Part shown: positions 1-44,219 of the stretch, one piece after another
Layout of the letters: the number at the start of each line of letters is the position of its first letter
Numbering within the stretch: the stretch's first letter is position 1
From: an uncultured Eubacteriales bacterium
GTDB taxonomy: Bacteria > Bacillota > Clostridia > Christensenellales > Aristaeellaceae
Length of the DNA stretch: 44,219 bases
Reading direction: 5' to 3'
Assembly: GCA_902773515.1 (NCBI GenBank)
Contig: CACYET010000001.1
Location: forward strand, 1 to 44,219
The notes under the pieces: model-generated
The model's database searches: none
What the model saw: only the letters and a program-made list of their open reading frames with translations
Told to the model about the DNA's origin: nothing
Program-made: the position numbers and the translations under genes

Positions 1-118
1 GCCTGCTCGCCCGGCTCCGGCACGGCGTTTGCCGCCGCCTCGACCGCGGCCTGCTCGCCCGCCTCCGGCACGGCGTTTGCCGCCGCCTCGACCGCGGCCT
101 GCTCGCCCGCCTCCGGCA
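1..118. repeat. 48-bp tandem repeat (about 2.4 copies) encoding a 16-aa acidic repeat
   Basis: 1-48 and 49-96 are near-identical (gcctgctcgcccg[g/c]ctccggcacggcgtttgccgccgcctcgaccgcg). A third copy diverges after about 22 nt. Confidence 0.85.
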
Positions 119-204
119 GCTCGCCCTCCGCCAGCGCCGCCAGGCTGCTCAGCATCATGATCAGCGCCATCCACAGCGCCAGCAGCTTCTTCGTTCTCTT
201 CATG
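1..204 (-). CDS. Secreted acidic repeat protein, 5' part only (runs off the window); apparent frameshift between the signal-peptide n-region and h-region
   Basis: Minus-strand ATG at 204-202 follows GGAAAGGGG and a TTGACA-18-TAATAT promoter (279-250) and encodes MKRTKKLL. The frame with coding-like GC3 is +1 relative to it: from the ATG at 170-168 it reads MALIMMLSSLAALAEGELPEAGEQAAVEAAANAVPEAGEQAAVEAAANAVPEPGEQ. The two frames meet at the GGG run near 178-180. Confidence 0.45.
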
Positions 205-325
205 GGTATGCCCCTTTCCCGCGCCGCGCGGACATAATATGTTACATTAATATTACTCCTTTTCTTACCATTTTGTCAACGTGTTCATAACACGAAATTC
301 AAGCTTTTTTGTGATATTAGACAGT

Positions 326-715
326 CCAAAAGCCTTCCCCTGTGGGGAAGGTGGCCGAACGAAGTGATGTCGGATGAGGTCCCCTTGCCTTCCCCTTTGG
401 GGAAGGTGCTGAGCGAAGCGAAGCGGATGAGGTCGACATGGTAAAGCGATGCGATAGTGCGCTGACCGACCTCATCCGGCGCTGACGCGCCACCTTCCCC
501 AAAGGGGAAGGCTTTTGGGTTACTGCGTGGACGCTGAATGTAGGGGCGGCAATGCGCCGCCCGCCTGAATCCGGTTGCTGCATCTGCAATACTGCGCGGC
601 AGCAATTGGAACCCGGCACCGCCGGGGGGCGGGCGGCGCATCGCCGCCCCTACGGGGAACGACCTCTCCCGCCTCACTTCGTTCGGCACCCTCCCCTAAA
701 GGGGAGGGCTTTTGG
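326..715. repeat. Nested composite of palindromic intergenic elements (family A 'CCTTCCCC-N3-4-GGGGAAGG' units plus GTAGGGGCGGC units)
   Basis: Units at 326-381 (forward), 384-434 (forward), 468-518 (inverted), 540-566 and 628-653 (inverted pair of gtaggggcggcaatgcgccgcc), and 661-715 (inverted copy of the first unit). Confidence 0.85.
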
Positions 716-800
716 GCGGGCGGCGCTACTTGCAAGCGCAACATTCGCATGCTACAATAGAAGGCGGAATAGGAACCAATATCCGCCGAGGAGCGATTTT

Positions 801-1673
801 ATGGACGATACCCGGAAGCGCGCGGGCTGGGACACGGTGATCCGGCCGCGCAAGGGCTGGTTTGACATCGACTTCAAGGGCCTGGTGCGCTATCGCGACC
901 TGATCCTGCTGATGGTGAAGCGCAATTTCACCGTGCTCTACAAGCAGACCATACTGGGCCCCGCCTGGGTGGTGATCCAGCCGCTTTTGACCACGCTGGT
1001 GTTCACGGTGGTGTTCGGCAACCTGGCCGGGCTGCCCACCGACGGCGTGCCGAAGTTCTTGTTCTACATGGCCGGCAACATCATGTGGCACTTCTTCGCC
1101 CAGTGCCTGACCGTGACCAGCGAGACCTTCACCAAGAACAGCAAGCTGTTCGGGAAGGTGTACTTCCCGCGGCTGGTGATGCCGTTCGCGACGGTGCTGA
1201 CCGAGATGATCAACTTCGCGGTGCAGTTTGCGCTGTTCATCGTGTTCGTGGCCATCTACGCCGCCAAGCCCGACAGCGGCGTGCACCCCAACTGGCAGCT
1301 GATATTGCTCACGCCGCTGATGCTGTTGCAGCTGGGCGTGCTGGGGCTGGGCTTTGGCATCATCATCTCCGCGCTGACCACGAAATACCGCGACCTTGCG
1401 ATGCTGGTGTCCTTCGGCGTGCACCTGTGGATGTACGGCACGCCCGTCACCTACTCCACCAGCATGATCGCCGACAAGTTCCCCCAGCTGCTGGGCGTCT
1501 ACATGCTCAACCCCATCACGCCCATCATCGAGCTGTTCCGCGCCGCCTATTTGGGCGTGCCCCGCTATTCCTACGGGTATAATTTGCTGAGCGTGGGCGT
1601 GACGGCGTTCGTGTTCCTCCTCGGCGTGGTGCTGTTCTCCAGGACCGAGAAGACGTTTATGGATACGGTGTGA
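801..1673 (+). CDS. ABC-2 type transporter permease (TagG/Wzm-like glycopolymer exporter)
   Basis: ATG at 801 after GAGGAG (789-794). The product starts MDDTRKRAGW...FKGLVRYRDLILLMVKRNFTVLYKQTILGPAWVVIQPLL, has 6 predicted TM helices and shows the typical ABC-2 signature. The ORF-track extension 552-800 lies in repeat DNA. Confidence 0.9.
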   Translation: MDDTRKRAGWDTVIRPRKGWFDIDFKGLVRYRDLILLMVKRNFTVLYKQTILGPAWVVIQPLLTTLVFTVVFGNLAGLPTDGVPKFLFYMAGNIMWHFFAQCLTVTSETFTKNSKLFGKVYFPRLVMPFATVLTEMINFAVQFALFIVFVAIYAAKPDSGVHPNWQLILLTPLMLLQLGVLGLGFGIIISALTTKYRDLAMLVSFGVHLWMYGTPVTYSTSMIADKFPQLLGVYMLNPITPIIELFRAAYLGVPRYSYGYNLLSVGVTAFVFLLGVVLFSRTEKTFMDTV

Positions 1674-1708
1674 TTCCGCTTCATCGTGGCGTCGCCGGAT
1701 GCCGAAAG

Positions 1709-1820
1709 GTACAGATCCTTCGACTTCGCTGCCGCTTCGCTCAGGATGACAGACAACGCGATACGGTGTCATTCTGAGCGGAGTGTCGCCGAAGGCGAAA
1801 CGCAGTCGAAGAATCTGTAG
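1709..1820. repeat. Family B palindromic element (GATCCTTCG...CTCAGGATGACA / TGTCATCCTGAG...CGAAGGATC)
   Basis: Inverted arms gtacagatccttcg...ctcaggatgaca and tgtcattctgagcg...cgaagaatctgta. It sits between the permease and ATPase genes. Confidence 0.85.
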
Positions 1821-1878
1821 GCTGAAATGATCCGCCACATAGCGATAGAACGGATACTTCTTGCAGAAAGGAATCAAT

Positions 1879-3138
1879 ATGTCAGAACGAGTACTCGAAG
1901 TCGACGGCGTCTCCAAGCAGTACCGGCTGGGCATGATCGGCGGCGGCACGCTGCACGACGACCTGAACAGCTGGTTCGCCCGCGTGCGCGGCAAGGAGGA
2001 CCCGAACGTGAAGATCGGCAAGGAACACCTCGCCGTCAACCAGAAGTTCTGGGCCCTGAAGGACGTGTCCTTCAACGTCGACCGCGGCGACGCCGTGGCC
2101 CTGCTGGGCCGCAACGGCGCGGGCAAGAGCACCATGCTCAAGCTCATCAGCCGCATCACCGCGCCCACCGAGGGCGAGATCCGCATCCGCGGCCGCGTGG
2201 CCAGTTTGCTGGAGATCGGCACCGGCTTTCACCCGGAACTCAGCGGCCGCGACAACATCTACCTCAACGGCGCGATTTTGGGCATGAACCGCGCGGAAAC
2301 CACGCGCAAGCTGAAGGAGATCATGGAGTTTTCCGAGATCGAGCCCTTCATCGACACGCCCGTGAAGCGCTACTCCAGCGGCATGTACGTCAAACTCGCC
2401 TTCGCCGTGGCCGCGCATTTGGACCCGGACGTGATGATCTGCGACGAGGTGCTGGCCGTGGGCGATCTGGCGTTCCAGCAGAAGTGCCTGACGAAGATGA
2501 GCGAGATCGCCCGCAGCGGCCGCGCCGTGCTCTATGTCAGCCACAATATGCGCACCGTCAGCCAGCTTTGCAACCGCGGGCTGTACCTCGACGGTGGCCA
2601 TTTGACCTACGACGGCACCGTGGAGCGCGCGATGGAGCTCTACGGCGGCTCGAGCGCCCGCAGCGTGCAGCGCAACCTGGACGAGGTGCCCCGCACGAAG
2701 GATCGCGGCGACACGATGCGCATGCTGTCGATCCAGTTTGAAAACACGCAGGCGCTGGAATACGAGATGGATTCGTCGATGCAGTTCACGCTCACCTGCG
2801 TCTCCCACATCGCCGAGCCCCGGCTGCGCCTGCGGCTGATATTGCAGAACAGCATCGCCACGCCCATCGCCATGACGCAGACGGAGCCGTTCGAGGTGGC
2901 CGCCGAGGAAACCTTCACGCGCAGGATCAAATTCCCGCTGGACGGCGTCGCCCCCGGAGAGTACATCATCAAGCTGTCGCTCGTGTCCGGCACGCCCCGC
3001 GGCCGCACGAACTACTATGACACCATCGTGGACGTCAGCCGCTTCGTGATCGTGGACGACCCCGCCGTCAATTCCGGCTTCATCTGGTCCGAGCGGCTCT
3101 GGGGCAACGAGCGATTGAAGCCGCTGGAGATGGAGTAA
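1879..3138 (+). CDS. ABC transporter ATP-binding protein (TagH/Wzt-like) with a C-terminal extra (putative glycan-binding) domain
   Basis: ATG at 1879 after AAAGGA. Walker A GRNGAGKST, signature YSSGM, Walker B VMICDEVLAVGD. About 170 further aa follow the ATPase core. Confidence 0.9.
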   Translation: MSERVLEVDGVSKQYRLGMIGGGTLHDDLNSWFARVRGKEDPNVKIGKEHLAVNQKFWALKDVSFNVDRGDAVALLGRNGAGKSTMLKLISRITAPTEGEIRIRGRVASLLEIGTGFHPELSGRDNIYLNGAILGMNRAETTRKLKEIMEFSEIEPFIDTPVKRYSSGMYVKLAFAVAAHLDPDVMICDEVLAVGDLAFQQKCLTKMSEIARSGRAVLYVSHNMRTVSQLCNRGLYLDGGHLTYDGTVERAMELYGGSSARSVQRNLDEVPRTKDRGDTMRMLSIQFENTQALEYEMDSSMQFTLTCVSHIAEPRLRLRLILQNSIATPIAMTQTEPFEVAAEETFTRRIKFPLDGVAPGEYIIKLSLVSGTPRGRTNYYDTIVDVSRFVIVDDPAVNSGFIWSERLWGNERLKPLEME

Positions 3139-3139
3139 A

Positions 3140-3290
3140 CCAAAGCCCTCCCCTTCAGGGGAGGGTGCCTGCGAAGCAGGCGGGAGAGGTCGCCTCCGCA
3201 AACAAGGCGCCGATCGACAGGTTTGCGCCGGGAAACGACCTCTTCAGTCATGCTGCGCATGACAGCTTCCCCTGAAGGGGAAGCCTTTTG
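3140..3290. repeat. Family A palindromic element
   Basis: Left arm 3140-3191 (ccaaagccctccccttcaggggagggtg...gagaggtc); inverted right arm 3237-3290 (gacctct...cttcccctgaaggggaagccttttg). Confidence 0.8.
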
Positions 3291-3331
3291 CTGCCCGTTC
3301 AAACCACCTGACGATATGAAAGGAGCCTCCC

Positions 3332-4564
3332 ATGATCGCAGAGATTCTCTCCGTGGGAACGGAGCTGTTGATGGGCCAGATCGCCAACACCGACGCGCAG
3401 TACGTCTCGCGGCGGCTGGCCGAGCTGGGCGTCGCCCTCTACCGCCACACCGCCGTGGGCGACAACCCCGCGCGCGTGAAGGAGGCGCTCGGCGAGGCGC
3501 TCTCCCGCGCCGACATCGTCATCACCACCGGCGGCCTCGGTCCCACCGAGGACGACCTGACCAAGGAGATGGTGGCGGAGTACTTCGGCCTGGAGATGCA
3601 GCTGCATCGGCCCAGCCTGGAGGCCATCGAGGCGTTCATGGCCCGCGTCGGGCACCCGATGGGCGAAAACAACCGCAAGCAGGCCTACTTCCCCGTCGGC
3701 GCGCTGATCCTGCCCAACGCCTGCGGCACCGCGCCGGGCTGCGTGGTGGAGGCGCAGGGCAAGGCCGTGGCCGTGCTGCCGGGGCCGCCGCACGAATTGA
3801 AGGACATGTTTGAAAAGCAGCTGGCCCCGTGGCTGGCCCGGCGCAGCGGCGCGCACATCGAGTCGCGCTTTCTGCGCGTGTTCGGCATCGGGGAATCGCG
3901 GCTGGAGACGATGCTGAAGGACCTGTTCCACACCGACAACCCCACGCTGGCGCTGTACTGCGGCCCCGGCGAGGTGCAGGCGCGCGTCAGCGCCCTCGCC
4001 AAGGACGCCGACGCCGCGCGGGCGATGATCGCGCCGCTGGAGGCGGAGATCCGCCGCCGCCTGGGCGACGCCGTCTACGGCGAGGGCGCGGACTGCTCCA
4101 TCGAAAAGACGGCCTTCACCCTGCTGAAATCGCGGGGCGAGACCGTCACGTTCGCCGAGAGCTGCACCGGCGGGCTGCTGGCGGCGCGGCTGGTGGGCGT
4201 GCCCGGGGCCAGCGAGGTGCTCGGGGAGAGCCACGTCACCTACGCCGACGCCGCGAAGGCGCGGGTGCTGGGCGTGAAACCCGAGACGCTCGAAAGATAT
4301 ACCGCCGTGAGCGCCGAGTGCGCCCGGGAGATGGCCGAGGGCGCGCGGCGCATCAGCGGCGCGGACTGGGCCGTGTCCACCACCGGCTACGCCGGCCCGG
4401 ACGGCGGCGCGGACGGCACGCCCGTGGGCACGGTGTTCATCGCCGTCGCCGGGAAACACGGCACGCAGGTGAAGGAGTGCCACTTCCGCGGCCAGCGCGC
4501 GTTCATCCGCACCCTCGCCGCGTCGTGGGGGTTCAATATGCTACGGCTGGAGATGGAAAAATAA
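3332..4564 (+). CDS. cinA: Competence/damage-inducible protein CinA (MoCF-binding domain plus nicotinamide-nucleotide amidase domain)
   Basis: MIAEILSVGTELLMGQIANTDAQYVSRRL...; C-terminal PncC-like block FAESCTGGLLAARL...STTGYAGP. Confidence 0.92.
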   Translation: MIAEILSVGTELLMGQIANTDAQYVSRRLAELGVALYRHTAVGDNPARVKEALGEALSRADIVITTGGLGPTEDDLTKEMVAEYFGLEMQLHRPSLEAIEAFMARVGHPMGENNRKQAYFPVGALILPNACGTAPGCVVEAQGKAVAVLPGPPHELKDMFEKQLAPWLARRSGAHIESRFLRVFGIGESRLETMLKDLFHTDNPTLALYCGPGEVQARVSALAKDADAARAMIAPLEAEIRRRLGDAVYGEGADCSIEKTAFTLLKSRGETVTFAESCTGGLLAARLVGVPGASEVLGESHVTYADAAKARVLGVKPETLERYTAVSAECAREMAEGARRISGADWAVSTTGYAGPDGGADGTPVGTVFIAVAGKHGTQVKECHFRGQRAFIRTLAASWGFNMLRLEMEK

Positions 4565-4566
4565 AA

Positions 4567-4591
4567 ACGGGGCGGCGTTGCGCCGCCCCGT
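4567..4591. terminator. Bidirectional rho-independent terminator between convergent cinA and the CPBP gene
   Basis: acggggcggcg-ttg-cgccgccccgt stem-loop flanked by an A-run (4562-4566) and a T-run (4591-4596). Confidence 0.8.
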
Positions 4592-4593
4592 TT

Positions 4594-5304
4594 TTATTCC
4601 TCCAGCGCCGTCTCCTGCCGGCTCAAATACACGCAGTACACCGCCGCCACGGCGATCGTCGCGACCATGTACACGGTGTCCGCCGCCATGCTGTCGGTGC
4701 CAAACATGCTCGCGGCGTCCACCAGTCCGTGCACGATCACGCACGGCCAGAGGCTGCCGCCCTTCATATAGGCAAAAGTGAATATGAAACCCCAGGCCAC
4801 GGCGAAGCACACCTGCAGGAGCGTCTCCAGGCTCGCCTGGCCCGCCAGCATGTTCACGATGTGGCCCATGCCGAACGTCACCGCGGAGATGATGATCGCG
4901 GGCGTCGGGCCGTCCTTCTTCAGCAGCGCCCGGAACAAAAAGCCGCGGAACAGCAGCTCCTCCACGTAGCCGACCAGCAGCATCGACAGCACCGCGCACA
5001 CCTGCGCCATGCCTGAATAGCGCACGCCGAGGCCGCCCCACAGGTTGCCCGTCGCCAGCACCCACATCGGGATGAACCACCAGCAGCGCCGCGAATCCTT
5101 TGCCCAGCCCGTCAGGCCGTACTTGCCCGCCAGTTTGTAGCGCAGCACGAACGCCGTCGCGCCCGCCGCGATCGCCGCCAGCGCGAGCAGCATCCACGGG
5201 CTCTCGTCGCCCAGATTGCCGCGGATCGGGATCGTCAGCACGCAATACGCGACGATCCACAGCACCGCGAACAGGATCGGCTTGTTGTCATACAGCTTCT
5301 TCAT
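4594..5304 (-). CDS. CPBP family intramembrane glutamic endopeptidase (CAAX protease/Abi-like)
   Basis: Start MKKLYDNKPILFAVLW at 5304. Motifs EELLFRG and FGMGH...H; multi-pass membrane protein. The start overlaps the padR stop (ATGA). Confidence 0.88.
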   Translation of the reverse strand: MKKLYDNKPILFAVLWIVAYCVLTIPIRGNLGDESPWMLLALAAIAAGATAFVLRYKLAGKYGLTGWAKDSRRCWWFIPMWVLATGNLWGGLGVRYSGMAQVCAVLSMLLVGYVEELLFRGFLFRALLKKDGPTPAIIISAVTFGMGHIVNMLAGQASLETLLQVCFAVAWGFIFTFAYMKGGSLWPCVIVHGLVDAASMFGTDSMAADTVYMVATIAVAAVYCVYLSRQETALEE

Positions 5305-5864
5305 TCTGATCTCTCCCCTTCTCTTTCCGCGTTTTCCAGCATTTCGACGCAACGCGCGCACCAGTCGCGCACCATGCGCTCGTACATCACGCCGTATTCC
5401 GCCGTCATGCGCCAGTACAGCGCCTTCGCCGGGTCGTCCGCCTGGGCGCCGTAGTCCGCCGCGCTGCGCATCACCGCATCGCTCTCGCCCGTGAACTCGG
5501 ACGCCTGGGCCTCGATGGCCTTGAAGAACGCCCGGTTTTCCTCGACGCCGCACTCGCCCCGAAAGAACGTCTTTAACAGCAGCGGGCTGCGCTCGTACTT
5601 GGGCAGGTTGTCCGCCCGCAGCCAGCGCATCAGTTCCTCCCGGCCCGCGGGCGTGATGGAAAACACGTTCTTGTCCGGCCGCCCGGACTGCTCCACGCGC
5701 GTCACCCGCACCCAGCCCTCGCCCTCCAGCGTCCGCAGCTCCCGGTAGATCTGGCTGGTCTGCACGGGCCAGAAATACCGGAGCGAATCCCGGAACACCC
5801 GCATCAGCTCGTAGCCCGTCGTGTCGCCGTAGCTCACCAGCCCCAGTATCCCGTGTTTGAGCAT
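5301..5864 (-). CDS. PadR family transcriptional regulator
   Basis: MLKHGILGLVSYGDTTGYELMRVFRDSLRYFWPVQTSQIYRELRTLEGEGWV is a winged-helix PadR signature. RBS GAGGGGAGGG lies upstream. Confidence 0.9.
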   Translation of the reverse strand: MLKHGILGLVSYGDTTGYELMRVFRDSLRYFWPVQTSQIYRELRTLEGEGWVRVTRVEQSGRPDKNVFSITPAGREELMRWLRADNLPKYERSPLLLKTFFRGECGVEENRAFFKAIEAQASEFTGESDAVMRSAADYGAQADDPAKALYWRMTAEYGVMYERMVRDWCARCVEMLENAEREGERSE

Positions 5865-5885
5865 GCCGTCCCCTCCCCTCATCTG

Positions 5886-5927
5886 CCACTTGTGCACCAT
5901 TATAATTCCACAAGTGGAATATGTCAA
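5886..5927 (-). promoter_or_regulatory. padR promoter with embedded palindromic operator
   Basis: Minus sense: TTGACA (5927-5922), 17-nt spacer ATTCCACTTGTGGAAT (perfect palindrome), TATAAT (5904-5899). A further half-site CACAAGTGG lies at 5894-5886. Confidence 0.6.
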
Positions 5928-6095
5928 GTCCAAAAAGCGCACCGCCGGTAAAGAGCGCCACAATAATGTCCCCCGAACGACCACTGCGATGTCAACTTTA
6001 TACATCTATGAGTGACCAATGAAGATCAGCGCCTCTGGGTCAATAAGGTTCAGAAGCATATTTGTAAGAACGGAATGAAACAATAACGCAAGGCC

Positions 6096-6143
6096 TTGAC
6101 AAGTGACCTTTCGTTCACTATAATAGGTGAACGAAAGGTCACC
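6096..6143 (+). promoter_or_regulatory. Consensus sigma-A promoter overlapped by a 16-bp perfect inverted repeat (putative TetR operator)
   Basis: TTGACA 6096-6101, 17-nt spacer, TATAAT 6119-6124. GTGACCTTTCGTTCAC (6103-6118) is the exact reverse complement of GTGAACGAAAGGTCAC (6128-6143). Confidence 0.75.
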
Positions 6144-6164
6144 ATTCTATGTATGGAGGTTGCT

Positions 6165-6761
6165 ATGGCGAACGGCACAAAAGAGAGAATACTTGCCGCT
6201 GCACTGGAGATGTTTTCACAAAACGGCTATGCAGGGACAAACATTCGGGAACTGAGCGCATCTCTCGGGCTTGTGAAGTCCGGGGTCTATAAACATTTTG
6301 AGAGCAAAGAAGCGATTTGGAACGCACTGCTGGATCAGATGATTACCTATTATGCGGACCACTTTGGGTCGGCAGAACATCTGCCGACTGTACCGGATTC
6401 GCTGGAAGGGCTTGTCACGATGACCATGCAGATGGTGTACTTCACTGTGCATGATGAAAAAGTGATCATGACGCGCAAGGTGTTGACGCTTGAGCAGTTC
6501 CGGGACGCACGTGCGCGGGAATTGGCAACAAAGCACTTTCTCACAGGGCTTACAGACATATTCACACGGATATTTACAAGTATGATGGATAAGGGTCTGC
6601 TTCGGAAGGATAATCCTGAAATGCTCGCATTTGCCTATACTGCGCCGATCTCTGCGCTGATCCATATGTGCGACCGTGAGCCGGAAAAAACAGAAGAAGC
6701 GATCAGGCAGGCAGAGGCCTTTAGTCGGCATTTTATCCGGGTTTACGGGCAGGAGGACTGA
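6165..6761 (+). CDS. TetR/AcrR family transcriptional regulator
   Basis: ATG 6165 after GGAGGT. MANGTKERILAAALEMFSQNGYAGTNIRELSASLGLVKSGVYKHFESKEAIW is a TetR HTH. Confidence 0.9.
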   Translation: MANGTKERILAAALEMFSQNGYAGTNIRELSASLGLVKSGVYKHFESKEAIWNALLDQMITYYADHFGSAEHLPTVPDSLEGLVTMTMQMVYFTVHDEKVIMTRKVLTLEQFRDARARELATKHFLTGLTDIFTRIFTSMMDKGLLRKDNPEMLAFAYTAPISALIHMCDREPEKTEEAIRQAEAFSRHFIRVYGQED

Positions 6762-6818
6762 TTAGACCGCCCAGTCAGGCATGGGGTATTGCCTGCCGCG
6801 AGAAGGGGATGACAACGA

Positions 6819-8360
6819 ATGGTTTTGGAAACAAAAAGACTGTTGCTTCGGGAAATGAACCCTGAGGACTACGAGGCGCTGTTCCGGGTGCTTGGCGATC
6901 CGGAAACGATGTGGCATTATCCCTACACTTTCGATGGGCAGCATGTCAGGGATTGGATCGAACGGAACATAAAGCGTTATCGAAAGGACGGCTTCGGGCT
7001 GTGGGCGGTCTGCTTAAGGGACACCGGTGAGATGATCGGCGACTGCGGGCTGACGCTGCAGAATATCAACGGGGAAATCCTGCCCGAAATCGGCTATCAC
7101 ATCCGCCGCGATTGCCAGCGGAAGGGTTATGCCCGTGAAGCCGCAATGGCTGTGCGCAACTGGGCTTTTCAGAATACCGACTATCCGGCGTTGTATTCGT
7201 ACTGCAAGTACACCAATATACCGTCGATCAAGACGGCGGAATCCATCGGCATGGGCTTTGACCGCGAATACCCGGACGAAGTCAACGGAACCACCCATGT
7301 CTCGGTCATTCGCAGGGAGGATTTGATTGAGAACATGATCCACTGGGCCGAGGCCAGGCTCGGCAGCACGAAATATGTGGGCTGGTGCCTGTCCTTCATC
7401 GAGGACGCGCTGGAAAAGAGCAATGAAATCGAGGTTTTCGGTGGGGACAGCGCGAAGGAGTCTGCTTTGCTCTATGCTGACGGAATGCGTCAGGGCATGC
7501 CGGAGCGAGGCGCGTTTGTCTTCTATGATTGCATCTGTCAGGGCTCGGACGGTCCGGCCAACTGGGGTCACTGTGGCATCAGCCTTGGGGACGGCAAGAT
7601 CATCCATGCCTGGGATACGGTGCGAATCGACGATTACCGGGAGATCGAAGCCATGACAGCGCTCTCCGGGAATCATCCGCAATACATTGGATGGGTGCCA
7701 GTGGATCGGGTATTGATGCAGAACGAGGAGGATTGTGTGACCAGCTATGACTTAAAAATCCCGGAAATGCTTGCCAACTACACGGACAAGGGCTGTGAAG
7801 TCAAGGACCTTGCCATCTATATGGGAATGAATTATCAATACAAGAGATTGGACAAACACAATTTCACTAGTCATTCATTGGATGAATTTGTCCGCCACCA
7901 GACTGTTGCAGAATGTTGGAGAAAGATAGACAACGATTGGAATCTTGTGCCGAATGTCTATGAAGAAAACTGGTCGCAGATGCAGTGCCGGGAAATTGCA
8001 GAAGACGTGGTGCATCATATAAACCTTGACCAGACTGGCTTTGGCGCCTTCGATGGCGAGCGGATCATTGGGTTTGCGACCGTCTCCCATCGTATGTTCG
8101 GAGCTGCGGCAAGATATGTGCAGCTGGTTTGTCTTCAGATATCAGAGGAATACAGGCGTCAGGGCATCGGCAGGAAGCTCTTTTCTATGGCTTGTGAAGA
8201 GGCTCGGCGGCTGGGTGGAGACAAACTGTATATTTCGGCTCATTCCTCAAAAGAGTCACAGGCGGCCTACCGGGCACTTGGATGCAGTTACGCAGAAGAA
8301 ATCAATGAGGAACTGGCCGCAGCGGAGCCCTTTGATGTCCAAATGGAATACAGATTATAA
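6819..8360 (+). CDS. Three-domain protein: RimJ/RimL-type GNAT, then an NlpC/P60-like cysteine peptidase/amidase fold, then a second GNAT
   Basis: aa 1-170: MVLETKRLLLREM...GLWAV...IGYHIRRDCQRKGYAREA. aa ~175-300: GWCLSFIE (Cys)...WGHCGISLGDGKIIHA (His). aa ~400-513: VQLVCLQISEEYRRQGIGRKLF. No signal peptide. Confidence 0.8.
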   Translation: MVLETKRLLLREMNPEDYEALFRVLGDPETMWHYPYTFDGQHVRDWIERNIKRYRKDGFGLWAVCLRDTGEMIGDCGLTLQNINGEILPEIGYHIRRDCQRKGYAREAAMAVRNWAFQNTDYPALYSYCKYTNIPSIKTAESIGMGFDREYPDEVNGTTHVSVIRREDLIENMIHWAEARLGSTKYVGWCLSFIEDALEKSNEIEVFGGDSAKESALLYADGMRQGMPERGAFVFYDCICQGSDGPANWGHCGISLGDGKIIHAWDTVRIDDYREIEAMTALSGNHPQYIGWVPVDRVLMQNEEDCVTSYDLKIPEMLANYTDKGCEVKDLAIYMGMNYQYKRLDKHNFTSHSLDEFVRHQTVAECWRKIDNDWNLVPNVYEENWSQMQCREIAEDVVHHINLDQTGFGAFDGERIIGFATVSHRMFGAAARYVQLVCLQISEEYRRQGIGRKLFSMACEEARRLGGDKLYISAHSSKESQAAYRALGCSYAEEINEELAAAEPFDVQMEYRL

Positions 8361-8495
8361 AAAACTCTGCAGCTTGCACCGCACACTGGAAAGACTTCAC
8401 CGAACCTCCCCCGCCTGAAATCCCCATCGAAAAGAATGATGGAACCGAGTTATCCACCTGATTCACCGCTGCCTCGTAAAGATTTGCCAAAACGC

Positions 8496-8524
8496 TTGAC
8501 AAAGCTCCCCGATTGCGTTATAAT
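8496..8524 (+). promoter_or_regulatory. Consensus promoter for the tRNA pair
   Basis: TTGACA 8496-8501, 17-nt spacer, TATAAT 8519-8524, about 28 nt upstream of the first tRNA. Confidence 0.7.
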
Positions 8525-8552
8525 ATCCCTTGCGTTGATGAAAACGCGCCGT

Positions 8553-8629
<77 letters not shown>

Positions 8630-8665
8630 CCGCCAACCATGAGGAAACTCGTGGTTGGCTTATAT

Positions 8666-8742
8666 GCCGGCGTATCTCAGTTGGCTAGAGAATCCGGTTC
8701 ATACCCGGAGTGTCATTGGTTCGAATCCGATCGCCGGTACCA
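8666..8742 (+). tRNA. tRNA with CAT anticodon (elongator Met, or Ile2 if lysidine-modified)
   Basis: gccggcg...ccggttCATacccgg...GGTTCGAATCC...cgccggtACCA. A standard 7-bp acceptor stem is fully paired. Confidence 0.85.
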
Positions 8743-8744
8743 GC

Positions 8745-8774
8745 GCGCGCCATCCCTGAGGGATGGCGCGCTTT
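8745..8774 (+). terminator. Terminator after the tRNA pair
   Basis: gcgcgccatccc-tga-gggatggcgcgc, a 12-bp stem followed by TTT. Confidence 0.65.
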
Positions 8775-8784
8775 CCTATGTGTT

Positions 8785-9786
8785 TTATCGCAGTTCGCGG
8801 TACAGGCGCATCGCGGCGGCGCAGTCGCGCATGCCCTCGGTGGCGCCGGGGCGGCTGAGCGAGCAGGCGGCCGCGGCGGTGCCCAGCTCGATGGCGTCGC
8901 GCAGGGGCCAGCCCTTCCAGGCGGCGTAGAGCACGCCGGAGCAGAAGGCGTCGCCCGCGCCGACGGAGCCCTGGATGTAGCCCGCGGGCAGCTTCAGGCC
9001 CGGCACCTCCACGTAGCCGTCGTGCTCGTCCAGGCCGAAGCCGCCCTGGGGACAGTGGACGACCGCCCACGTGGACACGCCCATCCGCTTCAGGCAGGAA
9101 AGCGCCTCGGGCAGGTTTTCGCGGATCAGCGCGCCGGAATCGTCCAGCAGGCGAACGCCCGTGGCGGCCTGGGCCTCGGCCTCGTTGATCACGCAGTAGT
9201 CGGCGTACTTCAGCGCCGGGGCCACGATGCGCCGCGCGCGCTCCCCCGCCTCGGTCACCATGTCCACCGACGTGCGGATGCCCCGCTGCTTCGCGGTGTG
9301 CAGAAGCCGCGCCAGCTTGGTGCCGTACTCGGCGTCGGGCGCGTCCAGCGCGTCCAGCAGCAGGATGTAGCCGATGTGCAGAAGGTCCACGTCCAGGCCG
9401 TCCCAGTCGATGTCCGCCTCGCAGAAGTCGGCGCTCGCGCCCTTGCTGTAGTAGAACGAGCGCTGCTTGCTGACCTCGTCGGCCATCACGAGCGTGAACG
9501 ACGTGGTGCCCGCGCGCACGACGCGGCTGAGGTCGATGTTCGAAAACGCGCGCAGGCGCGCAAGCATGTAGTCCCCCGCCTCGTCCTCGCCCACGCGCCC
9601 CAGCGCCGTCAGCGGCAGGTCGGCATCCAGCGCGGCCAGGTCCATGATGTCGTTGCACATGCAGCCGCCCGTGGAGCGGCTCATCTCACCCACGATGTTC
9701 GTCAGCTCGCCCGGCTTCGGGAAGCCCCGGATCGGATAGAGGATGTCCAGCACCGTGGTGCCCGCCACGGCAATGCCCTTCTTCAT
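8785..9786 (-). CDS. PfkB-family carbohydrate kinase (ribokinase-like)
   Basis: MKKGIAVAGTTVLDILY...; C-terminal GAGDAFCSG anion-hole/ATP motif. The ORF-track start at 9813 has no RBS, so the MKK start (9786) is preferred. Confidence 0.85.
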   Translation of the reverse strand: MKKGIAVAGTTVLDILYPIRGFPKPGELTNIVGEMSRSTGGCMCNDIMDLAALDADLPLTALGRVGEDEAGDYMLARLRAFSNIDLSRVVRAGTTSFTLVMADEVSKQRSFYYSKGASADFCEADIDWDGLDVDLLHIGYILLLDALDAPDAEYGTKLARLLHTAKQRGIRTSVDMVTEAGERARRIVAPALKYADYCVINEAEAQAATGVRLLDDSGALIRENLPEALSCLKRMGVSTWAVVHCPQGGFGLDEHDGYVEVPGLKLPAGYIQGSVGAGDAFCSGVLYAAWKGWPLRDAIELGTAAAACSLSRPGATEGMRDCAAAMRLYRELR

Positions 9787-9871
9787 GCGCCTCGCCTCGC
9801 TTTCCGAATCCATTATACATCATTTCGACGGGAAGCGCCAGATAAAATAGCGTGAAATGCGGCAGCCGCTA

Positions 9872-9904
9872 TTCCTGTTCCCTGTTCCCTGTTCCCTCTC
9901 CCCT
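9872..9904. repeat. Heptad tandem repeat (TTCCCTG-type), family C
   Basis: ttcctgttccctgttccctgttccctctcccct with 7-nt period, in the divergent intergenic region. Confidence 0.75.
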
Positions 9905-9992
9905 ATTTCACCTTCCCTTGCTTTACGCCGCGCGACATCTATGCTATAATAGGCGCAACTGTATGATATCATCCCCGAAAGGATTGTTTACC

Positions 9993-11243
9993 ATGGAAAT
10001 GAAGGAACAGAGCAAGCGGCTGGCGATCCTGATCGACGCGGAGAACGTGGTGCCCGCCAGCGCGGACGCGATCTTCGAGCACGCCGCGGCGCTGGGCACC
10101 ATCGTGCGCCGGGAGATCTTCGGCGCGGCGTCGGCGCTGGGCGCGTGGGTGAACCCCGTGCTGAAGTACGCCATCCACCCGAACCTGACCATCAAGGCCG
10201 CCAAGGGCAAGAACAGCTCGGACATCGCGCTGGTGATCGGGGCGATGGACCTGCTGGTGGAGGGCGGCGTGGACACCGTGATCATCGCCTCCAGCGACAG
10301 CGACTTCTCCGCGCTGTCCGTGCGGCTGCGCAACGCCGGCATCGACGTGATCGGCATGGGGTTGGAGAAGTCCAACGACCTGTGGCGCACCGCGTGCTCC
10401 AGCTTCGTGGTGCTCGGCAACGGCAAGGCGGCGTCCAAGAGCGCCGCGAAGGCTGCGACCCCGAAGGCCACGACCCAGAAGGCGGCATCGACCCCGAAGG
10501 CCGCGCCTGCCCAGAAGGCCGCGCCCAAGCCGGAGGCGGCGCCCGCGCCTGCGAAGGCCGAGGGCACCCGGTCCGCCGGCAAGACCGCGAAGGCCGCCGC
10601 GATGACCCACGAGGAGCGCGTGGCGGTGATCGCCGGACAGATCGAGAAGCGGCTGCGCGGCCACGACAAGGTGCAGGTGTCCAACCTGTTCCCGTCGCTG
10701 AACCAGCTGGCGGAGTATCGCGTGGACAAGCAGGACGCGGGCAAGAAGCCCCTGAACTACCTGACCAGCACCTTCGGGGACCTGTTCCACTTCGAGGAGG
10801 CCGCCGACGGCCAGAGCTACGTCTCGCTGAGCGAGGCCGCGCCCGTCGAGGAGACCGCGCCCGTCGAGGAGGCCGCGCCGGTCGAGGAAGCCGCGCCGGT
10901 CGAGGAAGCCGCGCCGGTTGAAGAGGCCGCGCCCGCCGAGGCGAAGCCCGAGAAGAAGTCCTCGCGGTCGCGTCGCCGGTCGTCCCGGGCGAAGGCGGAA
11001 GCGCCCGCCGTGGAACCGGAAGCGCCCGCGCCCGAGGTCGCGGAATCCGAGCCCGCCGCGCCCGACCCGCTGGCGATCCTCGTGTCCGAGGGCATCGCCG
11101 AGGACGTGGCGCAGCAGATCGTGGTCATCTTCACCGAGAGCGCGTCGCTGCGCGAGGCGTACAACAAGCTGCGCTCCTTGTTCGGCAACACCGCCGGCCG
11201 CGACTACTACAACCAGGTGAAGGACATCGCCAGCCGGCAATGA
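9993..11243 (+). CDS. NYN (LabA-like) domain protein with an OST-HTH/LOTUS-like domain and Ala/Pro/Glu low-complexity repeats
   Basis: ATG 9993 after AAAGGA. LAILIDAENV...SSDIALVIGAMDLL...IIASSDSDFSAL is a NYN nuclease fold. A later block VQVSNLFPSLNQ...KKPLNYL is LOTUS-like. Confidence 0.8.
   Translation: MEMKEQSKRLAILIDAENVVPASADAIFEHAAALGTIVRREIFGAASALGAWVNPVLKYAIHPNLTIKAAKGKNSSDIALVIGAMDLLVEGGVDTVIIASSDSDFSALSVRLRNAGIDVIGMGLEKSNDLWRTACSSFVVLGNGKAASKSAAKAATPKATTQKAASTPKAAPAQKAAPKPEAAPAPAKAEGTRSAGKTAKAAAMTHEERVAVIAGQIEKRLRGHDKVQVSNLFPSLNQLAEYRVDKQDAGKKPLNYLTSTFGDLFHFEEAADGQSYVSLSEAAPVEETAPVEEAAPVEEAAPVEEAAPVEEAAPAEAKPEKKSSRSRRRSSRAKAEAPAVEPEAPAPEVAESEPAAPDPLAILVSEGIAEDVAQQIVVIFTESASLREAYNKLRSLFGNTAGRDYYNQVKDIASRQ
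10836..10943 (+). repeat. 18-bp in-frame tandem repeat, six copies (A-A-P-V-E-E)
   Basis: gccgcgcccgtcgaggag units start at 10836, 10854, 10872, 10890, 10908 and 10926 (the last is degenerate). Confidence 0.85.
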
Positions 11244-11252
11244 TTGTCGACG

Positions 11253-11325
11253 TGTGAAATGGGGACGGTTCTCTTTTCACTTTTTCTCATGCAAAAATGT
11301 GAAAAGAGAACCGTCCCCGTTTCAC
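11253..11325. terminator. Very long hairpin (27-bp stem) between convergent genes; bidirectional terminator or palindromic element
   Basis: gtgaaatggggacggttctcttttcac (11253-11279) pairs with gtgaaaagagaaccgtccccgtttcac (11299-11325). There is one G-U position, and T/A runs in the loop. Confidence 0.7.
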
Positions 11326-11327
11326 GT

Positions 11328-12212
11328 CTATCGCTCCCGCCGCTGGCGACGGTAGTCGCCGGGGCTTGCGCCGAACAGCGCCCGGAAGCGGCGGCAGAAG
11401 TAGCCCGCGCTCTGGAAGCCCGTGTCGGCGGCGATGGCGGCGACGCTCTTGTCCGTCTCGCGCAACAGCTGCGCCGCCCGCCGCAGCCGATACTGGATCA
11501 GGTACGCCACGGGCGAAGTGTGGATCCCCTCCCGAAAGATTTGCAGCGCGCTGCTGCCGCTGACGTAGACGGCGGCGGCGATGTCATCCAGCGTGATGGG
11601 CTGGGCGTAGTGCTCGTGGATGAACTGCATCATCACCTGCAGGCGGGGCGAAGGCGCGGCGGATTCCGGCGCCGCGTCCATGTGTTCGTACAACAATTCC
11701 CACAGCTCCAGCAGCAGCCGCACCGTGGTCAGGGCGCTGGGGTCCTCCCCCTCCCACAGGGCAAACACCGCGTTCATCCGCGCCAGCGCCTTCGCCTGCC
11801 AGGGCACGCCCGCATCGAACACCCGGCAGGGGCCGCTGCGTGCCAGCACCGGCCAGATGAAATCCCGGTAGACGAGGCTCTCCTCCCCTGCCAGCAGCGC
11901 CGGGGAGAACACCATGTTCGGCATCACCGCCGGGCCGTCCGCCTCGAAGCGATGCACGGCGCGGCTGTTGACGAACAACCCCTGTCCCGCGCGCAGCGTC
12001 AACCGCTCGCCCGCCACGGCGCACCGCACCTCGCCGCTGCGGGGCGACACAAACTCCACCTCCGGGTGCCAGTGCCAGTCCACCCGGTGCAGGTCGAAGT
12101 CCCACACGTCCTCCAGGTAGTATTGAAAGGGAAAGGCCGCGCTGCCGTGGGCAGCGGTCTCCAGCAGCGTCTCATCGGTGTGGATCTTGGAAAAGCCCCG
12201 GATCGCGTTCAC
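11328..12212 (-). CDS. AraC family transcriptional regulator (cupin sensor plus HTH)
   Basis: GTG start at 12212 after AAGAAGGGGGGAAG. The C-terminal half reads ITLDDIAAAVYVSGSSALQIFRE...AADTGFQSAGYFCRRFRALFGASPGDYR. Confidence 0.85.
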   Translation of the reverse strand: MNAIRGFSKIHTDETLLETAAHGSAAFPFQYYLEDVWDFDLHRVDWHWHPEVEFVSPRSGEVRCAVAGERLTLRAGQGLFVNSRAVHRFEADGPAVMPNMVFSPALLAGEESLVYRDFIWPVLARSGPCRVFDAGVPWQAKALARMNAVFALWEGEDPSALTTVRLLLELWELLYEHMDAAPESAAPSPRLQVMMQFIHEHYAQPITLDDIAAAVYVSGSSALQIFREGIHTSPVAYLIQYRLRRAAQLLRETDKSVAAIAADTGFQSAGYFCRRFRALFGASPGDYRRQRRER

Positions 12213-12348
12213 GCGTCTTCCCCCCTTCTTTTGCGATATTGTACCATACAATGACCGTTCTGTGCAATGACATCGGCACTTTTTTACGATATAATTCAAG
12301 TATTCCGCCGGATGAGCGAGATCGATTTTCCGCAAAGGAAGGACGCCC

Positions 12349-13539
12349 ATGCAAAAGAACTACCGCAAGACGCTGCTCGCGTGCTACCTGGGGTTCATCA
12401 CCCAGGCCATCACGGCGAACTTCGCGCCGCTGCTGTTTTTGAAATTCCACACCGACTACGCCATCCCGCTGGGCAAGATCGCGCTGATCCCCACGGTGTT
12501 CTTCTTCACGCAGCTGATCGTGGACCTGTTCTGTGCCCGGTACGTGGACCGCATCGGCTACCGCCGCGCCGTGATCGCCTCGGAGGTCGCCTCCGCGGCG
12601 GGGCTGGCGGGGCTGGCCGTGCTGCCGGAGCTGCTGGGCGACCCGTTCGCGGGCATCATGATCTGCGTGCTCGTCTACGCCGTGGGCAGCGGGCTGATCG
12701 AGGTGGTCGGCAGCCCGATCGTGGAGGCCTGCCCGTTCGAGAACAAGAGCTCGGTGATGAGCCTGCTGCACTCGTTCTACTGCTGGGGCGTGGTGGGCGT
12801 GGTGCTGCTGTCGACGGCGTTCTTCGCGCTGTTCGGCATCGATCACTGGAAGCTGCTGGCCTGCCTGTGGGCGCTGATCCCCCTGTACAACATCTACAAC
12901 TTCGCCACCTGCCCCATCGAACACCTGGTGGAGGACGGCCAGGGCATGTCGATCCGCCGCCTGTTCCAGGTGCCGGTGTTCTGGATCGCGATCCTGCTGA
13001 TGGTGTGCGCCGGGGCGTCAGAGCTGTCGATGGCCCAGTGGGCGTCGGCGTTCGCGGAGTCGGCGCTGGGGCTCTCCAAGGCCATGGGCGATTTGCTGGG
13101 CCCGTGCCTGTTCGCCATCACGATGGGCATCAGCCGCGTGATCTACGGCAAGTACGGCGACCGGCTGGACCTGGGCGGGACCATGCTGGGCTCGGGACTG
13201 ATGTGCCTGGCCTGCTACCTGCTGGCCTCGATGACGGCCAGCCCCGTCGCCGGGCTGGTCGGGTGCGTGCTGTGCGGCTTCTCGGTGGGCATCATGTGGC
13301 CGGGCACCATCTCGATCTCCTCCCGGCGGCTGCCCCAGGGCGGCACGGCGATGTTCGCGCTGCTGGCGATGGCCGGCGACCTGGGCGGGGCCTTCGGGCC
13401 GAGCCTGGTGGGCTGGACCGCCCAGCAGGCCGGGGACAACCTGCGCGCGGGCCTGCGCGTGGGCTGCGCGTTCCCGGTGCTGCTGGTGGTGGGATTGCTG
13501 GTGATGAAGAAGATGGCGGGGAGAGGGAATAGGGAGTAG
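12349..13539 (+). CDS. MFS transporter (divergent from the AraC gene)
   Basis: 396 aa with about 12 TM helices. Loop 2-3 motif ARYVDRIGYRR. RBS AAAGGAAGGA. Confidence 0.88.
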   Translation: MQKNYRKTLLACYLGFITQAITANFAPLLFLKFHTDYAIPLGKIALIPTVFFFTQLIVDLFCARYVDRIGYRRAVIASEVASAAGLAGLAVLPELLGDPFAGIMICVLVYAVGSGLIEVVGSPIVEACPFENKSSVMSLLHSFYCWGVVGVVLLSTAFFALFGIDHWKLLACLWALIPLYNIYNFATCPIEHLVEDGQGMSIRRLFQVPVFWIAILLMVCAGASELSMAQWASAFAESALGLSKAMGDLLGPCLFAITMGISRVIYGKYGDRLDLGGTMLGSGLMCLACYLLASMTASPVAGLVGCVLCGFSVGIMWPGTISISSRRLPQGGTAMFALLAMAGDLGGAFGPSLVGWTAQQAGDNLRAGLRVGCAFPVLLVVGLLVMKKMAGRGNRE

Positions 13540-13546
13540 GGAGTAG
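13518..13546. repeat. Heptad repeat (GGGAGTA-type), family C, overlapping the last codons and stop of the MFS gene
   Basis: gggagagggaatagggagtagggagtag. Confidence 0.7.
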
Positions 13547-13553
13547 AAATAGT

Positions 13554-13750
13554 GTAGGGGCGGCGATGCGCCGCGGGACGCGGTCCCACCGCCCGCCAAA
13601 AGCCTTCCCCTTTGGGGAAGGTGGCGCGAAGCGCCGAAAGAGGTCCATTTACGTCACGCTTCGCGCCTCTGTTATGATAAAGGCGCTTGGCGATTCGATA
13701 TGAGACCTCTTCCGCCCCCTACGGGGGCACCTTCCCCAGAGGGGAAGGCC
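13554..13750. repeat. GTAGGGGCGGC unit plus a full-length family A palindromic element
   Basis: gtaggggcggcgatgcgccgc...ggtcccaccgcccgcc (13554-13595). Left arm 13596-13645; core containing gataaaggcgct; right arm 13704-13750. Confidence 0.85.
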
Positions 13751-13766
13751 TATTGTGTCTTCTTGT

Positions 13767-15041
13767 TTATCTCTTCATACTGCCCATCCACCGCCACAGG
13801 CTCAACGCGATGCCCGCGACGCCGACGACGGCGAACATCAGCGCGATCCCCGCACCGGCGCCGGCGCCGAAGACCCCGGCGAGCGCGGGCGGCGCGCCGG
13901 CCATCAGCGGCTCGAAAACGCCGTCCGCCAGCGCGCCGCCCAGCAGAAGCCCCAGCGGGATCGCGCCGTTTTGCAGCGTGTCCTTCGCGGCGAACACGCG
14001 CCCCTGCAATTCAAGCGGCACCTGCTCGCGCATGAACGCCGTCAGGTTGGAGTTCATCACCGCCGCCACCAGATAGGTCAACACCGCGGCGGCGCACCAC
14101 ACCCACGGGCGCGGCGACAGCCCGTCGACGACGTCGCCGACGAAGATCAGCGCGCAGGCGGCGTAGACCAGCCGCTCCTTGCGCCGGGCGGGCTTCATCG
14201 CCGTCGCGGCGAGGCCGCCGACGAGCAGCCCGATCGCCACGCAGCTCTGCACCGCGCCCAGCGCCCGCCGGTCGTTGCCGGTGCGCGAGAGCACGAACGG
14301 CGCGAGCATGCCGTCGCCGCCCAGCTTTGCCAGGAAGTTGACCGCGGTCATGAACAGCGTCACGCGCAGCATCGCTGCGTGGCTGCGCAAAAACCGCAGC
14401 CCGTCCAGGCAGCTTCGCAGAAACGGCGTCCCGTCCGCCTCCGCCTGGCGCTCGGGCTTTGGGATGCGGATGAAAAGCAGCAGCGTGACAAAAGCGACGG
14501 CAAAGCTCGCCAGGTCGCAGACAAGCACCGTCGAAAGGCCCCCGACGCCCAGCAGCACGCTGCCCAGCGCGGGCGCGAGGATCGACACCGCCGCGCCGGA
14601 AAAGCCCTGCAGCCCGCCGACGCGCGCATAGTGCTCTTCTGGCACGAGCAGGCTCGTCGCCACGAACGCCGCCGGAGCCTGCACCGCGTTCATCAGGCTG
14701 AGCAGCGCGTTGATCAGGTACAGGTGCCAGACGCGCAGCGCGGACATCTGATGCAGGATCAGCACCGCGAGCGTCCCGCACGCCGCGGCCAGGTCGGCCG
14801 CCAGCATCACGCGCCGCTTGTCCCAGCGGTCCGCCAGCGCGCCGCCCGCGAAGCGGAAGAGTATGGTCGGCAAAAAAGTACAGAGCGTCAGCAGCGTCAC
14901 GCTCGACGCCGTGCCCCTCTGCCCGTACACCCAGATCACGAGGGCGTACTCCGTCATGGCCGTGCCCAGCGCGGACACGGTCTGCGAGGCCCACAGGCGC
15001 AAAAAGCCCTCCAGGCCGTTCAGCATATTCATCTTTTTCAT
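13767..15041 (-). CDS. MFS transporter (EntS/macrolide-efflux-like subfamily)
   Basis: MKKMNMLNGLEGFLRLWASQTVSALGTAMTEYALVIWVY...GGALADRWDKRRVM. RBS AAGGAG. Confidence 0.88.
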   Translation of the reverse strand: MKKMNMLNGLEGFLRLWASQTVSALGTAMTEYALVIWVYGQRGTASSVTLLTLCTFLPTILFRFAGGALADRWDKRRVMLAADLAAACGTLAVLILHQMSALRVWHLYLINALLSLMNAVQAPAAFVATSLLVPEEHYARVGGLQGFSGAAVSILAPALGSVLLGVGGLSTVLVCDLASFAVAFVTLLLFIRIPKPERQAEADGTPFLRSCLDGLRFLRSHAAMLRVTLFMTAVNFLAKLGGDGMLAPFVLSRTGNDRRALGAVQSCVAIGLLVGGLAATAMKPARRKERLVYAACALIFVGDVVDGLSPRPWVWCAAAVLTYLVAAVMNSNLTAFMREQVPLELQGRVFAAKDTLQNGAIPLGLLLGGALADGVFEPLMAGAPPALAGVFGAGAGAGIALMFAVVGVAGIALSLWRWMGSMKR

Positions 15042-15222
15042 GGCCTTGCTCCTTACAAATTGACTGGATTTGCAAGCGCAAAGCCCGGTGCGGACGATGT
15101 CGATTCATGCGTTCGCTCCGCGCGGCCATCGCCCGTCAGGCCTTGCGCGGAGCCTCGCCATCCGCGGACAGCGGCACGTCCAAGCGCCATTTCGCCATCT
15201 GCCCTTCCCCCTTTTTTATATA

Positions 15223-15350
15223 GCAGATTCTTCGACTTCGGCTGCGCCTCCGCTCAGAATGACATGTATTCGCCTCGTTGTCATCCTGAGCGAAGCCTCG
15301 CGCCCAGCGAGGCGAAGTCGTGCCGCAGGCCTGCGAAGCAAAGGATCTTT
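15223..15350. repeat. Family B palindromic element (long variant)
   Basis: gcagattcttcgacttcg...ctcagaatgaca / tgtcatcctgagcgaag...gcaaaggatcttt. Confidence 0.8.
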
Positions 15351-15374
15351 CCTGTTCCCCGTCCCCGTTTCACA

Positions 15375-16178
15375 TTATCGTGTCATTTTCCGTCCCTGGA
15401 GGATCATGGAAAGCGGGAAGCCGCTGTGGTCGAGCGCGCCGAAGCCGCCGCTGATGTCATGGTCGAACTCCTGCAGGCCGGTCACGACGATCCCGTTGTC
15501 GCACATCCCGGAGACGATCTCCGACAGCGGATGGGTGTAGTCCGTAAACGTCTTGGAGCGATACGTCTTCTGCGTCATGTAGAACATGCCTTCATTCCCG
15601 GTCCATTCATGCTCGAAGTAGGAATAGTGGCACGCCGTCCTGTGCTCCGGGTCAAACGGCTCGTCGCCCTCCGTGGCGAGCATGTTCGTGCAGGGATGCT
15701 GTTCGTTGATCACGATGACCGCCCCCGGCTTCATGCACCTTGCGACGACCGCGAAAAAGCGGTCCAGATCGTCGAACCAGCAGAGCGCGCCGATGGTGAT
15801 GAGCGCCACATCCAGCTTCTCCCTGTAGCGGTCGTCGATGTCATAGATATTCACCGCCTCAAACGCGCAGGGCAGACCCAGCTCCCTCGCCTTTTCGTTG
15901 GCAAACGCCACCTGGTTTTCGGCGATGTCAAAGCCGATTCCCTGCCTGGCCCCGCCGCTTTTGACCAGAGAGAGCAGCTCCCGCCCGTTGTTGCAGCAGA
16001 ACTGGCCGATCACAGCGCCCTGCGTCGGGAGCGCTTTCAGCACGCGCTTCGTCTCTTCGTTGAAGAACGGATACTCCTCCGTCCGGACGCGCTCGGCGAT
16101 GTCGGCGCCCCAGGAGGCGTCCCGGTTCTCAAACGCCTCTTCCCATGCCGCCTTGTTTCCCTCGATATACTTTTCCAT
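15375..16178 (-). CDS. Class I SAM-dependent methyltransferase
   Basis: Start MEKYIEGNKAAWEEAF at 16178 after GGGAGG. The ORF-track N-terminal extension overlaps cysK and is Arg/His-rich. Fold motif IGQFCCNNGRELL...GFDI. Confidence 0.8.
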   Translation of the reverse strand: MEKYIEGNKAAWEEAFENRDASWGADIAERVRTEEYPFFNEETKRVLKALPTQGAVIGQFCCNNGRELLSLVKSGGARQGIGFDIAENQVAFANEKARELGLPCAFEAVNIYDIDDRYREKLDVALITIGALCWFDDLDRFFAVVARCMKPGAVIVINEQHPCTNMLATEGDEPFDPEHRTACHYSYFEHEWTGNEGMFYMTQKTYRSKTFTDYTHPLSEIVSGMCDNGIVVTGLQEFDHDISGGFGALDHSGFPLSMILQGRKMTR

Positions 16179-16195
16179 AGAGCCTCCCGTATGCA

Positions 16196-17125
16196 CTATT
16201 CCCCGAACAGCTGCGTGGAGTAGTAGCGCTCGGCGGTATCGGGCAGGACGGTGACGACGGTCTTGCCAGGGCCGAGCTTCTTGGCCAGCTTGAGCGCCGC
16301 GGCGACGTTGGTGCCGCTGGAGATGCCGCACATCAGGCCCTCCTCGCGGGCCAGGCGGCGGGCGGTCTCGATGGCCTCGGTGTCGGTGACGACGTAGATG
16401 TCGTCGTAGATATCCCGGTTCAGGATGTCCGGGATGATGCCGTCGCCGATGCCCATCTGGATGTGGGTGCCGATGGTGCCGCCGGCGAGTATGGCCGCGT
16501 TCTCCGGCTCCACGGCCCAGATCTCGATGTCCGGATACTGCGCCTTGAGCACCTCGCCGATGCCGGTGAGCGTGCCGCCGGTGCCGATGCCGCTGCAATA
16601 GCCGTGGATCGGCCTGGCCACCTGGTGCATGATCTCCAGCGCCGTGTGCTTCTTGTGGGCCAGCGTGTTGTTCGGGTTTTCAAACTGCTGCGGCACGAAC
16701 ACCTTGGGGTTCTTTTCCTTCATCTTCAGCGCGCAGTTCAGGCACTCCTCGATGCACTTGCCGATGTCGCCCGCGTCGTGGATCAGCTTCACGTCCGCGC
16801 CGTAGTGGCGCACCAGCTTGCGGCGCTCCTCGCTGACGGAATCCGGCATGATGATGATCGTGCGATAGCCCTTCACCGCCCCGACCAGCGCAAGGCCGAT
16901 GCCCTGGTTGCCGCTGGTGGGCTCCACGATGATGCTGTCCTTGTCGATCAGGCCCTCTTTCTCCGCCTGCTCGATCATGTTCAGGGCCGTGCGCGTCTTG
17001 ATGGAGCCGCCCACGTTCAGCGCCTCCACCTTCACCAGGATCTCCGCGCTGCCCGGCTCGGGCATGCGGTTCAGCCGCACCATGGGTGTCTGGCCCACGG
17101 CCTCGAGGATATTGTTGCAAATCAA
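16196..17125 (-). CDS. cysK: Cysteine synthase A (O-acetylserine sulfhydrylase)
   Basis: NILEAVGQTPMVRLN, PLP lysine block GGSIKTR, TSGNQGIGLA, GIGTGGTLTG. The TTG at 17125 has GGGGGA 7 nt upstream; the alternative TTG at 17140 has no RBS. Confidence 0.9.
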   Translation of the reverse strand: MICNNILEAVGQTPMVRLNRMPEPGSAEILVKVEALNVGGSIKTRTALNMIEQAEKEGLIDKDSIIVEPTSGNQGIGLALVGAVKGYRTIIIMPDSVSEERRKLVRHYGADVKLIHDAGDIGKCIEECLNCALKMKEKNPKVFVPQQFENPNNTLAHKKHTALEIMHQVARPIHGYCSGIGTGGTLTGIGEVLKAQYPDIEIWAVEPENAAILAGGTIGTHIQMGIGDGIIPDILNRDIYDDIYVVTDTEAIETARRLAREEGLMCGISSGTNVAAALKLAKKLGPGKTVVTVLPDTAERYYSTQLFGE

Positions 17126-17220
17126 TGTCGTGTCCCCCAATGTCTGTCGAAATCGCGCTCAGCGCATTGCTGACATTATAGCACCATCCACCCCGGGGCG
17201 CAAGACAAATTGTGGGAACG

Positions 17221-17451
17221 GACAACCCCTCCGCCTGCTGCGCAGGCACCTCCCCTTGAAAGGGGAGGCAAGGGCGGGCGGTGACAAAGAAGCCTTCCCC
17301 TTTGGGGAAGGTGGCCGAACGAAGTGAGGTCAGAAGAGGTCCCCTTGCGCCTCGTCTCGCGCCTTCGCTCCGATAAAGGCGCTGAACTGATCGAAAAGGA
17401 CCTCTTCCGCCCCCTGACGGGGGCACCTTCCCCAGAGGGGAGGGCTTTTTG
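17221..17451. repeat. Family A: one solitary arm plus a full-length palindromic element
   Basis: Solitary arm 17221-17273. Left arm 17287-17342; core with gataaaggcgct; right arm 17398-17451. Confidence 0.85.
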
Positions 17452-17460
17452 TTGGAAACA

Positions 17461-17500
17461 CTCTCCAACTCCTCACTCCTGACTCCTAACTCCTCACTCT
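17461..17500. repeat. Heptad repeat (ACTCCTN-type), family C
   Basis: ctctccaactcctcactcctgactcctaactcctcactct. Confidence 0.75.
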
Positions 17501-17624
17501 ACCATAAGCGATCGTTATGAATAAATAACACGATATGCGTTGTATGGGGCGCGCGGTTACGATAACATATGATTGTAGGTATAAAATAAAACATTATGTA
17601 TACGGAAAGAGTGGTATTTACAGC

Positions 17625-19436
17625 ATGAACGTGTTTAACATCATCACTCTGTTCGGCGGCCTGGCCATGTTCCTCTATGGCATGCGGCTGATGGGCGACG
17701 GCCTGAAGGAATCGAGCTCCGGCGCGCTGAAGGGCGTCATGGAGCGCGTGACGGGCACGCCCTTCAAGGCGTTTCTGCTGGGCCTGGTCATGACGGCGGT
17801 CATCCAGTCGTCCACCGCCACCATCGTGATCACCTCCGGCCTGGTGGGCGCGGGCATCATCTCGCTGCACCAGTCGCTGGGCATCATCATCGGCGCGAAC
17901 GTGGGCACGACCGTCACCGGCCAGATCATCCGCCTGCTGGATCTGAACGCCTCGGGCACGTCGTTTTTGCAGTTCTTCAAGCCCTCCACGCTGGCCCCGC
18001 TGGCGCTGATCATCGGCGTGGTGATCGTGATGACGGGCAAGCTGAAGAACTCGAGCACGGTCGGCCAGATCGTGATCGGCTTCGGCATACTGTTCTCGGG
18101 CCTCATGGGCATGACGGACGCCGTGGGCTCGCTGTCGGAGAGCGGCATCATCGAAAAGCTGTTCTCGCGGCTGGGCGAAAACCCGATGATCGGCTACCTG
18201 ATCGGCGCGGGCGTGGCCTTCGTGCTGCAGAGCTCGTCGGCCTCCATCGGCATATTGCAGGCGTTCTCCATGTCGGGCGTACTGACGTTCAACGCCATCT
18301 ACGCCGTGCTGATGGGCATCTACCTGGGCGACTGCGTGACCACCGCCATCGTGTGCAACATCGGCGCGAAGGCGGATTCCCGGCGCGTGGGCACGGCCAA
18401 CATACTGTTCAACCTGGGAAAGACGCTGCTGATTTTGATCGGCGTGACGCTGGCCCACCGGTTCGGCCTGCTGGACAGCCTGTGGAACAGCACCGTCTAC
18501 TCCGGCACCATCGCCAACACCAACACCGTGTTCAACCTGGCCAGCGCGCTGCTGCTGTTGCCGGTGATGGGCCTGTTTGAGAAGGCGAGCCTGAAGATCG
18601 TCAAGGACGACCCGTCCCACGAGCGCCTCGACCCGCAGCACGCGGACCTGGAGGTGCTGGACGCGCTGAGCCCGGTGCTGCTGTCGACGCCCGCGCTGGC
18701 GCTGAACAGCTGCTACAAGGTGCTGATGCACATGTTCCGGCTGTCCCGCAAGAACGTGGGCCGCGCGTTCGACGCCGTGAAGCAGTACGATGCGGACCTG
18801 CTGGCGGACATCCGCGTCACCGAGGAGAACATCGACCACCTGGCCGACCGCGTGAGCAACTACCTGGTGCAGGTCTCCGCCCACGTCACCGCGCAAAACC
18901 ACGTGGAGATCATGGACCACTACTACTCCGCGATCAACGAGTTTGAGCGCCTGGGCGACCACGCGATGAACATCGCCGACTGCGCCGAGGAGCTGCACGC
19001 GGAGAACACCGTGTTCTCGTCCTACGCGCTGCGGGAGCTGGAGGTGCTGCGCGGGCTGATCGGCGCCGTGATGAACTACGCCGGCAAGGCCTTCGAGAAC
19101 TGCGACGAGAAGGCCGCCAAGCACGTCGAGCCGCTGGAAGAGGTGGTGGACGATATCGTGAACGCCATGAAGCAGAACCACCTGGACCGCCTGCGCGAGC
19201 GCAAGTGCTCGGTGCTGGCCGGCACGGAGTTCTTGAACCTGCTGTCCGACATCGAGCGCATCTCCGACATCTGCTCCAACGTGGGCGTGGCCACCATCGC
19301 GCGCGTCAGGCCGGAGCTGAAGCACGAGATCCACGACTACGTGTCCCGCCTGCACGAGGGCAAGGACGAGAGCTTCAACCGCGAGTACCACGCCGCGCAC
19401 GACCACTACTTCGCGCAGCTGCACGAAGCGGAATGA
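17625..19436 (+). CDS. Na+/phosphate cotransporter family protein with a C-terminal PhoU-like domain
   Basis: MNVFNIITLFGGLAMFLYGMRLMGDGLK...VIQSSTAT / LQSSSAS duplicated repeats, followed by PhoU-like helices. Confidence 0.88.
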   Translation: MNVFNIITLFGGLAMFLYGMRLMGDGLKESSSGALKGVMERVTGTPFKAFLLGLVMTAVIQSSTATIVITSGLVGAGIISLHQSLGIIIGANVGTTVTGQIIRLLDLNASGTSFLQFFKPSTLAPLALIIGVVIVMTGKLKNSSTVGQIVIGFGILFSGLMGMTDAVGSLSESGIIEKLFSRLGENPMIGYLIGAGVAFVLQSSSASIGILQAFSMSGVLTFNAIYAVLMGIYLGDCVTTAIVCNIGAKADSRRVGTANILFNLGKTLLILIGVTLAHRFGLLDSLWNSTVYSGTIANTNTVFNLASALLLLPVMGLFEKASLKIVKDDPSHERLDPQHADLEVLDALSPVLLSTPALALNSCYKVLMHMFRLSRKNVGRAFDAVKQYDADLLADIRVTEENIDHLADRVSNYLVQVSAHVTAQNHVEIMDHYYSAINEFERLGDHAMNIADCAEELHAENTVFSSYALRELEVLRGLIGAVMNYAGKAFENCDEKAAKHVEPLEEVVDDIVNAMKQNHLDRLRERKCSVLAGTEFLNLLSDIERISDICSNVGVATIARVRPELKHEIHDYVSRLHEGKDESFNREYHAAHDHYFAQLHEAE

Positions 19437-19437
19437 C

Positions 19438-19788
19438 ATGAACATCCAGATCTTCGGAACGAAAAAGAGCAGCGACGCGCGCAAGGCCGAGCGCTGGTTT
19501 AAGGAGCGCCGCGTGAAGGCGCAGTTCATCGACCTGGCGGACAAGGGCATCAGCCGCGGCGAGCTGCGCAGCGCGGCGGCGGCCTGCGGCGGGCTGGACG
19601 CGCTGATCGACCCCGACTGTAAGGACCGCGACGCGCTGGCCTTCGTGCGCTGCATCGCCCCCCAGCAGCGCGAGGACGCCGTACTCGAACGCCCGCAGGT
19701 GCTCCGGCAGCCCATCGTGCGCAACGGCAAAAGGGCCGCCGCGGGGTACCAGCCGGAGGTATATAAGAAGTGGATGGAGGAAGAATGA
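19438..19788 (+). CDS. ArsC/Spx/YffB-family thioredoxin-fold protein lacking the N-terminal redox cysteine
   Basis: MNIQIFGTKKSSDARKAERWFKERRV. The family usually has Cys at the position read here as Ser-Ser. The start lies 1 nt after the upstream stop. Confidence 0.75.
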   Translation: MNIQIFGTKKSSDARKAERWFKERRVKAQFIDLADKGISRGELRSAAAACGGLDALIDPDCKDRDALAFVRCIAPQQREDAVLERPQVLRQPIVRNGKRAAAGYQPEVYKKWMEEE

Positions 19789-19847
19789 AGCGCGCCGGGC
19801 ATTGACATGACCCTTCGCTTCAATCCCATCGTCCCCCATAAACGCAA

Positions 19848-19923
19848 TGTACAGATCCTTCGCTTCGCTCAGGATGACAACGACGAAAGCCTGTCATCCT
19901 GAGCGGAGCGAAGGATCTGTACA
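19848..19923. repeat. Family B palindromic element (76-bp near-perfect palindrome)
   Basis: tgtacagatccttcgcttcgctcaggatgaca...tgtcatcctgagcggagcgaaggatctgtaca. Confidence 0.9.
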
Positions 19924-19971
19924 TTACGATAAAGAAGAAGATCGGCTCAAATGAGCATCGCCCGGAAGCCT

Positions 19972-20037
19972 CCCAACTCCTCACTCCTCACTCCTAACTC
20001 CTAACTCCACACTCCACTCTCCACACTCCACACTCCC
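19972..20037. repeat. Heptad repeat tract of about 9 units (AACTCCT / CACTCCT / CACTCCA), family C
   Basis: cctcccaactcctcactcctcactcctaactcctaactccacactccactctccacactccacactccc. Confidence 0.85.
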
Positions 20038-22188
20038 CTACATCTCCATATTCGTCTCCATCACGCGGCGGACCTCGTCCGCGGCGTGCATGAACGCGCC
20101 GGCCACGTTCGGGTCGAAGTGGCTGCCGGAGCCCTCCTCGATGATGGCCATGGCCTTTTCGAAGGGGAAGCCGTCCTTGTAGCTGCGCCGGGACACCAGC
20201 GCGTCAAACACGTCGGCCACGGCCATGATGCGCGCCGACAGCGGGATCTCCTCGCCCTTCAGGCCGCAGGGATAGCCCCGCCCGTTCCACTTCTCGTGGT
20301 GGTAGTGCGCCAGGTTCATGGCCTCCTTCAGGTAGCCGGAGTTGTCCTCGGCCACCATGTGCATCGCGTGCTCGATCACCTCCGCGCCCGCGGTGGTGTG
20401 GGTCTTCATGATCTCAAACTCCTCGTCCGTCAGCTTTCCGGGCTTGTTGAGGATCGCGTCGGACACCTGGATCTTGCCGATGTCGTGCAGCGGCGCGGAG
20501 TTCACCACGTCGTACATGAATTCATCGGTCAGCTGATCGGTGTAAATGCCCTCCCGCTTCAGCTGGTTCATGATGATCTCGGTGTAGGCGGCCGTCTTGC
20601 GCACGTGGTCGCCGGTGCACTTGTCGCGGCTCTCCACCATGTCCGCCAGCACCAGGATCAGGCCGTTTTGCAGCCTGCTGATGATCTGGTTCTGCTTCTC
20701 CACGTTTTCGATGGTCTCCACCATGTCCTCCGTGGTCTTGGCGACGGAGTGGTACAGGTTTTCGATCTCGTCGCCGGTGCGGATGTCCAGCTGCCGGATG
20801 CACTCCACAGCGTCGGCACGGGCGCTCTCGCTGTCGTAGGCGAACAGCCCGGTGGCGATGGCCATGGTGTTGATCGGCAGGATGATATTGTACTCCGCCA
20901 GCCAGATCGCGGCGGTGAGCAGCAGCACGAAGAAGCCGAAGAACAGGCTCAGCACGCGCGCCAGGAACTGATAGCCGTCACGGGCGATGTGGTTCATGTT
21001 GATGTCCGCCGCGGCGTAGCACTGGCAGACGCCCTGGCTGTCGTACACCGGCTTGTAGATGGTCAGCAGCCACCCGTAGGTCTCGTTCGACTGCACCGGC
21101 TCGATCTCCTCGCCCGCCAGCAGCGCGGGCAGGTAGTCCCGGAACGCCTCGTCGAAGCCGATCACGGTGCCCGGCTCCTCGCCGGGCGTGTCCGCCGTGT
21201 CCGGGTCGAACACCACGTGGCAACCGTCCTCCATGATCTTGTAGACGTACACGTACTCGATGTTCTCCGAGCTCTCCATCAGGTTTTGCAGCCGCTTCTC
21301 GATCTCCGAATACCCCTCCGCGGCCTCGCCCTTCTCCAGGAACTCACTGACCCGGTCGCCGTCGATGTTCTGCACGGCCACGTCCGCCACGCTGCTCGCC
21401 AGGCTGAGCTGCTCGTCGATGGAGGCGTTGCGGAAGTGGATGAAGCTGATGCCCGTCACCACCACGGCAATGATGATCATGGCCGTCGCCACCAGCAGGA
21501 TGATCTTGGAGCGCAGCGACACGCCCCTGCCGTTCATGCGGTCGGCCGCGCGCTGGTCATCCACGGAGAGCGGAGCCTGCTGCCAGCCGGAGAAGTAAAA
21601 CGCCTCCTTGATGTGCGCGGGCAGCAGCTTGAGCGCCAGCGTCACCAGCAGCACCGTGATCGTCTTGTCCAGCACGTCGATGGCCATGTCCGCCGCGAAC
21701 TGCGACCAGAACACGCTCAGGCGGCCCGCCTCGTAGATGCGGTGGGCCAGCGGCGCGGACACGCCCTCGCCGAAGCCCAGGCCGTACAGCGCCCACGTGA
21801 GCACCGAGCCCAGGCCGCCGCCGATCACCGCGAACGTGCCGATGATCGCCAGCAGCCGCCAGGGCTTCTTGAACGTGTAGAAGTCCCGCGCGGCGTACCA
21901 CGCGGAGGCCACGGCAATGAGCACCGTCAGCGAGCCGTAGTAGGTGGTGGCGAGATCGCCGATGCCGTTGACGATGTTCGTCAGAAAGCCCACGAGGATG
22001 CCGGGGATGTAGCCGCCCAGCGCCGCCACCAGCGCGCTGCCCACGTTGTCCAGGTACAGCGGCAGCCGCAGCGCGCGCACCAGCTGCACCCCCAGGAAGT
22101 TGATCGCCAGCCCGATGGCGCACAGCAGCAGCAGGTATCTTCGCTGGGAGGCGCGATAGGCGCGCGCCTCGTTCTTCTCGTTGTCCAT
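20038..22188 (-). CDS. Membrane-bound HD-GYP domain phosphodiesterase (c-di-GMP signalling) with an N-terminal polytopic module and an extracytoplasmic sensor region
   Basis: C-terminus: LHDIGK...HHEKWNGRGYPCGL...ADVFDAL (HD-GYP). N-terminus: about 6 TM helices (LYLDNVGSALVAALGGYIPGILVGF), then about 200 aa between two further TM helices. Confidence 0.88.
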   Translation of the reverse strand: MDNEKNEARAYRASQRRYLLLLCAIGLAINFLGVQLVRALRLPLYLDNVGSALVAALGGYIPGILVGFLTNIVNGIGDLATTYYGSLTVLIAVASAWYAARDFYTFKKPWRLLAIIGTFAVIGGGLGSVLTWALYGLGFGEGVSAPLAHRIYEAGRLSVFWSQFAADMAIDVLDKTITVLLVTLALKLLPAHIKEAFYFSGWQQAPLSVDDQRAADRMNGRGVSLRSKIILLVATAMIIIAVVVTGISFIHFRNASIDEQLSLASSVADVAVQNIDGDRVSEFLEKGEAAEGYSEIEKRLQNLMESSENIEYVYVYKIMEDGCHVVFDPDTADTPGEEPGTVIGFDEAFRDYLPALLAGEEIEPVQSNETYGWLLTIYKPVYDSQGVCQCYAAADINMNHIARDGYQFLARVLSLFFGFFVLLLTAAIWLAEYNIILPINTMAIATGLFAYDSESARADAVECIRQLDIRTGDEIENLYHSVAKTTEDMVETIENVEKQNQIISRLQNGLILVLADMVESRDKCTGDHVRKTAAYTEIIMNQLKREGIYTDQLTDEFMYDVVNSAPLHDIGKIQVSDAILNKPGKLTDEEFEIMKTHTTAGAEVIEHAMHMVAEDNSGYLKEAMNLAHYHHEKWNGRGYPCGLKGEEIPLSARIMAVADVFDALVSRRSYKDGFPFEKAMAIIEEGSGSHFDPNVAGAFMHAADEVRRVMETNMEM

Positions 22189-22264
22189 AATCCGTCCTCC
22201 ACGCCCGCGGCGCGTGCGCCGCCCGGGGCGAAATCCATCCGTTTGGAGCCAATTTCACATTTAT

Positions 22265-22293
22265 ATTATCGCAGATAAGACAGCATTTGTAAA
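22265..22293 (-). promoter_or_regulatory. Candidate promoter of the HD-GYP gene
   Basis: Minus sense: TTTACA (22293-22288), 17 nt, GATAAT (22270-22265). Confidence 0.5.
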
Positions 22294-22328
22294 GCAAAAA
22301 AGAAACCCCTTCGCGCGGAAGGGGCTTC
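22294..22328 (-). terminator. Rho-independent terminator of the rpsF-ssb-rpsR operon
   Basis: Minus sense: GAAGCCCCTTC-cgcgc-GAAGGGGTTTC followed by TTTTTT. Confidence 0.8.
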
Positions 22329-22342
22329 GATCTGAAAAACCG

Positions 22343-22597
22343 TTATTCGCTCACATACGGCATCAGCGCGATGGTACGGGCGCGCTTGATGGCCGTGGAG
22401 AGCTGGCGCTGGTGCTTGGCGCAGGTGCCGGTCATGCGGCGGGGCAGGATCTTGCCGCGCTCGCTGGTGAACCGGCGCAGACGGGCAACATCCTTGTAAT
22501 CGATGTGCTGGATCTTGTCTACGCAGAAAGCACAGACCTTCCGGCGCGGCTTGCGGCCGCGGGGACGGCGGATGCGTTCGCCTCTCTCTTCAGACAT
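22343..22597 (-). CDS. rpsR: 30S ribosomal protein S18
   Basis: [49 protein letters not shown]. Confidence 0.97.
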
Positions 22598-22680
22598 GGC
22601 TTTGTTCCTCCTTTTCGGATATCAGGGCGCGCATCGAGGCGCTCCCAAAGAAGAATGGCCTCTTTATTCTGATGATGACA

Positions 22681-23109
22681 TCAGAATGGAAGCTCATCGT
22701 CGTCCACCTCGGTAAAGTCGTTCGACGAGGGGGCGGCGGGAGCGGCGGGCGGCGGGGTCGGGCCGTTGTCGTGGGGACGGGCCTGGCCATCGTCGCGGCT
22801 GCCGAGTGCTTCAACGCTGTCGGCGATGATCTCGGTCACGTAGCGCTTCGATCCGTCCTGCGCATCATAGGAGCGGGTCTGAATGCTGCCTTCGACCGCA
22901 ACCTTGCGCCCCTTGGTGAGGTAGCGGTTGCAGAAGTCGGCGTTTTGACGCCAGGCGACCACGGTCAGGAAATCGGCCTCGCGCACGCCCTGCGCGTTGG
23001 CAAAGCGGCGCTGCACGGCAATGCGGAACGTCGAACGCGACACCCCGGACTGCGTGGTGAAGGCCTCGGGATCATTGGCGAGGTTGCCGATCAGGATGAC
23101 TTTGTTCAT
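22681..23109 (-). CDS. ssb: Single-stranded DNA-binding protein
   Basis: MNKVILIGNLANDPE...OB fold...acidic tail DDDELPF. Confidence 0.97.
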   Translation of the reverse strand: MNKVILIGNLANDPEAFTTQSGVSRSTFRIAVQRRFANAQGVREADFLTVVAWRQNADFCNRYLTKGRKVAVEGSIQTRSYDAQDGSKRYVTEIIADSVEALGSRDDGQARPHDNGPTPPPAAPAAPSSNDFTEVDDDELPF

Positions 23110-23139
23110 GCTTTACACCATCCTTCGTAGACGCCGGGA

Positions 23140-23604
23140 TTATTCGGCTTCCGACTCGGGCTTCTCGTCGTCAGCGGGCTCGGCTTCGACAGCCGGCTCA
23201 GCCTCGACAGCGGGCGCGGCCTCAGCGGCGGGCGCGGCCTCAGCGGGCGCGGCGTCCTCGGCGGGCGCGGCCTCACGGGGAGCGTAGGGCTTCAGCGGCT
23301 CGCGCTTGGCGGGCAGCTCGCCCTCGTAGCGCACGGTCAGATAGCGGAGCACGCTGTCCGAGATCTGCATGTTGCGCTCGAGCTCGCGGGGCAGCTCGGC
23401 GGGGGCCTTGATGTACATCAGCACATAGTAGCCCTCGGTCTTGTACTGGATGGCGTAGGCCAGGCGGCGCTTGCCCCACTCGTCGACGCGATCCACTTCA
23501 CCGCCGTTCTTCTTCACCAGGTCGGAAAAACGGTTGATCAGTTCCGTCCGGGCACTGTCCTCCAGCGCCGGATCAATAACGTACATGACTTCATACTGGT
23601 TCAT
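23140..23604 (-). CDS. rpsF: 30S ribosomal protein S6 with an Ala/Pro/Glu-rich C-terminal extension
   Basis: Start MNQYEVMYVIDP at 23604 after AAGGAGGTG. About 55 extra C-terminal aa (AAPAEDAAPAEAAPAAEAAPAVEAEPAVEAEPADDEKPESEAE). Confidence 0.95.
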   Translation of the reverse strand: MNQYEVMYVIDPALEDSARTELINRFSDLVKKNGGEVDRVDEWGKRRLAYAIQYKTEGYYVLMYIKAPAELPRELERNMQISDSVLRYLTVRYEGELPAKREPLKPYAPREAAPAEDAAPAEAAPAAEAAPAVEAEPAVEAEPADDEKPESEAE

Positions 23605-23685
23605 GTTCTTTTTCACCTCCTTATGGACTTCGGCCACGGCCGGTTGAACCGTGGCAAGGATGCGCTAACAATTATTATACAACAA

Positions 23686-23712
23686 AATCCCGGGCAAAAC
23701 AAGCCCGGGATT
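23686..23712 (-). terminator. Terminator of the merR-family gene, just upstream of the rpsF promoter
   Basis: Minus sense: AATCCCGGGC-ttgtttt-GCCCGGGATT followed by TTGTTG; a TATAAT lies immediately downstream. Confidence 0.7.
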
Positions 23713-23726
23713 GTGATAAATTTTGG

Positions 23727-24458
23727 TTATTGAAGGTTCACATACGCCTCGATCGCCCGCGCTGCAAAATCGGCCGTGCCCTCGCCGCCGCGCGCGTCGA
23801 TGTTCTCGGTGAAGCTGCCGCCGCCGGCGTAGAGGTGTCCCAGCCCGCGCAATACTTCGGGCGTGCAGGTGTAGAAATGCTCGGTGATGTAGCTTTGCAG
23901 CCTCCCGACCAGCGCCCGTGCCTCGGGCGCGTCCGCCGGGCCGTCCTTCAGGGCGTAAAAGCCCGCCAGCAGGTCCATCAACCCCTCGCCCAGCGCCGCC
24001 TCGTCCTCGCGGGTGCGGCCTTCGCGCCGCTGCTCGTACTCCTTGTAGGCCGGCGTGTCGCTCCAGCTCTTCCGGGCCTCGGCCACGTATTCGTCGATCT
24101 TCGTCATGTCAAACGGTTCAAAACTCAAGTGATTCACCCCCATTACACGTATGCCCGCCGCCAGGGCGATCAGGTTGTCCAAGTGCTCCCGGCGCAGCTT
24201 CAGGAGTCGGATCTGCTGGTCCAGCGCCCGGTTGCGGTCGAAAGCGGGGCTTTCCAGTATGCCCCGGATGTCCTTCAGCGGGAATTGCAGCTCCCGGAAC
24301 AGCAGGATCAGCTGCAGCCGCTCCAGCGATGCGAGGTCGTAGAGCCGGTATCCCGCCTCTGACAGCGCCGCAGGCTTCAGCAACCCGATCTTGTCATAGT
24401 GGTGCAGCGCGCGGACGCTTACGCCTGTCTTTGCGCTCACCTCGCGCACCGTCATCAT
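23727..24458 (-). CDS. MerR family transcriptional regulator with a TipAS-like effector domain
   Basis: MMTVREVSAKTGVSVRALHHYDKIGLLKP (MerR HTH). C-terminus ...YITEHFYTCTPEVLRGLGHLYAGGG.FTENID is TipAS-like. The ATG at 24458 lies 6 nt after GGAGGG. Confidence 0.88.
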   Translation of the reverse strand: MMTVREVSAKTGVSVRALHHYDKIGLLKPAALSEAGYRLYDLASLERLQLILLFRELQFPLKDIRGILESPAFDRNRALDQQIRLLKLRREHLDNLIALAAGIRVMGVNHLSFEPFDMTKIDEYVAEARKSWSDTPAYKEYEQRREGRTREDEAALGEGLMDLLAGFYALKDGPADAPEARALVGRLQSYITEHFYTCTPEVLRGLGHLYAGGGSFTENIDARGGEGTADFAARAIEAYVNLQ

Positions 24459-24480
24459 GCGCATCCCTCCTTTCACCGGG

Positions 24481-24511
24481 AGTATAAGGCATGACGTAAG
24501 GGGAGAGTCAA
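24481..24511 (-). promoter_or_regulatory. MerR-type promoter with a 19-nt spacer
   Basis: Minus sense: TTGACT (24511-24506), 19 nt, TATACT (24486-24481). Confidence 0.55.
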
Positions 24512-24518
24512 GGGTTTT

Positions 24519-26012
24519 TCACTCCACTTTCCTCAAAAATCGCATTGCTTCCGTTTCGCCGCGGAGCATGCGGTTGAGGTCGACGATGAAATCGCCGAGG
24601 GCGTCGGTAGCCTGGTAGAGGGAGCGGTCGGTGGTGAATACGTCGCCGGTCTTCACCGCCCTGAAGTCGGCAAACAGCGGGCTCTTCTTCAGAAGGTCGG
24701 CCACGCTTTCGAGCGGCGCGTCGATGGCGCCGTTGTAGATCAGGCAGTCGGCGTCCACGGCGACGGCGTAGAAGTCCTCCATGCTGACGGACACCGACGC
24801 GCGCGCGCCCTGCCCCGCCAGCGCCCGGTCGAAGGCGTAGCGGCCCCCGGCCAGCGCGATCATGCCGGCCACGTAGTCGTCCGGGCCGCGCACCACCACG
24901 CCGCCGTCCGTGGCGACGTAGAAGAACGCCACGGTCTTCTCAGCGTCCGGAAAGTCCTCCAGCGCGTCGACGGCGGCGGCCTGCGCGTCGAAGAACGCCT
25001 CGGCCTCGGCCTCGCGGTCCAGCAGCGCGCCGTAGAGCTTCACCCACTCGGTGCGCCCCAGCGGGTGCGCCTCGTAGCTGGAGCGCTCCACCAGCACCGG
25101 GATGCCCAGCGCCTCCAGCATCTCGCGCACCTTCGGCGCGTGCAATATCATCGTGGATTCGAGCGCCAGGTCGCAGCCGCCGTCCAGCAGCAGCTCGTAG
25201 TCCGGCTCGCTGTACTTGCCCGCGTAGAGGATGTCGCCCCGGCGCATCGCGTCGGCGGCGCTCTCCACGGTCCAGCCGTCCGCGCGCGTGCCGGAGAAGC
25301 GCACCGCGTCCAGCGCGTCCAGCGCGTCGAACAGCGCCATGGCCGCCGTGGCCGCGAGGTACACCTTATCCAGCGGCTGGCGCAGCACGCGCACGCCGCC
25401 GTCCAGCCCGTCCGGGACCGCGCCGCCCTCCGGCACCACCAGATAGCGCGCGCCGTCCGCGAGGGTCAGCAGCTTATAGCCGCCGTCGTAGTAGTCGACG
25501 GCGAACTGGCGGGCGTAGCGCAGCGGCAGCTCCCGCCGCCACGCGAGCCCGGGGATGTCCCGCGCGCGCGCGCCGAGGTCGACGGCCTCCCCCGCGTCCG
25601 CCGGGGCCACGTCCGGCTCCGCCTGCGGGGCGTCCTCGCCCAGGTAGATGTGCAGCGTGTACTCGATGTCGTGCGGCGCGGACATGGCCGTGGTGGTCGC
25701 GACGACGGTGAAGTCCGCGTTGACGGGCGCGGGCACCTCGAACACGGACGCGTCGCTTTCGCGCGCCGGGGCGTATGCCGCGCCGTCCAGCACCAGTTTG
25801 GAGTAGTTCGGGCTGGAGAACGTCAGCGTGGCGAACGCCGTCCCGCCCCGGACGACGAGCTTCGGGCAGGAGATGGTCACGCGGCCGCTGCCGCCGGAGA
25901 ACGCGAAGCCGTCCGGCGCGTATTCGCCGTCCGGCAGGCCGCCCTCCGCGAGCGCCGCCGCGCCGACGGCCAGCGCCAGCGCCAGAAGCAGGGCCAGTAT
26001 CCGACCGCGCAT
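24519..26012 (-). CDS. Secreted ABC-transporter substrate-binding protein (Fe-siderophore/haem/B12 type) with an extra N-terminal domain of about 110 aa
   Basis: Start MRGRILALLLALALAVGAAALA at 26012 after GGGAGGGGAG. The C-terminal 330 aa have the layout of a Peripla_BP_2-type binding protein (YARQFAVDYYDGGYKLLTL...VYLAATAAM...). No permease or ATPase gene is adjacent. Confidence 0.8.
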   Translation of the reverse strand: MRGRILALLLALALAVGAAALAEGGLPDGEYAPDGFAFSGGSGRVTISCPKLVVRGGTAFATLTFSSPNYSKLVLDGAAYAPARESDASVFEVPAPVNADFTVVATTTAMSAPHDIEYTLHIYLGEDAPQAEPDVAPADAGEAVDLGARARDIPGLAWRRELPLRYARQFAVDYYDGGYKLLTLADGARYLVVPEGGAVPDGLDGGVRVLRQPLDKVYLAATAAMALFDALDALDAVRFSGTRADGWTVESAADAMRRGDILYAGKYSEPDYELLLDGGCDLALESTMILHAPKVREMLEALGIPVLVERSSYEAHPLGRTEWVKLYGALLDREAEAEAFFDAQAAAVDALEDFPDAEKTVAFFYVATDGGVVVRGPDDYVAGMIALAGGRYAFDRALAGQGARASVSVSMEDFYAVAVDADCLIYNGAIDAPLESVADLLKKSPLFADFRAVKTGDVFTTDRSLYQATDALGDFIVDLNRMLRGETEAMRFLRKVE

Positions 26013-26153
26013 GCGCCTCACTCCCCTCCCGATCCTTTCCTCTATTATACATGACATGTTTGGAATGTCAAAGGAAAAGGGCGGCGATAAAATGAATACC
26101 GGTGAAAAATACAGTGAAGAGTGGCGTGCCAACTGAAACAGGATATCAGGAGA

Positions 26154-26288
26154 ACCAGATTGCCACGTCACCCCTGCGGGGTTCCTCGCAATGACATACA
26201 CCGAGGCGCAACCGAACAACGTCATTGCGAGGAGGGGAGGGTCGATCATCGTCAGATGATTCAACCCTCCCCGACGTGGCAATCTGGT
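26154..26288. repeat. Family D palindromic element (CCAGATTGCCACGTC...CCTCGCAATGAC / GTCATTGCGAGG...GACGTGGCAATCTGG)
   Basis: Arms 26154-26195 and 26221-26288 are reverse complements at both their outer and inner ends. Confidence 0.8.
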
Positions 26289-26297
26289 CTTTCACCA

Positions 26298-26366
26298 TTC
26301 CTGCTCCCTACTGCCTACTCCCTACTCCCTACTCCCTACTCCCTACTGCCTGCTCCCTACTCCCTG
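26298..26366. repeat. Heptad repeat tract (TCCCTAC / TGCCTAC), about 9 units, family C
   Basis: ttcctgctccctactgcctactccctactccctactccctactccctactgcctgctccctactccctg. It ends at the Dabb stop codon. Confidence 0.85.
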
Positions 26367-26654
26367 TCAATAATGATCAAACGTCGCCTTGTCCGCGACG
26401 CGATCGAGGATCTTGTCGCGCAGCTTTTCCACCAGCGGGAGTGCCTGGTACTCCTTCACCTGCGCCTCGCTTTCCAGCTCAAAGCTGGCCATCAGGTCGT
26501 AGCTGGACTCGGTGCCCTTGCAGCAGCGGCAGATGTTCGGCTTGTTCAGCCAGTCCAGCTCGTCGTCCAGCTTGCGAAAGGTCTTCCAGATCCGCTCCTG
26601 GATCTCCACCGGGTCCGTGTCCGGCTTCAGCTTGATGAGCATGATGTGTTTCAT
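26367..26654 (-). CDS. Dabb (stress-responsive alpha/beta-barrel) domain protein
   Basis: MKHIMLIKLKPDTDPVEIQERIWKTFRKL... RBS AAAAGGAGGG. About 95 aa with an unusual CRCC cluster. Confidence 0.75.
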   Translation of the reverse strand: MKHIMLIKLKPDTDPVEIQERIWKTFRKLDDELDWLNKPNICRCCKGTESSYDLMASFELESEAQVKEYQALPLVEKLRDKILDRVADKATFDHY

Positions 26655-26671
26655 GGGATTCCCTCCTTTTC

Positions 26672-27973
26672 TCAGATCCGGCACTCCGCCTCTCCGAGGT
26701 CCAGGCCCTCGTTGAACCTCCGGGCGTTTTCAAGGGTCTCGGCGGCGATGGCCTGCAGGGCTTCGCGGGTGAAGAACGCCTGGTGCGAGGTCATCACCAC
26801 GTTGGGGAACATCTGCAGCCGCGCCGTGACGTCGTTGTTCAGGAATTCGGTGGAGCGGTCGGTGTACACGTTGTCGTCCTCGCCCTCGTACACGTCCAGC
26901 CCCACGGCGTGGAACTTGCCGTTCTTGAGGGCCTCGATCAGCGCCTCGGTGTCGATCAGGCCGCCGCGCGCGGTGTTCACCAGCATGGCGGTGTCCTTCA
27001 TCCGGGCGATGGCCGCCGCGTCGATCAGGTGCCAGGTGCCGCCCGGGCCCGCGATCAGCGGCGCGTGCAGCGAGATCAGGTCCGCGCGCTCCAAGAGCTC
27101 GTCCCTGTCCACGTAGGTCAGCAGCCCCTCCTCCTCCAGCGCCGGGTTCGGGAAGGCGTCCCACGCGAGCACCGTCATGCCGAAGCCTTTGCAGATGCGG
27201 GCCATGCACTGGCCGATCTTGCCCGTGCCCAGGATGCCGGCCACCTTGTTGTGCAGGTCCACGCCCAGCAGGCCCGACAGCGCGAAGTTGTTGTCACGCA
27301 CCTTGTTCACGGCCTTGTGCAGGCGGCGGTTGGCGGTCATGATCAGGCTCATGGCGTGCTCGGCCACGGCGTAGGGCGAGTAGGCCGGCACGCGCGCCAC
27401 CTTGATGCCGCACTCCTTCGCGGCCTGCAGGTCCACGTTGTTGAAGCCCGCGCAGCGCAGCAGGATCAGCTTCACGCCGCAGTCCTTGAGCGTCTCCACC
27501 GCCTCGCGGGGCAACTCGTCGTTCACGAACACGCACACCGCGTCGAAGCCCCGCGCCAGGTTCGCCGTCTCCGGCGTCAGGCGGCAGCTGTAGTACTTGA
27601 TATCGCAGTTGTAGGTGCCCTCGCCGCGATCCTTCGCCAGCTCGCTGAAGAACAGGCGATCGTAGTCCTTGGTGCCGAAGAAGGCGATGCGCATCACGTC
27701 CGTCCGGCGCTTGTCCCGCAGCTTTTCGCACAGCACGCGGCGCACCTCGTTCAGCGCGGCCTGCTCGTCGCCGCCCTCGGCGACGATCTCCAGCACCGAG
27801 CCCTTCACGGCGTGCAGCGCCAATATCTCCAGCACGTTGGACCCGCTGGCGGATTTGCCGTTGTACCTGACGGTGATCTGCGAGGACAGGTTCACGCACG
27901 CCTGGGCCAGGAAGGCCGCGGGCCGCGCGTGCATCCCCAGCGTGTTTTGGACTTCAAAGGTCATCGTGGTCAT
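26672..27973 (-). CDS. Fusion protein: HPr-like PTS phosphocarrier domain (aa 1-85) plus D-lactate dehydrogenase (LdhA-type 2-hydroxyacid dehydrogenase, aa 94-433)
   Basis: N-terminus MTTMTFEVQNTLGMHARPAAFLAQ... has the His-15 motif G-x-HARPA. A linker RDKRRTDV leads to MRIAFFGTKDYD...LRCAGFNNVDL...GTGKIGQ...TSHQAFFT. There is no stop between the two parts. RBS AAGGAG lies 8 nt before the ATG at 27973. Confidence 0.85.
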   Translation of the reverse strand: MTTMTFEVQNTLGMHARPAAFLAQACVNLSSQITVRYNGKSASGSNVLEILALHAVKGSVLEIVAEGGDEQAALNEVRRVLCEKLRDKRRTDVMRIAFFGTKDYDRLFFSELAKDRGEGTYNCDIKYYSCRLTPETANLARGFDAVCVFVNDELPREAVETLKDCGVKLILLRCAGFNNVDLQAAKECGIKVARVPAYSPYAVAEHAMSLIMTANRRLHKAVNKVRDNNFALSGLLGVDLHNKVAGILGTGKIGQCMARICKGFGMTVLAWDAFPNPALEEEGLLTYVDRDELLERADLISLHAPLIAGPGGTWHLIDAAAIARMKDTAMLVNTARGGLIDTEALIEALKNGKFHAVGLDVYEGEDDNVYTDRSTEFLNNDVTARLQMFPNVVMTSHQAFFTREALQAIAAETLENARRFNEGLDLGEAECRI

Positions 27974-28056
27974 GGGCGAGTCTCCTTGTCGTTCTGTTTT
28001 GCGTCTTTGCCCGACGATCGGTATTCTTCCAAACCAATACGCCGTCCATACCCAAA

Positions 28057-28132
28057 CGTACAGATTCTTCGCTTTGCTCAGAATGACAGGCGTGCCGCGG
28101 TGTCATCCTGAGCGCAGCGAAGGATCTGTACG
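28057..28132. repeat. Family B palindromic element between ptsI and the HPr::LDH gene
   Basis: cgtacagattcttcgctttgctcagaatgaca...tgtcatcctgagcgcagcgaaggatctgtacg. Confidence 0.9.
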
Positions 28133-28156
28133 CATCGCTTTGGAATTGTTCGGAAA

Positions 28157-29836
28157 TCAGATCGCGTTCTCGTCTCCGAGCAGGTCCGCGAGCACCTTCT
28201 CCTTCACGTCGGACAGGGTGACCTCGCGGATCTTCTGCCGCAGGGGCAGCACGCTGCGCGGGGAGACGGACAGCTCGTCGATGCCGATGGAGAGGAAGGT
28301 CTCCGTCAGCTCGAGGTCCGCGCCCAGCTCGCCGCAGATGCCGACCCACACGCCGTTCTTGTGCGCGTTGTCGCACACCATCTTCAGAAGGCGCAGCACG
28401 GCCGGGTGATGCGGGTTGAAGAAGCGGCCCAGGTCGTTGTTCTGGCGGTCGCAGGCCAGCGTGTACTGGGTCAGGTCGTTCGTGCCGCAGGAGAAGAAGT
28501 CCACCAGCTTGGCCAGCCGGTCGCTCATCACCGCCGCGGCGGGCGTCTCGATCATGATGCCGATCTCCACGTCGTCGGCGTACGGCTTGCCCTCGGCGTC
28601 CAGCTCCTTCTTCACGATCTCGCACATCTTGCGGGCTTCCTTGACCTCCCACACGCTGGTGACCATCGGGAACATGATGCCCAGGTGGCCGTAGGCGGAG
28701 GCGCGGTAGAGCGCGCGCAGCTGGGTCTTGAAGATCTCAGGCCGGTTCAGGCAGATGCGCAGCGCGCGGTTGCCCAGCGCCGGGTTCTCCTCCTTGGGCA
28801 TCTGGAAGTAGTCGATCTGCTTGTCCGCGCCGATGTCCAGCGTGCGGATGACGACCTCCTTGTCGCCCATGTCGGAGAGCACCTGCTTGTAGGCCTCGAA
28901 CTGGTATTCCTCGGTCGGATAGTCGTCGCAGTTCAGGTAGAGGAACTCGGAGCGGAACAGGCCCACGCCGCCGCCGTCGTTCGCCAGCACCATCGCCACG
29001 TCCTCGGGGTTGCCGATGTTGCAGAACACCTTGATCTTGTGGCCGTCCTTGGTGATGTTCTCCTCGCCCTTCAACTGCTCCAGCAGCTTCTGGCGCTTGA
29101 GCTGTTCCTCGCGCTTGGCCATCATCACGGTGCGGGTGGCCTCGTCGGCGTCCACCACGATGCTGCCGGTGCCGCCGTCCACGATCACCTCCCGGCCCTC
29201 GTACTCGGCCTTCAGCTGGTTGCCCACGCCGATGATGGCGGGAATGCCCATCGTGCGGGCCAGGATCGCGGTGTGGCTGGAGCCGCTGCCGCCCTCGGTG
29301 ATGAAGCCGAGGATCTTGCTCTTGTCCAGCTGCACGGTCTCCGACGGAGCCAGGTCGTCCGCCGCCAGCACCACCGGCACATCGCTGTCGATGCCGCCCT
29401 GCACGACGCCTGTGAGGATGCCCACGATGCGCCCGGACACGTCCTTCACGTCCGCGGCGCGCGCCTGCATGTAGGTGTCGTCCATCTGGGCGAACATGTC
29501 GGCGAACTGGGCCGCGGTGTCGGTGACGGCCGCCTCGGCGTTCAGCTTTTCTTCCTTAATAAGGCCCTCGATGGCCTCCACGTAGTCGTCGTCCTCGGCC
29601 ATCATCTGGTGGGTTTCAAACAGGAACGCGGCCTCCGCGCCGGCCTCGGCCTCGGCCTTCTGGGCCAACTCGCCCAGCTGCTCGATGGCCTTCGCCTGCG
29701 CGTCCTTGAAGCGCTCCCACTCGGCGCTCGCGTCCTCCACCTGATAGCGGCGGATGGTGCTCTTGGCCCGCTGATAGAAATAGAGCGGCCCCATGGCCAC
29801 GCCGGTGGATACGCCCTTGCCCTGGATTGAGATCAT
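28157..29836 (-). CDS. ptsI: Phosphoenolpyruvate-protein phosphotransferase (PTS enzyme I)
   Basis: MISIQGKGVSTGVAMGPLYF...GGSGSSHTAILARTMGIPA (active-site His)...FFSCGTNDLTQY. The ATG at 29836 lies 8 nt after GGAG. Confidence 0.95.
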   Translation of the reverse strand: MISIQGKGVSTGVAMGPLYFYQRAKSTIRRYQVEDASAEWERFKDAQAKAIEQLGELAQKAEAEAGAEAAFLFETHQMMAEDDDYVEAIEGLIKEEKLNAEAAVTDTAAQFADMFAQMDDTYMQARAADVKDVSGRIVGILTGVVQGGIDSDVPVVLAADDLAPSETVQLDKSKILGFITEGGSGSSHTAILARTMGIPAIIGVGNQLKAEYEGREVIVDGGTGSIVVDADEATRTVMMAKREEQLKRQKLLEQLKGEENITKDGHKIKVFCNIGNPEDVAMVLANDGGGVGLFRSEFLYLNCDDYPTEEYQFEAYKQVLSDMGDKEVVIRTLDIGADKQIDYFQMPKEENPALGNRALRICLNRPEIFKTQLRALYRASAYGHLGIMFPMVTSVWEVKEARKMCEIVKKELDAEGKPYADDVEIGIMIETPAAAVMSDRLAKLVDFFSCGTNDLTQYTLACDRQNNDLGRFFNPHHPAVLRLLKMVCDNAHKNGVWVGICGELGADLELTETFLSIGIDELSVSPRSVLPLRQKIREVTLSDVKEKVLADLLGDENAI

Positions 29837-29863
29837 ATACATCGCTCCTTTCACTCGCTCAGG

Positions 29864-29981
29864 GAGTAGGGAGAAGGGAGTAGGGAGTAGGAAAAGCAAC
29901 TGGCTGCCATGAAAATCCGACAGAATTGGCGGCAGCAATTCACTATTCCTACTGCCTACTCCCTACTGCCTACTCCCTCAT
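29864..29981. repeat. Inverted pair of heptad-repeat tracts (GGGAGTA arm and TACTCCC arm) forming a long hairpin between EIIBCA and ptsI
   Basis: gggagtagggagaagggagtagggagtagg (29864-29893) and ttcctactgcctactccctactgcctactccctc (29948-29981). Confidence 0.8.
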
Positions 29982-30020
29982 TACTTCACATACGTTGGAA
30001 TCGAACTGAGAGGAATGTAG

Positions 30021-31865
30021 TTATTTCGCCCCAAACTCCACGCCGTCGAGGTCGTCGGAGTTGGTCAGCAGCACGGCCACGGTGTCGCTGTAGCCGGCGG
30101 CCTTGATCTTCTCGCGGCTGAAGCGGATCAGCGGCTGGCCCGCCTTCACCTGGTCGCCCTCGGCCACCAGGCACTCGAAGCCGTCGCCGTTCATGGCCAC
30201 GGTATCCACGCCCACGTGGATCAGCAGCTCCATGTCGTTGGCGGAGAGGCCCACCGCGTGCTTGCTGTCGGCCACGGAGCTGATCTCGCCGTCGAACGGC
30301 GCGACCACCACTTCATTCGTCGGCTCGATGCCAACGCCCTGGCCCAGCACGCCGGAGGCGAACGTGTCGTCCGGGATCTGGTCGTAGGGGATCACGTTGC
30401 CCTCGACCGGCTGCAGCACCGTGCCGTTGGCGCAGCGGATGACCGACACCGTGGGCGGTGCGACCTGCGCCGGCGCGGGCGCCGCCGCCACGGGCTTGGG
30501 CGCATCTTCCTTCCAGATCACCGTCGTCACGAAGAAGGCGACGCCCGCGGAGATGACCAGCTCGATGCAGTAGATCGGGATGTTGTTGATGGCCAGCAGG
30601 CCGGGGATGCCGGTGACGCCGTAGGTGGTGGCGCCCAGGTGGGTCAGCGAGCCGAACAGCGCGCCGACCGCGCCGCCGATGACGCCCGCGATAAAGGGCT
30701 TCATGAAGCGGAAGTTCACGCCGAAGATGGCGGGCTCGGTGATGCCCAGCGACGCGGACAGCGAGGAGGGCAGCGCCACGGACTTCAGCTTCTTGTTGCG
30801 GCACTTCAGGGCCACCGCCAAGCAGGCGCCGAACTGCGCGAAGTTCGCGGCCGAGGCGATGGGCATCCAGATGTTCAGGCCCAGCGCGCCCGATAGCATG
30901 CCGGCCTCGATGACGTTGTACATGTGGTGCAGGCCCATGACGACCGTCCAGGGGTAGATCGCGCCCATGATCAGCGCGCCGATGCCGCCCGTGGAAGTCA
31001 CCAGCCACTCGGCGCCGGTCAGCACCCAATTCTCAAGCACCGAGAAGATGGGGCCGATGACCACGAACGTGGCGAAGGCCGTGACCAGCACCGTCACCAG
31101 CGGGGTGACGAACAGGTCGATCATCTCCGGCACCTTCTTGTGCAGCCACTTCTCCACCGTGGACATCAGGAGCACCGCCAGTATGACCGGTATGACGTGG
31201 CCCTGATAGCCCACCTGCGAGATCTTGAAGATGCCCAGGTCCCACACGGCGGGCTGGTTGGTGGGCGTGACGGTCCAGGCGTTCATCAGGCCGGGATGCA
31301 CCATCATCATGCCGATGACGCCGCCGAGGAACAGGTTGCCGCCGAACACGCGGGCCGCCGAGACGGCCACCAGGATGGGCAGCAGCGCGAAGGCCGTGTT
31401 GGCCACGAGGTCGAGGAAGCCGAACCAGCCGCTCTCCGCGAAGGAGGGAATGGCCTTGGCCAGCGCCTCCACCAGGCCCATCATCAGGCCGGAGGCCACG
31501 ATGGCGGGCAGGATGGGCACGAACACGTCGCCCGGGGTCTTCAGGATCTTCTTCCACAGGGGCATCTTGCTGGCCGCGGCGGCCTTGACGTCGGCCTTCG
31601 TGGCGGCGGACGCGCCCGTGACGGACAGGAATTCGTCGTAGACCTTGTTGACGGTGCCGGTGCCGATGATCAGCTGCAGCTGACCGTTGCTCTCAAACAT
31701 GCCCTTGACGCCGTCGATGTTCTCCAGCACTTCCTTGTTGACCTTGCTGTTGTCGGCAATGACCAGCCTGAGTCGGGTTGCGCAGTGGGCCGCGCTGATG
31801 ACGTTCGAGCCGCCGCCGATGTTGGCGGCGATCTGTTCAGCGCATTTGCGATAGTCCAGTGCCAT
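30021..31865 (-). CDS. PTS sugar transporter EIIB-EIIC-EIIA (glucose/sucrose/beta-glucoside superfamily; sugar unknown)
   Basis: EIIB SAAHCATRLRL; EIIC with about 10 TM helices and GITEPAIFG; Pro/Ala linker; EIIA-Glc SKHAVGL...LIHVGVDTV. Confidence 0.92.
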   Translation of the reverse strand: MALDYRKCAEQIAANIGGGSNVISAAHCATRLRLVIADNSKVNKEVLENIDGVKGMFESNGQLQLIIGTGTVNKVYDEFLSVTGASAATKADVKAAAASKMPLWKKILKTPGDVFVPILPAIVASGLMMGLVEALAKAIPSFAESGWFGFLDLVANTAFALLPILVAVSAARVFGGNLFLGGVIGMMMVHPGLMNAWTVTPTNQPAVWDLGIFKISQVGYQGHVIPVILAVLLMSTVEKWLHKKVPEMIDLFVTPLVTVLVTAFATFVVIGPIFSVLENWVLTGAEWLVTSTGGIGALIMGAIYPWTVVMGLHHMYNVIEAGMLSGALGLNIWMPIASAANFAQFGACLAVALKCRNKKLKSVALPSSLSASLGITEPAIFGVNFRFMKPFIAGVIGGAVGALFGSLTHLGATTYGVTGIPGLLAINNIPIYCIELVISAGVAFFVTTVIWKEDAPKPVAAAPAPAQVAPPTVSVIRCANGTVLQPVEGNVIPYDQIPDDTFASGVLGQGVGIEPTNEVVVAPFDGEISSVADSKHAVGLSANDMELLIHVGVDTVAMNGDGFECLVAEGDQVKAGQPLIRFSREKIKAAGYSDTVAVLLTNSDDLDGVEFGAK

Positions 31866-32159
31866 ATCTCTTTTCCCCCTTACTTTGGTTCGCCGGCGGT
31901 CCGAGCATCATTTTGCAATGTATTCGTCATAACCACCATTGATTGATTCCTATTTTACTATATCCCGGCCGAATTGTAAAGCGCTTGGGCGCTTTTGTCT
32001 TGTTTTCGTTAAAGAACGCATACCATTGTTAACGTTTTCCGTGCCAAATCGGGGGTTGGCGCTTTACATACTTTACAGAATTGCAATCTACTGTTATAAT
32101 GCAGTCAGAGGGTCGGCCCTCGCATCCGATCAAAATCCATCCATCAAGGGGGAAAGACC

Positions 32160-33923
32160 ATGAAGAAACTGCTTTCCATCGTCCTCGCCGCCATACTGGT
32201 GCTGGCGCTCGGCGCGCTGGCCGAGGACGGCAAGATCACCTCGACCGGCGTCGGCCAGGGCATCGACGGAGACGTGAAGGTGCAGGTCGTCGCCGACGCC
32301 ACCACGATCTATTCCGTGGAGGTGCTCGAACAGAACGAGACGCCCGGCATCGGCTCCGTGGCCGTGGAACAGCTGCCCGGCCAGATCGTCGAGGCCAACA
32401 GCATCCTCGTGGACAGCATCTCCGGCGCGACCGTGACCAGCGACGCCATCAAGACGGCGGTGCGCCAGGCGCTCGAGGACGGCGGGCTGGACGTGTCCGT
32501 GTTCGAGGTGGAGCAGGCGGCCGCGGAGGTCGCCGAGAAGACGCCCGAGACGCTGGATTGCGACGTGGTGATCGTCGGCGCGGGCGGCGCGGGCCTGACC
32601 GCGGCGGTGCGCGCCAACCAGGCGGGCGCGAAGGTGCTCGTGCTGGAGAAGATGTCGTTCGTCGGCGGCAACAGCCTGAAGGCCTCCGGCGGCATGAACG
32701 CCGCGGGCACGAAGTTCCAGGAGGCGCTGGGCATCACCGACAGCGGCGTGCGGGAGTTCGTCGAGGACACGATGAACGGCGGCCACATGATCAACGACCT
32801 GGCCCTCGTGGTGACCATGTCGGAAAACAGCTCCGACGCCGTGGACTGGCTCGAATCCATCGGCGCGCCGCTGCCGAAGGTGGCGGCCACCGGCGGCACC
32901 GTGCACAAGTACCTGCACTCCCCGGAGGACGGCAGCCCCGTCGGCGCGTACCTGGTGGCCAAGCTGAACGAGGAAGTCGAGAAGCAGGGCATCCAGGTCA
33001 TGCTGAACACGAAGGCCACCGAGATCCTGACGGACGAGGGCTGCGCGGTGGGCGTGAAGGCCGAGGACGCCGAGCACGAATACACCATCAACGCCCACGC
33101 GGTCATACTCGCCACCGGCGGCTTCGGCTCGAACTTTGAGCTGATGACCAGCTTCAACCCGAGCCTGGCCAACGCGGTGACCACCAACCATCCCGGCGCC
33201 ACCGGCGACGGCATCCTGATGGCCGAGGCCATCGGCGCCGCCACCGTGGACATGGACCGCATCCAGCTGCATCCCACCGTGTACCAGGAGACCAGCACGC
33301 TGGTCTCGGAGAAGATGCGCTCGCTGGGCGCGATCCTGGTCAACCAGGAGGGCAAGCGCTTCTGCAACGACCTGTCCACCCGCGACGCCGTCTCCGCGGC
33401 GGAGCTGGAGCAGACCGGCGGCTACGCCTACATCATCTTCGACCAGAACCTGGTGGACCAGAACAAGTCCGCCAAGGAGTACATCAGCAAGGGCATGACC
33501 TCCACCGGCGAGACCTACGAGGAGCTGGCGAAGAACATGGGCCTCGAGGGCGACGCCGTGGCGGCCTTTGAAGAGACCATGGCCACCTGGAACGAGGCCG
33601 TGGCCACCGGCGAGGACAAGGAGTTCGGCCGCAACAACGGCATGGACGCCGACCTGTCCACCGCGCCCTACTACGCCATCAAGATCGCCCCCGGCATCCA
33701 CCACACGATGGGCGGCATCAAGATCGACACCGCCACGCAGGTGCTCGACACCGAAGGCAACGTGATCCCCGGCCTGTACGCGGCCGGCGAGACCACCGGC
33801 GGCGTGCACGGCGGCAACCGCATCGGCGGCAACGCCGTGTGCGACTTCGTGGTGTTCGGCCGCATCGCCGGCGAGAAGGCCGCGGCGTACGCGGAGACCT
33901 TCGCCCTGCAACCGGCGGCGTAA
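32160..33923 (+). CDS. Secreted flavoprotein reductase: FMN_bind (flavinylation) domain plus an FAD-dependent fumarate/urocanate-reductase-family catalytic domain
   Basis: Signal peptide MKKLLSIVLAAILVLALGALA. FMN_bind with DSISGATVTS (32421-32432). FAD fold DVVIVGAGGAGLTAA; HHTMGGI; GLYAAGETTGGVHGGNRIGGNA. Confidence 0.9.
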   Translation: MKKLLSIVLAAILVLALGALAEDGKITSTGVGQGIDGDVKVQVVADATTIYSVEVLEQNETPGIGSVAVEQLPGQIVEANSILVDSISGATVTSDAIKTAVRQALEDGGLDVSVFEVEQAAAEVAEKTPETLDCDVVIVGAGGAGLTAAVRANQAGAKVLVLEKMSFVGGNSLKASGGMNAAGTKFQEALGITDSGVREFVEDTMNGGHMINDLALVVTMSENSSDAVDWLESIGAPLPKVAATGGTVHKYLHSPEDGSPVGAYLVAKLNEEVEKQGIQVMLNTKATEILTDEGCAVGVKAEDAEHEYTINAHAVILATGGFGSNFELMTSFNPSLANAVTTNHPGATGDGILMAEAIGAATVDMDRIQLHPTVYQETSTLVSEKMRSLGAILVNQEGKRFCNDLSTRDAVSAAELEQTGGYAYIIFDQNLVDQNKSAKEYISKGMTSTGETYEELAKNMGLEGDAVAAFEETMATWNEAVATGEDKEFGRNNGMDADLSTAPYYAIKIAPGIHHTMGGIKIDTATQVLDTEGNVIPGLYAAGETTGGVHGGNRIGGNAVCDFVVFGRIAGEKAAAYAETFALQPAA

Positions 33924-33935
33924 AACCAGTCATGA

Positions 33936-33976
33936 CCCCCGCCCGGGCGAGCCGCGCACGCGGCTCGCCCGGGGGT
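33936..33976 (+). terminator. GC-rich hairpin after the reductase gene
   Basis: cccgggcgagccgcg-cac-gcggctcgcccggg. No clear T-run follows. Confidence 0.5.
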
Positions 33977-33989
33977 GTCACTTGATCCG

Positions 33990-34058
33990 GAAAGATTCTT
34001 CGCTTCGCTCAGAATGACACATCATGCCCGTCATCCTGAGCGGAGCGAAGGATCTTTC
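33990..34058. repeat. Family B palindromic element
   Basis: gaaagattcttcgcttcgctcagaatgaca...cgtcatcctgagcggagcgaaggatctttc. Confidence 0.9.
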
Positions 34059-34100
34059 TTCATTTCATCTAATAAAGCCATTTTTGCCTGTTAATTGTCG

Positions 34101-34129
34101 TTTACAAACCGCGATTAATATGTTAAAAT
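34101..34129 (+). promoter_or_regulatory. Candidate rnf operon promoter
   Basis: TTTACA 34101-34106, 17 nt, TAAAAT 34124-34129, in an AT-rich patch about 75 nt upstream of rnfC. Confidence 0.55.
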
Positions 34130-34203
34130 AATCGTGATACACTGTGTGCCGTCTATGCGCGACGGCGCGCGAGACCAAAAACATATGTGGAGGGGAGTCG
34201 AGA

Positions 34204-35556
34204 ATGGTGAAGCGCACCTTTCGCGGCGGCGTTCATCCCGACGGTCACAAGGAGCTGAGCCGGGAAGTGCCTCTGCGCGAATTCCTGCCGGCGGGAGAAA
34301 TGGTGTTCCCGCTGTCCCAGCACATCGGCAAGCCCGCCAAGCCCATCGTGAAGAAGGGCGACGCGGTGCTGGTCGGCCAGAGGATCGCGGAGGCGGACGG
34401 CTATGTGTCCGCGCACATCGCGTCCTCCTGCTCCGGCGTGGTCAAGGCCATCGAGAAGCGCCTGACGCTCATGGGCGCGTTGGCGGACTGCATCGTGGTG
34501 GAGAACGACGGCCAGTTCACGCCCGCCGAGGGCTTCGGCGAGCGCGAGGAGCAGGCGAGCCTGTCCAACGACGAGATCCTTCGCCGCATACAGGACGCCG
34601 GCGTGGTGGGCCTGGGCGGCGCGGGCTTCCCGACCCACGTGAAGCTCAAGCCGAAGGACCCCGCGGCCATCCGCTACGTCATCGCCAACGGCGCGGAGTG
34701 CGAGCCCTACCTGACCTGCAACGATCAATTGATGCGCGTCAAGGCGAACGAGATCGTGGAGGGGCTGGAGCTGGTGCTGCAGCTGTTCCCGAACGCCGAG
34801 GGCGTGATCGGCATCGAGGACAACAAGCCGGTGGCCATCGCCGCGATGAAGCAGGCCGCTCACGGCAAGCCCCGCCTGCGCGTGATGGAGCTGCAGACGA
34901 AGTACCCGCAGGGCGGCGAGCGCAGCCTGATCCAGGTGATCGCCGGGGTGGACTTCCCCATCTCGATGCTCCCGGCGGACGTGGGCTGCGTGGTGGACAA
35001 CGTGGGCACGCTCTACGCCATCCAGCGCGCCGTGCTCTACCGCGAGCCGCTGTTTTCCCAGTGCTTTACGCTCACCGGCGAGGCCGCGAAGAACCCCGGC
35101 AACTTCATCGTCCGCGACGGCACCTCGTTTGCGGAGCTGCTCGAGTTCGCGGGCGGCCTGAAGGACGGCGTGACGCTTAAAAAGGCGCTGGTCGGCGGCC
35201 CGATGATGGGCATCGCGCTGGGCAGCCTGGACGTGCCGATCCAGAAGCAGAACAACGGCCTGACGCTGATGGACGAGGACCCCGTGGAGCTGGCCGAGGC
35301 CCAGATGACGGCCTGCCTGCGCTGCGGGCGCTGCGCGAAGGTCTGTCCCGTGGGCCTGCTGCCCGAGCCGATGGCCGACGCCGCGCTCAGCAAGGACTAC
35401 GAGCGCTATGAAAAGAAGCTCTACGGCCTGGAGTGCATCCAGTGCGGCAGCTGCACCTACAACTGCCCGGCCAAGCGCCCCCTGATGCAGATCTTCAAGG
35501 AGGCCAAATCTGAAATACAGGCGCGCAAGCGCGCAGAGGCGGGAGGCACAAAATGA
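34204..35556 (+). CDS. rnfC: Rnf complex subunit C (NADH-binding/FMN, 2x[4Fe-4S])
   Basis: MVKRTFRGGVHPDGHKELS...GLGGAGFPTHVKL...ANGAECEPYLTCNDQLM...CLRCGRCAKVCP...CIQCGSCTYNCP. RBS GGAGGGGAG. Confidence 0.95.
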   Translation: MVKRTFRGGVHPDGHKELSREVPLREFLPAGEMVFPLSQHIGKPAKPIVKKGDAVLVGQRIAEADGYVSAHIASSCSGVVKAIEKRLTLMGALADCIVVENDGQFTPAEGFGEREEQASLSNDEILRRIQDAGVVGLGGAGFPTHVKLKPKDPAAIRYVIANGAECEPYLTCNDQLMRVKANEIVEGLELVLQLFPNAEGVIGIEDNKPVAIAAMKQAAHGKPRLRVMELQTKYPQGGERSLIQVIAGVDFPISMLPADVGCVVDNVGTLYAIQRAVLYREPLFSQCFTLTGEAAKNPGNFIVRDGTSFAELLEFAGGLKDGVTLKKALVGGPMMGIALGSLDVPIQKQNNGLTLMDEDPVELAEAQMTACLRCGRCAKVCPVGLLPEPMADAALSKDYERYEKKLYGLECIQCGSCTYNCPAKRPLMQIFKEAKSEIQARKRAEAGGTK

Positions 35557-37133
35557 ACAACGCGCTGAATATCTCCTCCAGCCCCCATGTAAGGGACAAG
35601 CGCACGACCGCGTACATGATGCGCGTCGTGCTGCTGGCGCTGATGCCCGCGACGGTCGTGGGCGTATGCAACTACGGCCTGCACGCGCTGCTGGTGGTGC
35701 TGGTAAGCGTCGCCGCGGCGGTGCTGAGCGAATTCGCGTTTGACAAGCTCTGCCACAAGCCGGACACCTGGAAGGACGGCAGCGCGGCGGTCACGGGCCT
35801 TCTGCTGGCGCTGTGCCTGTCGCCCCGGGTGCCGCTGACGATGCCGCTGCTGGGCAGCATGTTCGCGATCCTGATCGCCAAGTGCTGCTTCGGCGGCCTG
35901 GGCAAGAACTTCATCAACCCCGCCCTGGCCGGTCGGTGCTTCCTGCTGATCTCGTTCGGCAACCTGATGTCCACCTACAGAGTCGTAGACGGCGTGACCG
36001 CGGCCACCCCGGTGGCGGACCTGCTGGCCGGGAACCCGGTCAACGTCACGCGGATGTTCCTGGGCACCACGTCCGGCGTCATCGGCAGCTCCGCGCTGGC
36101 GCTGCTGGCGGGCGGCCTGGCGCTGTGGGCCCTGCAGATCATCCACGGCGAGATCTGCTTCTCGGTGCTGGGCACGTTCATACTGACGGTCGGGCTGTTC
36201 GGCGGCCAGGGCTTTGACCCCCGCTTCATCCTCGCCCACATCAGCGGCGGCGGCGTGCTGATGGCCGCGTTCTTCATGGCCACCGACTACGTCACCTCCC
36301 CCGCCACCCCGCTGGGCCAGCTGGTGTACGGCCTGCTGATCGGATTCCTCGGCGGCATCTTCCGCCTGTTCAGCGGCACCGCCGACTCCTTCAGCTACTG
36401 CGTGATCACCGGCAACCTGTTCGTGCCGCTGATCGACACCTATATCGTCTCCAAGCCCTACGCCTACCGGAAGGTCTCGCTGCTCAAGCAGCTGCGGGCC
36501 TCCGGCGAGCCCTGGTACAAGCGCGTGCCGCGCCCGGTGATCGTGCTGACGGCCATCGCCGCCATCGCGGGCCTGGCGCTCTCCGGCGTCTACTTCATGA
36601 CCAAGGACACCATCGACAACCAGAAGCGCGCCGCGCAGGCCGCCTCCTACAAGGCGGTGTGCCCGCTGGCGGACCACTTTGAGGCCGACGAAACCATCGA
36701 CAAGGCCGTGGCCGACCTGAACGGCGCCGTGTACGGCACCGACTTCGGGCGCGCCCACATCAACGAGGGCTTTGCGGCCCTGGACGAGGGCGGCAACAAC
36801 GTCGGCTACGCCTTCAGCGTCACCAGCGCCGACGGCTTTGACGGCAACGTCACGCTGGCCGTGGGCGTGGACAATGAAGGCGCGGTGACGGGCATCTCCT
36901 TCACCGAGCTGAACGAGACCCCCGGCATGGGCATGCGCGTGGACGAGCCGGAGTTCAAGGACCAGTTCACCGGCAAGGCCGTGTCGAAGTTCACGCTGAA
37001 CAAGGCGGGCGGCTCCACCGCGGACGATCAGATCGACAGCGTCTCCGGCGCGTCCACCACGTCCGGCGCGGTGGTCAACGCCGTCAACGCCGCCCTCGAC
37101 TTCTACAACAACACGGTGAAGGGGGGAGCCTGA
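35553..37133 (+). CDS. rnfD: Fused Rnf subunits D and G in one 526-aa ORF
   Basis: aa 1-~315 are RnfD (SSSPHVRD...GKNFINPALAGR...FFMATDYVTSP...VPLID). A TM helix VIVLTAIAAIAGLALSGVYF follows, then an RnfG FMN_bind domain ending DSVSGASTTS (37044-37055). There is no stop between the two parts. Confidence 0.88.
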   Translation: MNNALNISSSPHVRDKRTTAYMMRVVLLALMPATVVGVCNYGLHALLVVLVSVAAAVLSEFAFDKLCHKPDTWKDGSAAVTGLLLALCLSPRVPLTMPLLGSMFAILIAKCCFGGLGKNFINPALAGRCFLLISFGNLMSTYRVVDGVTAATPVADLLAGNPVNVTRMFLGTTSGVIGSSALALLAGGLALWALQIIHGEICFSVLGTFILTVGLFGGQGFDPRFILAHISGGGVLMAAFFMATDYVTSPATPLGQLVYGLLIGFLGGIFRLFSGTADSFSYCVITGNLFVPLIDTYIVSKPYAYRKVSLLKQLRASGEPWYKRVPRPVIVLTAIAAIAGLALSGVYFMTKDTIDNQKRAAQAASYKAVCPLADHFEADETIDKAVADLNGAVYGTDFGRAHINEGFAALDEGGNNVGYAFSVTSADGFDGNVTLAVGVDNEGAVTGISFTELNETPGMGMRVDEPEFKDQFTGKAVSKFTLNKAGGSTADDQIDSVSGASTTSGAVVNAVNAALDFYNNTVKGGA

Positions 37134-37134
37134 G

Positions 37135-37818
37135 ATGAACAAGTACGTTGAACGCCTCTACAACGGCGTGGTGAAGGAGAACCCCACGCTGATCCTGATG
37201 CTGGGCATGTGCCCCACGCTGGCGGTGTCCACCCGGGCCATGAACGGCATCGGCATGGGCCTGTCCACGATGGCGGTGCTGATCCTGTCCAACCTGGTGA
37301 TCAGCCTGCTGCGCAAGGTGATCCCGGACGAGGTGCGCCTGCCGGCCTACATCGTGGTGGTGGCCTCGCTGGTGACGGTGACGGAGCTGCTGATCGAGGC
37401 CTACCTGCCCTCGCTGTACGAGGCGCTGGGCATCTACATCCCGCTGATCGTCGTCAACTGCATCATCCTGGGCCGCGCCGAGGCCTACGCCAACAAGCAC
37501 ACGCCGCTCTTGTCCGTGATGGACGGCATCGGCATGGGCATCGGCTTCACGCTGGCGCTGACGCTGGCGGGCCTGATCCGCGAGCTGCTGGGCAACGGCA
37601 CCGCCTTCGGCGCGCAGATCCTGCCCAGCGGCATCGACCCCATCGGCATCTTCGTGCAGCCTCCGGGAGCCTTCCTGGTGCTGGCGCTGATCATCGCCGT
37701 GATGAACGCCATCGGCATCAAGTCCCGCCAGCGCGACCTGGTGGACGTGGGCTGTGACGGCGTGTGCGCGCGCTGCACCGCCGAGTGCAAAAAGTCCGGG
37801 GAGGTGAACGCCAAGTGA
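37135..37818 (+). CDS. rnfE: Rnf complex subunit E with a Cys-rich C-terminal tail
   Basis: ENPTLILMLGMCPTLAVS...GIYIPLIVVNCIILGRAEA; tail GCDGVCARCTAEC. Confidence 0.93.
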   Translation: MNKYVERLYNGVVKENPTLILMLGMCPTLAVSTRAMNGIGMGLSTMAVLILSNLVISLLRKVIPDEVRLPAYIVVVASLVTVTELLIEAYLPSLYEALGIYIPLIVVNCIILGRAEAYANKHTPLLSVMDGIGMGIGFTLALTLAGLIRELLGNGTAFGAQILPSGIDPIGIFVQPPGAFLVLALIIAVMNAIGIKSRQRDLVDVGCDGVCARCTAECKKSGEVNAK

Positions 37819-38393
37819 AGAGCCTGATACTGATCATCATCACCGGCGCTCTGATCAACAACGTGGTGCTCAATCAGTTCCTGGGCATCTGTTCGTTCCT
37901 GGGCGTCTCCAAGCAGATGAAGGCCTCGGCCTCGCTGGGCGGCGCGGTGATATTCGTCATCACGATCGCCTCCGCGGTCGCGAGCCTGCTGTACGACTAT
38001 GTGCTCGCGCCCCTGGGCATGGACTTCATGAAGACCATCGTGTTCATACTGGTCATCGCGGCGCTGGTGCAGATCGTGGAGATGTTCCTGAAGAAGACGT
38101 CCCCCGGCGTGTACAAGGCGCTGGGCATCTACCTGCCGCTGATCACCACGAACTGCGCCGTGCTGGGCGTGGCGCTGACCAACGTGCAGGACGGCTACAA
38201 CTTCATCGAAAGCGTGTTTTCCGGCTTCGGCACGGCCGTGGGCTTCACCCTCGCCATCGTGCTGCTGGCCAGCATCCGCTCCCGCATCCGCGAGGAGGAC
38301 ATCCCCGCCCCGCTGCGCGGCGCGCCGATCGTGCTGATCTCCGCGGCGCTGATGTCCATCGCCTTCATGGGCTTCTCCGGCCTGTCGTTCTGA
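37815..38393 (+). CDS. rnfA: Rnf complex subunit A
   Basis: GTG start overlaps the rnfE stop (GTGA) after GGGGAGG. NNVVLNQFLGICSFLGVS...GIYLPLITTNCAVLG. Confidence 0.9.
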   Translation: MKSLILIIITGALINNVVLNQFLGICSFLGVSKQMKASASLGGAVIFVITIASAVASLLYDYVLAPLGMDFMKTIVFILVIAALVQIVEMFLKKTSPGVYKALGIYLPLITTNCAVLGVALTNVQDGYNFIESVFSGFGTAVGFTLAIVLLASIRSRIREEDIPAPLRGAPIVLISAALMSIAFMGFSGLSF

Positions 38394-38406
38394 TGGAGGG
38401 ATCATC

Positions 38407-39201
38407 ATGCAGATCATAATCATTACAACGCTGGTGATCGCCGTCATCGGCATCGTGGTCGGCGCCGGACTGGTGTTTACCGGCAAGAAATTCCACGTGG
38501 ACGTAGATGAGCGCGAGAGCGCCGTGCGGGAATGCCTGCCCGGCAACAACTGCGGCGCGTGCGGCTACGCGGGCTGCGACGCACTGGCGGCGGCCATCGC
38601 CGCCGGGAACGCCTCGGTCAACGCCTGCCCGGTGGGCGGCGCGCCCGTGGCCCAGAAGATCGGCGAGATCATGGGCCAGAGCGCCGAGGCCGTGGAGGGC
38701 AAGGTCGCGTTCGTGCGCTGCAAGGGCAGCTGCGACGTGACCCACAACCAGGGCAACTACGTGGGCATGGACTGCCGAAGCGCGGTGCTCGCGGGCCTGA
38801 ACGTCACCGACTGCACCTACGGCTGCCTGGGCTTCGGCTCCTGCGCGGCGGTCTGCCCGCAGGACGCCATCCGCGTGGTGGACGGCGTGGCCATGGTCGT
38901 GCGCAAGAAGTGCGTGGGCTGCGGGCTGTGCGTCAAGGCGTGCCCGAGGGGCCTGATCGAGCTGGTGCCCGCGTCGAAGCGCGTGATCGTGCAGTGCTCC
39001 AACAAGGACCGGGGGCCGCAGGTCAAGAAGGTCTGCTCCGCCGGCTGCATCGGCTGCATGCTGTGCACCCGCCAGTGCGAATCCGACGCCATCCACGTGT
39101 CGAACAACCTGGCCAGCATCCAGTACGAGAACTGCACCCAGTGCGGCAAGTGCGCCGAGAAGTGCCCCGTCAAAGTCATCACCCCGCCGCCGGGCGTCTG
39201 A
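38407..39201 (+). CDS. rnfB: Rnf complex subunit B (membrane-anchored polyferredoxin)
   Basis: N-terminal TM helix, CLPGNNCGACGYAGCDALA, then several CxxCxxCxxxCP clusters. Confidence 0.93.
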   Translation: MQIIIITTLVIAVIGIVVGAGLVFTGKKFHVDVDERESAVRECLPGNNCGACGYAGCDALAAAIAAGNASVNACPVGGAPVAQKIGEIMGQSAEAVEGKVAFVRCKGSCDVTHNQGNYVGMDCRSAVLAGLNVTDCTYGCLGFGSCAAVCPQDAIRVVDGVAMVVRKKCVGCGLCVKACPRGLIELVPASKRVIVQCSNKDRGPQVKKVCSAGCIGCMLCTRQCESDAIHVSNNLASIQYENCTQCGKCAEKCPVKVITPPPGV

Positions 39202-39283
39202 TCGGCTGATAAAGCGTCCGGCAAATATCCGCGTCCGGGGCGTAAACCCGCCCGGACCGACATGAAGAAGGGATGATATAGTA

Positions 39284-41512
39284 ATGGATAAGAAGACCAT
39301 TGTCAGGCTGGTCGTCGTGGGACTGGCCCTGATCCTGACGACCGTCTTTGCCTGCGGCTTCACGAAGGGCGGCCCGGTGACCTACCAGATCCCCGGCCCC
39401 TACACCGCCGAGAGCACCAACAACTTCAGCACCGTCCAGGTGGAGATGACCATTCAGGACGAGAAGATCACCGACTGCGCGATCACCTCGTCCGGCGACA
39501 GCGACCTGCTGAACGACAGCATCCGCGCCGAGTGGGCCCAGTCCATCGTGGACAACCAGACCGCCGAGAACGACGTGATCTCCGGCGCGACCCTCGTCTA
39601 CTCCGCCGCGTCCGTCCAGGAGGCCTCGAACGACATCCTCGTCCAGGCGGGCCTGCGCGAGCCGACCGCCGAAGCGGAGCCTGTCGAAACTGACACCGAG
39701 GGCGGAGAGGCCGAGAGCGCCGACGCCGAAACCGGCGAGGCCGACATCGGCGAGGCCGCGCCGCCAACAGAGGCCGCGGCGCTGAACGACGGCACCTACA
39801 CCGTCCAGAAGACCACCGATTTCAGCACCATCGACGTGGAGATCACCGTCGAGAACGGCGCGATCACGAAGGCCGCCGTCGCCTCCGAGGGCGCGAACGA
39901 CCTGCTCACCGACGACCATCGCAGCGCCTGGGCGGACCAGATCGTGGAAAAGCAGGCCGTCGACGCCGTCTCCGGCGTGACCGTCTCCTCGAACGCCGTG
40001 CAGGAAGCCGTGGCCGAGCTGCTGGCCCAGGCCTCCGGCGAGGCCCCGGCCGGGGAAGCGAGCGCGGACGCGGGCGAAAAGGAGGCCGATCCGCGCCTGG
40101 CGAGCATCCTGCCCGCGATCGTGACCACGATGGGCGACAACCGCGACAACAGCTACGTGACCGACTACCTGGAGCAGGACCCGTACCTCGTGAACATCTA
40201 CGAGGGCTACGGCTTCGCCAAGGACTACGGCAGCGCCCGCGGCCACGAGTACACGCTGGAGGACGTCGCCAAGACCCAGCGCCCGCACCCCAAGGCCAAC
40301 TGCCTGACCTGCAAGACGCCCGATCTGCACAAGATGATCGAGGAGCAGGGCGTGGCGGTCTACTCGATGCCCTTTGACGAGGTCATGCCCCAGATGACGC
40401 AGAACGTGAGCTGCTACACCTGCCACGGGGCCGACGACGGCAACGACGGCGAGATCGTGATCACCCACCGCTACGTGACCGAAGCACTGGCCAATAACGC
40501 CGAAGCCATCAAGCCCGCGACGCTGTCCTGCGGCCAGTGCCACATCGAATACTACTTCACCCCCCAGGACAGCGAGGCCATGATGCCCTACCACAGCGTG
40601 GAGCAGATGACCCCCGAGGCGATCCTGGCCTACTACGACAACTTCAACTTCGCCGACTGGACCCAGGAGAGCACCGGCACCCGCCTGCTGAAGGCCCAGC
40701 ACCCCGAGATGGAGACCGTGCTGCAGGGCAAGCACGCGGCGTTCCTCAGCTGCGCGGACTGCCACATGCCCACCGAAAAGACCGAGGACGGCACCGAGTA
40801 CCTCAGCCACAAGCTGGTCAGCCCGCTGGAGAGCGAGGCGCTGCTGGAGAGCTGCGCGAAGTGCCATGGCGACACCGACATGACCGCGTTCGTCAAGGGC
40901 ATCCAGGAGCGCGTGACCGCCCGCGAGACGGAGGTCGGCAACCGCCTGAGCGCGATGAAGGACAAGCTGGCCGAGGCCGTGGCCTCCGGCACCTGGAGCG
41001 AGGACGACCTGAACGCCGTGCGCAAGCTGCACCGCGAGGCCCAGTGGTTCTTTGACTTCTGCTACGTGGAGAACAGCGAGGGCGCGCACAACACCGAGCT
41101 GGCGTACCGCTGCCTGGACACCGCCGACCAGAAGATCGACGAGGCCCTGGCGCTGCTGGGCGAGAACGTGGAGAGCGCCGCGCCCGCCGCGGAGCCCGCG
41201 AAGTCCGGCAACCTCACCGACGGCATCTACACCGCCGAGGCCGTCAACGACTTCAGCACCGTCGACGTCTACGCCGCCGTTCGCAACGGCCTGATCGACG
41301 ACTGCGTGATCTCCTCCTCCGGCGACAACGACCTGCTGACCGACGAGCTCCGCTATGAATGGGGCAGGGCCGTCGTCGAGGCTCAGTCCGCCGACACCGA
41401 CGCCATCACCGGCGCGTCCCTGACGTTCTCCGCCGCCTCCGTCAAGGAGGCCGTGGACGACATCCTCGCCCGCGCCGCGGGCTCCGAAGCCGGGGAGAAG
41501 GGCGCGCAGTAA
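39284..41512 (+). CDS. nrfA: Lipoprotein pentahaem cytochrome c nitrite reductase (NrfA) fused to three FMN_bind domains (two N-terminal, one C-terminal)
   Basis: Signal plus VFAC lipobox-like Cys24. FMN_bind repeats carry SGAT (39581-39592), SGVT (39971-39982) and TGAS (41408-41419). Haem motifs: CLTCK 40301-40315, CYTCH 40412-40426, CGQCH 40529-40543 (CHIEYYF), CADCH 40751-40765, CAKCH 40853-40867. SARGH and LKAQHPE blocks are present. Confidence 0.9.
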   Translation: MDKKTIVRLVVVGLALILTTVFACGFTKGGPVTYQIPGPYTAESTNNFSTVQVEMTIQDEKITDCAITSSGDSDLLNDSIRAEWAQSIVDNQTAENDVISGATLVYSAASVQEASNDILVQAGLREPTAEAEPVETDTEGGEAESADAETGEADIGEAAPPTEAAALNDGTYTVQKTTDFSTIDVEITVENGAITKAAVASEGANDLLTDDHRSAWADQIVEKQAVDAVSGVTVSSNAVQEAVAELLAQASGEAPAGEASADAGEKEADPRLASILPAIVTTMGDNRDNSYVTDYLEQDPYLVNIYEGYGFAKDYGSARGHEYTLEDVAKTQRPHPKANCLTCKTPDLHKMIEEQGVAVYSMPFDEVMPQMTQNVSCYTCHGADDGNDGEIVITHRYVTEALANNAEAIKPATLSCGQCHIEYYFTPQDSEAMMPYHSVEQMTPEAILAYYDNFNFADWTQESTGTRLLKAQHPEMETVLQGKHAAFLSCADCHMPTEKTEDGTEYLSHKLVSPLESEALLESCAKCHGDTDMTAFVKGIQERVTARETEVGNRLSAMKDKLAEAVASGTWSEDDLNAVRKLHREAQWFFDFCYVENSEGAHNTELAYRCLDTADQKIDEALALLGENVESAAPAAEPAKSGNLTDGIYTAEAVNDFSTVDVYAAVRNGLIDDCVISSSGDNDLLTDELRYEWGRAVVEAQSADTDAITGASLTFSAASVKEAVDDILARAAGSEAGEKGAQ

Positions 41513-41563
41513 GCGCATGGCAGGCCCGCGCAGGAGCGTCCCTGCATAATCCGTCCCCTGCGT

Positions 41564-41724
41564 CCAAATGGCCTTCCCCTATGGGGAAGGTGGCCGAGCA
41601 GGTGCCAGAGGCACCGTCCGCGAGGTCGGATGAGGTCGGGCAGCGCTGAGCCTATCGCTGTACCCAGTCGACCTCATCCGTCAGCCCTGCGGGCTGCCAC
41701 CTTCCCCAGAGGGGAAGGCTTTTG
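41564..41724. repeat. Family A palindromic element between nrfA and resB
   Basis: Left arm 41564-41637 (ccaaatggccttcccctatggggaaggtggcc...ggatgaggtc). Right arm 41669-41724 (gacctcatcc...caccttccccagaggggaaggcttttgg). Confidence 0.85.
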
Positions 41725-41737
41725 GATGCGCGCCCGT

Positions 41738-41766
41738 TCCCCTACTCCCTACTCCCTGCTCCCTAA
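41738..41766. repeat. Heptad repeat (TACTCCC-type), family C, abutting the resB start codon
   Basis: ttcccctactccctactccctgctcccta. Confidence 0.75.
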
Positions 41767-41768
41767 CC

Positions 41769-43043
41769 ATGAACACCATCAAACGCATCTACAAATTCAT
41801 AGCCTCCATGCGCTTCGCCATCATACTTCTGGTGGCGCTGGCGCTCGCCTGCTCCATCGGCAGCCTGGTCACGCAGGGCCAGAGCTACGACTGGTACGCC
41901 CAGCGCTACTCCGAACGCGCGGCGGCGCTGATCCTGGCGCTGCGGCTGGACGACGCCTTCCACAGCGCGTGGTTCATCGCCATCACGGCCTTCCTGTGCC
42001 TGAACCTGACGCTGTGCAACCTGACGCGCCTGCCCCGGCTGATCCGACGCACGCGGGCGGAGGGCCGGCCCGAGGGCGCGCTCGAATCCGCAGGCGACGT
42101 GTCCCGCGAGGGCGTCATCGACCCGAAGGCCGCGTTTGCCCGGCTGCACATGCCCGGGCCCGTCGCCTGCCAGACGGCGGACGGCCGCGACGCGCTGTTC
42201 GCGTCGAAGCACCGCGCGGGCCTCTGGGGCGCGTGGGTGTGCCACCTGGGGATCCTCCTGCTGATCCTGGGCTTCGGCCTGGGGCAGATGACGCAGGCGC
42301 AGTACACGGTCTACGGCGTGCCCGGAGACGAAAAGCCGATCGGCGACACCGGCTACACGCTCAGGATCGAGGACTTCACCGTGGAAAGGCGCGAGGACGA
42401 CTCCGTGGCGCAGTACACCGCGCAGATCAGCGTTTCGGGCGGCGACGCCCGGCAGAGCGCCGAGATCAGCGTGAACAACCCCGCCCGGCTGTTCGGCATG
42501 AAGTTCTACCAAAACTCCGTCGGCTGGGCGACGCGCGTGAACGTGCTGGAGGACGGCAAGCCCCTGCAGAGCGCCGTGATCTGCGCCGGGGAGTTCTTGC
42601 CCGTCGAGGACAAGCCGGAGCTGGTGGTCTACCTGAACGCCTTTTACCCGGACTACGCGATGGTCCCGGGCGTGGGGCCCTCCAGCGCCTCCGAGAAGCT
42701 CAACAACCCGGCGTGGCTCTACTCGGTGTACTACCAGGGCCAGCTGTTGGGCATGAACGCGCTGATGGCGGGCGAGGAATTGACCATCGACGCATACACC
42801 GTCACGTTCACCGAGCCGCAGAACTACACGCTGATCCAGATCAAGCGCGACCGCTTCACGTGGATGGCGCTGGCAGGCGGCCTCGCCACGATGCTGGGCC
42901 TGCTGCTGGCCTTCTACCTCCAGCCCGCGAAGGTCTGGGCCGTCCGCGAGCCGGACGGCCGCTGGACGCTGCGCGGCGCATGCAAGAAGGGCGGAGCGAT
43001 ATGGAAGGATCGATTTGACAACGCGACAGGACAAAAGTTTTGA
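41769..43043 (+). CDS. resB: Cytochrome c biogenesis protein ResB/CcsB (system II)
   Basis: MNTIKRIYKFIASMRFAIILLVALALACSIGSLVTQG, a large extracytoplasmic loop and a C-terminal TM helix. No Shine-Dalgarno upstream. Confidence 0.85.
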   Translation: MNTIKRIYKFIASMRFAIILLVALALACSIGSLVTQGQSYDWYAQRYSERAAALILALRLDDAFHSAWFIAITAFLCLNLTLCNLTRLPRLIRRTRAEGRPEGALESAGDVSREGVIDPKAAFARLHMPGPVACQTADGRDALFASKHRAGLWGAWVCHLGILLLILGFGLGQMTQAQYTVYGVPGDEKPIGDTGYTLRIEDFTVERREDDSVAQYTAQISVSGGDARQSAEISVNNPARLFGMKFYQNSVGWATRVNVLEDGKPLQSAVICAGEFLPVEDKPELVVYLNAFYPDYAMVPGVGPSSASEKLNNPAWLYSVYYQGQLLGMNALMAGEELTIDAYTVTFTEPQNYTLIQIKRDRFTWMALAGGLATMLGLLLAFYLQPAKVWAVREPDGRWTLRGACKKGGAIWKDRFDNATGQKF

Positions 43044-43178
43044 GAGTTTAGAGTTGAGAGTTTAGATTGATTGGCTTCCCGATCGCAAGCAAGCCCTCGA
43101 AAAAAGCGGCATGAATCAAAACAAATCCGTCAGGATTTGCACCTCAACTCCACTCTCAACTCTCAACTCTAAACTCTC
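43042..43178. repeat. Inverted pair of heptad-repeat tracts (GAGAGTT / AACTCTC type) flanking about 77 nt, between resB and ccsA
   Basis: gagagtttagagttgagagtttag (43042-43065) and ctcaactccactctcaactctcaactctaaactctc (43143-43178). Confidence 0.8.
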
Positions 43179-43201
43179 TTAACTCCCAAAGGAGACTAAA
43201 C

Positions 43202-44017
43202 ATGCTACAAGTCGAAAACACCCTCTTCACCCTCGTCATGCTGCTGTATTTCGCGGCGATGGCGCTGTACTTCGCGTTCATCGCCGTCAAGAAGGACGGC
43301 GTGGCCAGGGCGGCGGTGGGCCTGCAGATCGCGGGCCTCGCGCTGCACACGGCGGCGCTCGTGTGCCGGGGCATCGGCGCGGGGCGGCTGCCGCTGACGA
43401 ACCAGTACGAGTTCGCCACCTCGTTCGCCTGGGGGCTGTGCCTAGTGAGCCTGGCGTTCGTGATCCGCTTTCGCTTCCCGGTGCTGGGCGCGTTCGCCTC
43501 GCCGGTCACATTCCTGATCATCGGCTACGCCGCCATGCAGAGCAGGGAGGTCAAGAACCTGATGCCCGCGCTGCGCAGCAATTGGCTGGGCTTTCACGTG
43601 TCCACGGCCATCATCGCCTACGGCGCGTTCGGCGTGTCGTTCGTGCTGGGCGTGATCTTCCTGCTGCGCGACAGGATGCGCGCGCGCGGCTTCATGGACC
43701 AGCACATCCCGGGCCGCGAAAAGCTGGACGTGATCGCCTATCGGAGCGTGTCGCTGGGGCTGCTGTTTTTGACGTTCACGATCATCACCGGGGCCATCTG
43801 GGCCGAGCGCGCCTGGGGCAGCTATTGGTCGTGGGACCCGAAGGAGACCTGGTCGCTGGTTACGTGGATCATCTATTCCGCCTACCTGCACCTGCGCATC
43901 CGCCGCGGCTGGCAGGGCCGCGCCGCCGCGATCTTCGCCGTGATCGGCTTCGTCTGCGTGGTGTTCACCTACATCGGCGTGAACACGCTCCTCCCGGGCG
44001 TGCACAGCTACGCATGA
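43202..44017 (+). CDS. ccsA: Cytochrome c biogenesis protein CcsA/ResC (haem-handling, WWD domain)
   Basis: WAERAWGSYWSWDPKETWSLVTW (W-rich motif) plus conserved His residues. RBS AAGGAG. Confidence 0.9.
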   Translation: MLQVENTLFTLVMLLYFAAMALYFAFIAVKKDGVARAAVGLQIAGLALHTAALVCRGIGAGRLPLTNQYEFATSFAWGLCLVSLAFVIRFRFPVLGAFASPVTFLIIGYAAMQSREVKNLMPALRSNWLGFHVSTAIIAYGAFGVSFVLGVIFLLRDRMRARGFMDQHIPGREKLDVIAYRSVSLGLLFLTFTIITGAIWAERAWGSYWSWDPKETWSLVTWIIYSAYLHLRIRRGWQGRAAAIFAVIGFVCVVFTYIGVNTLLPGVHSYA

Positions 44018-44020
44018 TGG

Positions 44021-44049
44021 GTGGCGGGGGACCGGCTTCCCCCGCCACT
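44021..44049 (+). terminator. Hairpin after ccsA
   Basis: gtggcggggga-ccggc-ttcccccgccac. Confidence 0.5.
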
Positions 44050-44074
44050 GCCACCCCTTTGACAGATTTTATGA

Positions 44075-44153
44075 GAAGATCCTTCGCTACGCTCAGGATG
44101 ACAGGGTTTGCATCGCCCAAACGTTGTCATCCTGAACGAAGTGAAGGATCTTT
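44075..44153. repeat. Family B palindromic element
   Basis: agaagatccttcgctacgctcaggatgaca...tgtcatcctgaacgaagtgaaggatcttt. Confidence 0.85.
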
Positions 44154-44171
44154 TTATTTCATCCACATGTC

Positions 44172-44219
44172 TGTAGGGGCGGGCGGTGGGACCGCTCCCA
44201 GCGGTGGGACCGCTCCCAG
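44172..44219. repeat. GTAGGGGCGG unit followed by a direct duplication at the window edge
   Basis: gtaggggcgggcggtgggaccgctcccagcggtgggaccgctcccag. ggcgggcggtgggaccgc is the reverse complement of 13578-13595. Confidence 0.7.

What the first reader, a model, noticed from the sequence alone, without database searches (positions are those of the whole stretch)
26672..27973. HPr phosphocarrier domain fused in-frame to D-lactate dehydrogenase
The ORF begins with an 85-aa HPr-like module. It has the GMHARPA His-15 phosphorylation motif and a GKSASGSNVLEIL region where the Ser-46 loop normally sits. It continues without a stop through RDKRRTDV into a full LdhA-type D-2-hydroxyacid dehydrogenase (MRIAFFGTKDYD...GTGKIGQ...TSHQAFF). 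It lies directly downstream of ptsI and a PTS EIIBCA gene, and no separate ptsH is present in the operon. Enzyme I turns PEP into pyruvate each time it phosphorylates HPr. Tethering an NADH-dependent pyruvate reductase to HPr would place LDH at the site of pyruvate release, coupling sugar uptake to NAD+ regeneration. I know of no described HPr-LDH fusion.
Basis: partly seen in the sequence, partly recalled or inferred. Interest (0 to 1): 0.68.

Follow-up and report, generated by a model that had tools for sequence, protein, structure and literature searches.

The report
Conserved HPr–D-lactate dehydrogenase fusion protein
This is a real, widely conserved gene in rumen and gut Firmicutes that joins a sugar-transport phosphocarrier module (HPr) to a fermentative D-lactate dehydrogenase; databases already list it, nobody appears to have studied it, and it most likely lets the sugar-uptake signal control lactate production directly.

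Summary
Window 26672..27973 (minus strand) is one 433-aa ORF. Residues 4-80 pass the HPr profiles, and residues 94-433 form a complete LdhA-type D-lactate dehydrogenase.

It is not an assembly artefact:
- More than 120 protein clusters and 66 species genomes carry the same architecture. They include Lachnospiraceae, Oscillospiraceae, Erysipelotrichaceae, Selenomonadaceae and Eubacterium, with cultured Mitsuokella multacida, Selenomonas bovis and Faecalibacillus among them.
- The junction codon that is ATG in the window is a non-start codon in 59 of 63 relatives.
- Both modules are under purifying selection and have diverged together.

His15 and Arg17 are invariant. Position 46 is never Ser, so there is no HprK site.

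The ptsI/EIIBCA neighbourhood exists only in the window's immediate clade, and elsewhere the gene stands alone.

RefSeq already names the family [quoted passage not shown]. I found no paper on it.

My best reading (inferred) is a D-LDH with a built-in PTS-state sensor. Enzyme I phosphorylates His15, and the phosphorylation state tunes an allosteric-type LdhA. Pyruvate channelling is less likely.

This is a catalogued but uncharacterised variant of moderate interest.

The parts
26672..27973 (-). Complete HPr-D-LDH fusion ORF (433 aa plus TGA stop)
   Evidence: ORF listing and sequence. Three Pfam domains lie in one ORF. The same architecture is found in >=120 protein clusters and 66 genomes.
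27719..27973 (-). HPr phosphocarrier module, aa 1-85 (beta-alpha-beta-beta-alpha-beta-alpha fold)
   Evidence: PF00381 scores 69.9 bits and TIGR01003 63.6 bits, both above their cut-offs. AF2 pLDDT is 90-96 with HPr-like secondary structure. dN/dS is 0.04-0.19 in most clades.
27929..27931 (-). His15 codon (CAC), the predicted phospho-acceptor; part of the G13-x-H15-A16-R17-P18 motif
   Evidence: G13, H15, A16 and R17 are invariant in 64/64 full-length fusions, and P18 in 63/64. Codon verified.
27836..27838 (-). Asn46 codon (AAC) at the position of the HprK/P target Ser46 of canonical Firmicute HPr
   Evidence: Position 46 is N in 54, D in 8 and R in 2 of 64 sequences, never Ser. Position 45 is variable.
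27695..27718 (-). Interdomain linker, aa 86-93 (RDKRRTDV): variable in sequence, constant in length
   Evidence: E70-to-A97 spacing is 27 residues in 53/64 sequences despite low sequence conservation. AF2 pLDDT for this block is about 83.
27692..27694 (-). Internal ATG (Met94) at the start of the LDH module; not a conserved start site
   Evidence: The equivalent codon in 63 relatives is CTG 26, CTC 14, TTA 9, CTT 6, TTC 4, ATG 2, TTG 2.
26675..27694 (-). LdhA-type NAD-dependent D-lactate dehydrogenase module, aa 94-433. GxGxxG at G249-G254; catalytic R336, E365 and H397 (codons 26966-26968, 26879-26881, 26783-26785).
   Evidence: PF00389 and PF02826 match. The best solved relatives are the P. 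aeruginosa, E. coli, Salmonella and F. nucleatum D-LDHs, with E about 1e-96 and 46-49% identity. E365 and H397 are invariant and R336 is conserved in >=90% of A1. dN/dS is 0.00-0.06 in most clades.
27982..27987 (-). Shine-Dalgarno AAGGAG, 8 nt upstream of the ATG at 27973
   Evidence: Read directly from the sequence.
28157..29842 (-). ptsI (Enzyme I), upstream on the same strand. The probable start is ATG 29842, preceded by AAAGGAG.
   Evidence: TIGR01417 scores 611.9 bits, and all three PEP-utiliser domains match. Next to the fusion only in the window, L001, L002 and L004.
30021..31865 (-). PTS EIIBCA permease of the sucrose/beta-glucoside/trehalose (Glc superfamily) type; first gene of the putative operon
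   Evidence: PTS_EIIB, EIIC and EIIA_1 domains match. The match to TIGR01996/TIGR01995 falls below the equivalog cut-offs, so specificity is unassigned.
31952..31980 (-). Promoter-like site (TTTACA-17-TAAAAT) upstream of the EIIBCA gene
   Evidence: Consensus scan only. No minus-strand terminator-like site was found between ptsI and the fusion gene.
26367..26654 (-). Dabb (stress-responsive alpha/beta-barrel) gene immediately downstream. The probable start is ATG 26654 with AAGGAGG, 17 nt after the fusion's stop.
   Evidence: PF07876 scores 40.2 bits. Found downstream of the fusion only in L001-L004 and L063. Start inferred from the sequence and from the tblastn alignments, which begin at query residues 6-11.

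Best explanation
The gene encodes one polypeptide. An HPr-type phosphocarrier module is joined to a fermentative, NADH-dependent, LdhA-type pyruvate reductase (D-lactate dehydrogenase). A short linker of fixed length connects them.

Shown here:
- The fusion is real and arose once.
- It is inherited and horizontally spread as a unit among rumen and gut Bacillota.
- In most lineages it is obligatorily translated as a fusion.
- It keeps the HPr phospho-acceptor His15 and Arg17, and the LDH catalytic Arg/Glu/His and NAD motif, under purifying selection.
- It lacks the Ser46 HprK/P site.

Inferred mechanism:
- The HPr module is a built-in sensor of PTS state.
- Enzyme I phosphorylates His15 from PEP, so the fraction of phosphorylated module tracks the PEP:pyruvate ratio and PTS sugar flux.
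- The phosphorylation state then changes the activity or cooperativity of the attached D-LDH, whose closest characterised relatives are allosteric tetramers.
- The most plausible polarity is LDH active when the module is unphosphorylated (abundant sugar, high pyruvate) and restrained when it is phosphorylated (sugar limitation). That would switch pyruvate between lactate overflow and more ATP-yielding routes.

In the window's own clade the gene has additionally come to lie behind an EIIBCA-ptsI pair. There the module may also serve as that operon's phosphocarrier.
For: Real and recurrent:
- All 120 listed homologue clusters (70-93% identity) carry PF00381, PF00389 and PF02826.
- 66 species genomes carry a full-length match.
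- The exact window protein sits in a 16-member cluster drawn from independent assemblies.

Obligate fusion:
- The junction codon is not an initiator in 59/63 relatives.
- A strong SD precedes the HPr start.

Single origin:
- Pairwise distances of the two modules correlate (r = 0.89), with HPr evolving 2.2 times faster.

Functional HPr module:
- G13, H15, A16 and R17 are invariant.
- The helix-2 surface (N46, V47, L48, L51, L53) is conserved.
- dN/dS is 0.04-0.19 in most clades.
- AF2 pLDDT is 90-96.

Functional LDH module:
- The catalytic triad and GxGxxG are conserved.
- It is 46-49% identical to the solved D-LDHs of P. aeruginosa, E. coli, Salmonella and F. nucleatum. The P. aeruginosa, E. 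coli and F. nucleatum enzymes are tetrameric and allosteric, with diverse homotropic and heterotropic regulation (PMC4230899).

Sensor rather than transport component:
- No PTS genes lie within 10 kb in about 60 of 66 genomes.
- The gene appears monocistronic in Mitsuokella and Lachnospiraceae.
- Linker length is fixed at 27 residues between E70 and A97 in 53/64 sequences, which suggests a defined geometry.

Precedent for HPr controlling enzymes at this node in trans:
- V. vulnificus dephospho-HPr and pyruvate kinase A (PMC5987630).
- E. coli HPr phosphorylating and allosterically regulating glycogen phosphorylase (PMC13324651).
- HPr and LsrK (PMC5983913).
Against: - No experiment or structure shows that the phosphorylation state affects the LDH.
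- I could not obtain interdomain confidence (PAE) or coordinates from the model, so docking of the His15 face on the LDH is untested.
- I could not search whole genomes. It is therefore unknown whether fusion-bearing organisms also have a canonical ptsH, ptsI or an unfused ldhA.
- In the window's clade the fused module is the only HPr in a complete EII-EI-HPr gene set. That fits a true carrier role at least there.
- Eight of 64 members have Asp46. From my own knowledge, this substitution mimics Ser46 phosphorylation in canonical HPr and weakens phosphorylation by Enzyme I. That questions EI-dependence in the Eubacterium F2/saphenum clade.
- dN/dS of the HPr module is elevated (0.26-0.61) in the window's own clade.
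Confidence: 0.5

Rival explanations
1. The fused module is the working general phosphocarrier of the PTS. Tethering LDH to it places pyruvate reduction next to Enzyme I, where PEP becomes pyruvate. This couples sugar uptake to NAD+ regeneration by proximity or channelling.
For: - In the window, L001, L002 and L004 the gene order is EIIBCA-ptsI-fusion, with no other HPr in 44 kb.
- His15, Arg17 and the helix-1/helix-2 surface that canonical HPr uses for EI and EIIA are conserved.
- No minus-strand terminator-like site lies between ptsI and the fusion.
Against: - PTS adjacency is absent from about 60 of 66 genomes, including sister genomes at 87% identity. There the fusion abuts the Rnf operon directly. 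The fusion therefore predates, or exists independently of, that context.
- Pyruvate leaves Enzyme I, not HPr, and the EI-HPr complex is transient. From general knowledge, simple proximity gives little channelling for a small diffusible metabolite.
- A tetrameric 47-kDa-subunit enzyme is an awkward general carrier for multiple EIIA partners.
- The Asp46 variants would be poor EI substrates (own knowledge).
Confidence: 0.17
2. Covalent control. The phosphorylated HPr module passes its phosphoryl group, in cis or across subunits, to a residue of the LDH module. Free HPr does this to glycerol kinase in Firmicutes and to E. coli glycogen phosphorylase. That modification would switch the enzyme.
For: - There is precedent for HPr-to-enzyme histidine phosphorylation (PMC13324651; GlpK from own knowledge).
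- Relative to E. coli and P. aeruginosa LdhA, the family has inserted loops with invariant or nearly invariant glycines. These are around residues 116-119 (G117 nearly invariant, G119 invariant) and 308-312 (G309 and G312 invariant).
- His355 is nearly invariant in the family but is not His in the two LdhA sequences aligned.
Against: - No acceptor residue has been identified.
- I have no interdomain geometry.
Confidence: 0.13
3. The HPr module no longer takes part in phosphotransfer. It serves as a structural, oligomerisation or partner-binding appendage of the LDH, or is a slowly decaying relic.
For: - The HPr module evolves 2.2 times faster than the LDH module.
- dN/dS reaches 0.4-0.6 in the window's clade.
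- Ser46 is lost, and Asp46 or Arg46 occur in some clades.
Against: - G13, H15, A16 and R17 are absolutely conserved across 64 sequences whose HPr modules are up to 69% divergent. That is hard to explain without a role for the phospho-acceptor site.
- dN/dS is well below 1 in every comparison.
- No member has lost the module: all 120 listed clusters keep it.
Confidence: 0.1
4. Artefact. Two adjacent genes (ptsH and ldhA) were joined by a sequencing or assembly error, or by a recent stop-codon loss. Alternatively, only the internal ATG at 27694 is used.
For: - The window does have an ATG exactly at the module boundary.
- The contig is metagenome-derived.
Against: - The same uninterrupted frame occurs in 66 genomes. 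These include complete genomes of cultured strains: M. multacida DSM 20544 and Eubacterium sp. F2.
- The M. multacida protein is seen on >=1000 contigs.
- The boundary codon is Leu or Phe with non-initiator codons in 59/63 relatives.
- No AGGAGG-like SD precedes the internal ATG (flank), whereas AAGGAG precedes the HPr start.
Confidence: 0.01

Closest known systems
RefSeq/UniProt-catalogued 'fused HPr family phosphocarrier protein/2-hydroxyacid dehydrogenase' (e.g. Mitsuokella multacida WP_005841882.1 = EEX68352.1 = UniProt C9KNY1; Selenomonas bovis WP_019542623.1)
   Same: - Identical architecture and length (432-435 aa).
- 62-97% identity over the full length.
- The same invariant His15/Arg17 and LDH catalytic residues.
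- The window's gene is a member of this family.
   Different: - Only the window's immediate clade has the EIIBCA-ptsI genes upstream and the Dabb gene downstream.
- The family has a database name only. I found no functional study.
Allosteric tetrameric LdhA-type D-lactate dehydrogenases of E. coli, P. aeruginosa and F. nucleatum (PDB 3wx0/5z1z, 5z20, 5z21; PMC4230899); also Salmonella D-LDH (PDB 4cuj)
   Same: - 46-49% identity over the whole LDH module.
- The same fold (Foldseek TM 0.82-0.87 normalised to the target).
- The same catalytic Arg/Glu/His and NAD motif.
   Different: - Those enzymes have no N-terminal extension.
- Here an 85-aa HPr module plus linker precedes strand 1.
- There are short family-specific insertions around residues 110-119 and 308-310 (alignment).
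Free HPr acting on metabolic enzymes in trans: V. vulnificus PykA (PMC5987630), E. coli glycogen phosphorylase (PMC13324651), LsrK (PMC5983913), and Firmicute glycerol kinase (own knowledge)
   Same: The proposed logic is the same. The phosphorylation state of His15 reports sugar availability and modulates an enzyme of central carbon metabolism.
   Different: - Here sensor and target are one polypeptide.
- The target is a fermentative dehydrogenase.
- No effect on activity has been demonstrated.
Multidomain PTS proteins containing an HPr domain (FruB/DTP EIIA-HPr, MTP, DhaM)
   Same: An HPr-family domain with the active His is embedded in a larger polypeptide. NF008319 (FruB) and NF008478 (DhaM) give weak partial matches.
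   Different: Those fuse HPr to other PTS phosphotransfer domains (EIIA, EI-like). This ORF has no other PTS domain, and its partner is an oxidoreductase.

Membership tests
HPr phosphocarrier family (Pfam PF00381, NCBIfam TIGR01003) | Profile score above the curated cut-off | tested here: met
   PF00381 scores 69.9 bits against 23. TIGR01003 scores 63.6 bits against 47.9.
HPr phosphocarrier family (Pfam PF00381, NCBIfam TIGR01003) | Active-site His15 followed by Arg17 (G-x-H-x-R-P motif) | tested here: met
   GMHARP is present in the window. G13, H15, A16 and R17 are invariant in 64/64 family members.
HPr phosphocarrier family (Pfam PF00381, NCBIfam TIGR01003) | Open-faced beta-sandwich fold (four strands, three helices) | tested here: met
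   AF2 secondary structure is E2-7, H16-27, E32-37, E40-43, H47-51, E60-66, H70-85, with pLDDT 90-96.
HPr phosphocarrier family (Pfam PF00381, NCBIfam TIGR01003) | Phosphorylation of His15 by Enzyme I and transfer to EIIA | not testable with these tools
   Needs biochemistry. Only the conserved residues and, in this clade, an adjacent ptsI gene speak for it.
Firmicute regulatory HPr/Crh (HprK/P substrate, CcpA co-repressor) | Ser46 in the helix-2 N-cap as the HprK/P target | tested here: not met
   Residue 46 is Asn in the window. Across 64 members it is N in 54, D in 8 and R in 2, never Ser.
Equivalog HPr (PtsH PRK13780 / PRK10850) or NPr (PRK10897) | Score above the equivalog cut-off | tested here: not met
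   52.6 bits against 110, 46.8 against 153 and 45.5 against 119. This is an HPr-family module, not an orthologue of the curated PtsH or NPr models.
D-isomer-specific 2-hydroxyacid dehydrogenases, LdhA-type D-LDH | Catalytic plus NAD-binding domains above the Pfam cut-offs | tested here: met
   PF00389 scores 102.2 bits and PF02826 162.3 bits.
D-isomer-specific 2-hydroxyacid dehydrogenases, LdhA-type D-LDH | GxGxxG dinucleotide motif and catalytic Arg-Glu-His | tested here: met
   G249-T-G251-K-I-G254 is present. E365 and H397 are invariant and R336 is conserved in >=90% of A1.
D-isomer-specific 2-hydroxyacid dehydrogenases, LdhA-type D-LDH | Closest characterised relatives are D-LDHs, not other 2-hydroxyacid dehydrogenases | tested here: met
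   The top PDB sequence and fold matches are all D-LDHs (5z20, 3wx0, 5z1z, 4cuj, 5z21), with E about 1e-96 and 46-49% identity. Glyoxylate reductases, PGDH and CtBP score far lower.
D-isomer-specific 2-hydroxyacid dehydrogenases, LdhA-type D-LDH | NCBIfam D-LDH equivalog cut-off (PRK12480 / PRK08605) | tested here: not met
   185 bits against 579, and 180.8 against 356. Those models describe other D-LDH lineages.
D-isomer-specific 2-hydroxyacid dehydrogenases, LdhA-type D-LDH | Pyruvate as the preferred substrate with NADH | not testable with these tools
   Inferred from 46-49% identity to pyruvate-specific enzymes. The related F. nucleatum enzyme has broader specificity (PMC4230899).
VanH (vancomycin-resistance D-LDH) | Score above the vanH_gen cut-off | tested here: not met
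   221.7 bits against 540. No van genes are nearby.
Fused HPr / 2-hydroxyacid dehydrogenase family (RefSeq name) | HPr module then LdhA module in one ORF of about 432-435 aa, alignable end to end | tested here: met
   62-97% identity over residues 1-432 to 66 genomic loci. All 120 listed clusters share the three Pfam domains. The names are given.
Multiphosphoryl-transfer PTS proteins (FruB/DTP, MTP, DhaM) | HPr domain fused to EIIA and/or EI-type phosphotransfer domains | tested here: not met
   No EIIA, EIIB or PEP-utiliser domain lies in this ORF. FruB scores 41.2 bits against 302.

The most novel reading that the evidence does not exclude
The fusion hard-wires the phosphorylation state of the PTS to a fermentative dehydrogenase. 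His15 phosphorylation of the in-cis HPr module would act as an allosteric or covalent switch of D-lactate production. That would give rumen and gut Firmicutes (Mitsuokella, Selenomonas, Solobacterium, Faecalibacillus, many Lachnospiraceae) an instantaneous, transcription-independent way to turn lactate overflow on when sugar floods in. It would be the first case of an oxidoreductase carrying its own PTS sensor domain.
Probability: 0.4. Interest if true: 0.7.

Novelty: new variant of a known kind. Interest (0 to 1): 0.5.

Why it matters
If the HPr module controls the LDH, this family would be a direct post-translational link between sugar influx (the PEP:pyruvate ratio read by Enzyme I) and the pyruvate branch point.

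The organisms involved matter for rumen lactate accumulation and acidosis, and for human gut D-lactate production. The M. multacida version alone is seen on at least 1000 public contigs.

It would extend the list of HPr-regulated enzymes from partners acting in trans to a covalently fused dehydrogenase. It would also provide a compact, testable model of histidine-phosphorylation-dependent allostery. Two domains of known structure sit in one chain, and cultured hosts with complete genomes are available.

If the module instead works as the PTS carrier, it would be an unusual case of a general PTS protein carried on a tetrameric metabolic enzyme.

Either way, the family is abundant, named in databases and apparently unstudied.

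Tried and rejected
1. **Artefact or lost stop codon:** rejected by recurrence and by the junction codons.
2. **Conserved PTS operon context:** tested by tblastn of the window's PtsI, EIIBCA and Dabb into 66 loci, and by all-against-all clustering of neighbouring ORFs. No neighbour family occurs in more than 10 of 66 loci, and PTS genes occur in only 3 loci besides the window.
3. **Second HPr in the window or in the 20-kb loci:** none found with B. subtilis or E. coli HPr as queries.
5. **Interdomain docking from AlphaFold:** the tool returns pLDDT and pTM only, with no PAE or coordinates. I could not tell whether the His15 face packs on the LDH. Foldseek against the PDB found no entry covering both modules.
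6. **Exhaustive HPr-module search against 1.84 billion representatives:** this mostly returned contig-end fragments of the same fusion, ordinary about 88-aa HPrs and a few multidomain PTS proteins. No second kind of HPr-dehydrogenase fusion was evident among the best 150.
7. **Rfam scan of the operon (25900-32300):** only sub-threshold chance matches to the heptamer hairpin. No riboswitch or RAT-like element was found.
8. **Literature:** seven full-text searches combining HPr, phosphocarrier, D-lactate or 2-hydroxyacid dehydrogenase, fusion, Mitsuokella and Selenomonas found no paper on this architecture. One candidate paper (PMC9600882) concerns separate HPr genes, not a fusion.
9. **VanH identity:** this was the top NCBIfam hit by score, but it is rejected because it falls far below the cut-off.
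Full report
**1. What is there**

On the minus strand, 26672..27973 is a single ATG-to-TGA ORF of 433 aa. An AAGGAG Shine-Dalgarno lies 8 nt upstream of the ATG.

Pfam places three domains in it, all far above their gathering scores:
- PTS-HPr at residues 4-80 (69.9 bits, cut-off 23).
- The D-isomer 2-hydroxyacid dehydrogenase catalytic domain (102.2 bits).
- The NAD-binding domain (162.3 bits).

NCBIfam's HPr-family model is also passed, at 63.6 bits against 47.9. The gene is on the minus strand. Residue 46, the site of regulatory serine phosphorylation in Firmicute HPr, is Asn here, and the neighbouring Ser is residue 45.

**2. Is the fusion real?**

Yes.
- A search of 5.8 billion proteins returned 120 listed clusters at 70-93% identity. 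Every one carries PF00381, PF00389 and PF02826 at about 432-434 aa.
- A scan of one genome per prokaryotic species found 66 genomes with a full-length, uninterrupted match at 62-97% identity.
- These genomes are rumen and gut Bacillota of several families and classes: Lachnospiraceae, Oscillospiraceae, Erysipelotrichaceae (Solobacterium, Bulleidia, Faecalibacillus faecis and F. intestinalis), Selenomonadaceae (Mitsuokella multacida DSM 20544, M. jalaludinii, Selenomonas bovis, S. montiformis) and Eubacterium sp. F2. Some are complete genomes of cultured strains.
- The exact window protein belongs to a 16-member cluster from independent assemblies. The M. multacida protein is seen on at least 1000 contigs.

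It cannot be general. In 63 relatives that codon is CTG (26), CTC (14), TTA (9), CTT (6), TTC (4), ATG (2) or TTG (2).

The two modules have diverged together (r = 0.89 between pairwise distances), with the HPr part evolving 2.2 times faster. That indicates a single fusion event followed by inheritance and transfer as a unit. Clades defined by the LDH module mix bacterial classes. For example, Lachnospiraceae group with Erysipelotrichaceae, and Selenomonadaceae with Lachnospiraceae. This implies horizontal spread within gut and rumen communities.

**3. State of the two modules**

HPr module:
- G13, H15, A16 and R17 are invariant in 64 of 64 full-length sequences. P18 is present in 63 of 64.
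- The helix-2 surface (N46, V47, L48, L51, L53) and G58, G67 and E70 are conserved.
- Cys26 is present in 63 of 64, which is unusual for HPr.
- Position 46 is Asn (54), Asp (8) or Arg (2), never Ser. Asp46 is confined to the Eubacterium F2/saphenum clade plus L005.
- dN/dS is 0.04-0.19 in most clades, which is clear purifying selection. It is weaker than on the LDH module (0.00-0.06). In the window's own clade both values are higher: HPr 0.26-0.61 and LDH 0.11-0.26.

Linker:
- The linker is poorly conserved in sequence but constant in length. E70-to-A97 spacing is 27 residues in 53 of 64 sequences.

LDH module:
- Its best solved relatives are the fermentative D-LDHs of P. aeruginosa, E. coli, Salmonella and F. 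nucleatum (E about 1e-96, 46-49% identity).
- It keeps GxGxxG (G249-G254) and the catalytic R336, E365 and H397.
- Relative to E. coli and P. aeruginosa LdhA, it has short insertions around residues 110-119 and 308-310. Several glycines in or next to them are invariant or nearly invariant: G119, G309 and G312 invariant, G117 nearly so.

Structure:
- An AlphaFold2 model from a 67-sequence alignment has mean pLDDT 84.5 and pTM 0.74. The HPr module scores 90-96 and the linker block about 83.
- The tool gives no PAE or coordinates, so interdomain packing remains untested.
- No PDB entry covers both modules.

**4. Genomic context**

In the window the minus-strand order is as follows:
- a promoter-like site (31980..31952);
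- EIIBCA (30021..31865, sucrose/beta-glucoside/trehalose type, below the equivalog cut-offs);
- ptsI (28157..29842);
- the fusion;
- a Dabb gene, with a probable start at 26654.

No other HPr is encoded in the 44 kb.
- tblastn of the window's PtsI and EIIBCA into all loci finds them only in L001, L002 and L004.
- L003 and L063 are 87% identical in the fusion protein. There the fusion lies about 175 bp from the divergently transcribed Rnf operon, with no PTS genes.
- Window and L001 additionally carry a flavoprotein gene in the interval.
- Clustering all neighbouring ORFs shows no neighbour family in more than 10 of 66 loci.
- In Mitsuokella the gene sits between an SSF transporter gene and GGDEF genes, with intergenic gaps of about 180-200 bp. 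In a Lachnospiraceae contig it is flanked by genes on the opposite strand. Both look monocistronic.
- Faecalibacillus has a divergent lactate permease gene next to it.

So the fusion exists independently of any PTS operon. In the window's clade an EIIBCA-ptsI pair was either inserted next to it or lost from the sister lineage.

**5. How it most likely works**

Shown: this is a conserved, obligately fused protein with an intact phospho-acceptor site and an intact D-LDH active site.

Inferred: Enzyme I phosphorylates His15, and the module reports PTS state to the attached LDH. Four reasons favour regulation over channelling:
- There is no PTS linkage in most genomes.
- The fixed linker length suggests a defined geometry rather than a loose tether.
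- The LDH belongs to the LdhA clade whose characterised members are tetrameric and allosteric, with lineage-specific effectors (PMC4230899).
- Free HPr is already known to control enzymes around the PEP/pyruvate/glycogen node according to its phosphorylation state: V. vulnificus PykA (PMC5987630), E. coli glycogen phosphorylase by histidine phosphorylation and allostery (PMC13324651), and LsrK (PMC5983913).

The loss of Ser46 means the module is not part of the HprK/CcpA circuit.

The physiologically sensible polarity is LDH on when the module is unphosphorylated during sugar excess. This is my inference and is untested.

A covalent variant, with phosphotransfer to the LDH module, and a dual role as the operon's carrier in the window's clade both remain open.

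The channelling model is not excluded, but it is weaker. Pyruvate is released from Enzyme I, the EI-HPr encounter is transient, and proximity alone does little for a small diffusible metabolite (general knowledge).

**6. Comparison with what is known, and novelty**

The window's gene is a member of a family that RefSeq names 'fused HPr family phosphocarrier protein/2-hydroxyacid dehydrogenase'. UniProt lists it as 'Phosphocarrier protein HPr' (C9KNY1), and JGI calls it 'D-lactate dehydrogenase'. The architecture is therefore catalogued.

Seven full-text literature searches found nothing on its function.

It is not any of the following:
- a canonical PtsH or NPr equivalog;
- a Crh-like protein, since it has no Ser46;
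- a FruB-, MTP- or DhaM-type multiphosphoryl protein, since it has no other PTS domain;
- VanH.

I rate it a new, uncharacterised variant of a known kind: HPr-dependent control of metabolic enzymes, or PTS domains embedded in larger proteins. Interest is moderate at 0.5. It is abundant, cleanly testable and relevant to lactate overflow in the rumen and gut. It is not conceptually unprecedented, and the mechanism is unproven.

**7. Limits**

- I could not search the whole genomes of fusion-bearing organisms for a second ptsH, ptsI, hprK or ldhA.
- I could not get interdomain confidence from the structure prediction.
- I could not test any biochemical claim.

These are listed as the decisive next steps.

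Noticed in passing
window 26291-26365; 29861-29908 and 29931-29978; 13524-13547; 41741-41764: Tandem arrays of the heptamer AGGGAGT/ACTCCCT sit in intergenic regions: 18 matches to a 17-mer against 0.01 expected. Between the EIIBCA gene and ptsI, two inverted arrays form a hairpin with 48-nt arms. The 191-nt spacer folds at -82.7 kcal/mol (z = -7.6), and the hairpin lies just upstream of the ptsI SD. Another array lies right after the Dabb gene. This is a REP-like element of unknown role. It also inflates the ptsI ORF call by 32 codons.
   Followed up: partly
window ~28056-28133 (minus strand), in the 183-nt ptsI-fusion spacer: A second, unrelated and nearly perfect palindrome (ACGUACAGAUCCUUCGCUGCGCUCAGGAUGACA...UGUCAUUCUGAGCAAAGCGAAGAAUCUGUACGU) forms a long hairpin. 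The 201-nt spacer folds at -79.4 kcal/mol (z = -5.4). No U-tract follows, so it is not a canonical terminator. It could attenuate or stabilise the transcript entering the fusion gene.
   Followed up: partly
window 39284-41512 (+): A 742-aa protein combines an FMN_bind domain with a cytochrome c552 (NrfA-like multihaem) domain. It lies directly downstream of the Rnf operon. This is an unusual combination for a Clostridia-type genome.
   Followed up: no
window 32160-33923 (+) and 35553-37133 (+): The first is an FMN_bind + FAD_binding_2 flavoprotein (fumarate/urocanate-reductase-like). It lies between the PTS genes and the Rnf operon and is present only in the window and L001. The second is an RnfD-RnfG fusion (NQR2_RnfD_RnfE + FMN_bind) in one ORF.
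   Followed up: no
window 26367-26684 (-); L001-L004, L063: A Dabb (stress-responsive alpha/beta-barrel) gene follows the fusion. Its probable start is ATG 26654 with AAGGAGG, 17 nt after the fusion's stop. The pairing is conserved only in the window's clade, including the relatives that lack the PTS genes.
   Followed up: partly
L032, L036 and relatives (Faecalibacillus group), about 8298-9884 (-): A full-length lactate permease gene (PF02652, 393 bits) is transcribed divergently from the fusion gene in the Faecalibacillus clade. This links the fusion to lactate transport in that lineage.
   Followed up: partly
L031 (CAVESC010000123.1, labelled Bacteroidaceae): This contig carries a fusion gene and neighbours nearly identical to those of Faecalibacillus. 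The taxonomic label probably reflects a binning error rather than presence in Bacteroidota.
   Followed up: no
P0130 (87 aa), P0144, P0160: Standalone HPr-like proteins exist with the same Asn46 signature (…A-x-G-N-N-V-L-Q-[IV]-L…) as the fused module. An Asn46 HPr paralogue class therefore also occurs unfused and may be the source of the module.
   Followed up: no
P0147 (2681 aa, 8 matched stretches) and P0266 (2178 aa, 4 stretches): These are giant proteins with multiple partial HPr-like stretches, matching query residues about 10-52 only. Their nature is unknown.
   Followed up: no
window 27896-27898 (Cys26 codon): Cys26 on helix 1 of the HPr module is conserved in 63/64 fusion proteins but is not a feature of E. 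coli or B. subtilis HPr. It could be a contact residue or a redox-sensitive site.
   Followed up: no

Follow-up and report, generated by a model that had tools for sequence, protein, structure and literature searches.

An rnf operon continued by nrfA and ccsBA in rumen Clostridia suggests a possible route from Rnf to nitrite

The Rnf operon of Methanosarcina acetivorans includes the multihaem cytochrome MmcA, through which electrons leave Rnf (PMC11024163), and MmcA is, according to Gupta et al., absent from Bacteria. The FMN of RnfG/NqrC, which is periplasmic and not fully buried, shuttles between RnfAE and RnfD (PMC12174285), so that the outward-facing RnfG flavin invoked by an earlier reading of the present DNA made from the sequence alone (the sequence-only reading) is established structural knowledge. 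In Listeria, FMN_bind-tagged extracellular reductases are served by a flavin-based extracellular electron transfer chain (PMC8238504, PMC10979944).

The locus analysed here lies in a window of 44,219 nucleotides, which is the whole stretch of DNA examined. Just as MmcA is the output module of Rnf in Methanosarcina, we read the NrfA encoded here, from genomic evidence only, as an output module of a bacterial Rnf. We know of no bacterial Rnf that passes electrons to an external partner. The reading that we consider on balance probable is that rnfC-DG-E-A-B-nrfA-resB-ccsA constitutes one conserved functional module, in which Rnf would feed NrfA and CcsBA would mature it.

Gene content and boundaries of the block

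The nine co-oriented genes described by the sequence-only reading are all found in the window, and the Pfam, NCBIfam and PDB sequence matches agree on them. The genes and the elements that surround them are the following.

32072..32100, + strand: promoter-like site 5' of the reductase gene, TTTACA-17-TATAAT with TG, 11/12 matches
32160-33923, + strand: secreted flavoenzyme gene, signal peptide + FMN_bind + FAD_binding_2
33933..33975, + strand: G+C-rich hairpin directly 3' of the reductase stop codon, -42 kcal/mol, z = -5.8
33994..34054, unstranded: palindromic intergenic repeat ("family B element"), z = -8.7
34101..34129, + strand: promoter-like site in an A+T-rich patch 5' of rnfC, TTTACA-17-TAAAAT with TG, 10/12 matches
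34204-35556, + strand: rnfC, NADH/FMN-binding and 2x[4Fe-4S] subunit; RnfC_N, Complex1_51K, SLBB, Fer4 (Pfam)
35553-37133, + strand: rnfD-rnfG fusion, NQR2_RnfD_RnfE at aa 7-303 and FMN_bind at aa 428-516 (Pfam)
37135-37818, + strand: rnfE (Pfam; TIGR01948 score 246.1, cut-off 213.4, NCBIfam)
37815-38393, + strand: rnfA (Pfam; TIGR01943 score 259.6, cut-off 229.3, NCBIfam)
38407-39201, + strand: rnfB, ferredoxin-side polyferredoxin subunit; FeS and several Fer4 domains (Pfam; TIGR01944 score 111.7, cut-off 68.7, NCBIfam)
39202..39283, + strand: rnfB-nrfA spacer, 82 nt, with the Shine-Dalgarno-like stretch GAAGAAGGGATG 5' of the ATG
39284-41512, + strand: nrfA, 742 aa, pentahaem NrfA with three FMN_bind domains
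41560..41720, unstranded: large palindromic element in the nrfA-resB spacer, -82.9 kcal/mol, z = -5.6
41769-43043, + strand: resB/ccsB, system II cytochrome c biogenesis; ResB E = 1.9e-54 (Pfam); GC3 = 0.93
43040..43185, unstranded: second palindromic element, in the resB-ccsA spacer, -56 kcal/mol, z = -8.1
43202-44017, + strand: ccsA, Cytochrom_C_asm E = 2.7e-55 (Pfam); TIGR03144 score 265.4, cut-off 187.6 (NCBIfam)
44078..44150, unstranded: further family B repeat copy 3' of ccsA, at the block end (repeat count)

All Rnf subunits score above their NCBIfam cut-offs, including RnfC (TIGR01945, 489.8 for a cut-off of 246). The motif GGAGGGGAG precedes the rnfC ATG at 34204, and the start listed for the ORF, at 34144, probably lies too far upstream. 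The GTG start of rnfA overlaps the rnfE stop codon and gives a product of 192 aa, the same length as in relatives. The rnfC/rnfDG and rnfE/rnfA junctions are 4-nt overlaps, and the other genes are separated by 1 nt (rnfDG/rnfE), 13 nt (rnfA/rnfB), 82 nt (rnfB/nrfA), 256 nt (nrfA-resB) and 158 nt (resB-ccsA). The longest ORF over resB (41630-43018) was rejected as arginine-rich and in the wrong frame, the real frame being 41769-43043. CcsA, the haem-handling subunit of system II, carries the tryptophan-rich motif WGSYWSWDPKE.

In the RnfD-G fusion, the RnfD membrane domain is followed by a basic linker in the cytoplasm, a single transmembrane helix and an FMN_bind domain that faces outward; the protein aligns to RnfD and RnfG of PDB 7zc6 and 9eri and conserves both flavinylation motifs, DGVTAATP and SGAS. 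The same fusion is found in ordinary rnf operons without nrfA and is no special mark of the nrfA-linked module.

Six promoter-like sites are seen in the region for 1.5 expected. The hairpin that follows the reductase gene, whose folding was equalled in 0 of 200 shuffles, is likely a terminator or RNA end. The family B repeat is a palindromic pair of 25-mers, of which 8 half-sites form 4 palindromes in the window for 0 expected, and its copies on either side bracket the genes from rnfC to ccsA. The family B element that the sequence-only reading had placed between the reductase gene and rnfC is thus real, the AT patch noted there contains a promoter-like site, and its statement that no convincing terminator separates rnfB from nrfA is upheld, since the spacer folds no better than shuffled sequences (z = -0.26) and no promoter-like site was found on its + strand. 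The palindromes of the nrfA-resB and resB-ccsA spacers had been missed by that reading; the first has a terminator-like end at 41700-41718.

Conservation of the gene order and the search for a donor

A NrfA profile was used to collect 79 species-level genome loci, which together with the window make 80 sources. In the 79 loci, tblastn finds rnfC, DG, E, A, B, nrfA, resB and ccsA in the same order wherever the contig is long enough. Among the 72 loci whose upstream DNA extends over at least 1.5 kb, rnfB lies just 5' of nrfA in 69, and the distance from the rnfB stop to the nrfA start has a median of 40.5 nt and is below 100 nt in 63 of the 72; the comparison proposed earlier, of whether nrfA is co-conserved with rnf, is strongly positive. 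Recurring in about 70 species, the arrangement is far beyond chance, and any other gene family near the loci is shared by about 13 of the 80 sources at most. In the reverse test, where four loci were chosen via RnfDG (67-81% identity) instead of NrfA, nrfA was present 3' of rnfB in three (P0226, P0127, P0170), and the same slot in P0163 held a gene truncated at the contig end, whose 620 aa have no Pfam annotation. Linkage to rnf was also seen for a more distant NrfA (51% identity). The NrfA distances correlate with the RnfC, RnfDG and RnfB distances (r = 0.66-0.75, Mantel p = 0.001), and ccsA distances track NrfA about equally (r = 0.69).

Such a linkage could also reflect co-regulation only, an explanation that we regard as rather unlikely: Rnf would be an ordinary ferredoxin:NAD+ ion pump, NrfA would be fed by an unlinked membrane donor, for example a quinol dehydrogenase or a different transmembrane electron carrier encoded elsewhere, and the shared operon would ensure the joint expression of redox balancing and nitrite reduction. 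In ordinary operons with a fused RnfDG, among them that of Marvinbryantia formatexigens, apbE and NusG_II occupy the slot 3' of rnfB, which indicates that the slot tolerates different genes and that Rnf may be a housekeeping pump whose operon accepted nrfA-ccsBA at a permissive position; ApbE or NusG_II genes are still found near some nrfA-linked operons. Toxin-antitoxin and other insertions split rnfB from nrfA in some loci, three related nrfA-ccsBA loci (L053, L078, L080) lie away from rnf, and no clade-specific insertion or deletion separates the nrfA-linked from the ordinary RnfDG. Against this explanation, the gap of about 40 nt is held across hosts of 40-68% G+C, which is tighter than a loose co-regulation requires, and no donor candidate is conserved within 10 kb across the approximately 80 loci. 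Apart from NrfA, no ORF with at least two CxxCH motifs and no NrfH, NrfB or other multihaem cytochrome is found in the 79 loci (within 10 kb on either side) or in the window. Among the other genes called in the window, none belongs to the Ndh2, EetAB, DmkA, menaquinone-synthesis or ApbE families, so that the absence of NrfH, Ndh2, EetAB and DmkA from the neighbourhood, as first claimed, stands.

The last observation also bears on a second explanation, in which the FMN_bind domains would be fed not by Rnf but by a chain of the Listeria type (Ndh2, demethylmenaquinone, EetA/EetB, PplA) or by free flavin shuttles. The service of tagged reductases in Listeria and the separate promoter-like site and hairpin of the reductase gene speak in its favour. 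We nevertheless judge it very unlikely: genes of the Ndh2, EetA/B, DmkA/B or PplA type are absent from the window and none recurs in the related loci, the only FMN_bind proteins at the loci besides NrfA are RnfDG and occasional reductases, and most rnf-linked NrfAs, having no FMN_bind domain, would be left without a donor.

NrfA and the fumarate reductase-like flavoenzyme

NrfA of the window consists of an N-terminal transmembrane helix or lipobox, an FMN_bind domain (aa 37-122), an acidic linker, a second FMN_bind domain (aa 169-250), a linker, the pentahaem core (Cytochrom_C552, aa 289-634, Pfam) and a third FMN_bind domain (aa 645-731). The C340xxCK and four CxxCH haem motifs are invariant, and the alignment to PDB 3ubr, 1gu6 and 1fs7 shows that the catalytic and Ca-site motifs are retained (RGH, CHIEYYF, KAQHPE). 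Its score of 216 with the NCBIfam NrfA equivalog, far under the cut-off of 595, marks it as a divergent NrfA. The predicted flavinylation motifs are S100GAT, S230GVT and T709GAS. In the AlphaFold model the three FMN_bind domains have pLDDT values of 80-90, the linkers are below 35 and the haem core is of low confidence (mean pLDDT 61).

The number of FMN_bind copies in rnf-linked NrfAs varies from 0 to 6, and [ST]G[AV][ST] is present in 86 of their 98 FMN_bind domains. In about 50 orthologous operons, NrfA is a plain protein of about 430 aa that lacks the domain altogether, for which reason the flavin-to-flavin hop put forward by the sequence-only reading does not hold as a general mechanism. 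Judging from the sequences, the domains were gained several times, in at least 4-5 separate NrfA clusters, and the Rnf-NrfA link predates this decoration.

The secreted flavoenzyme has an N-terminal signal peptide, MKKLLSIVLAAILVLALGALA, an FMN_bind domain at aa 34-106 with the flavinylation motif SGAT, and FAD_binding_2 at aa 135-560 (Pfam). It matches the Shewanella flavocytochrome c3 (E = 1.5e-119), with the HPT, R..GAILVN, HHTMGG and NR.GGNA motifs aligned, and exceeds the NCBIfam flavocytochrome c cut-off (552 for 542); this Fcc3-type enzyme is probably an extracytoplasmic fumarate reductase. The reductase gene had been counted in one block with the others. This holds for rnfC to ccsA, whose order is conserved, and fails for the reductase gene, which accompanies the module in only some 10 of 80 loci and, by its own promoter-like site and by the hairpin and second site that separate it from rnfC, is a separate transcription unit in the window. 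The flavin relay at the outer face probably supplies this enzyme as well. In two species (L048 and L059), single proteins combining FMN_bind, FAD_binding_2 and NrfA are encoded directly 3' of rnfB, and these natural fusions support a common electron supply. Co-regulation alone leaves them, and the repeated gain of FMN_bind by NrfA, unexplained.

A possible electron path from Rnf to NrfA

From the observed gene content, catalytic motifs, operon structure and conservation, we infer the following path for the Rnf-fed module. Electrons would enter from reduced ferredoxin at RnfB and/or from NADH at RnfC and, by the route established for Rnf, reach the covalent FMN of the RnfG domain on the outward side of the membrane, where part of them would exit to NrfA rather than return to RnfD and RnfC. 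In most species the transfer to the plain NrfA would be direct, the enzyme being kept at the complex by the helix at its N-terminus together with a conserved juxtamembrane segment; in the lineage of the window it would pass through FMN_bind domains, flavinylated by an ApbE-type enzyme, on the flexible linkers that flank the haem core. The membrane-anchored extracytoplasmic pentahaem NrfA, matured by its dedicated CcsBA pair, would then reduce nitrite to ammonium with six electrons. The strong palindromes that set nrfA, resB and ccsA apart in the window count against this reading. Since Na+/H+ translocation is tied to the RnfB to RnfA/E to RnfG half, the ferredoxin-driven route could still pump ions, which would make it a quinone-free ferredoxin:nitrite respiratory chain.

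The path may also be real and serve detoxification, or act as an electron sink, without net ion translocation, a possibility that we entertain with some doubt. Besides nitrite, NrfA enzymes accept NO, hydroxylamine and sulfite as substrates, and the one described here could clear these compounds or nitrite, toxic in the rumen, and dump excess reductant. The outward movement of electrons and the consumption of protons outside would oppose the membrane potential. Rumen nitrite is transient and toxic, and is of relevance to 3-NOP and nitrate feeding (PMC12918512). On the other side, a complete Rnf, with its ion-coupling RnfA/E/B half, is kept in every operon, and the potential span from ferredoxin to nitrite would, from the standard potentials, be ample for pumping.

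In conclusion, the presence of NrfA and of its haem-attachment genes directly after rnf, with the usual donor not nearby, suggests that this rumen Clostridia genome and about 70 related species possess an undescribed, possibly quinone-free, form of nitrite respiration or detoxification.

The gene block of the window

The window has a G+C content of 65%, and the nine-gene block described in the sequence-only reading is present: nine co-oriented genes, with a GC3 of 0.92-0.97, occupy 32160-44017 and were identified by Pfam and NCBIfam.

Genes of the block and intergenic repeats, with window coordinates and strand
32160-33923, +: reductase gene, 587 aa; signal peptide, FMN_bind and FAD_binding_2 (Pfam, NCBIfam)
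First rnf gene, 5' of rnfDG, +: rnfC (Pfam, NCBIfam)
35553-37133, +: rnfDG, 526 aa; RnfD (NQR2_RnfD_RnfE) joined to an RnfG-type FMN_bind domain
After rnfDG, in this order, +: rnfE, rnfA and rnfB (Pfam, NCBIfam)
39284-41512, +: nrfA, encoding a 742-aa Cytochrom_C552 protein with FMN_bind domains
41769-43043, +: resB; ResB, E = 1.9e-54 (Pfam)
Last gene of the block, +: ccsA; Cytochrom_C_asm, E = 2.7e-55 (Pfam), TIGR03144 above cut-off
19854-19917, 28063-28126, 33994-34054 and 44078-44150: palindromic repeat, four copies, each after the end of a gene

The junctions within rnf measure -4, +1, -4 and +13 nt, and rnfB is separated from nrfA by 82 nt. CcsA contains the tryptophan-rich motif WGSYWSWDPKE, so that ResB/CcsB and CcsA together have the features of system II. 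A second open reading frame overlapping resB in another frame (41630-43018, +) was rejected as the resB gene: it is a 462-aa Arg/Pro-rich shadow ORF of the kind typical of high-G+C DNA, by which gene calling based on the longest ORF would be misled.

Promoter-like sites precede the reductase gene (32072-32100) and rnfC (34101-34129), and none was found upstream of nrfA. A strong hairpin follows the reductase gene (z = -5.8), and the spacer between rnfB and nrfA, in which no convincing terminator had been seen by the sequence-only reading, is indeed no more stably folded than its shuffled versions (z = -0.26). The Rfam search returned no riboswitch or leader in the block, the only RNAs found being two tRNAs at 8553-8739. 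The palindromic intergenic repeat previously called the family B element proved to be real: it is an inverted pair of ~25-mers, GTCATCCTGAGCG.AGCGAAGGATC, around a short loop, which occurs four times in the window, where no copy was expected, and forms a hairpin of ~30 bp (z = -8.7). It resembles a REP/MITE-type element and may serve as a terminator or an RNA stabiliser. Because one copy follows the reductase gene and another follows ccsA, the repeats bracket the module from rnfC to ccsA. Two large palindromes in the nrfA-resB spacer (41560-41720, -83 kcal/mol) and the resB-ccsA spacer (43040-43185, -56 kcal/mol) are unrelated to this repeat and appear to be genome-specific insertions, since the spacers of the relatives are short at these places.

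Two features lie elsewhere in the window. A low-G+C island at 6001-8739 (51% versus ~64%) carries the genes of a TetR regulator and a double-GNAT acetyltransferase followed by the two tRNA genes (8553-8626 and 8666-8739), and may have been acquired at a tRNA site. At 26672-27973 (-), a gene adjoining those of PTS enzyme I and an EIIBCA permease encodes a D-2-hydroxyacid dehydrogenase joined to an HPr (PTS phosphocarrier) domain, an unusual domain combination.

Conservation of the rnf-nrfA arrangement

The link between Rnf and NrfA is robustly conserved. When one genome of each species was scanned with an NrfA profile, 79 loci were obtained, all of them in rumen or gut Clostridia-type MAGs. Those closest to the window belong to rumen 'Clostridiales', Christensenellales and Oscillospiraceae, which argues against the Coriobacteriia (Eggerthella-like) affiliation that the 65% G+C had at first suggested. 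Searches by tblastn with the window proteins recovered the order rnfC, rnfDG, rnfE, rnfA, rnfB, nrfA, resB, ccsA wherever the contig was long enough. The sequence-only reading had proposed co-conservation of nrfA with rnf as a check, and the check came out in its favour: rnfB lies upstream of nrfA in 69 of the 72 loci with at least 1.5 kb of upstream sequence, at a median distance of 40.5 nt and at less than 100 nt in 63/72. A more distant NrfA, of 51% identity, is likewise linked to rnf; nrfA stands away from rnf in three loci (L053, L078 and L080). When the ORFs of the 80 sources (the 79 loci and the window) were clustered, the other families recurred in at most ~13 of them; the flanks vary from locus to locus, and what is conserved is the block. 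The reverse test, on four loci picked through their RnfDG homologues, found nrfA after rnfB in three; the nrfA position of the fourth is taken by a 620-aa gene that has no Pfam annotation and is truncated at the end of the contig.

The pairwise distances of NrfA correlate with those of RnfC, RnfDG and RnfB (r = 0.66-0.75, Mantel p = 0.001), about as well as with those of its own maturation gene ccsA (r = 0.69). Comparison of block and flank G+C as a test for horizontal transfer showed that the block follows its host (r = 0.85, mean excess +0.02), the data being no more than suggestive of transfer into a few low-G+C hosts. At one locus, L085, small toxin-antitoxin-type genes (DUF2442; DUF2281 and PIN) are inserted between rnfB and nrfA (12130-12570) and between resB and ccsA (15574-16163), the gene order being otherwise intact.

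The terminal reductases and the Rnf complex

The NrfA of the window has the haem motifs C340LTCK, C377..H381, C416..H420, C490..H494 and C524..H528, which vary little or not at all among 22 homologues. Its alignment to the solved NrfA structures 3ubr, 1gu6 and 1fs7 shows that RGH, CHIEYYF and KAQHPE are kept, which correspond in 3ubr_A to the motifs of the catalytic Arg/Tyr/His and of the Ca2+ site. It scores 215.8 bits against the NCBIfam equivalog NF008339, below the cut-off of 595, and 267.9 against Pfam Cytochrom_C552, above the threshold of 24.1; these scores point to a divergent subfamily of the fold and not to the proteobacterial equivalog.

The FMN_bind domains were counted with a home-built HMM, which finds three in the window NrfA, at aa 37-122, 169-250 and 645-731, with the canonical flavinylation motifs S100GAT and T709GAS and the variant S230GVT. 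A survey of the [S/T]GA[S/T] motif across the FMN_bind domains of the relatives gave 58 canonical motifs, 28 of the form [ST]GVT and 12 domains without a motif. The AlphaFold model of NrfA, which served solely to set the limits of the FMN_bind domains and of the stretches between them, gives the three domains a pLDDT of 80-90, with disordered acidic linkers separating them, and the haem core a pLDDT mostly <50. The tally of FMN_bind (PF04205) is three in NrfA, one in RnfDG and one in the reductase, and all these domains would reside outside the cytoplasm, each protein having an N-terminal helix or signal peptide.

The sequence-only reading had supposed that electrons could hop from flavin to flavin on their way to NrfA. 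As an obligatory and general mechanism this had to be abandoned: most rnf-linked NrfAs (~50) are plain proteins of ~430 aa with an N-terminal hydrophobic helix and no FMN_bind domain. Some 25 others are decorated with one to six FMN_bind domains, placed at either terminus or at both, and are spread over at least four or five separate NrfA clusters. The existence of the plain NrfAs and the occurrence of decoration in several clusters indicate that the Rnf-NrfA link predates the added flavin domains and extends beyond them; a flavin hop would be an elaboration confined to particular lineages. In a sister genome (locus L001), the NrfA P0001 is 97% identical to that of the window and has a tandem duplication of the C-terminal FMN_bind domain (836 aa versus 742 aa), from which it follows that the number of these modules shifts on very short evolutionary time scales. 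The plain NrfAs possess, within their N-terminal 30-70 aa, a strongly conserved juxtamembrane segment, MYHLKNRGDLGPLTRxDIxY (L082 11691-12974, for example), which is missing from every decorated rnf-linked NrfA and which is a candidate docking motif. One locus has a tandem NrfA-NrfA fusion of 817 aa with two Cytochrom_C552 regions in the slot after rnfB (L061:9764-12214).

The first enzyme of the block is probably, to judge from its sequence, an extracytoplasmic fumarate reductase with the architecture of Listeria FrdA. It matches the flavin domain of the Shewanella flavocytochrome c3 fumarate reductase with E = 1.5e-119, scores above the NCBIfam cut-off of the flavocytochrome c equivalog and, in the alignment to 1p2h_A, conserves the positions equivalent to Fcc3 H365, R402, H504 and R545, which are involved in fumarate binding and proton delivery. 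Its gene is linked to the module sporadically, in ~10 of 80 loci. Directly after rnfB, two loci (L048:755-4414 and L059:8147-11068) encode single proteins combining FMN_bind, in three copies or one, FAD_binding_2 and a full NrfA, which would be two terminal reductases in one polypeptide; in L029, the reductase gene lies between rnfB and nrfA along with tatC. These three arrangements are Rosetta-stone-type links for a shared electron supply.

The models for rnfC, rnfD, rnfG, rnfE, rnfA and rnfB are all matched above their NCBIfam cut-offs, so that the six subunit functions occur together. The RnfD and RnfG parts of the fusion align to the C. tetanomorphum and A. woodii structures with both flavinylation motifs intact, DGVTAATP in RnfD being aligned with DGVTTATP of 7zc6_D and SGAS being present in the RnfG part. 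The fusion itself was rejected as the signature of a dedicated nitrite-Rnf. Other fused RnfDG proteins form several clusters of about 34-44% identity to that of the window, and the Lachnospiraceae-type rnf operon, such as that of the cultured Marvinbryantia formatexigens DSM 14469 (fused RnfDG ~44% identical), has the same subunit order and the same fusion but, unlike the module, no nrfA-resB-ccsA. Those three genes occur in none of the three ordinary fused-RnfDG operons examined, that of M. formatexigens among them, where apbE and a NusG_II gene (two loci) or degV (the third) follow rnfB. Alignment of nrfA-linked with ordinary RnfDG revealed no clade-specific indels, only substitutions such as KCCFGG versus KQLFGG. 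The nrfA-linked RnfD proteins (window 35553-37133 and homologues) share the Cys motifs KLCHKPDTW, AKCCFGG, EICFSV and SFSYCVI, at positions where ordinary fused RnfDG proteins have no such Cys motif (VKQLFGG, for example).

Any functional Rnf requires ApbE. None was found among the called genes of the 44-kb window; ApbE is encoded near the module in a close relative (L083 and L010) and, since only a few of the loci have apbE beside the module, its adjacency is not conserved. The ordinary fused-RnfDG operons L086 (6699-8055), L088 (11747-13164) and L087 (5590-6488) have Hpre_diP_synt_I upstream, with apbE and a NusG_II-domain gene after rnfB in L086 and L088 and a NusG_II gene upstream in L087; NusG_II genes also adjoin some rnf-nrfA modules (L081, L083 and L045). 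The main rival to a dedicated electron route is that the complex is the ordinary cellular Rnf, that nrfA-ccsBA entered its operon for the sake of co-regulation, and that NrfA receives its electrons from a donor not linked to the locus. The apbE or NusG_II remnants near some modules fit such an ordinary origin of the Rnf, and the electron path is not decided by them.

The proposed electron path to NrfA and its precedents

Respiratory nitrite ammonification is usually regarded as dependent on NrfH or NrfBCD, which oxidise quinol. Besides NrfA, no ORF with at least two CxxCH motifs was found in the window or in the 79 genome loci (+/-10 kb), and hence neither NrfH nor NrfB nor any other cytochrome partner is encoded close by. 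The called genes of the window include no NrfC/D-like families, and no gene for quinone synthesis, for NrfH or for a second rnf operon lies within it. Ndh2, EetA, EetB, DmkA/DmkB and PplA are absent from the window genes and from the families recurring in the related loci, which upholds the earlier statement that NrfH, Ndh2 and EetAB/DmkA-like genes are lacking here.

In Rnf and Nqr, electrons pass from RnfB through the [2Fe-2S] centre of RnfA/E to the covalent FMN of RnfG on the outer face, and from there through RnfD and RnfC to NAD+. The RnfG flavin is mobile and incompletely buried, and ion translocation is coupled to the RnfA/E step (PMC12174285). We propose that electrons would leave Rnf at the RnfG flavin for NrfA, by direct transfer to the plain NrfA in most species and through the tethered FMN_bind domains in the lineage of the window. 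The donor could be either ferredoxin or NADH, and ions could still be pumped on the ferredoxin route. That Rnf supplies NrfA with electrons is, on the gene arrangement and the sequences, the reading we moderately favour. We advance more tentatively, as a possibility somewhat short of even, a seven-component Rnf-NrfA supercomplex acting as an ion-pumping ferredoxin (and NADH):nitrite oxidoreductase, free of quinones and of a quinol dehydrogenase, in which the FMN_bind strings would be an add-on relay or store and whose outlet would also serve fumarate-reductase-type flavoenzymes. The system is rated here as an Rnf with a putative cytochrome output module, to which extracytoplasmic reductases predicted to be flavinylated are attached.

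The closest precedent for the module is the archaeal Rnf-MmcA of Methanosarcina acetivorans, where a multihaem cytochrome c gene also lies within the rnf operon. MmcA is a member of the octahaem tetrathionate reductase lineage, which is related to the NrfA-type cytochromes; NrfA is not its family-level homologue, and the likeness is therefore a functional analogy and not membership. MmcA is located on the outer face and takes electrons out of Rnf to non-NAD+ acceptors (PMC11024163; PMC12174285), and it is reported to be absent from Bacteria (PMC11024163). It differs from NrfA in being a conduit to methanophenazine or Fe(III) and not a substrate-reducing enzyme, and it has neither FMN_bind domains nor adjacent ccsBA. 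The dhcA-rnfCDGEAB-apbE cluster of Desulfovibrio, where a multihaem cytochrome c gene adjoins rnf and is co-expressed with it, is a weaker parallel: DhcA, for which a periplasmic exchange of electrons with Rnf has been proposed (PMC4841214), is a decahaem carrier of the c3 type encoded upstream of rnfC and thought to feed Rnf, not an enzyme like NrfA, and dhcA mutants show no fitness defect on ethanol, formate or H2 (PMC4841214).

The canonical NrfHA (Wolinella, Desulfovibrio) and NrfABCD (E. coli) systems have the same catalytic subunit, with the motifs of the window NrfA, likewise extracytoplasmic and dependent on a cytochrome c maturation system. Unlike them, the module has no NrfH and no NrfB/C/D at the locus, its nrfA lies within the rnf operon, and the rnf-linked NrfA has an N-terminal membrane helix with the PLTRxD(I/V)xY segment or FMN_bind domains. 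With the flavin-based extracellular electron transfer of Listeria (FrdA, PplA, Ndh2, EetAB, DmkAB; Meheust et al. 2021), the module shares extracytoplasmic FMN_bind domains with the [S/T]GA[S/T] ApbE motif on terminal reductases, the multi-FMN_bind 'beads on a string' proteins and, in FrdA, the FMN_bind and FAD_binding_2 architecture of the window reductase, whereas the donor encoded alongside is a full six-subunit Rnf instead of Ndh2, quinone and EetAB, and the tagged reductase in the module is the haem enzyme NrfA. In the main text and available supplements of PMC8238504, this combination of Rnf with an FMN_bind-tagged haem reductase was not found. The two-subunit NQR/RNF-like systems embody the same idea, that the Nqr/Rnf path may be run one way, from the cytosol to outward FMN_bind domains and extracytosolic acceptors (Meheust et al. 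2021; PMC10979944); they consist only of an NqrB/RnfD-like subunit fused to an NAD-binding domain and an RnfG-like protein and are devoid of the RnfD flavinylation site, whereas the module keeps the six Rnf functions and both motifs.

The electron supply of NrfH-less NrfA in quinone-free Gram-positive anaerobes is an acknowledged gap: the acetogen Natranaerofaba carboxydovora lacks NrfH, and its NrfA has one transmembrane helix and a membrane electron donor explicitly described as unknown (PMC8359318). Its nrfA sits in a truncated nap locus and not in an rnf operon, and FMN_bind domains are not reported. The conserved rnf-nrfA operon offers a concrete and testable answer to this question. In the full-text literature searched, which lies outside subscription journals, we found no description of an rnf-nrfA operon or of an FMN_bind-NrfA.

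In conclusion, a role of Rnf in the exit of electrons is so far shown only for the archaeal Rnf-MmcA, and with the module bacterial Rnf, known as a ferredoxin:NAD+ pump, would become a complex for both respiratory entry and exit. The natural series leading from plain NrfA to NrfA with one to six FMN_bind domains, and on to the reductase-NrfA fusions and the NrfA-NrfA tandem, is ready material for the study of how haem enzymes acquire flavin relays. The operon is carried by rumen Clostridia, in contrast to the usual attribution of rumen nrfA to Prevotella and Bacteroides (PMC12918512), and the handling of nitrite governs how safe nitrate and 3-NOP feeding are and how far they lower methane. Could a complete anaerobic respiratory chain be contained in one operon? 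If the supercomplex is true, such a chain would be widespread in the uncultured Clostridia of the rumen and the gut.

Follow-up and report, generated by a model that had tools for sequence, protein, structure and literature searches.

A predicted NrfA-type nitrite reductase with flanking FMN_bind modules is encoded in an rnf operon of uncultured ruminant-gut Clostridia

INTRODUCTION

Textbook respiratory nitrite ammonification needs a quinol-oxidizing haem partner for NrfA, either NrfH or NrfB/CD. Nitrate is fed to lower methane in the rumen, where accumulation of nitrite is toxic. The practical value of an unusual rumen NrfA would lie in showing who removes this nitrite, and with which electrons. 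Classical NrfA enzymes work with NrfH in Wolinella and Desulfovibrio and with NrfB/NrfCD in Escherichia coli. They share with the protein described here a pentahaem core, a lysine-ligated haem, the Arg/Tyr/His residues, and a Ca site.

Several other described systems resemble parts of this locus. Natranaerofaba carboxydovora, a quinone-free member of the Firmicutes, is likewise a Gram-positive without NrfH that has an Rnf complex, and its NrfA, fed by an unknown membrane donor, has a single transmembrane (TM) helix. However, its nrfA lies in a nap locus rather than an rnf operon, and no FMN_bind modules have been reported for it. In the archaeon Methanosarcina acetivorans, a c-type cytochrome gene does lie in the rnf operon, and Rnf is the proposed donor to the co-transcribed multihaem protein MmcA. 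In this proposal, ferredoxin electrons pass Rnf and the cytochrome on their way to an external acceptor, and Na+ translocation is coupled to the flow. By contrast with our protein, MmcA is a heptahaem carrier and not a nitrite reductase, it has no FMN_bind domain, and methanophenazine is involved. In Listeria FrdA, Shewanella UrdA, and Klebsiella Frd, which are exported reductases, electrons enter through an ApbE-type FMN_bind domain, a role that the modules described here may share. These flavoreductases and the multi-FMN proteins SaFMN3 and CbFMN4 also have in common with it the motif D-x-x-[ST]-G-A-[ST] and a beads-on-a-string layout with flexible linkers, but the catalytic partner in the flavoreductases is an FAD domain rather than a multihaem cytochrome. 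According to a 2025 review, the role of multi-flavinylated domains is still enigmatic.

The nearest precedent is one sentence in Méheust et al. 2021 (eLife, PMC8238504, Fig. 6H), which mentions a multi-flavinylated RnfG with a multi-heme cytochrome domain in Christensenellales; the same paper drew a branched-RNF model with an electron path out of RNF. That protein almost certainly belongs to the family described here, with which it shares several FMN_bind domains next to a multihaem domain, an RNF cluster, and the Christensenellales label that our relatives also carry. However, its haem domain was not identified as NrfA, nitrite was not named as the substrate, and neither the sister clade of bare NrfAs nor the linkage to resB-ccsA was described. 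A table in that paper gives zero fused “PF00890 + cytochrome + FMN-bind” clusters, and the portion of its supplements available to us holds no PF02335, K03385, or nrfA entries. Our full-text literature search brought up no description of either a fusion of FMN_bind to NrfA or a coupling of Rnf to NrfA. An earlier reading of the locus, made from sequence only, had taken the architecture to be undescribed; this was right in that nobody had recognized the NrfA or characterized the family, but it overlooked the 2021 mention.

RESULTS AND DISCUSSION

A complete NrfA core

We analyzed a stretch of 44,219 nucleotides, referred to here as the window. The open reading frame at 39284..41512 (+ strand) encodes an exported protein of 742 aa and has a GC3 of 0.95, as expected of a real gene when the genome is 65% GC. 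From N- to C-terminus, the protein comprises a membrane anchor, two FMN_bind modules, a full pentahaem NrfA core, and a third FMN_bind module:

39284..39370, + strand: N-terminal membrane anchor/signal, aa 1-29 (hydrophobic aa 3-29; lipobox-like TVFAC24; AF2 helix 3-23)
39386..39658, + strand: FMN_bind module 1, aa 35-125 (DVISGAT, predicted FMN-Thr103; Pfam 27.2 bits)
39659..39778, + strand: acidic, E/A/T-rich disordered linker 1, aa 126-165 (pLDDT <30)
39779..40033, + strand: FMN_bind module 2, aa 166-250 (DAVSGVT, Thr233, A->V; Pfam 37.4 bits)
40139..41185, + strand: pentahaem NrfA core, aa 286-634 (PF02335, PDB matches, Foldseek)
41204..41482, + strand: FMN_bind module 3, aa 641-733 (DAITGAS, predicted FMN-Ser712; Pfam 20.0 bits)

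The match to Pfam Cytochrom_C552 (PF02335) covers aa 289-634 (E 2e-79; 268 bits against a cutoff of 24.1), and the PDB matches (3ubr, 3e-49; 1gu6, 8e-44) align the catalytic and Ca-site residues. The predicted structure of the core matches NrfA structures in Foldseek at 1e-12 (2rdz, 3ubr, 1fs7, 2j7a). One CxxCK and four CxxCH haem motifs are present (CLTCK340, CYTCH377, CGQCH416, CADCH490, and CAKCH524), and all five are invariant in 37 family members. The SARGH, CHIEYYF, and LKAQHPE blocks, which the sequence-only reading had assigned to the active and Ca sites, do align with their counterparts in the S. oneidensis and E. coli enzymes. The CxxCK Lys, SARGH Arg, EYYF Tyr, AQHPE His, and the Ca ligands (Glu, Gln) do not vary within the family. 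By contrast with classical NrfA, the protein misses the NCBIfam equivalog cutoffs (NF008339, 216 vs. 595 bits; TIGR03152, 171 vs. 692.5 bits) and has a 9-residue deletion ahead of CxxCK. By its scores, the core belongs to a divergent subfamily rather than to the proteobacterial equivalog.

The single N-terminal hydrophobic helix and the VFAC sequence predict an extracytoplasmic location, which is expected anyway because a haem c protein must be exported. The lipobox Cys24 pointed out in the earlier reading is present in the window protein, but the position is Ser in many relatives, so what is conserved at the N-terminus is a membrane anchor, which does not necessarily imply lipidation. The protein is predicted to act as a cytochrome c nitrite reductase of the ammonia-forming type, facing outward from its anchor in the membrane of a monoderm rumen Clostridia bacterium and converting nitrite to ammonium.

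NrfA enzymes also turn over NO, hydroxylamine, and sulfite. Together with scores far below the NrfA equivalog cutoffs, this could point to one of these compounds, rather than nitrite, as the physiological substrate, in a detoxification role that would fit any model of electron input. However, the nitrite-reductase hallmarks are invariant throughout the family, and we regard a different substrate as highly improbable.

FMN_bind modules around the core

A Pfam scan of the whole protein returned one PF02335 match and three FMN_bind stretches, in agreement with the architecture first proposed. When the flanks were scanned separately against FMN_bind (PF04205; cutoff 22 bits), modules 1 and 2 scored above the cutoff and module 3 fell just under it. 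For module 3, support comes from the profile of the family and from the predicted fold; modelled alone, it reached a pLDDT of 85, with 3o6u, 8p2b (TM 0.74, rmsd 2.7), and 8p2a as the best Foldseek matches. The three modules are paralogous, as had been suggested, with 44-52% identity (E 1e-20 to 1e-31). Their family profile matches 8p2b (CbFMN4-D1) at 6e-15, 8p2a (SaFMN3-D2) at 1e-9, and the RnfG chain 9eri_G at 4e-5, and the matched CbFMN4-D1 and SaFMN3-D2 crystal structures are of flavinylated proteins.

In the context of the fusion, AF2 gave the modules a beta3-alpha2 fold with a pLDDT of 80-93 (about 77-91 across module 1). The full-length model had disordered linkers and a pTM of 0.46, which marks the modules as mobile beads on a string. 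This model is cofactor-free and of low inter-domain confidence, and it leaves the docking of the modules on the haem core undefined.

The motif published for ApbE is D-x-x-[S/T]-G-A-[S/T]. DVISGAT and DAITGAS fit it exactly at the two residues named in the earlier reading, T103 and S712, whereas DAVSGVT differs by A->V, a change that cut flavinylation of a model protein to about 50%. We considered whether module 2 is decayed and rejected this, because SGVT is the commonest conserved subtype: DxxSGVT is the most frequent motif among the family modules (162/561), of which about 88% keep [DE]xx[ST]G[AV][ST]. Covalent FMN is accordingly a motif-based prediction at T103, T233, and S712. The NrfA modules form a divergent FMN_bind subtype without the ETPG(L/I)G segment, and BLASTP of the modules against the RnfG domain of the same operon gave no match at E up to 10.

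A complete rnf operon 5' of nrfA

Two further parts of the genetic context frame the fusion, an rnf operon on its 5' side and genes for cytochrome c maturation on its 3' side:

32160..33923, + strand: exported FMN_bind + FAD_binding_2 (fumarate-reductase-like) flavoreductase (Pfam FAD_binding_2 8e-84, FMN_bind 4e-16)
34101..34129, + strand: promoter-like site ahead of rnfC (TTTACA-17-TAAAAT, extended TG)
34144..35556, + strand: rnfC, NADH/FMN-binding, 2x[4Fe-4S] (Pfam RnfC_N, Complex1_51K, SLBB, Fer4)
35553..37133, + strand: rnfD-rnfG fusion (Pfam NQR2_RnfD_RnfE 3e-93, FMN_bind 3e-17)
37135..37818, + strand: rnfE (Pfam Rnf-Nqr 7.5e-67)
37815..38393, + strand: rnfA (Pfam Rnf-Nqr 8e-60)
38407..39201, + strand: rnfB, polyferredoxin-type (Pfam FeS and several Fer4)
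41560..41730, + strand: REP/MITE-like paired palindrome in the nrfA-resB spacer (-121 kcal/mol, z -10.5)
41769..43043, + strand: resB/ccsB, system II cytochrome c maturation (Pfam ResB 2e-54)
43202..44017, + strand: ccsA, system II cytochrome c maturation (Pfam Cytochrom_C_asm 3e-55)

The Rnf set is complete (RnfC, fused RnfD-RnfG, RnfE, RnfA, and RnfB) and ends 82 nt 5' of nrfA. The likely start of rnfA is the GTG at 37815, which overlaps the rnfE stop and has a GGAGG 11 nt 5'; the mechanically called frame begins at 37764, and rnfA relatives are 192 aa long. In the RnfD-RnfG fusion, which is common to all related loci, the RnfD domain carries DGVTAAT (T152), a TM helix lies at about aa 325-350, and the outward-facing FMN_bind domain carries DSVSGAS (S501). 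This bears on the label RnfG given to the 2021 protein. The NrfA fusion is not Rnf subunit G, since the operon already has a genuine RnfG, with TM helix and FMN_bind domain, joined to RnfD, and the NrfA modules are a distinct subtype.

As the sequence-only reading had noted, NrfH and NrfB are absent from the window, where NrfA is the only ORF with at least two CxxC[HK] motifs; that reading missed the rnf operon and resB-ccsA. Within 10 kb of nrfA at 86 related loci (1.36 Mb in all), we likewise found no other ORF with at least two CxxCH motifs. Classical NrfA differs in having these partners, whereas the protein described here has its own N-terminal anchor, a family range of zero to six FMN_bind modules, and a gene inside an rnf operon. 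ApbE is absent from the well-supported ORFs of the window and lies 3 kb 3' of the block in two related loci (L003 and L020). An ApbE is nonetheless implied in the genome because RnfD and RnfG of the same operon also need one.

The flavoreductase directly 5' of rnfC has an N-terminal hydrophobic signal and the motif DSISGAT, and in L001 and L008 the slot is filled as well. Probably, the electron source of NrfA feeds this enzyme too, as a second extracytoplasmic client.

Conservation of the Rnf-NrfA block

The eight-gene block rnfC-rnfDG-rnfE-rnfA-rnfB-nrfA-resB-ccsA is kept in 61 of the 62 related loci with >5.6 kb of DNA 5' of nrfA, which makes the rnf genes the best clue to the electron donor. 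resB and ccsA directly follow nrfA in 60/66 loci. We could distinguish at least 33 contexts upstream of the block and at least 26 downstream of it, with NrfA core identity down to 68%, and all related loci come from ruminant-gut Clostridia metagenome-assembled genomes (MAGs). In GTDB, 406 species genomes matched the core pattern, of which the best 80 were all ruminant-gut MAGs. A database search with a bare-clade NrfA gave only unnamed or MAG proteins and no cultured host. The fusion architecture recurs in >100 independent assemblies, which led us to reject an assembly or chimera artefact.

About half of the loci form a sister clade in which a bare NrfA of about 430 aa, with no flavin modules, sits in the same rnf operon. 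Elsewhere, the modules number up to six and lie at either end of NrfA. Because the bare clade shares the operon, Rnf plus NrfA is the conserved feature, and the flavin beads may be a lineage-specific relay. This also alters the earlier idea that the modules stand in for a haem partner: they elaborate an Rnf-linked NrfA and are not a simple replacement for NrfH.

A proposed path from Rnf to nitrite

We propose that reduced ferredoxin, through RnfB and RnfA/E, or NADH, through RnfC and RnfD, would reduce the covalent FMN of RnfG on the outward face of the membrane. Electrons would leave the Rnf circuit at RnfG and hop along the three FMN_bind modules, which would be flavinylated by ApbE and are linked to NrfA through acidic, disordered tethers, to the five c-haems, where the lysine-ligated haem 1 would reduce nitrite to ammonium. 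ResB and CcsA would mature the haems, an ApbE encoded elsewhere would attach the flavins, and a quinol dehydrogenase (NrfH, NrfBCD) would not be needed. An Rnf-fed, FMN-relayed, membrane-anchored NrfA within an eight-gene module is, in our judgment, the best explanation of the locus, with a probability of roughly 0.6.

The genomic linkage suggests electron transfer from Rnf to NrfA. A complete Rnf lies directly 5' of nrfA, RnfD and RnfG carry flavinylation sites, and a promoter-like site stands before rnfC, with none found on the + strand of the rnfB-nrfA interval. For the flavin relay, the modules have homologues among multi-FMN proteins whose flavinylation has been shown experimentally, and they conserve the ApbE-type motif. 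The potential measured for a multi-FMN protein, -184 mV, lies between ferredoxin/NADH and nitrite and also counts in favor of the path. Against it stand three related loci with no rnf 5' of this NrfA clade (L004, L059, and L079), the absence of ApbE from the window, and the A->V change in module 2.

The operon linkage could instead reflect co-regulation of redox-balancing functions, and part of the synteny is inherited rather than independently selected because the loci come from one broad ruminant-gut Clostridia clade. The true donor would then be another membrane system encoded elsewhere, such as an Ndh2/EetAB/PplA-type flavin EET chain, a DUF4405/PepSY/MsrQ-type cytochrome b, a NapH-like protein, or a distant NrfH. 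The three loci without rnf and the lack of ApbE and other flavinylation genes in the window fit such a donor, as does the example of other Gram-positives, in which FMN_bind reductases (Listeria FrdA, for instance) receive their electrons from a dedicated EET locus instead of Rnf. However, no candidate component was found within 10 kb of nrfA in the 86 loci, and the block from rnf to ccsA persists across its many upstream contexts even at the lowest NrfA identity. Moreover, the same rnf operons have repeatedly taken up exported FMN_bind reductases, by insertion or by fusion (the window flavoreductase, L037, L066, and L067). A donor other than Rnf therefore seems unlikely to us.

The specific role of the flavin modules is the weakest step of the Rnf-to-NrfA path. 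They are not required for the NrfA-Rnf link, because bare NrfAs share the operon; these presumably work there without modules, so NrfA with beads might also receive its electrons directly. The modules could then serve as a store of electrons for the six-electron reaction, an acceptor for soluble flavin or quinone shuttles, an oxygen-scavenging guard, or a spacer extending NrfA into the cell wall. Their widely varying number and position would fit such roles, and a characterized multi-FMN protein reduces O2. Still, the strong conservation of the flavinylation motif argues for a redox function rather than a spacer, and the N-terminal modules sit between anchor and core, where a relay would be needed if the core is held off the membrane. 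We find a non-relay role clearly improbable and keep the flavin relay from RnfG as the preferred explanation.

More tentatively, and a little short of even odds, Rnf and NrfA may together act as a quinone-independent, single-complex ferredoxin (or NADH):nitrite oxidoreductase through a flavin-to-haem wire, with Rnf still pumping Na+/H+. The position of nrfA inside the rnf operon suggests such a quinone-free route from ferredoxin/NADH to nitrite, which has so far been uncharacterized. Coupled to Rnf in this way, NrfA would tap the ferredoxin/NADH pool of strictly fermentative Gram-positives that possibly have no quinones and would give them an energy-conserving electron sink. If true, Rnf would for the first time in bacteria be seen as donor for an extracytoplasmic terminal reductase, and hundreds of uncultured rumen Clostridia species would be unrecognized nitrite ammonifiers. 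The fusion would also be the first enzyme whose multihaem catalytic center receives electrons from covalent-flavin beads. The natural series of bare NrfA, NrfA with one to six beads, tandem NrfA-NrfA fusion, and Frd-like-NrfA fusion offers a ready experimental ladder for the function of multi-flavinylated domains.

Repeats around the 3' end of nrfA

The window protein has one C-terminal module, and relatives 97% and 88% identical to it have two near-identical tandem copies. Possible reasons are true variation in copy number and collapse of the repeat during assembly. In a 98% identical relative (L008), the called ORF is shorter and has no in-frame C-terminal module, yet the DNA holds two copies. 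Downstream, the right arm of the paired palindrome in the nrfA-resB spacer resembles an intrinsic terminator. We rejected it as an nrfA-specific signal, since this arm belongs to a dispersed repeat of the REP/MITE type, which occurs at three further intergenic sites in the window.

A nitrite reductase core extended by FMN_bind modules

The ORF at 39284-41512 (+), 742 aa long, is real, with a GC3 of 0.95, as in genuine genes of the window (~65% GC). Pfam placed Cytochrom_C552 (NrfA) on aa 289-634 (E 2e-79, 268 bits) and FMN_bind on three stretches of the whole protein, in agreement with the sequence-only reading of an NrfA core flanked by three FMN_bind modules. When the flanks were scanned singly with Pfam FMN_bind, modules 1, 2 and 3 scored 27.2, 37.4 and 20.0 bits, module 3 alone falling below the curated cutoff of 22 bits. 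The haem motifs are CLTCK340, CYTCH377, CGQCH416, CADCH490 and CAKCH524, and the flavinylation-type motifs are DVISGAT (T103, module 1), DAVSGVT (T233, module 2) and DAITGAS (S712, module 3). The sole hydrophobic helix spans residues 3-29. The window protein carries a lipobox-like VFAC24; because Ser replaces this Cys in many relatives, the conserved N-terminal feature of these fusions is a membrane anchor, not necessarily a lipid anchor. Overall, the protein is very probably exported and joins an NrfA to three modules of the ApbE type. An assembly artefact was rejected as the source of this architecture because it recurs across many independent assemblies.

By sequence, the core matched solved NrfA structures from S. 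oneidensis (3ubr, 3e-49) and E. coli (1gu6, 8e-44), as well as those of W. succinogenes, Desulfovibrio and Geobacter, and the core of the AF2 model matched NrfA crystal structures at E 1e-12. The SARGH, CHIEYYF and LKAQHPE blocks, previously proposed to mark the active and Ca sites, did align with the catalytic Arg/Tyr/His and Ca-site residues of solved NrfAs, at positions invariant in family alignments. The core scored far under the NCBI equivalog cutoffs (216 vs. 595 bits and 171 vs. 692.5 bits), and ~9 residues before CxxCK are missing relative to solved NrfAs; on these comparisons, the window NrfA is divergent. A rival reading, that the physiological substrate is something other than nitrite, finds support in these low scores and is opposed by the invariant catalytic positions.

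A complete Rnf operon directly upstream

The sequence-only reading looked to the flavin modules for electron input. The modules are present, but a complete Rnf operon immediately upstream of nrfA and a resB-ccsA pair downstream had been overlooked.

Genes around the NrfA fusion in the window
32160-33923, +, exported FMN_bind-FAD_binding_2 flavoreductase, upstream of rnfC
34144-35556, +, rnfC, in the directly upstream Rnf operon
35553-37133, +, rnfD-rnfG fusion: RnfD part with DGVTAAT, TM helix, outward-facing FMN_bind with DSVSGAS
37135-37818, +, rnfE
37815-38393, +, rnfA
38407-39201, +, rnfB
41769-43043, +, resB, system II cytochrome c maturation, downstream of nrfA
43202-44017, +, ccsA, system II cytochrome c maturation, after resB

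The gap from rnfB to nrfA is 82 nt. Promoter-like sites were found ahead of the flavoreductase gene and ahead of rnfC, and none was found between rnfB and nrfA. The earlier claim that no NrfH, NrfB or NrfCD lies nearby also held; NrfA is the only ORF in the 44-kb window with ≥2 haem c motifs. No ApbE was found in the window. RnfD and RnfG are separate subunits in well-studied Rnf complexes; in the window and in all related loci they form one polypeptide of ~505-528 aa.

The fusion belongs to a large family. Nearly all of the best 120 database matches are proteins of 630-1206 aa that combine FMN_bind with Cytochrom_C552, labelled at most [quoted passage not shown]. When GTDB species genomes were scanned with the core alignment, 406 of them held relatives. 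The best 80 are all ruminant-gut MAGs that carry the label Clostridiales, Clostridia or Christensenellales or, in a few cases, Oscillospiraceae or Lachnospiraceae. No cultured carrier was seen among the database relatives, including those best 80 of 406. One related locus, L008 (RUG13544), is 98% identical.

Among loci with >5.6 kb of upstream DNA, rnfC-rnfDG-rnfE-rnfA-rnfB preceded nrfA in that order in 61 of 62. The resB-ccsA pair came directly after nrfA in 60 of 66 loci; in a further 4, one or two small inserted ORFs separated it from nrfA. No other ORF with ≥2 CxxCH motifs was found in 1.36 Mb of related loci. In a rival explanation, NrfA would be fed by a different membrane conduit, with its genes elsewhere, and the position next to rnf would reflect only regulation or inheritance. 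The genuine exceptions to rnf-nrfA synteny (loci L004, L059 and L079) speak for this view; against it, the block recurs with at least 33 different upstream and at least 26 different downstream surroundings.

Bare, decorated and fused variants

With ORFs extracted and a family HMM applied, NrfA proved to be bare in about half of the loci (~425-435 aa, with an anchor and no modules), its gene still positioned between rnfB and resB; in the remaining loci, NrfA carries 1-6 modules at its N- and/or C-terminus. A neighbour-joining tree of the cores set the decorated clade, including the window, apart from the bare clade, and both are Rnf-linked. The flavin modules are accessory to an Rnf-linked NrfA.

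Tandem NrfA-NrfA fusions were found in locus L065 (9782-12217), in the related protein P0032 and also in P0038. The L065 polypeptide contains two complete pentahaem cores and would in effect be a covalent version of the NrfA dimer. Ten haem motifs also occur in L004/P0078 and L007/P0054; the L065 and L007 genes lie downstream of rnfB, and the L004 gene is not next to rnf. Loci L066 (8147-11068) and L067 (755-4414) each have a single ORF fusing an anchor, FMN_bind (three modules in L067), an Frd-like FAD_binding_2 domain and NrfA, the products of which would be bifunctional flavo-cytochrome reductases. The L066 fusion lies inside a full rnf operon, and an rnfB-like gene end is present at the L067 contig edge. 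In L037 (6297-9766), tatA, tatC and a Tat-signal FMN_bind-FAD_binding_2 reductase (690 aa) stand between rnfB and a bare nrfA. Judging from the variants in L065/P0032, L066/L067 and L037, Rnf operons of this lineage act as hubs for exported reductases.

Motif, profile and fold of the flavin modules

The three modules are clear paralogues, as had been claimed (44-52% identity, E 1e-20 to 1e-31), and show a distant relationship to the canonical FMN_bind domain of the flavoreductase next door (E 4e-5). In the published motif recognised by ApbE, D-x-x-[S/T]-G-A-[S/T], the last residue carries the FMN (PMC12052999). Modules 1 and 3 fit it exactly, and module 2 fits with an A-to-V change, which in the K. 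pneumoniae Frd motif lowers flavinylation to ~50% (PMC12052999). Across 561 modules from 149 family proteins, [DE]xx[ST]G[AV][ST] is retained in ~88%, and the commonest single form is DxxSGVT (162 cases). Module 2 therefore represents a conserved subtype, and we rejected the idea that it is a decayed copy.

A module profile matched crystal structures of multi-FMN proteins with experimentally established flavinylation, namely CbFMN4 domain 1 (8p2b, 6e-15) and SaFMN3 domain 2 (8p2a, 1e-9), followed by RnfG (9eri_G, 4e-5) and, weakly, NqrC. The full-length AF2 model had a pLDDT of 68.5 and a pTM of 0.46; within it, each module formed a confident fold of three strands and two helices (pLDDT ~80-93). 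With disordered linkers (129-164, 254-268 and 630-641) between the folded parts, the predicted layout is beads on a string. Modelled alone, module 3 reached a pLDDT of 85 and a pTM of 0.75, and its best structure matches were 3o6u, 8p2b (TM 0.74, rmsd 2.7 Å) and 8p2a.

The number of C-terminal modules varied. The window has one (41204-41512), and its closest relatives, the proteins P0001 (97% identical) and P0003 (88%), have two near-identical tandem copies. The L008 DNA also carries two, and its called ORF ends before them. Either the copy number truly differs, or assembly has collapsed or broken a repeat.

A proposed electron path from Rnf to NrfA

The reading with the best support has Rnf as the transmembrane electron donor of NrfA, and we give it a probability of roughly 0.6. 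Ferredoxin or NADH would reduce the outward-facing RnfG flavin, electrons would branch off Rnf and reach NrfA either directly, as in the bare clade, or, as in the window's clade, through the tethered FMN modules, and the lysine-ligated haem would reduce nitrite to ammonium. Donor identity, actual flavinylation, flow direction and any ion coupling are all points that we infer. The sequence-only reading had flavins replacing a haem partner; the modules are there, but since bare NrfAs are Rnf-linked too, the protein is better read as an Rnf-embedded NrfA extended with flavin beads.

The N-terminal modules come after the membrane anchor and before the catalytic core. In the model, this is where a relay would be needed, with the core held off the membrane by long acidic linkers. 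A rival view, in which the modules are a reservoir, shuttle acceptor, O2 guard or spacer rather than a relay, would be compatible with their absence from the bare clade and gives less account of this placement. For the relay reading, a potential of -184 mV falls between ferredoxin/NADH and the nitrite/ammonium couple. This is where a characterised multi-FMN protein titrates (PMC10339131). Two precedents exist. One is a proposal for M. acetivorans, in which electrons from ferredoxin pass through Rnf to the multihaem MmcA, whose gene is co-transcribed, and this transfer is coupled to Na+ translocation (PMC6703419); the other is the branched RNF path that Méheust et al. 2021 proposed for multi-flavinylated "RnfGs". 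The strongest reading, in which many rumen Clostridia would have a respiratory chain of Rnf and NrfA that needs no quinone, is tentative and falls a little short of an even chance.

Relation to earlier work

Full-text literature searches found no paper on an FMN_bind-NrfA fusion or on Rnf-NrfA coupling, and neither Huang et al. 2024 nor the 2025 ApbE review, which terms multi-flavinylated proteins enigmatic, mentions the fusion. The claim of an undescribed architecture thus stands in that it is uncharacterised in the literature searched, but it must yield to the closest earlier mention, a single sentence with a figure panel in Méheust et al. 2021 (PMC8238504), where the haem domain is not named NrfA and nitrite is not mentioned in that connection. 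Their "RnfG" label does not fit this protein, since the same operon encodes the true RnfG as a fusion with RnfD. Natranaerofaba, a quinone-free Firmicute, has an NrfA without NrfH, but its nrfA lies in a nap locus. The window protein pairs a known catalytic enzyme with a system of electron input that is uncharacterised; it had been glimpsed before and never identified or tested.

Other features of the window and related loci

A dispersed intergenic repeat (333-511, 13603-13748, 17293-17444 and 41572-41718) consists of paired palindromes, CCTTCCCC-NNN-GGGGAAGG, ~110-130 nt apart, with 9 copies where chance predicts 0. In the nrfA-resB spacer, its copy has a folding energy of -121 kcal/mol (z -10.5), and the repeat looks like a REP/MITE-type element. 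A low-GC patch (6096-8360; 0.51 vs. ~0.65) adjoins two tRNA genes (8553-8626 and 8666-8739) and is probably a horizontally acquired islet; it encodes a TetR-like regulator and, in an ORF of 513 aa, a protein that is acetyltransferase-like by eye. In L003 (14629-17312), an ApbE near the block is flanked by small NusG_II (PF07009) proteins and a PF07456 "Hpre_diP_synt_I" protein, and in L007 (12620-12967) the gene of a NusG_II protein separates nrfA from resB; these NusG_II and PF07456 proteins may be flavin-trafficking accessory genes. The ORF at 26672-27973 (-), beside EI and EIIABC genes, joins a PTS HPr domain to a D-2-hydroxyacid dehydrogenase, a fusion also present in the related locus L002.
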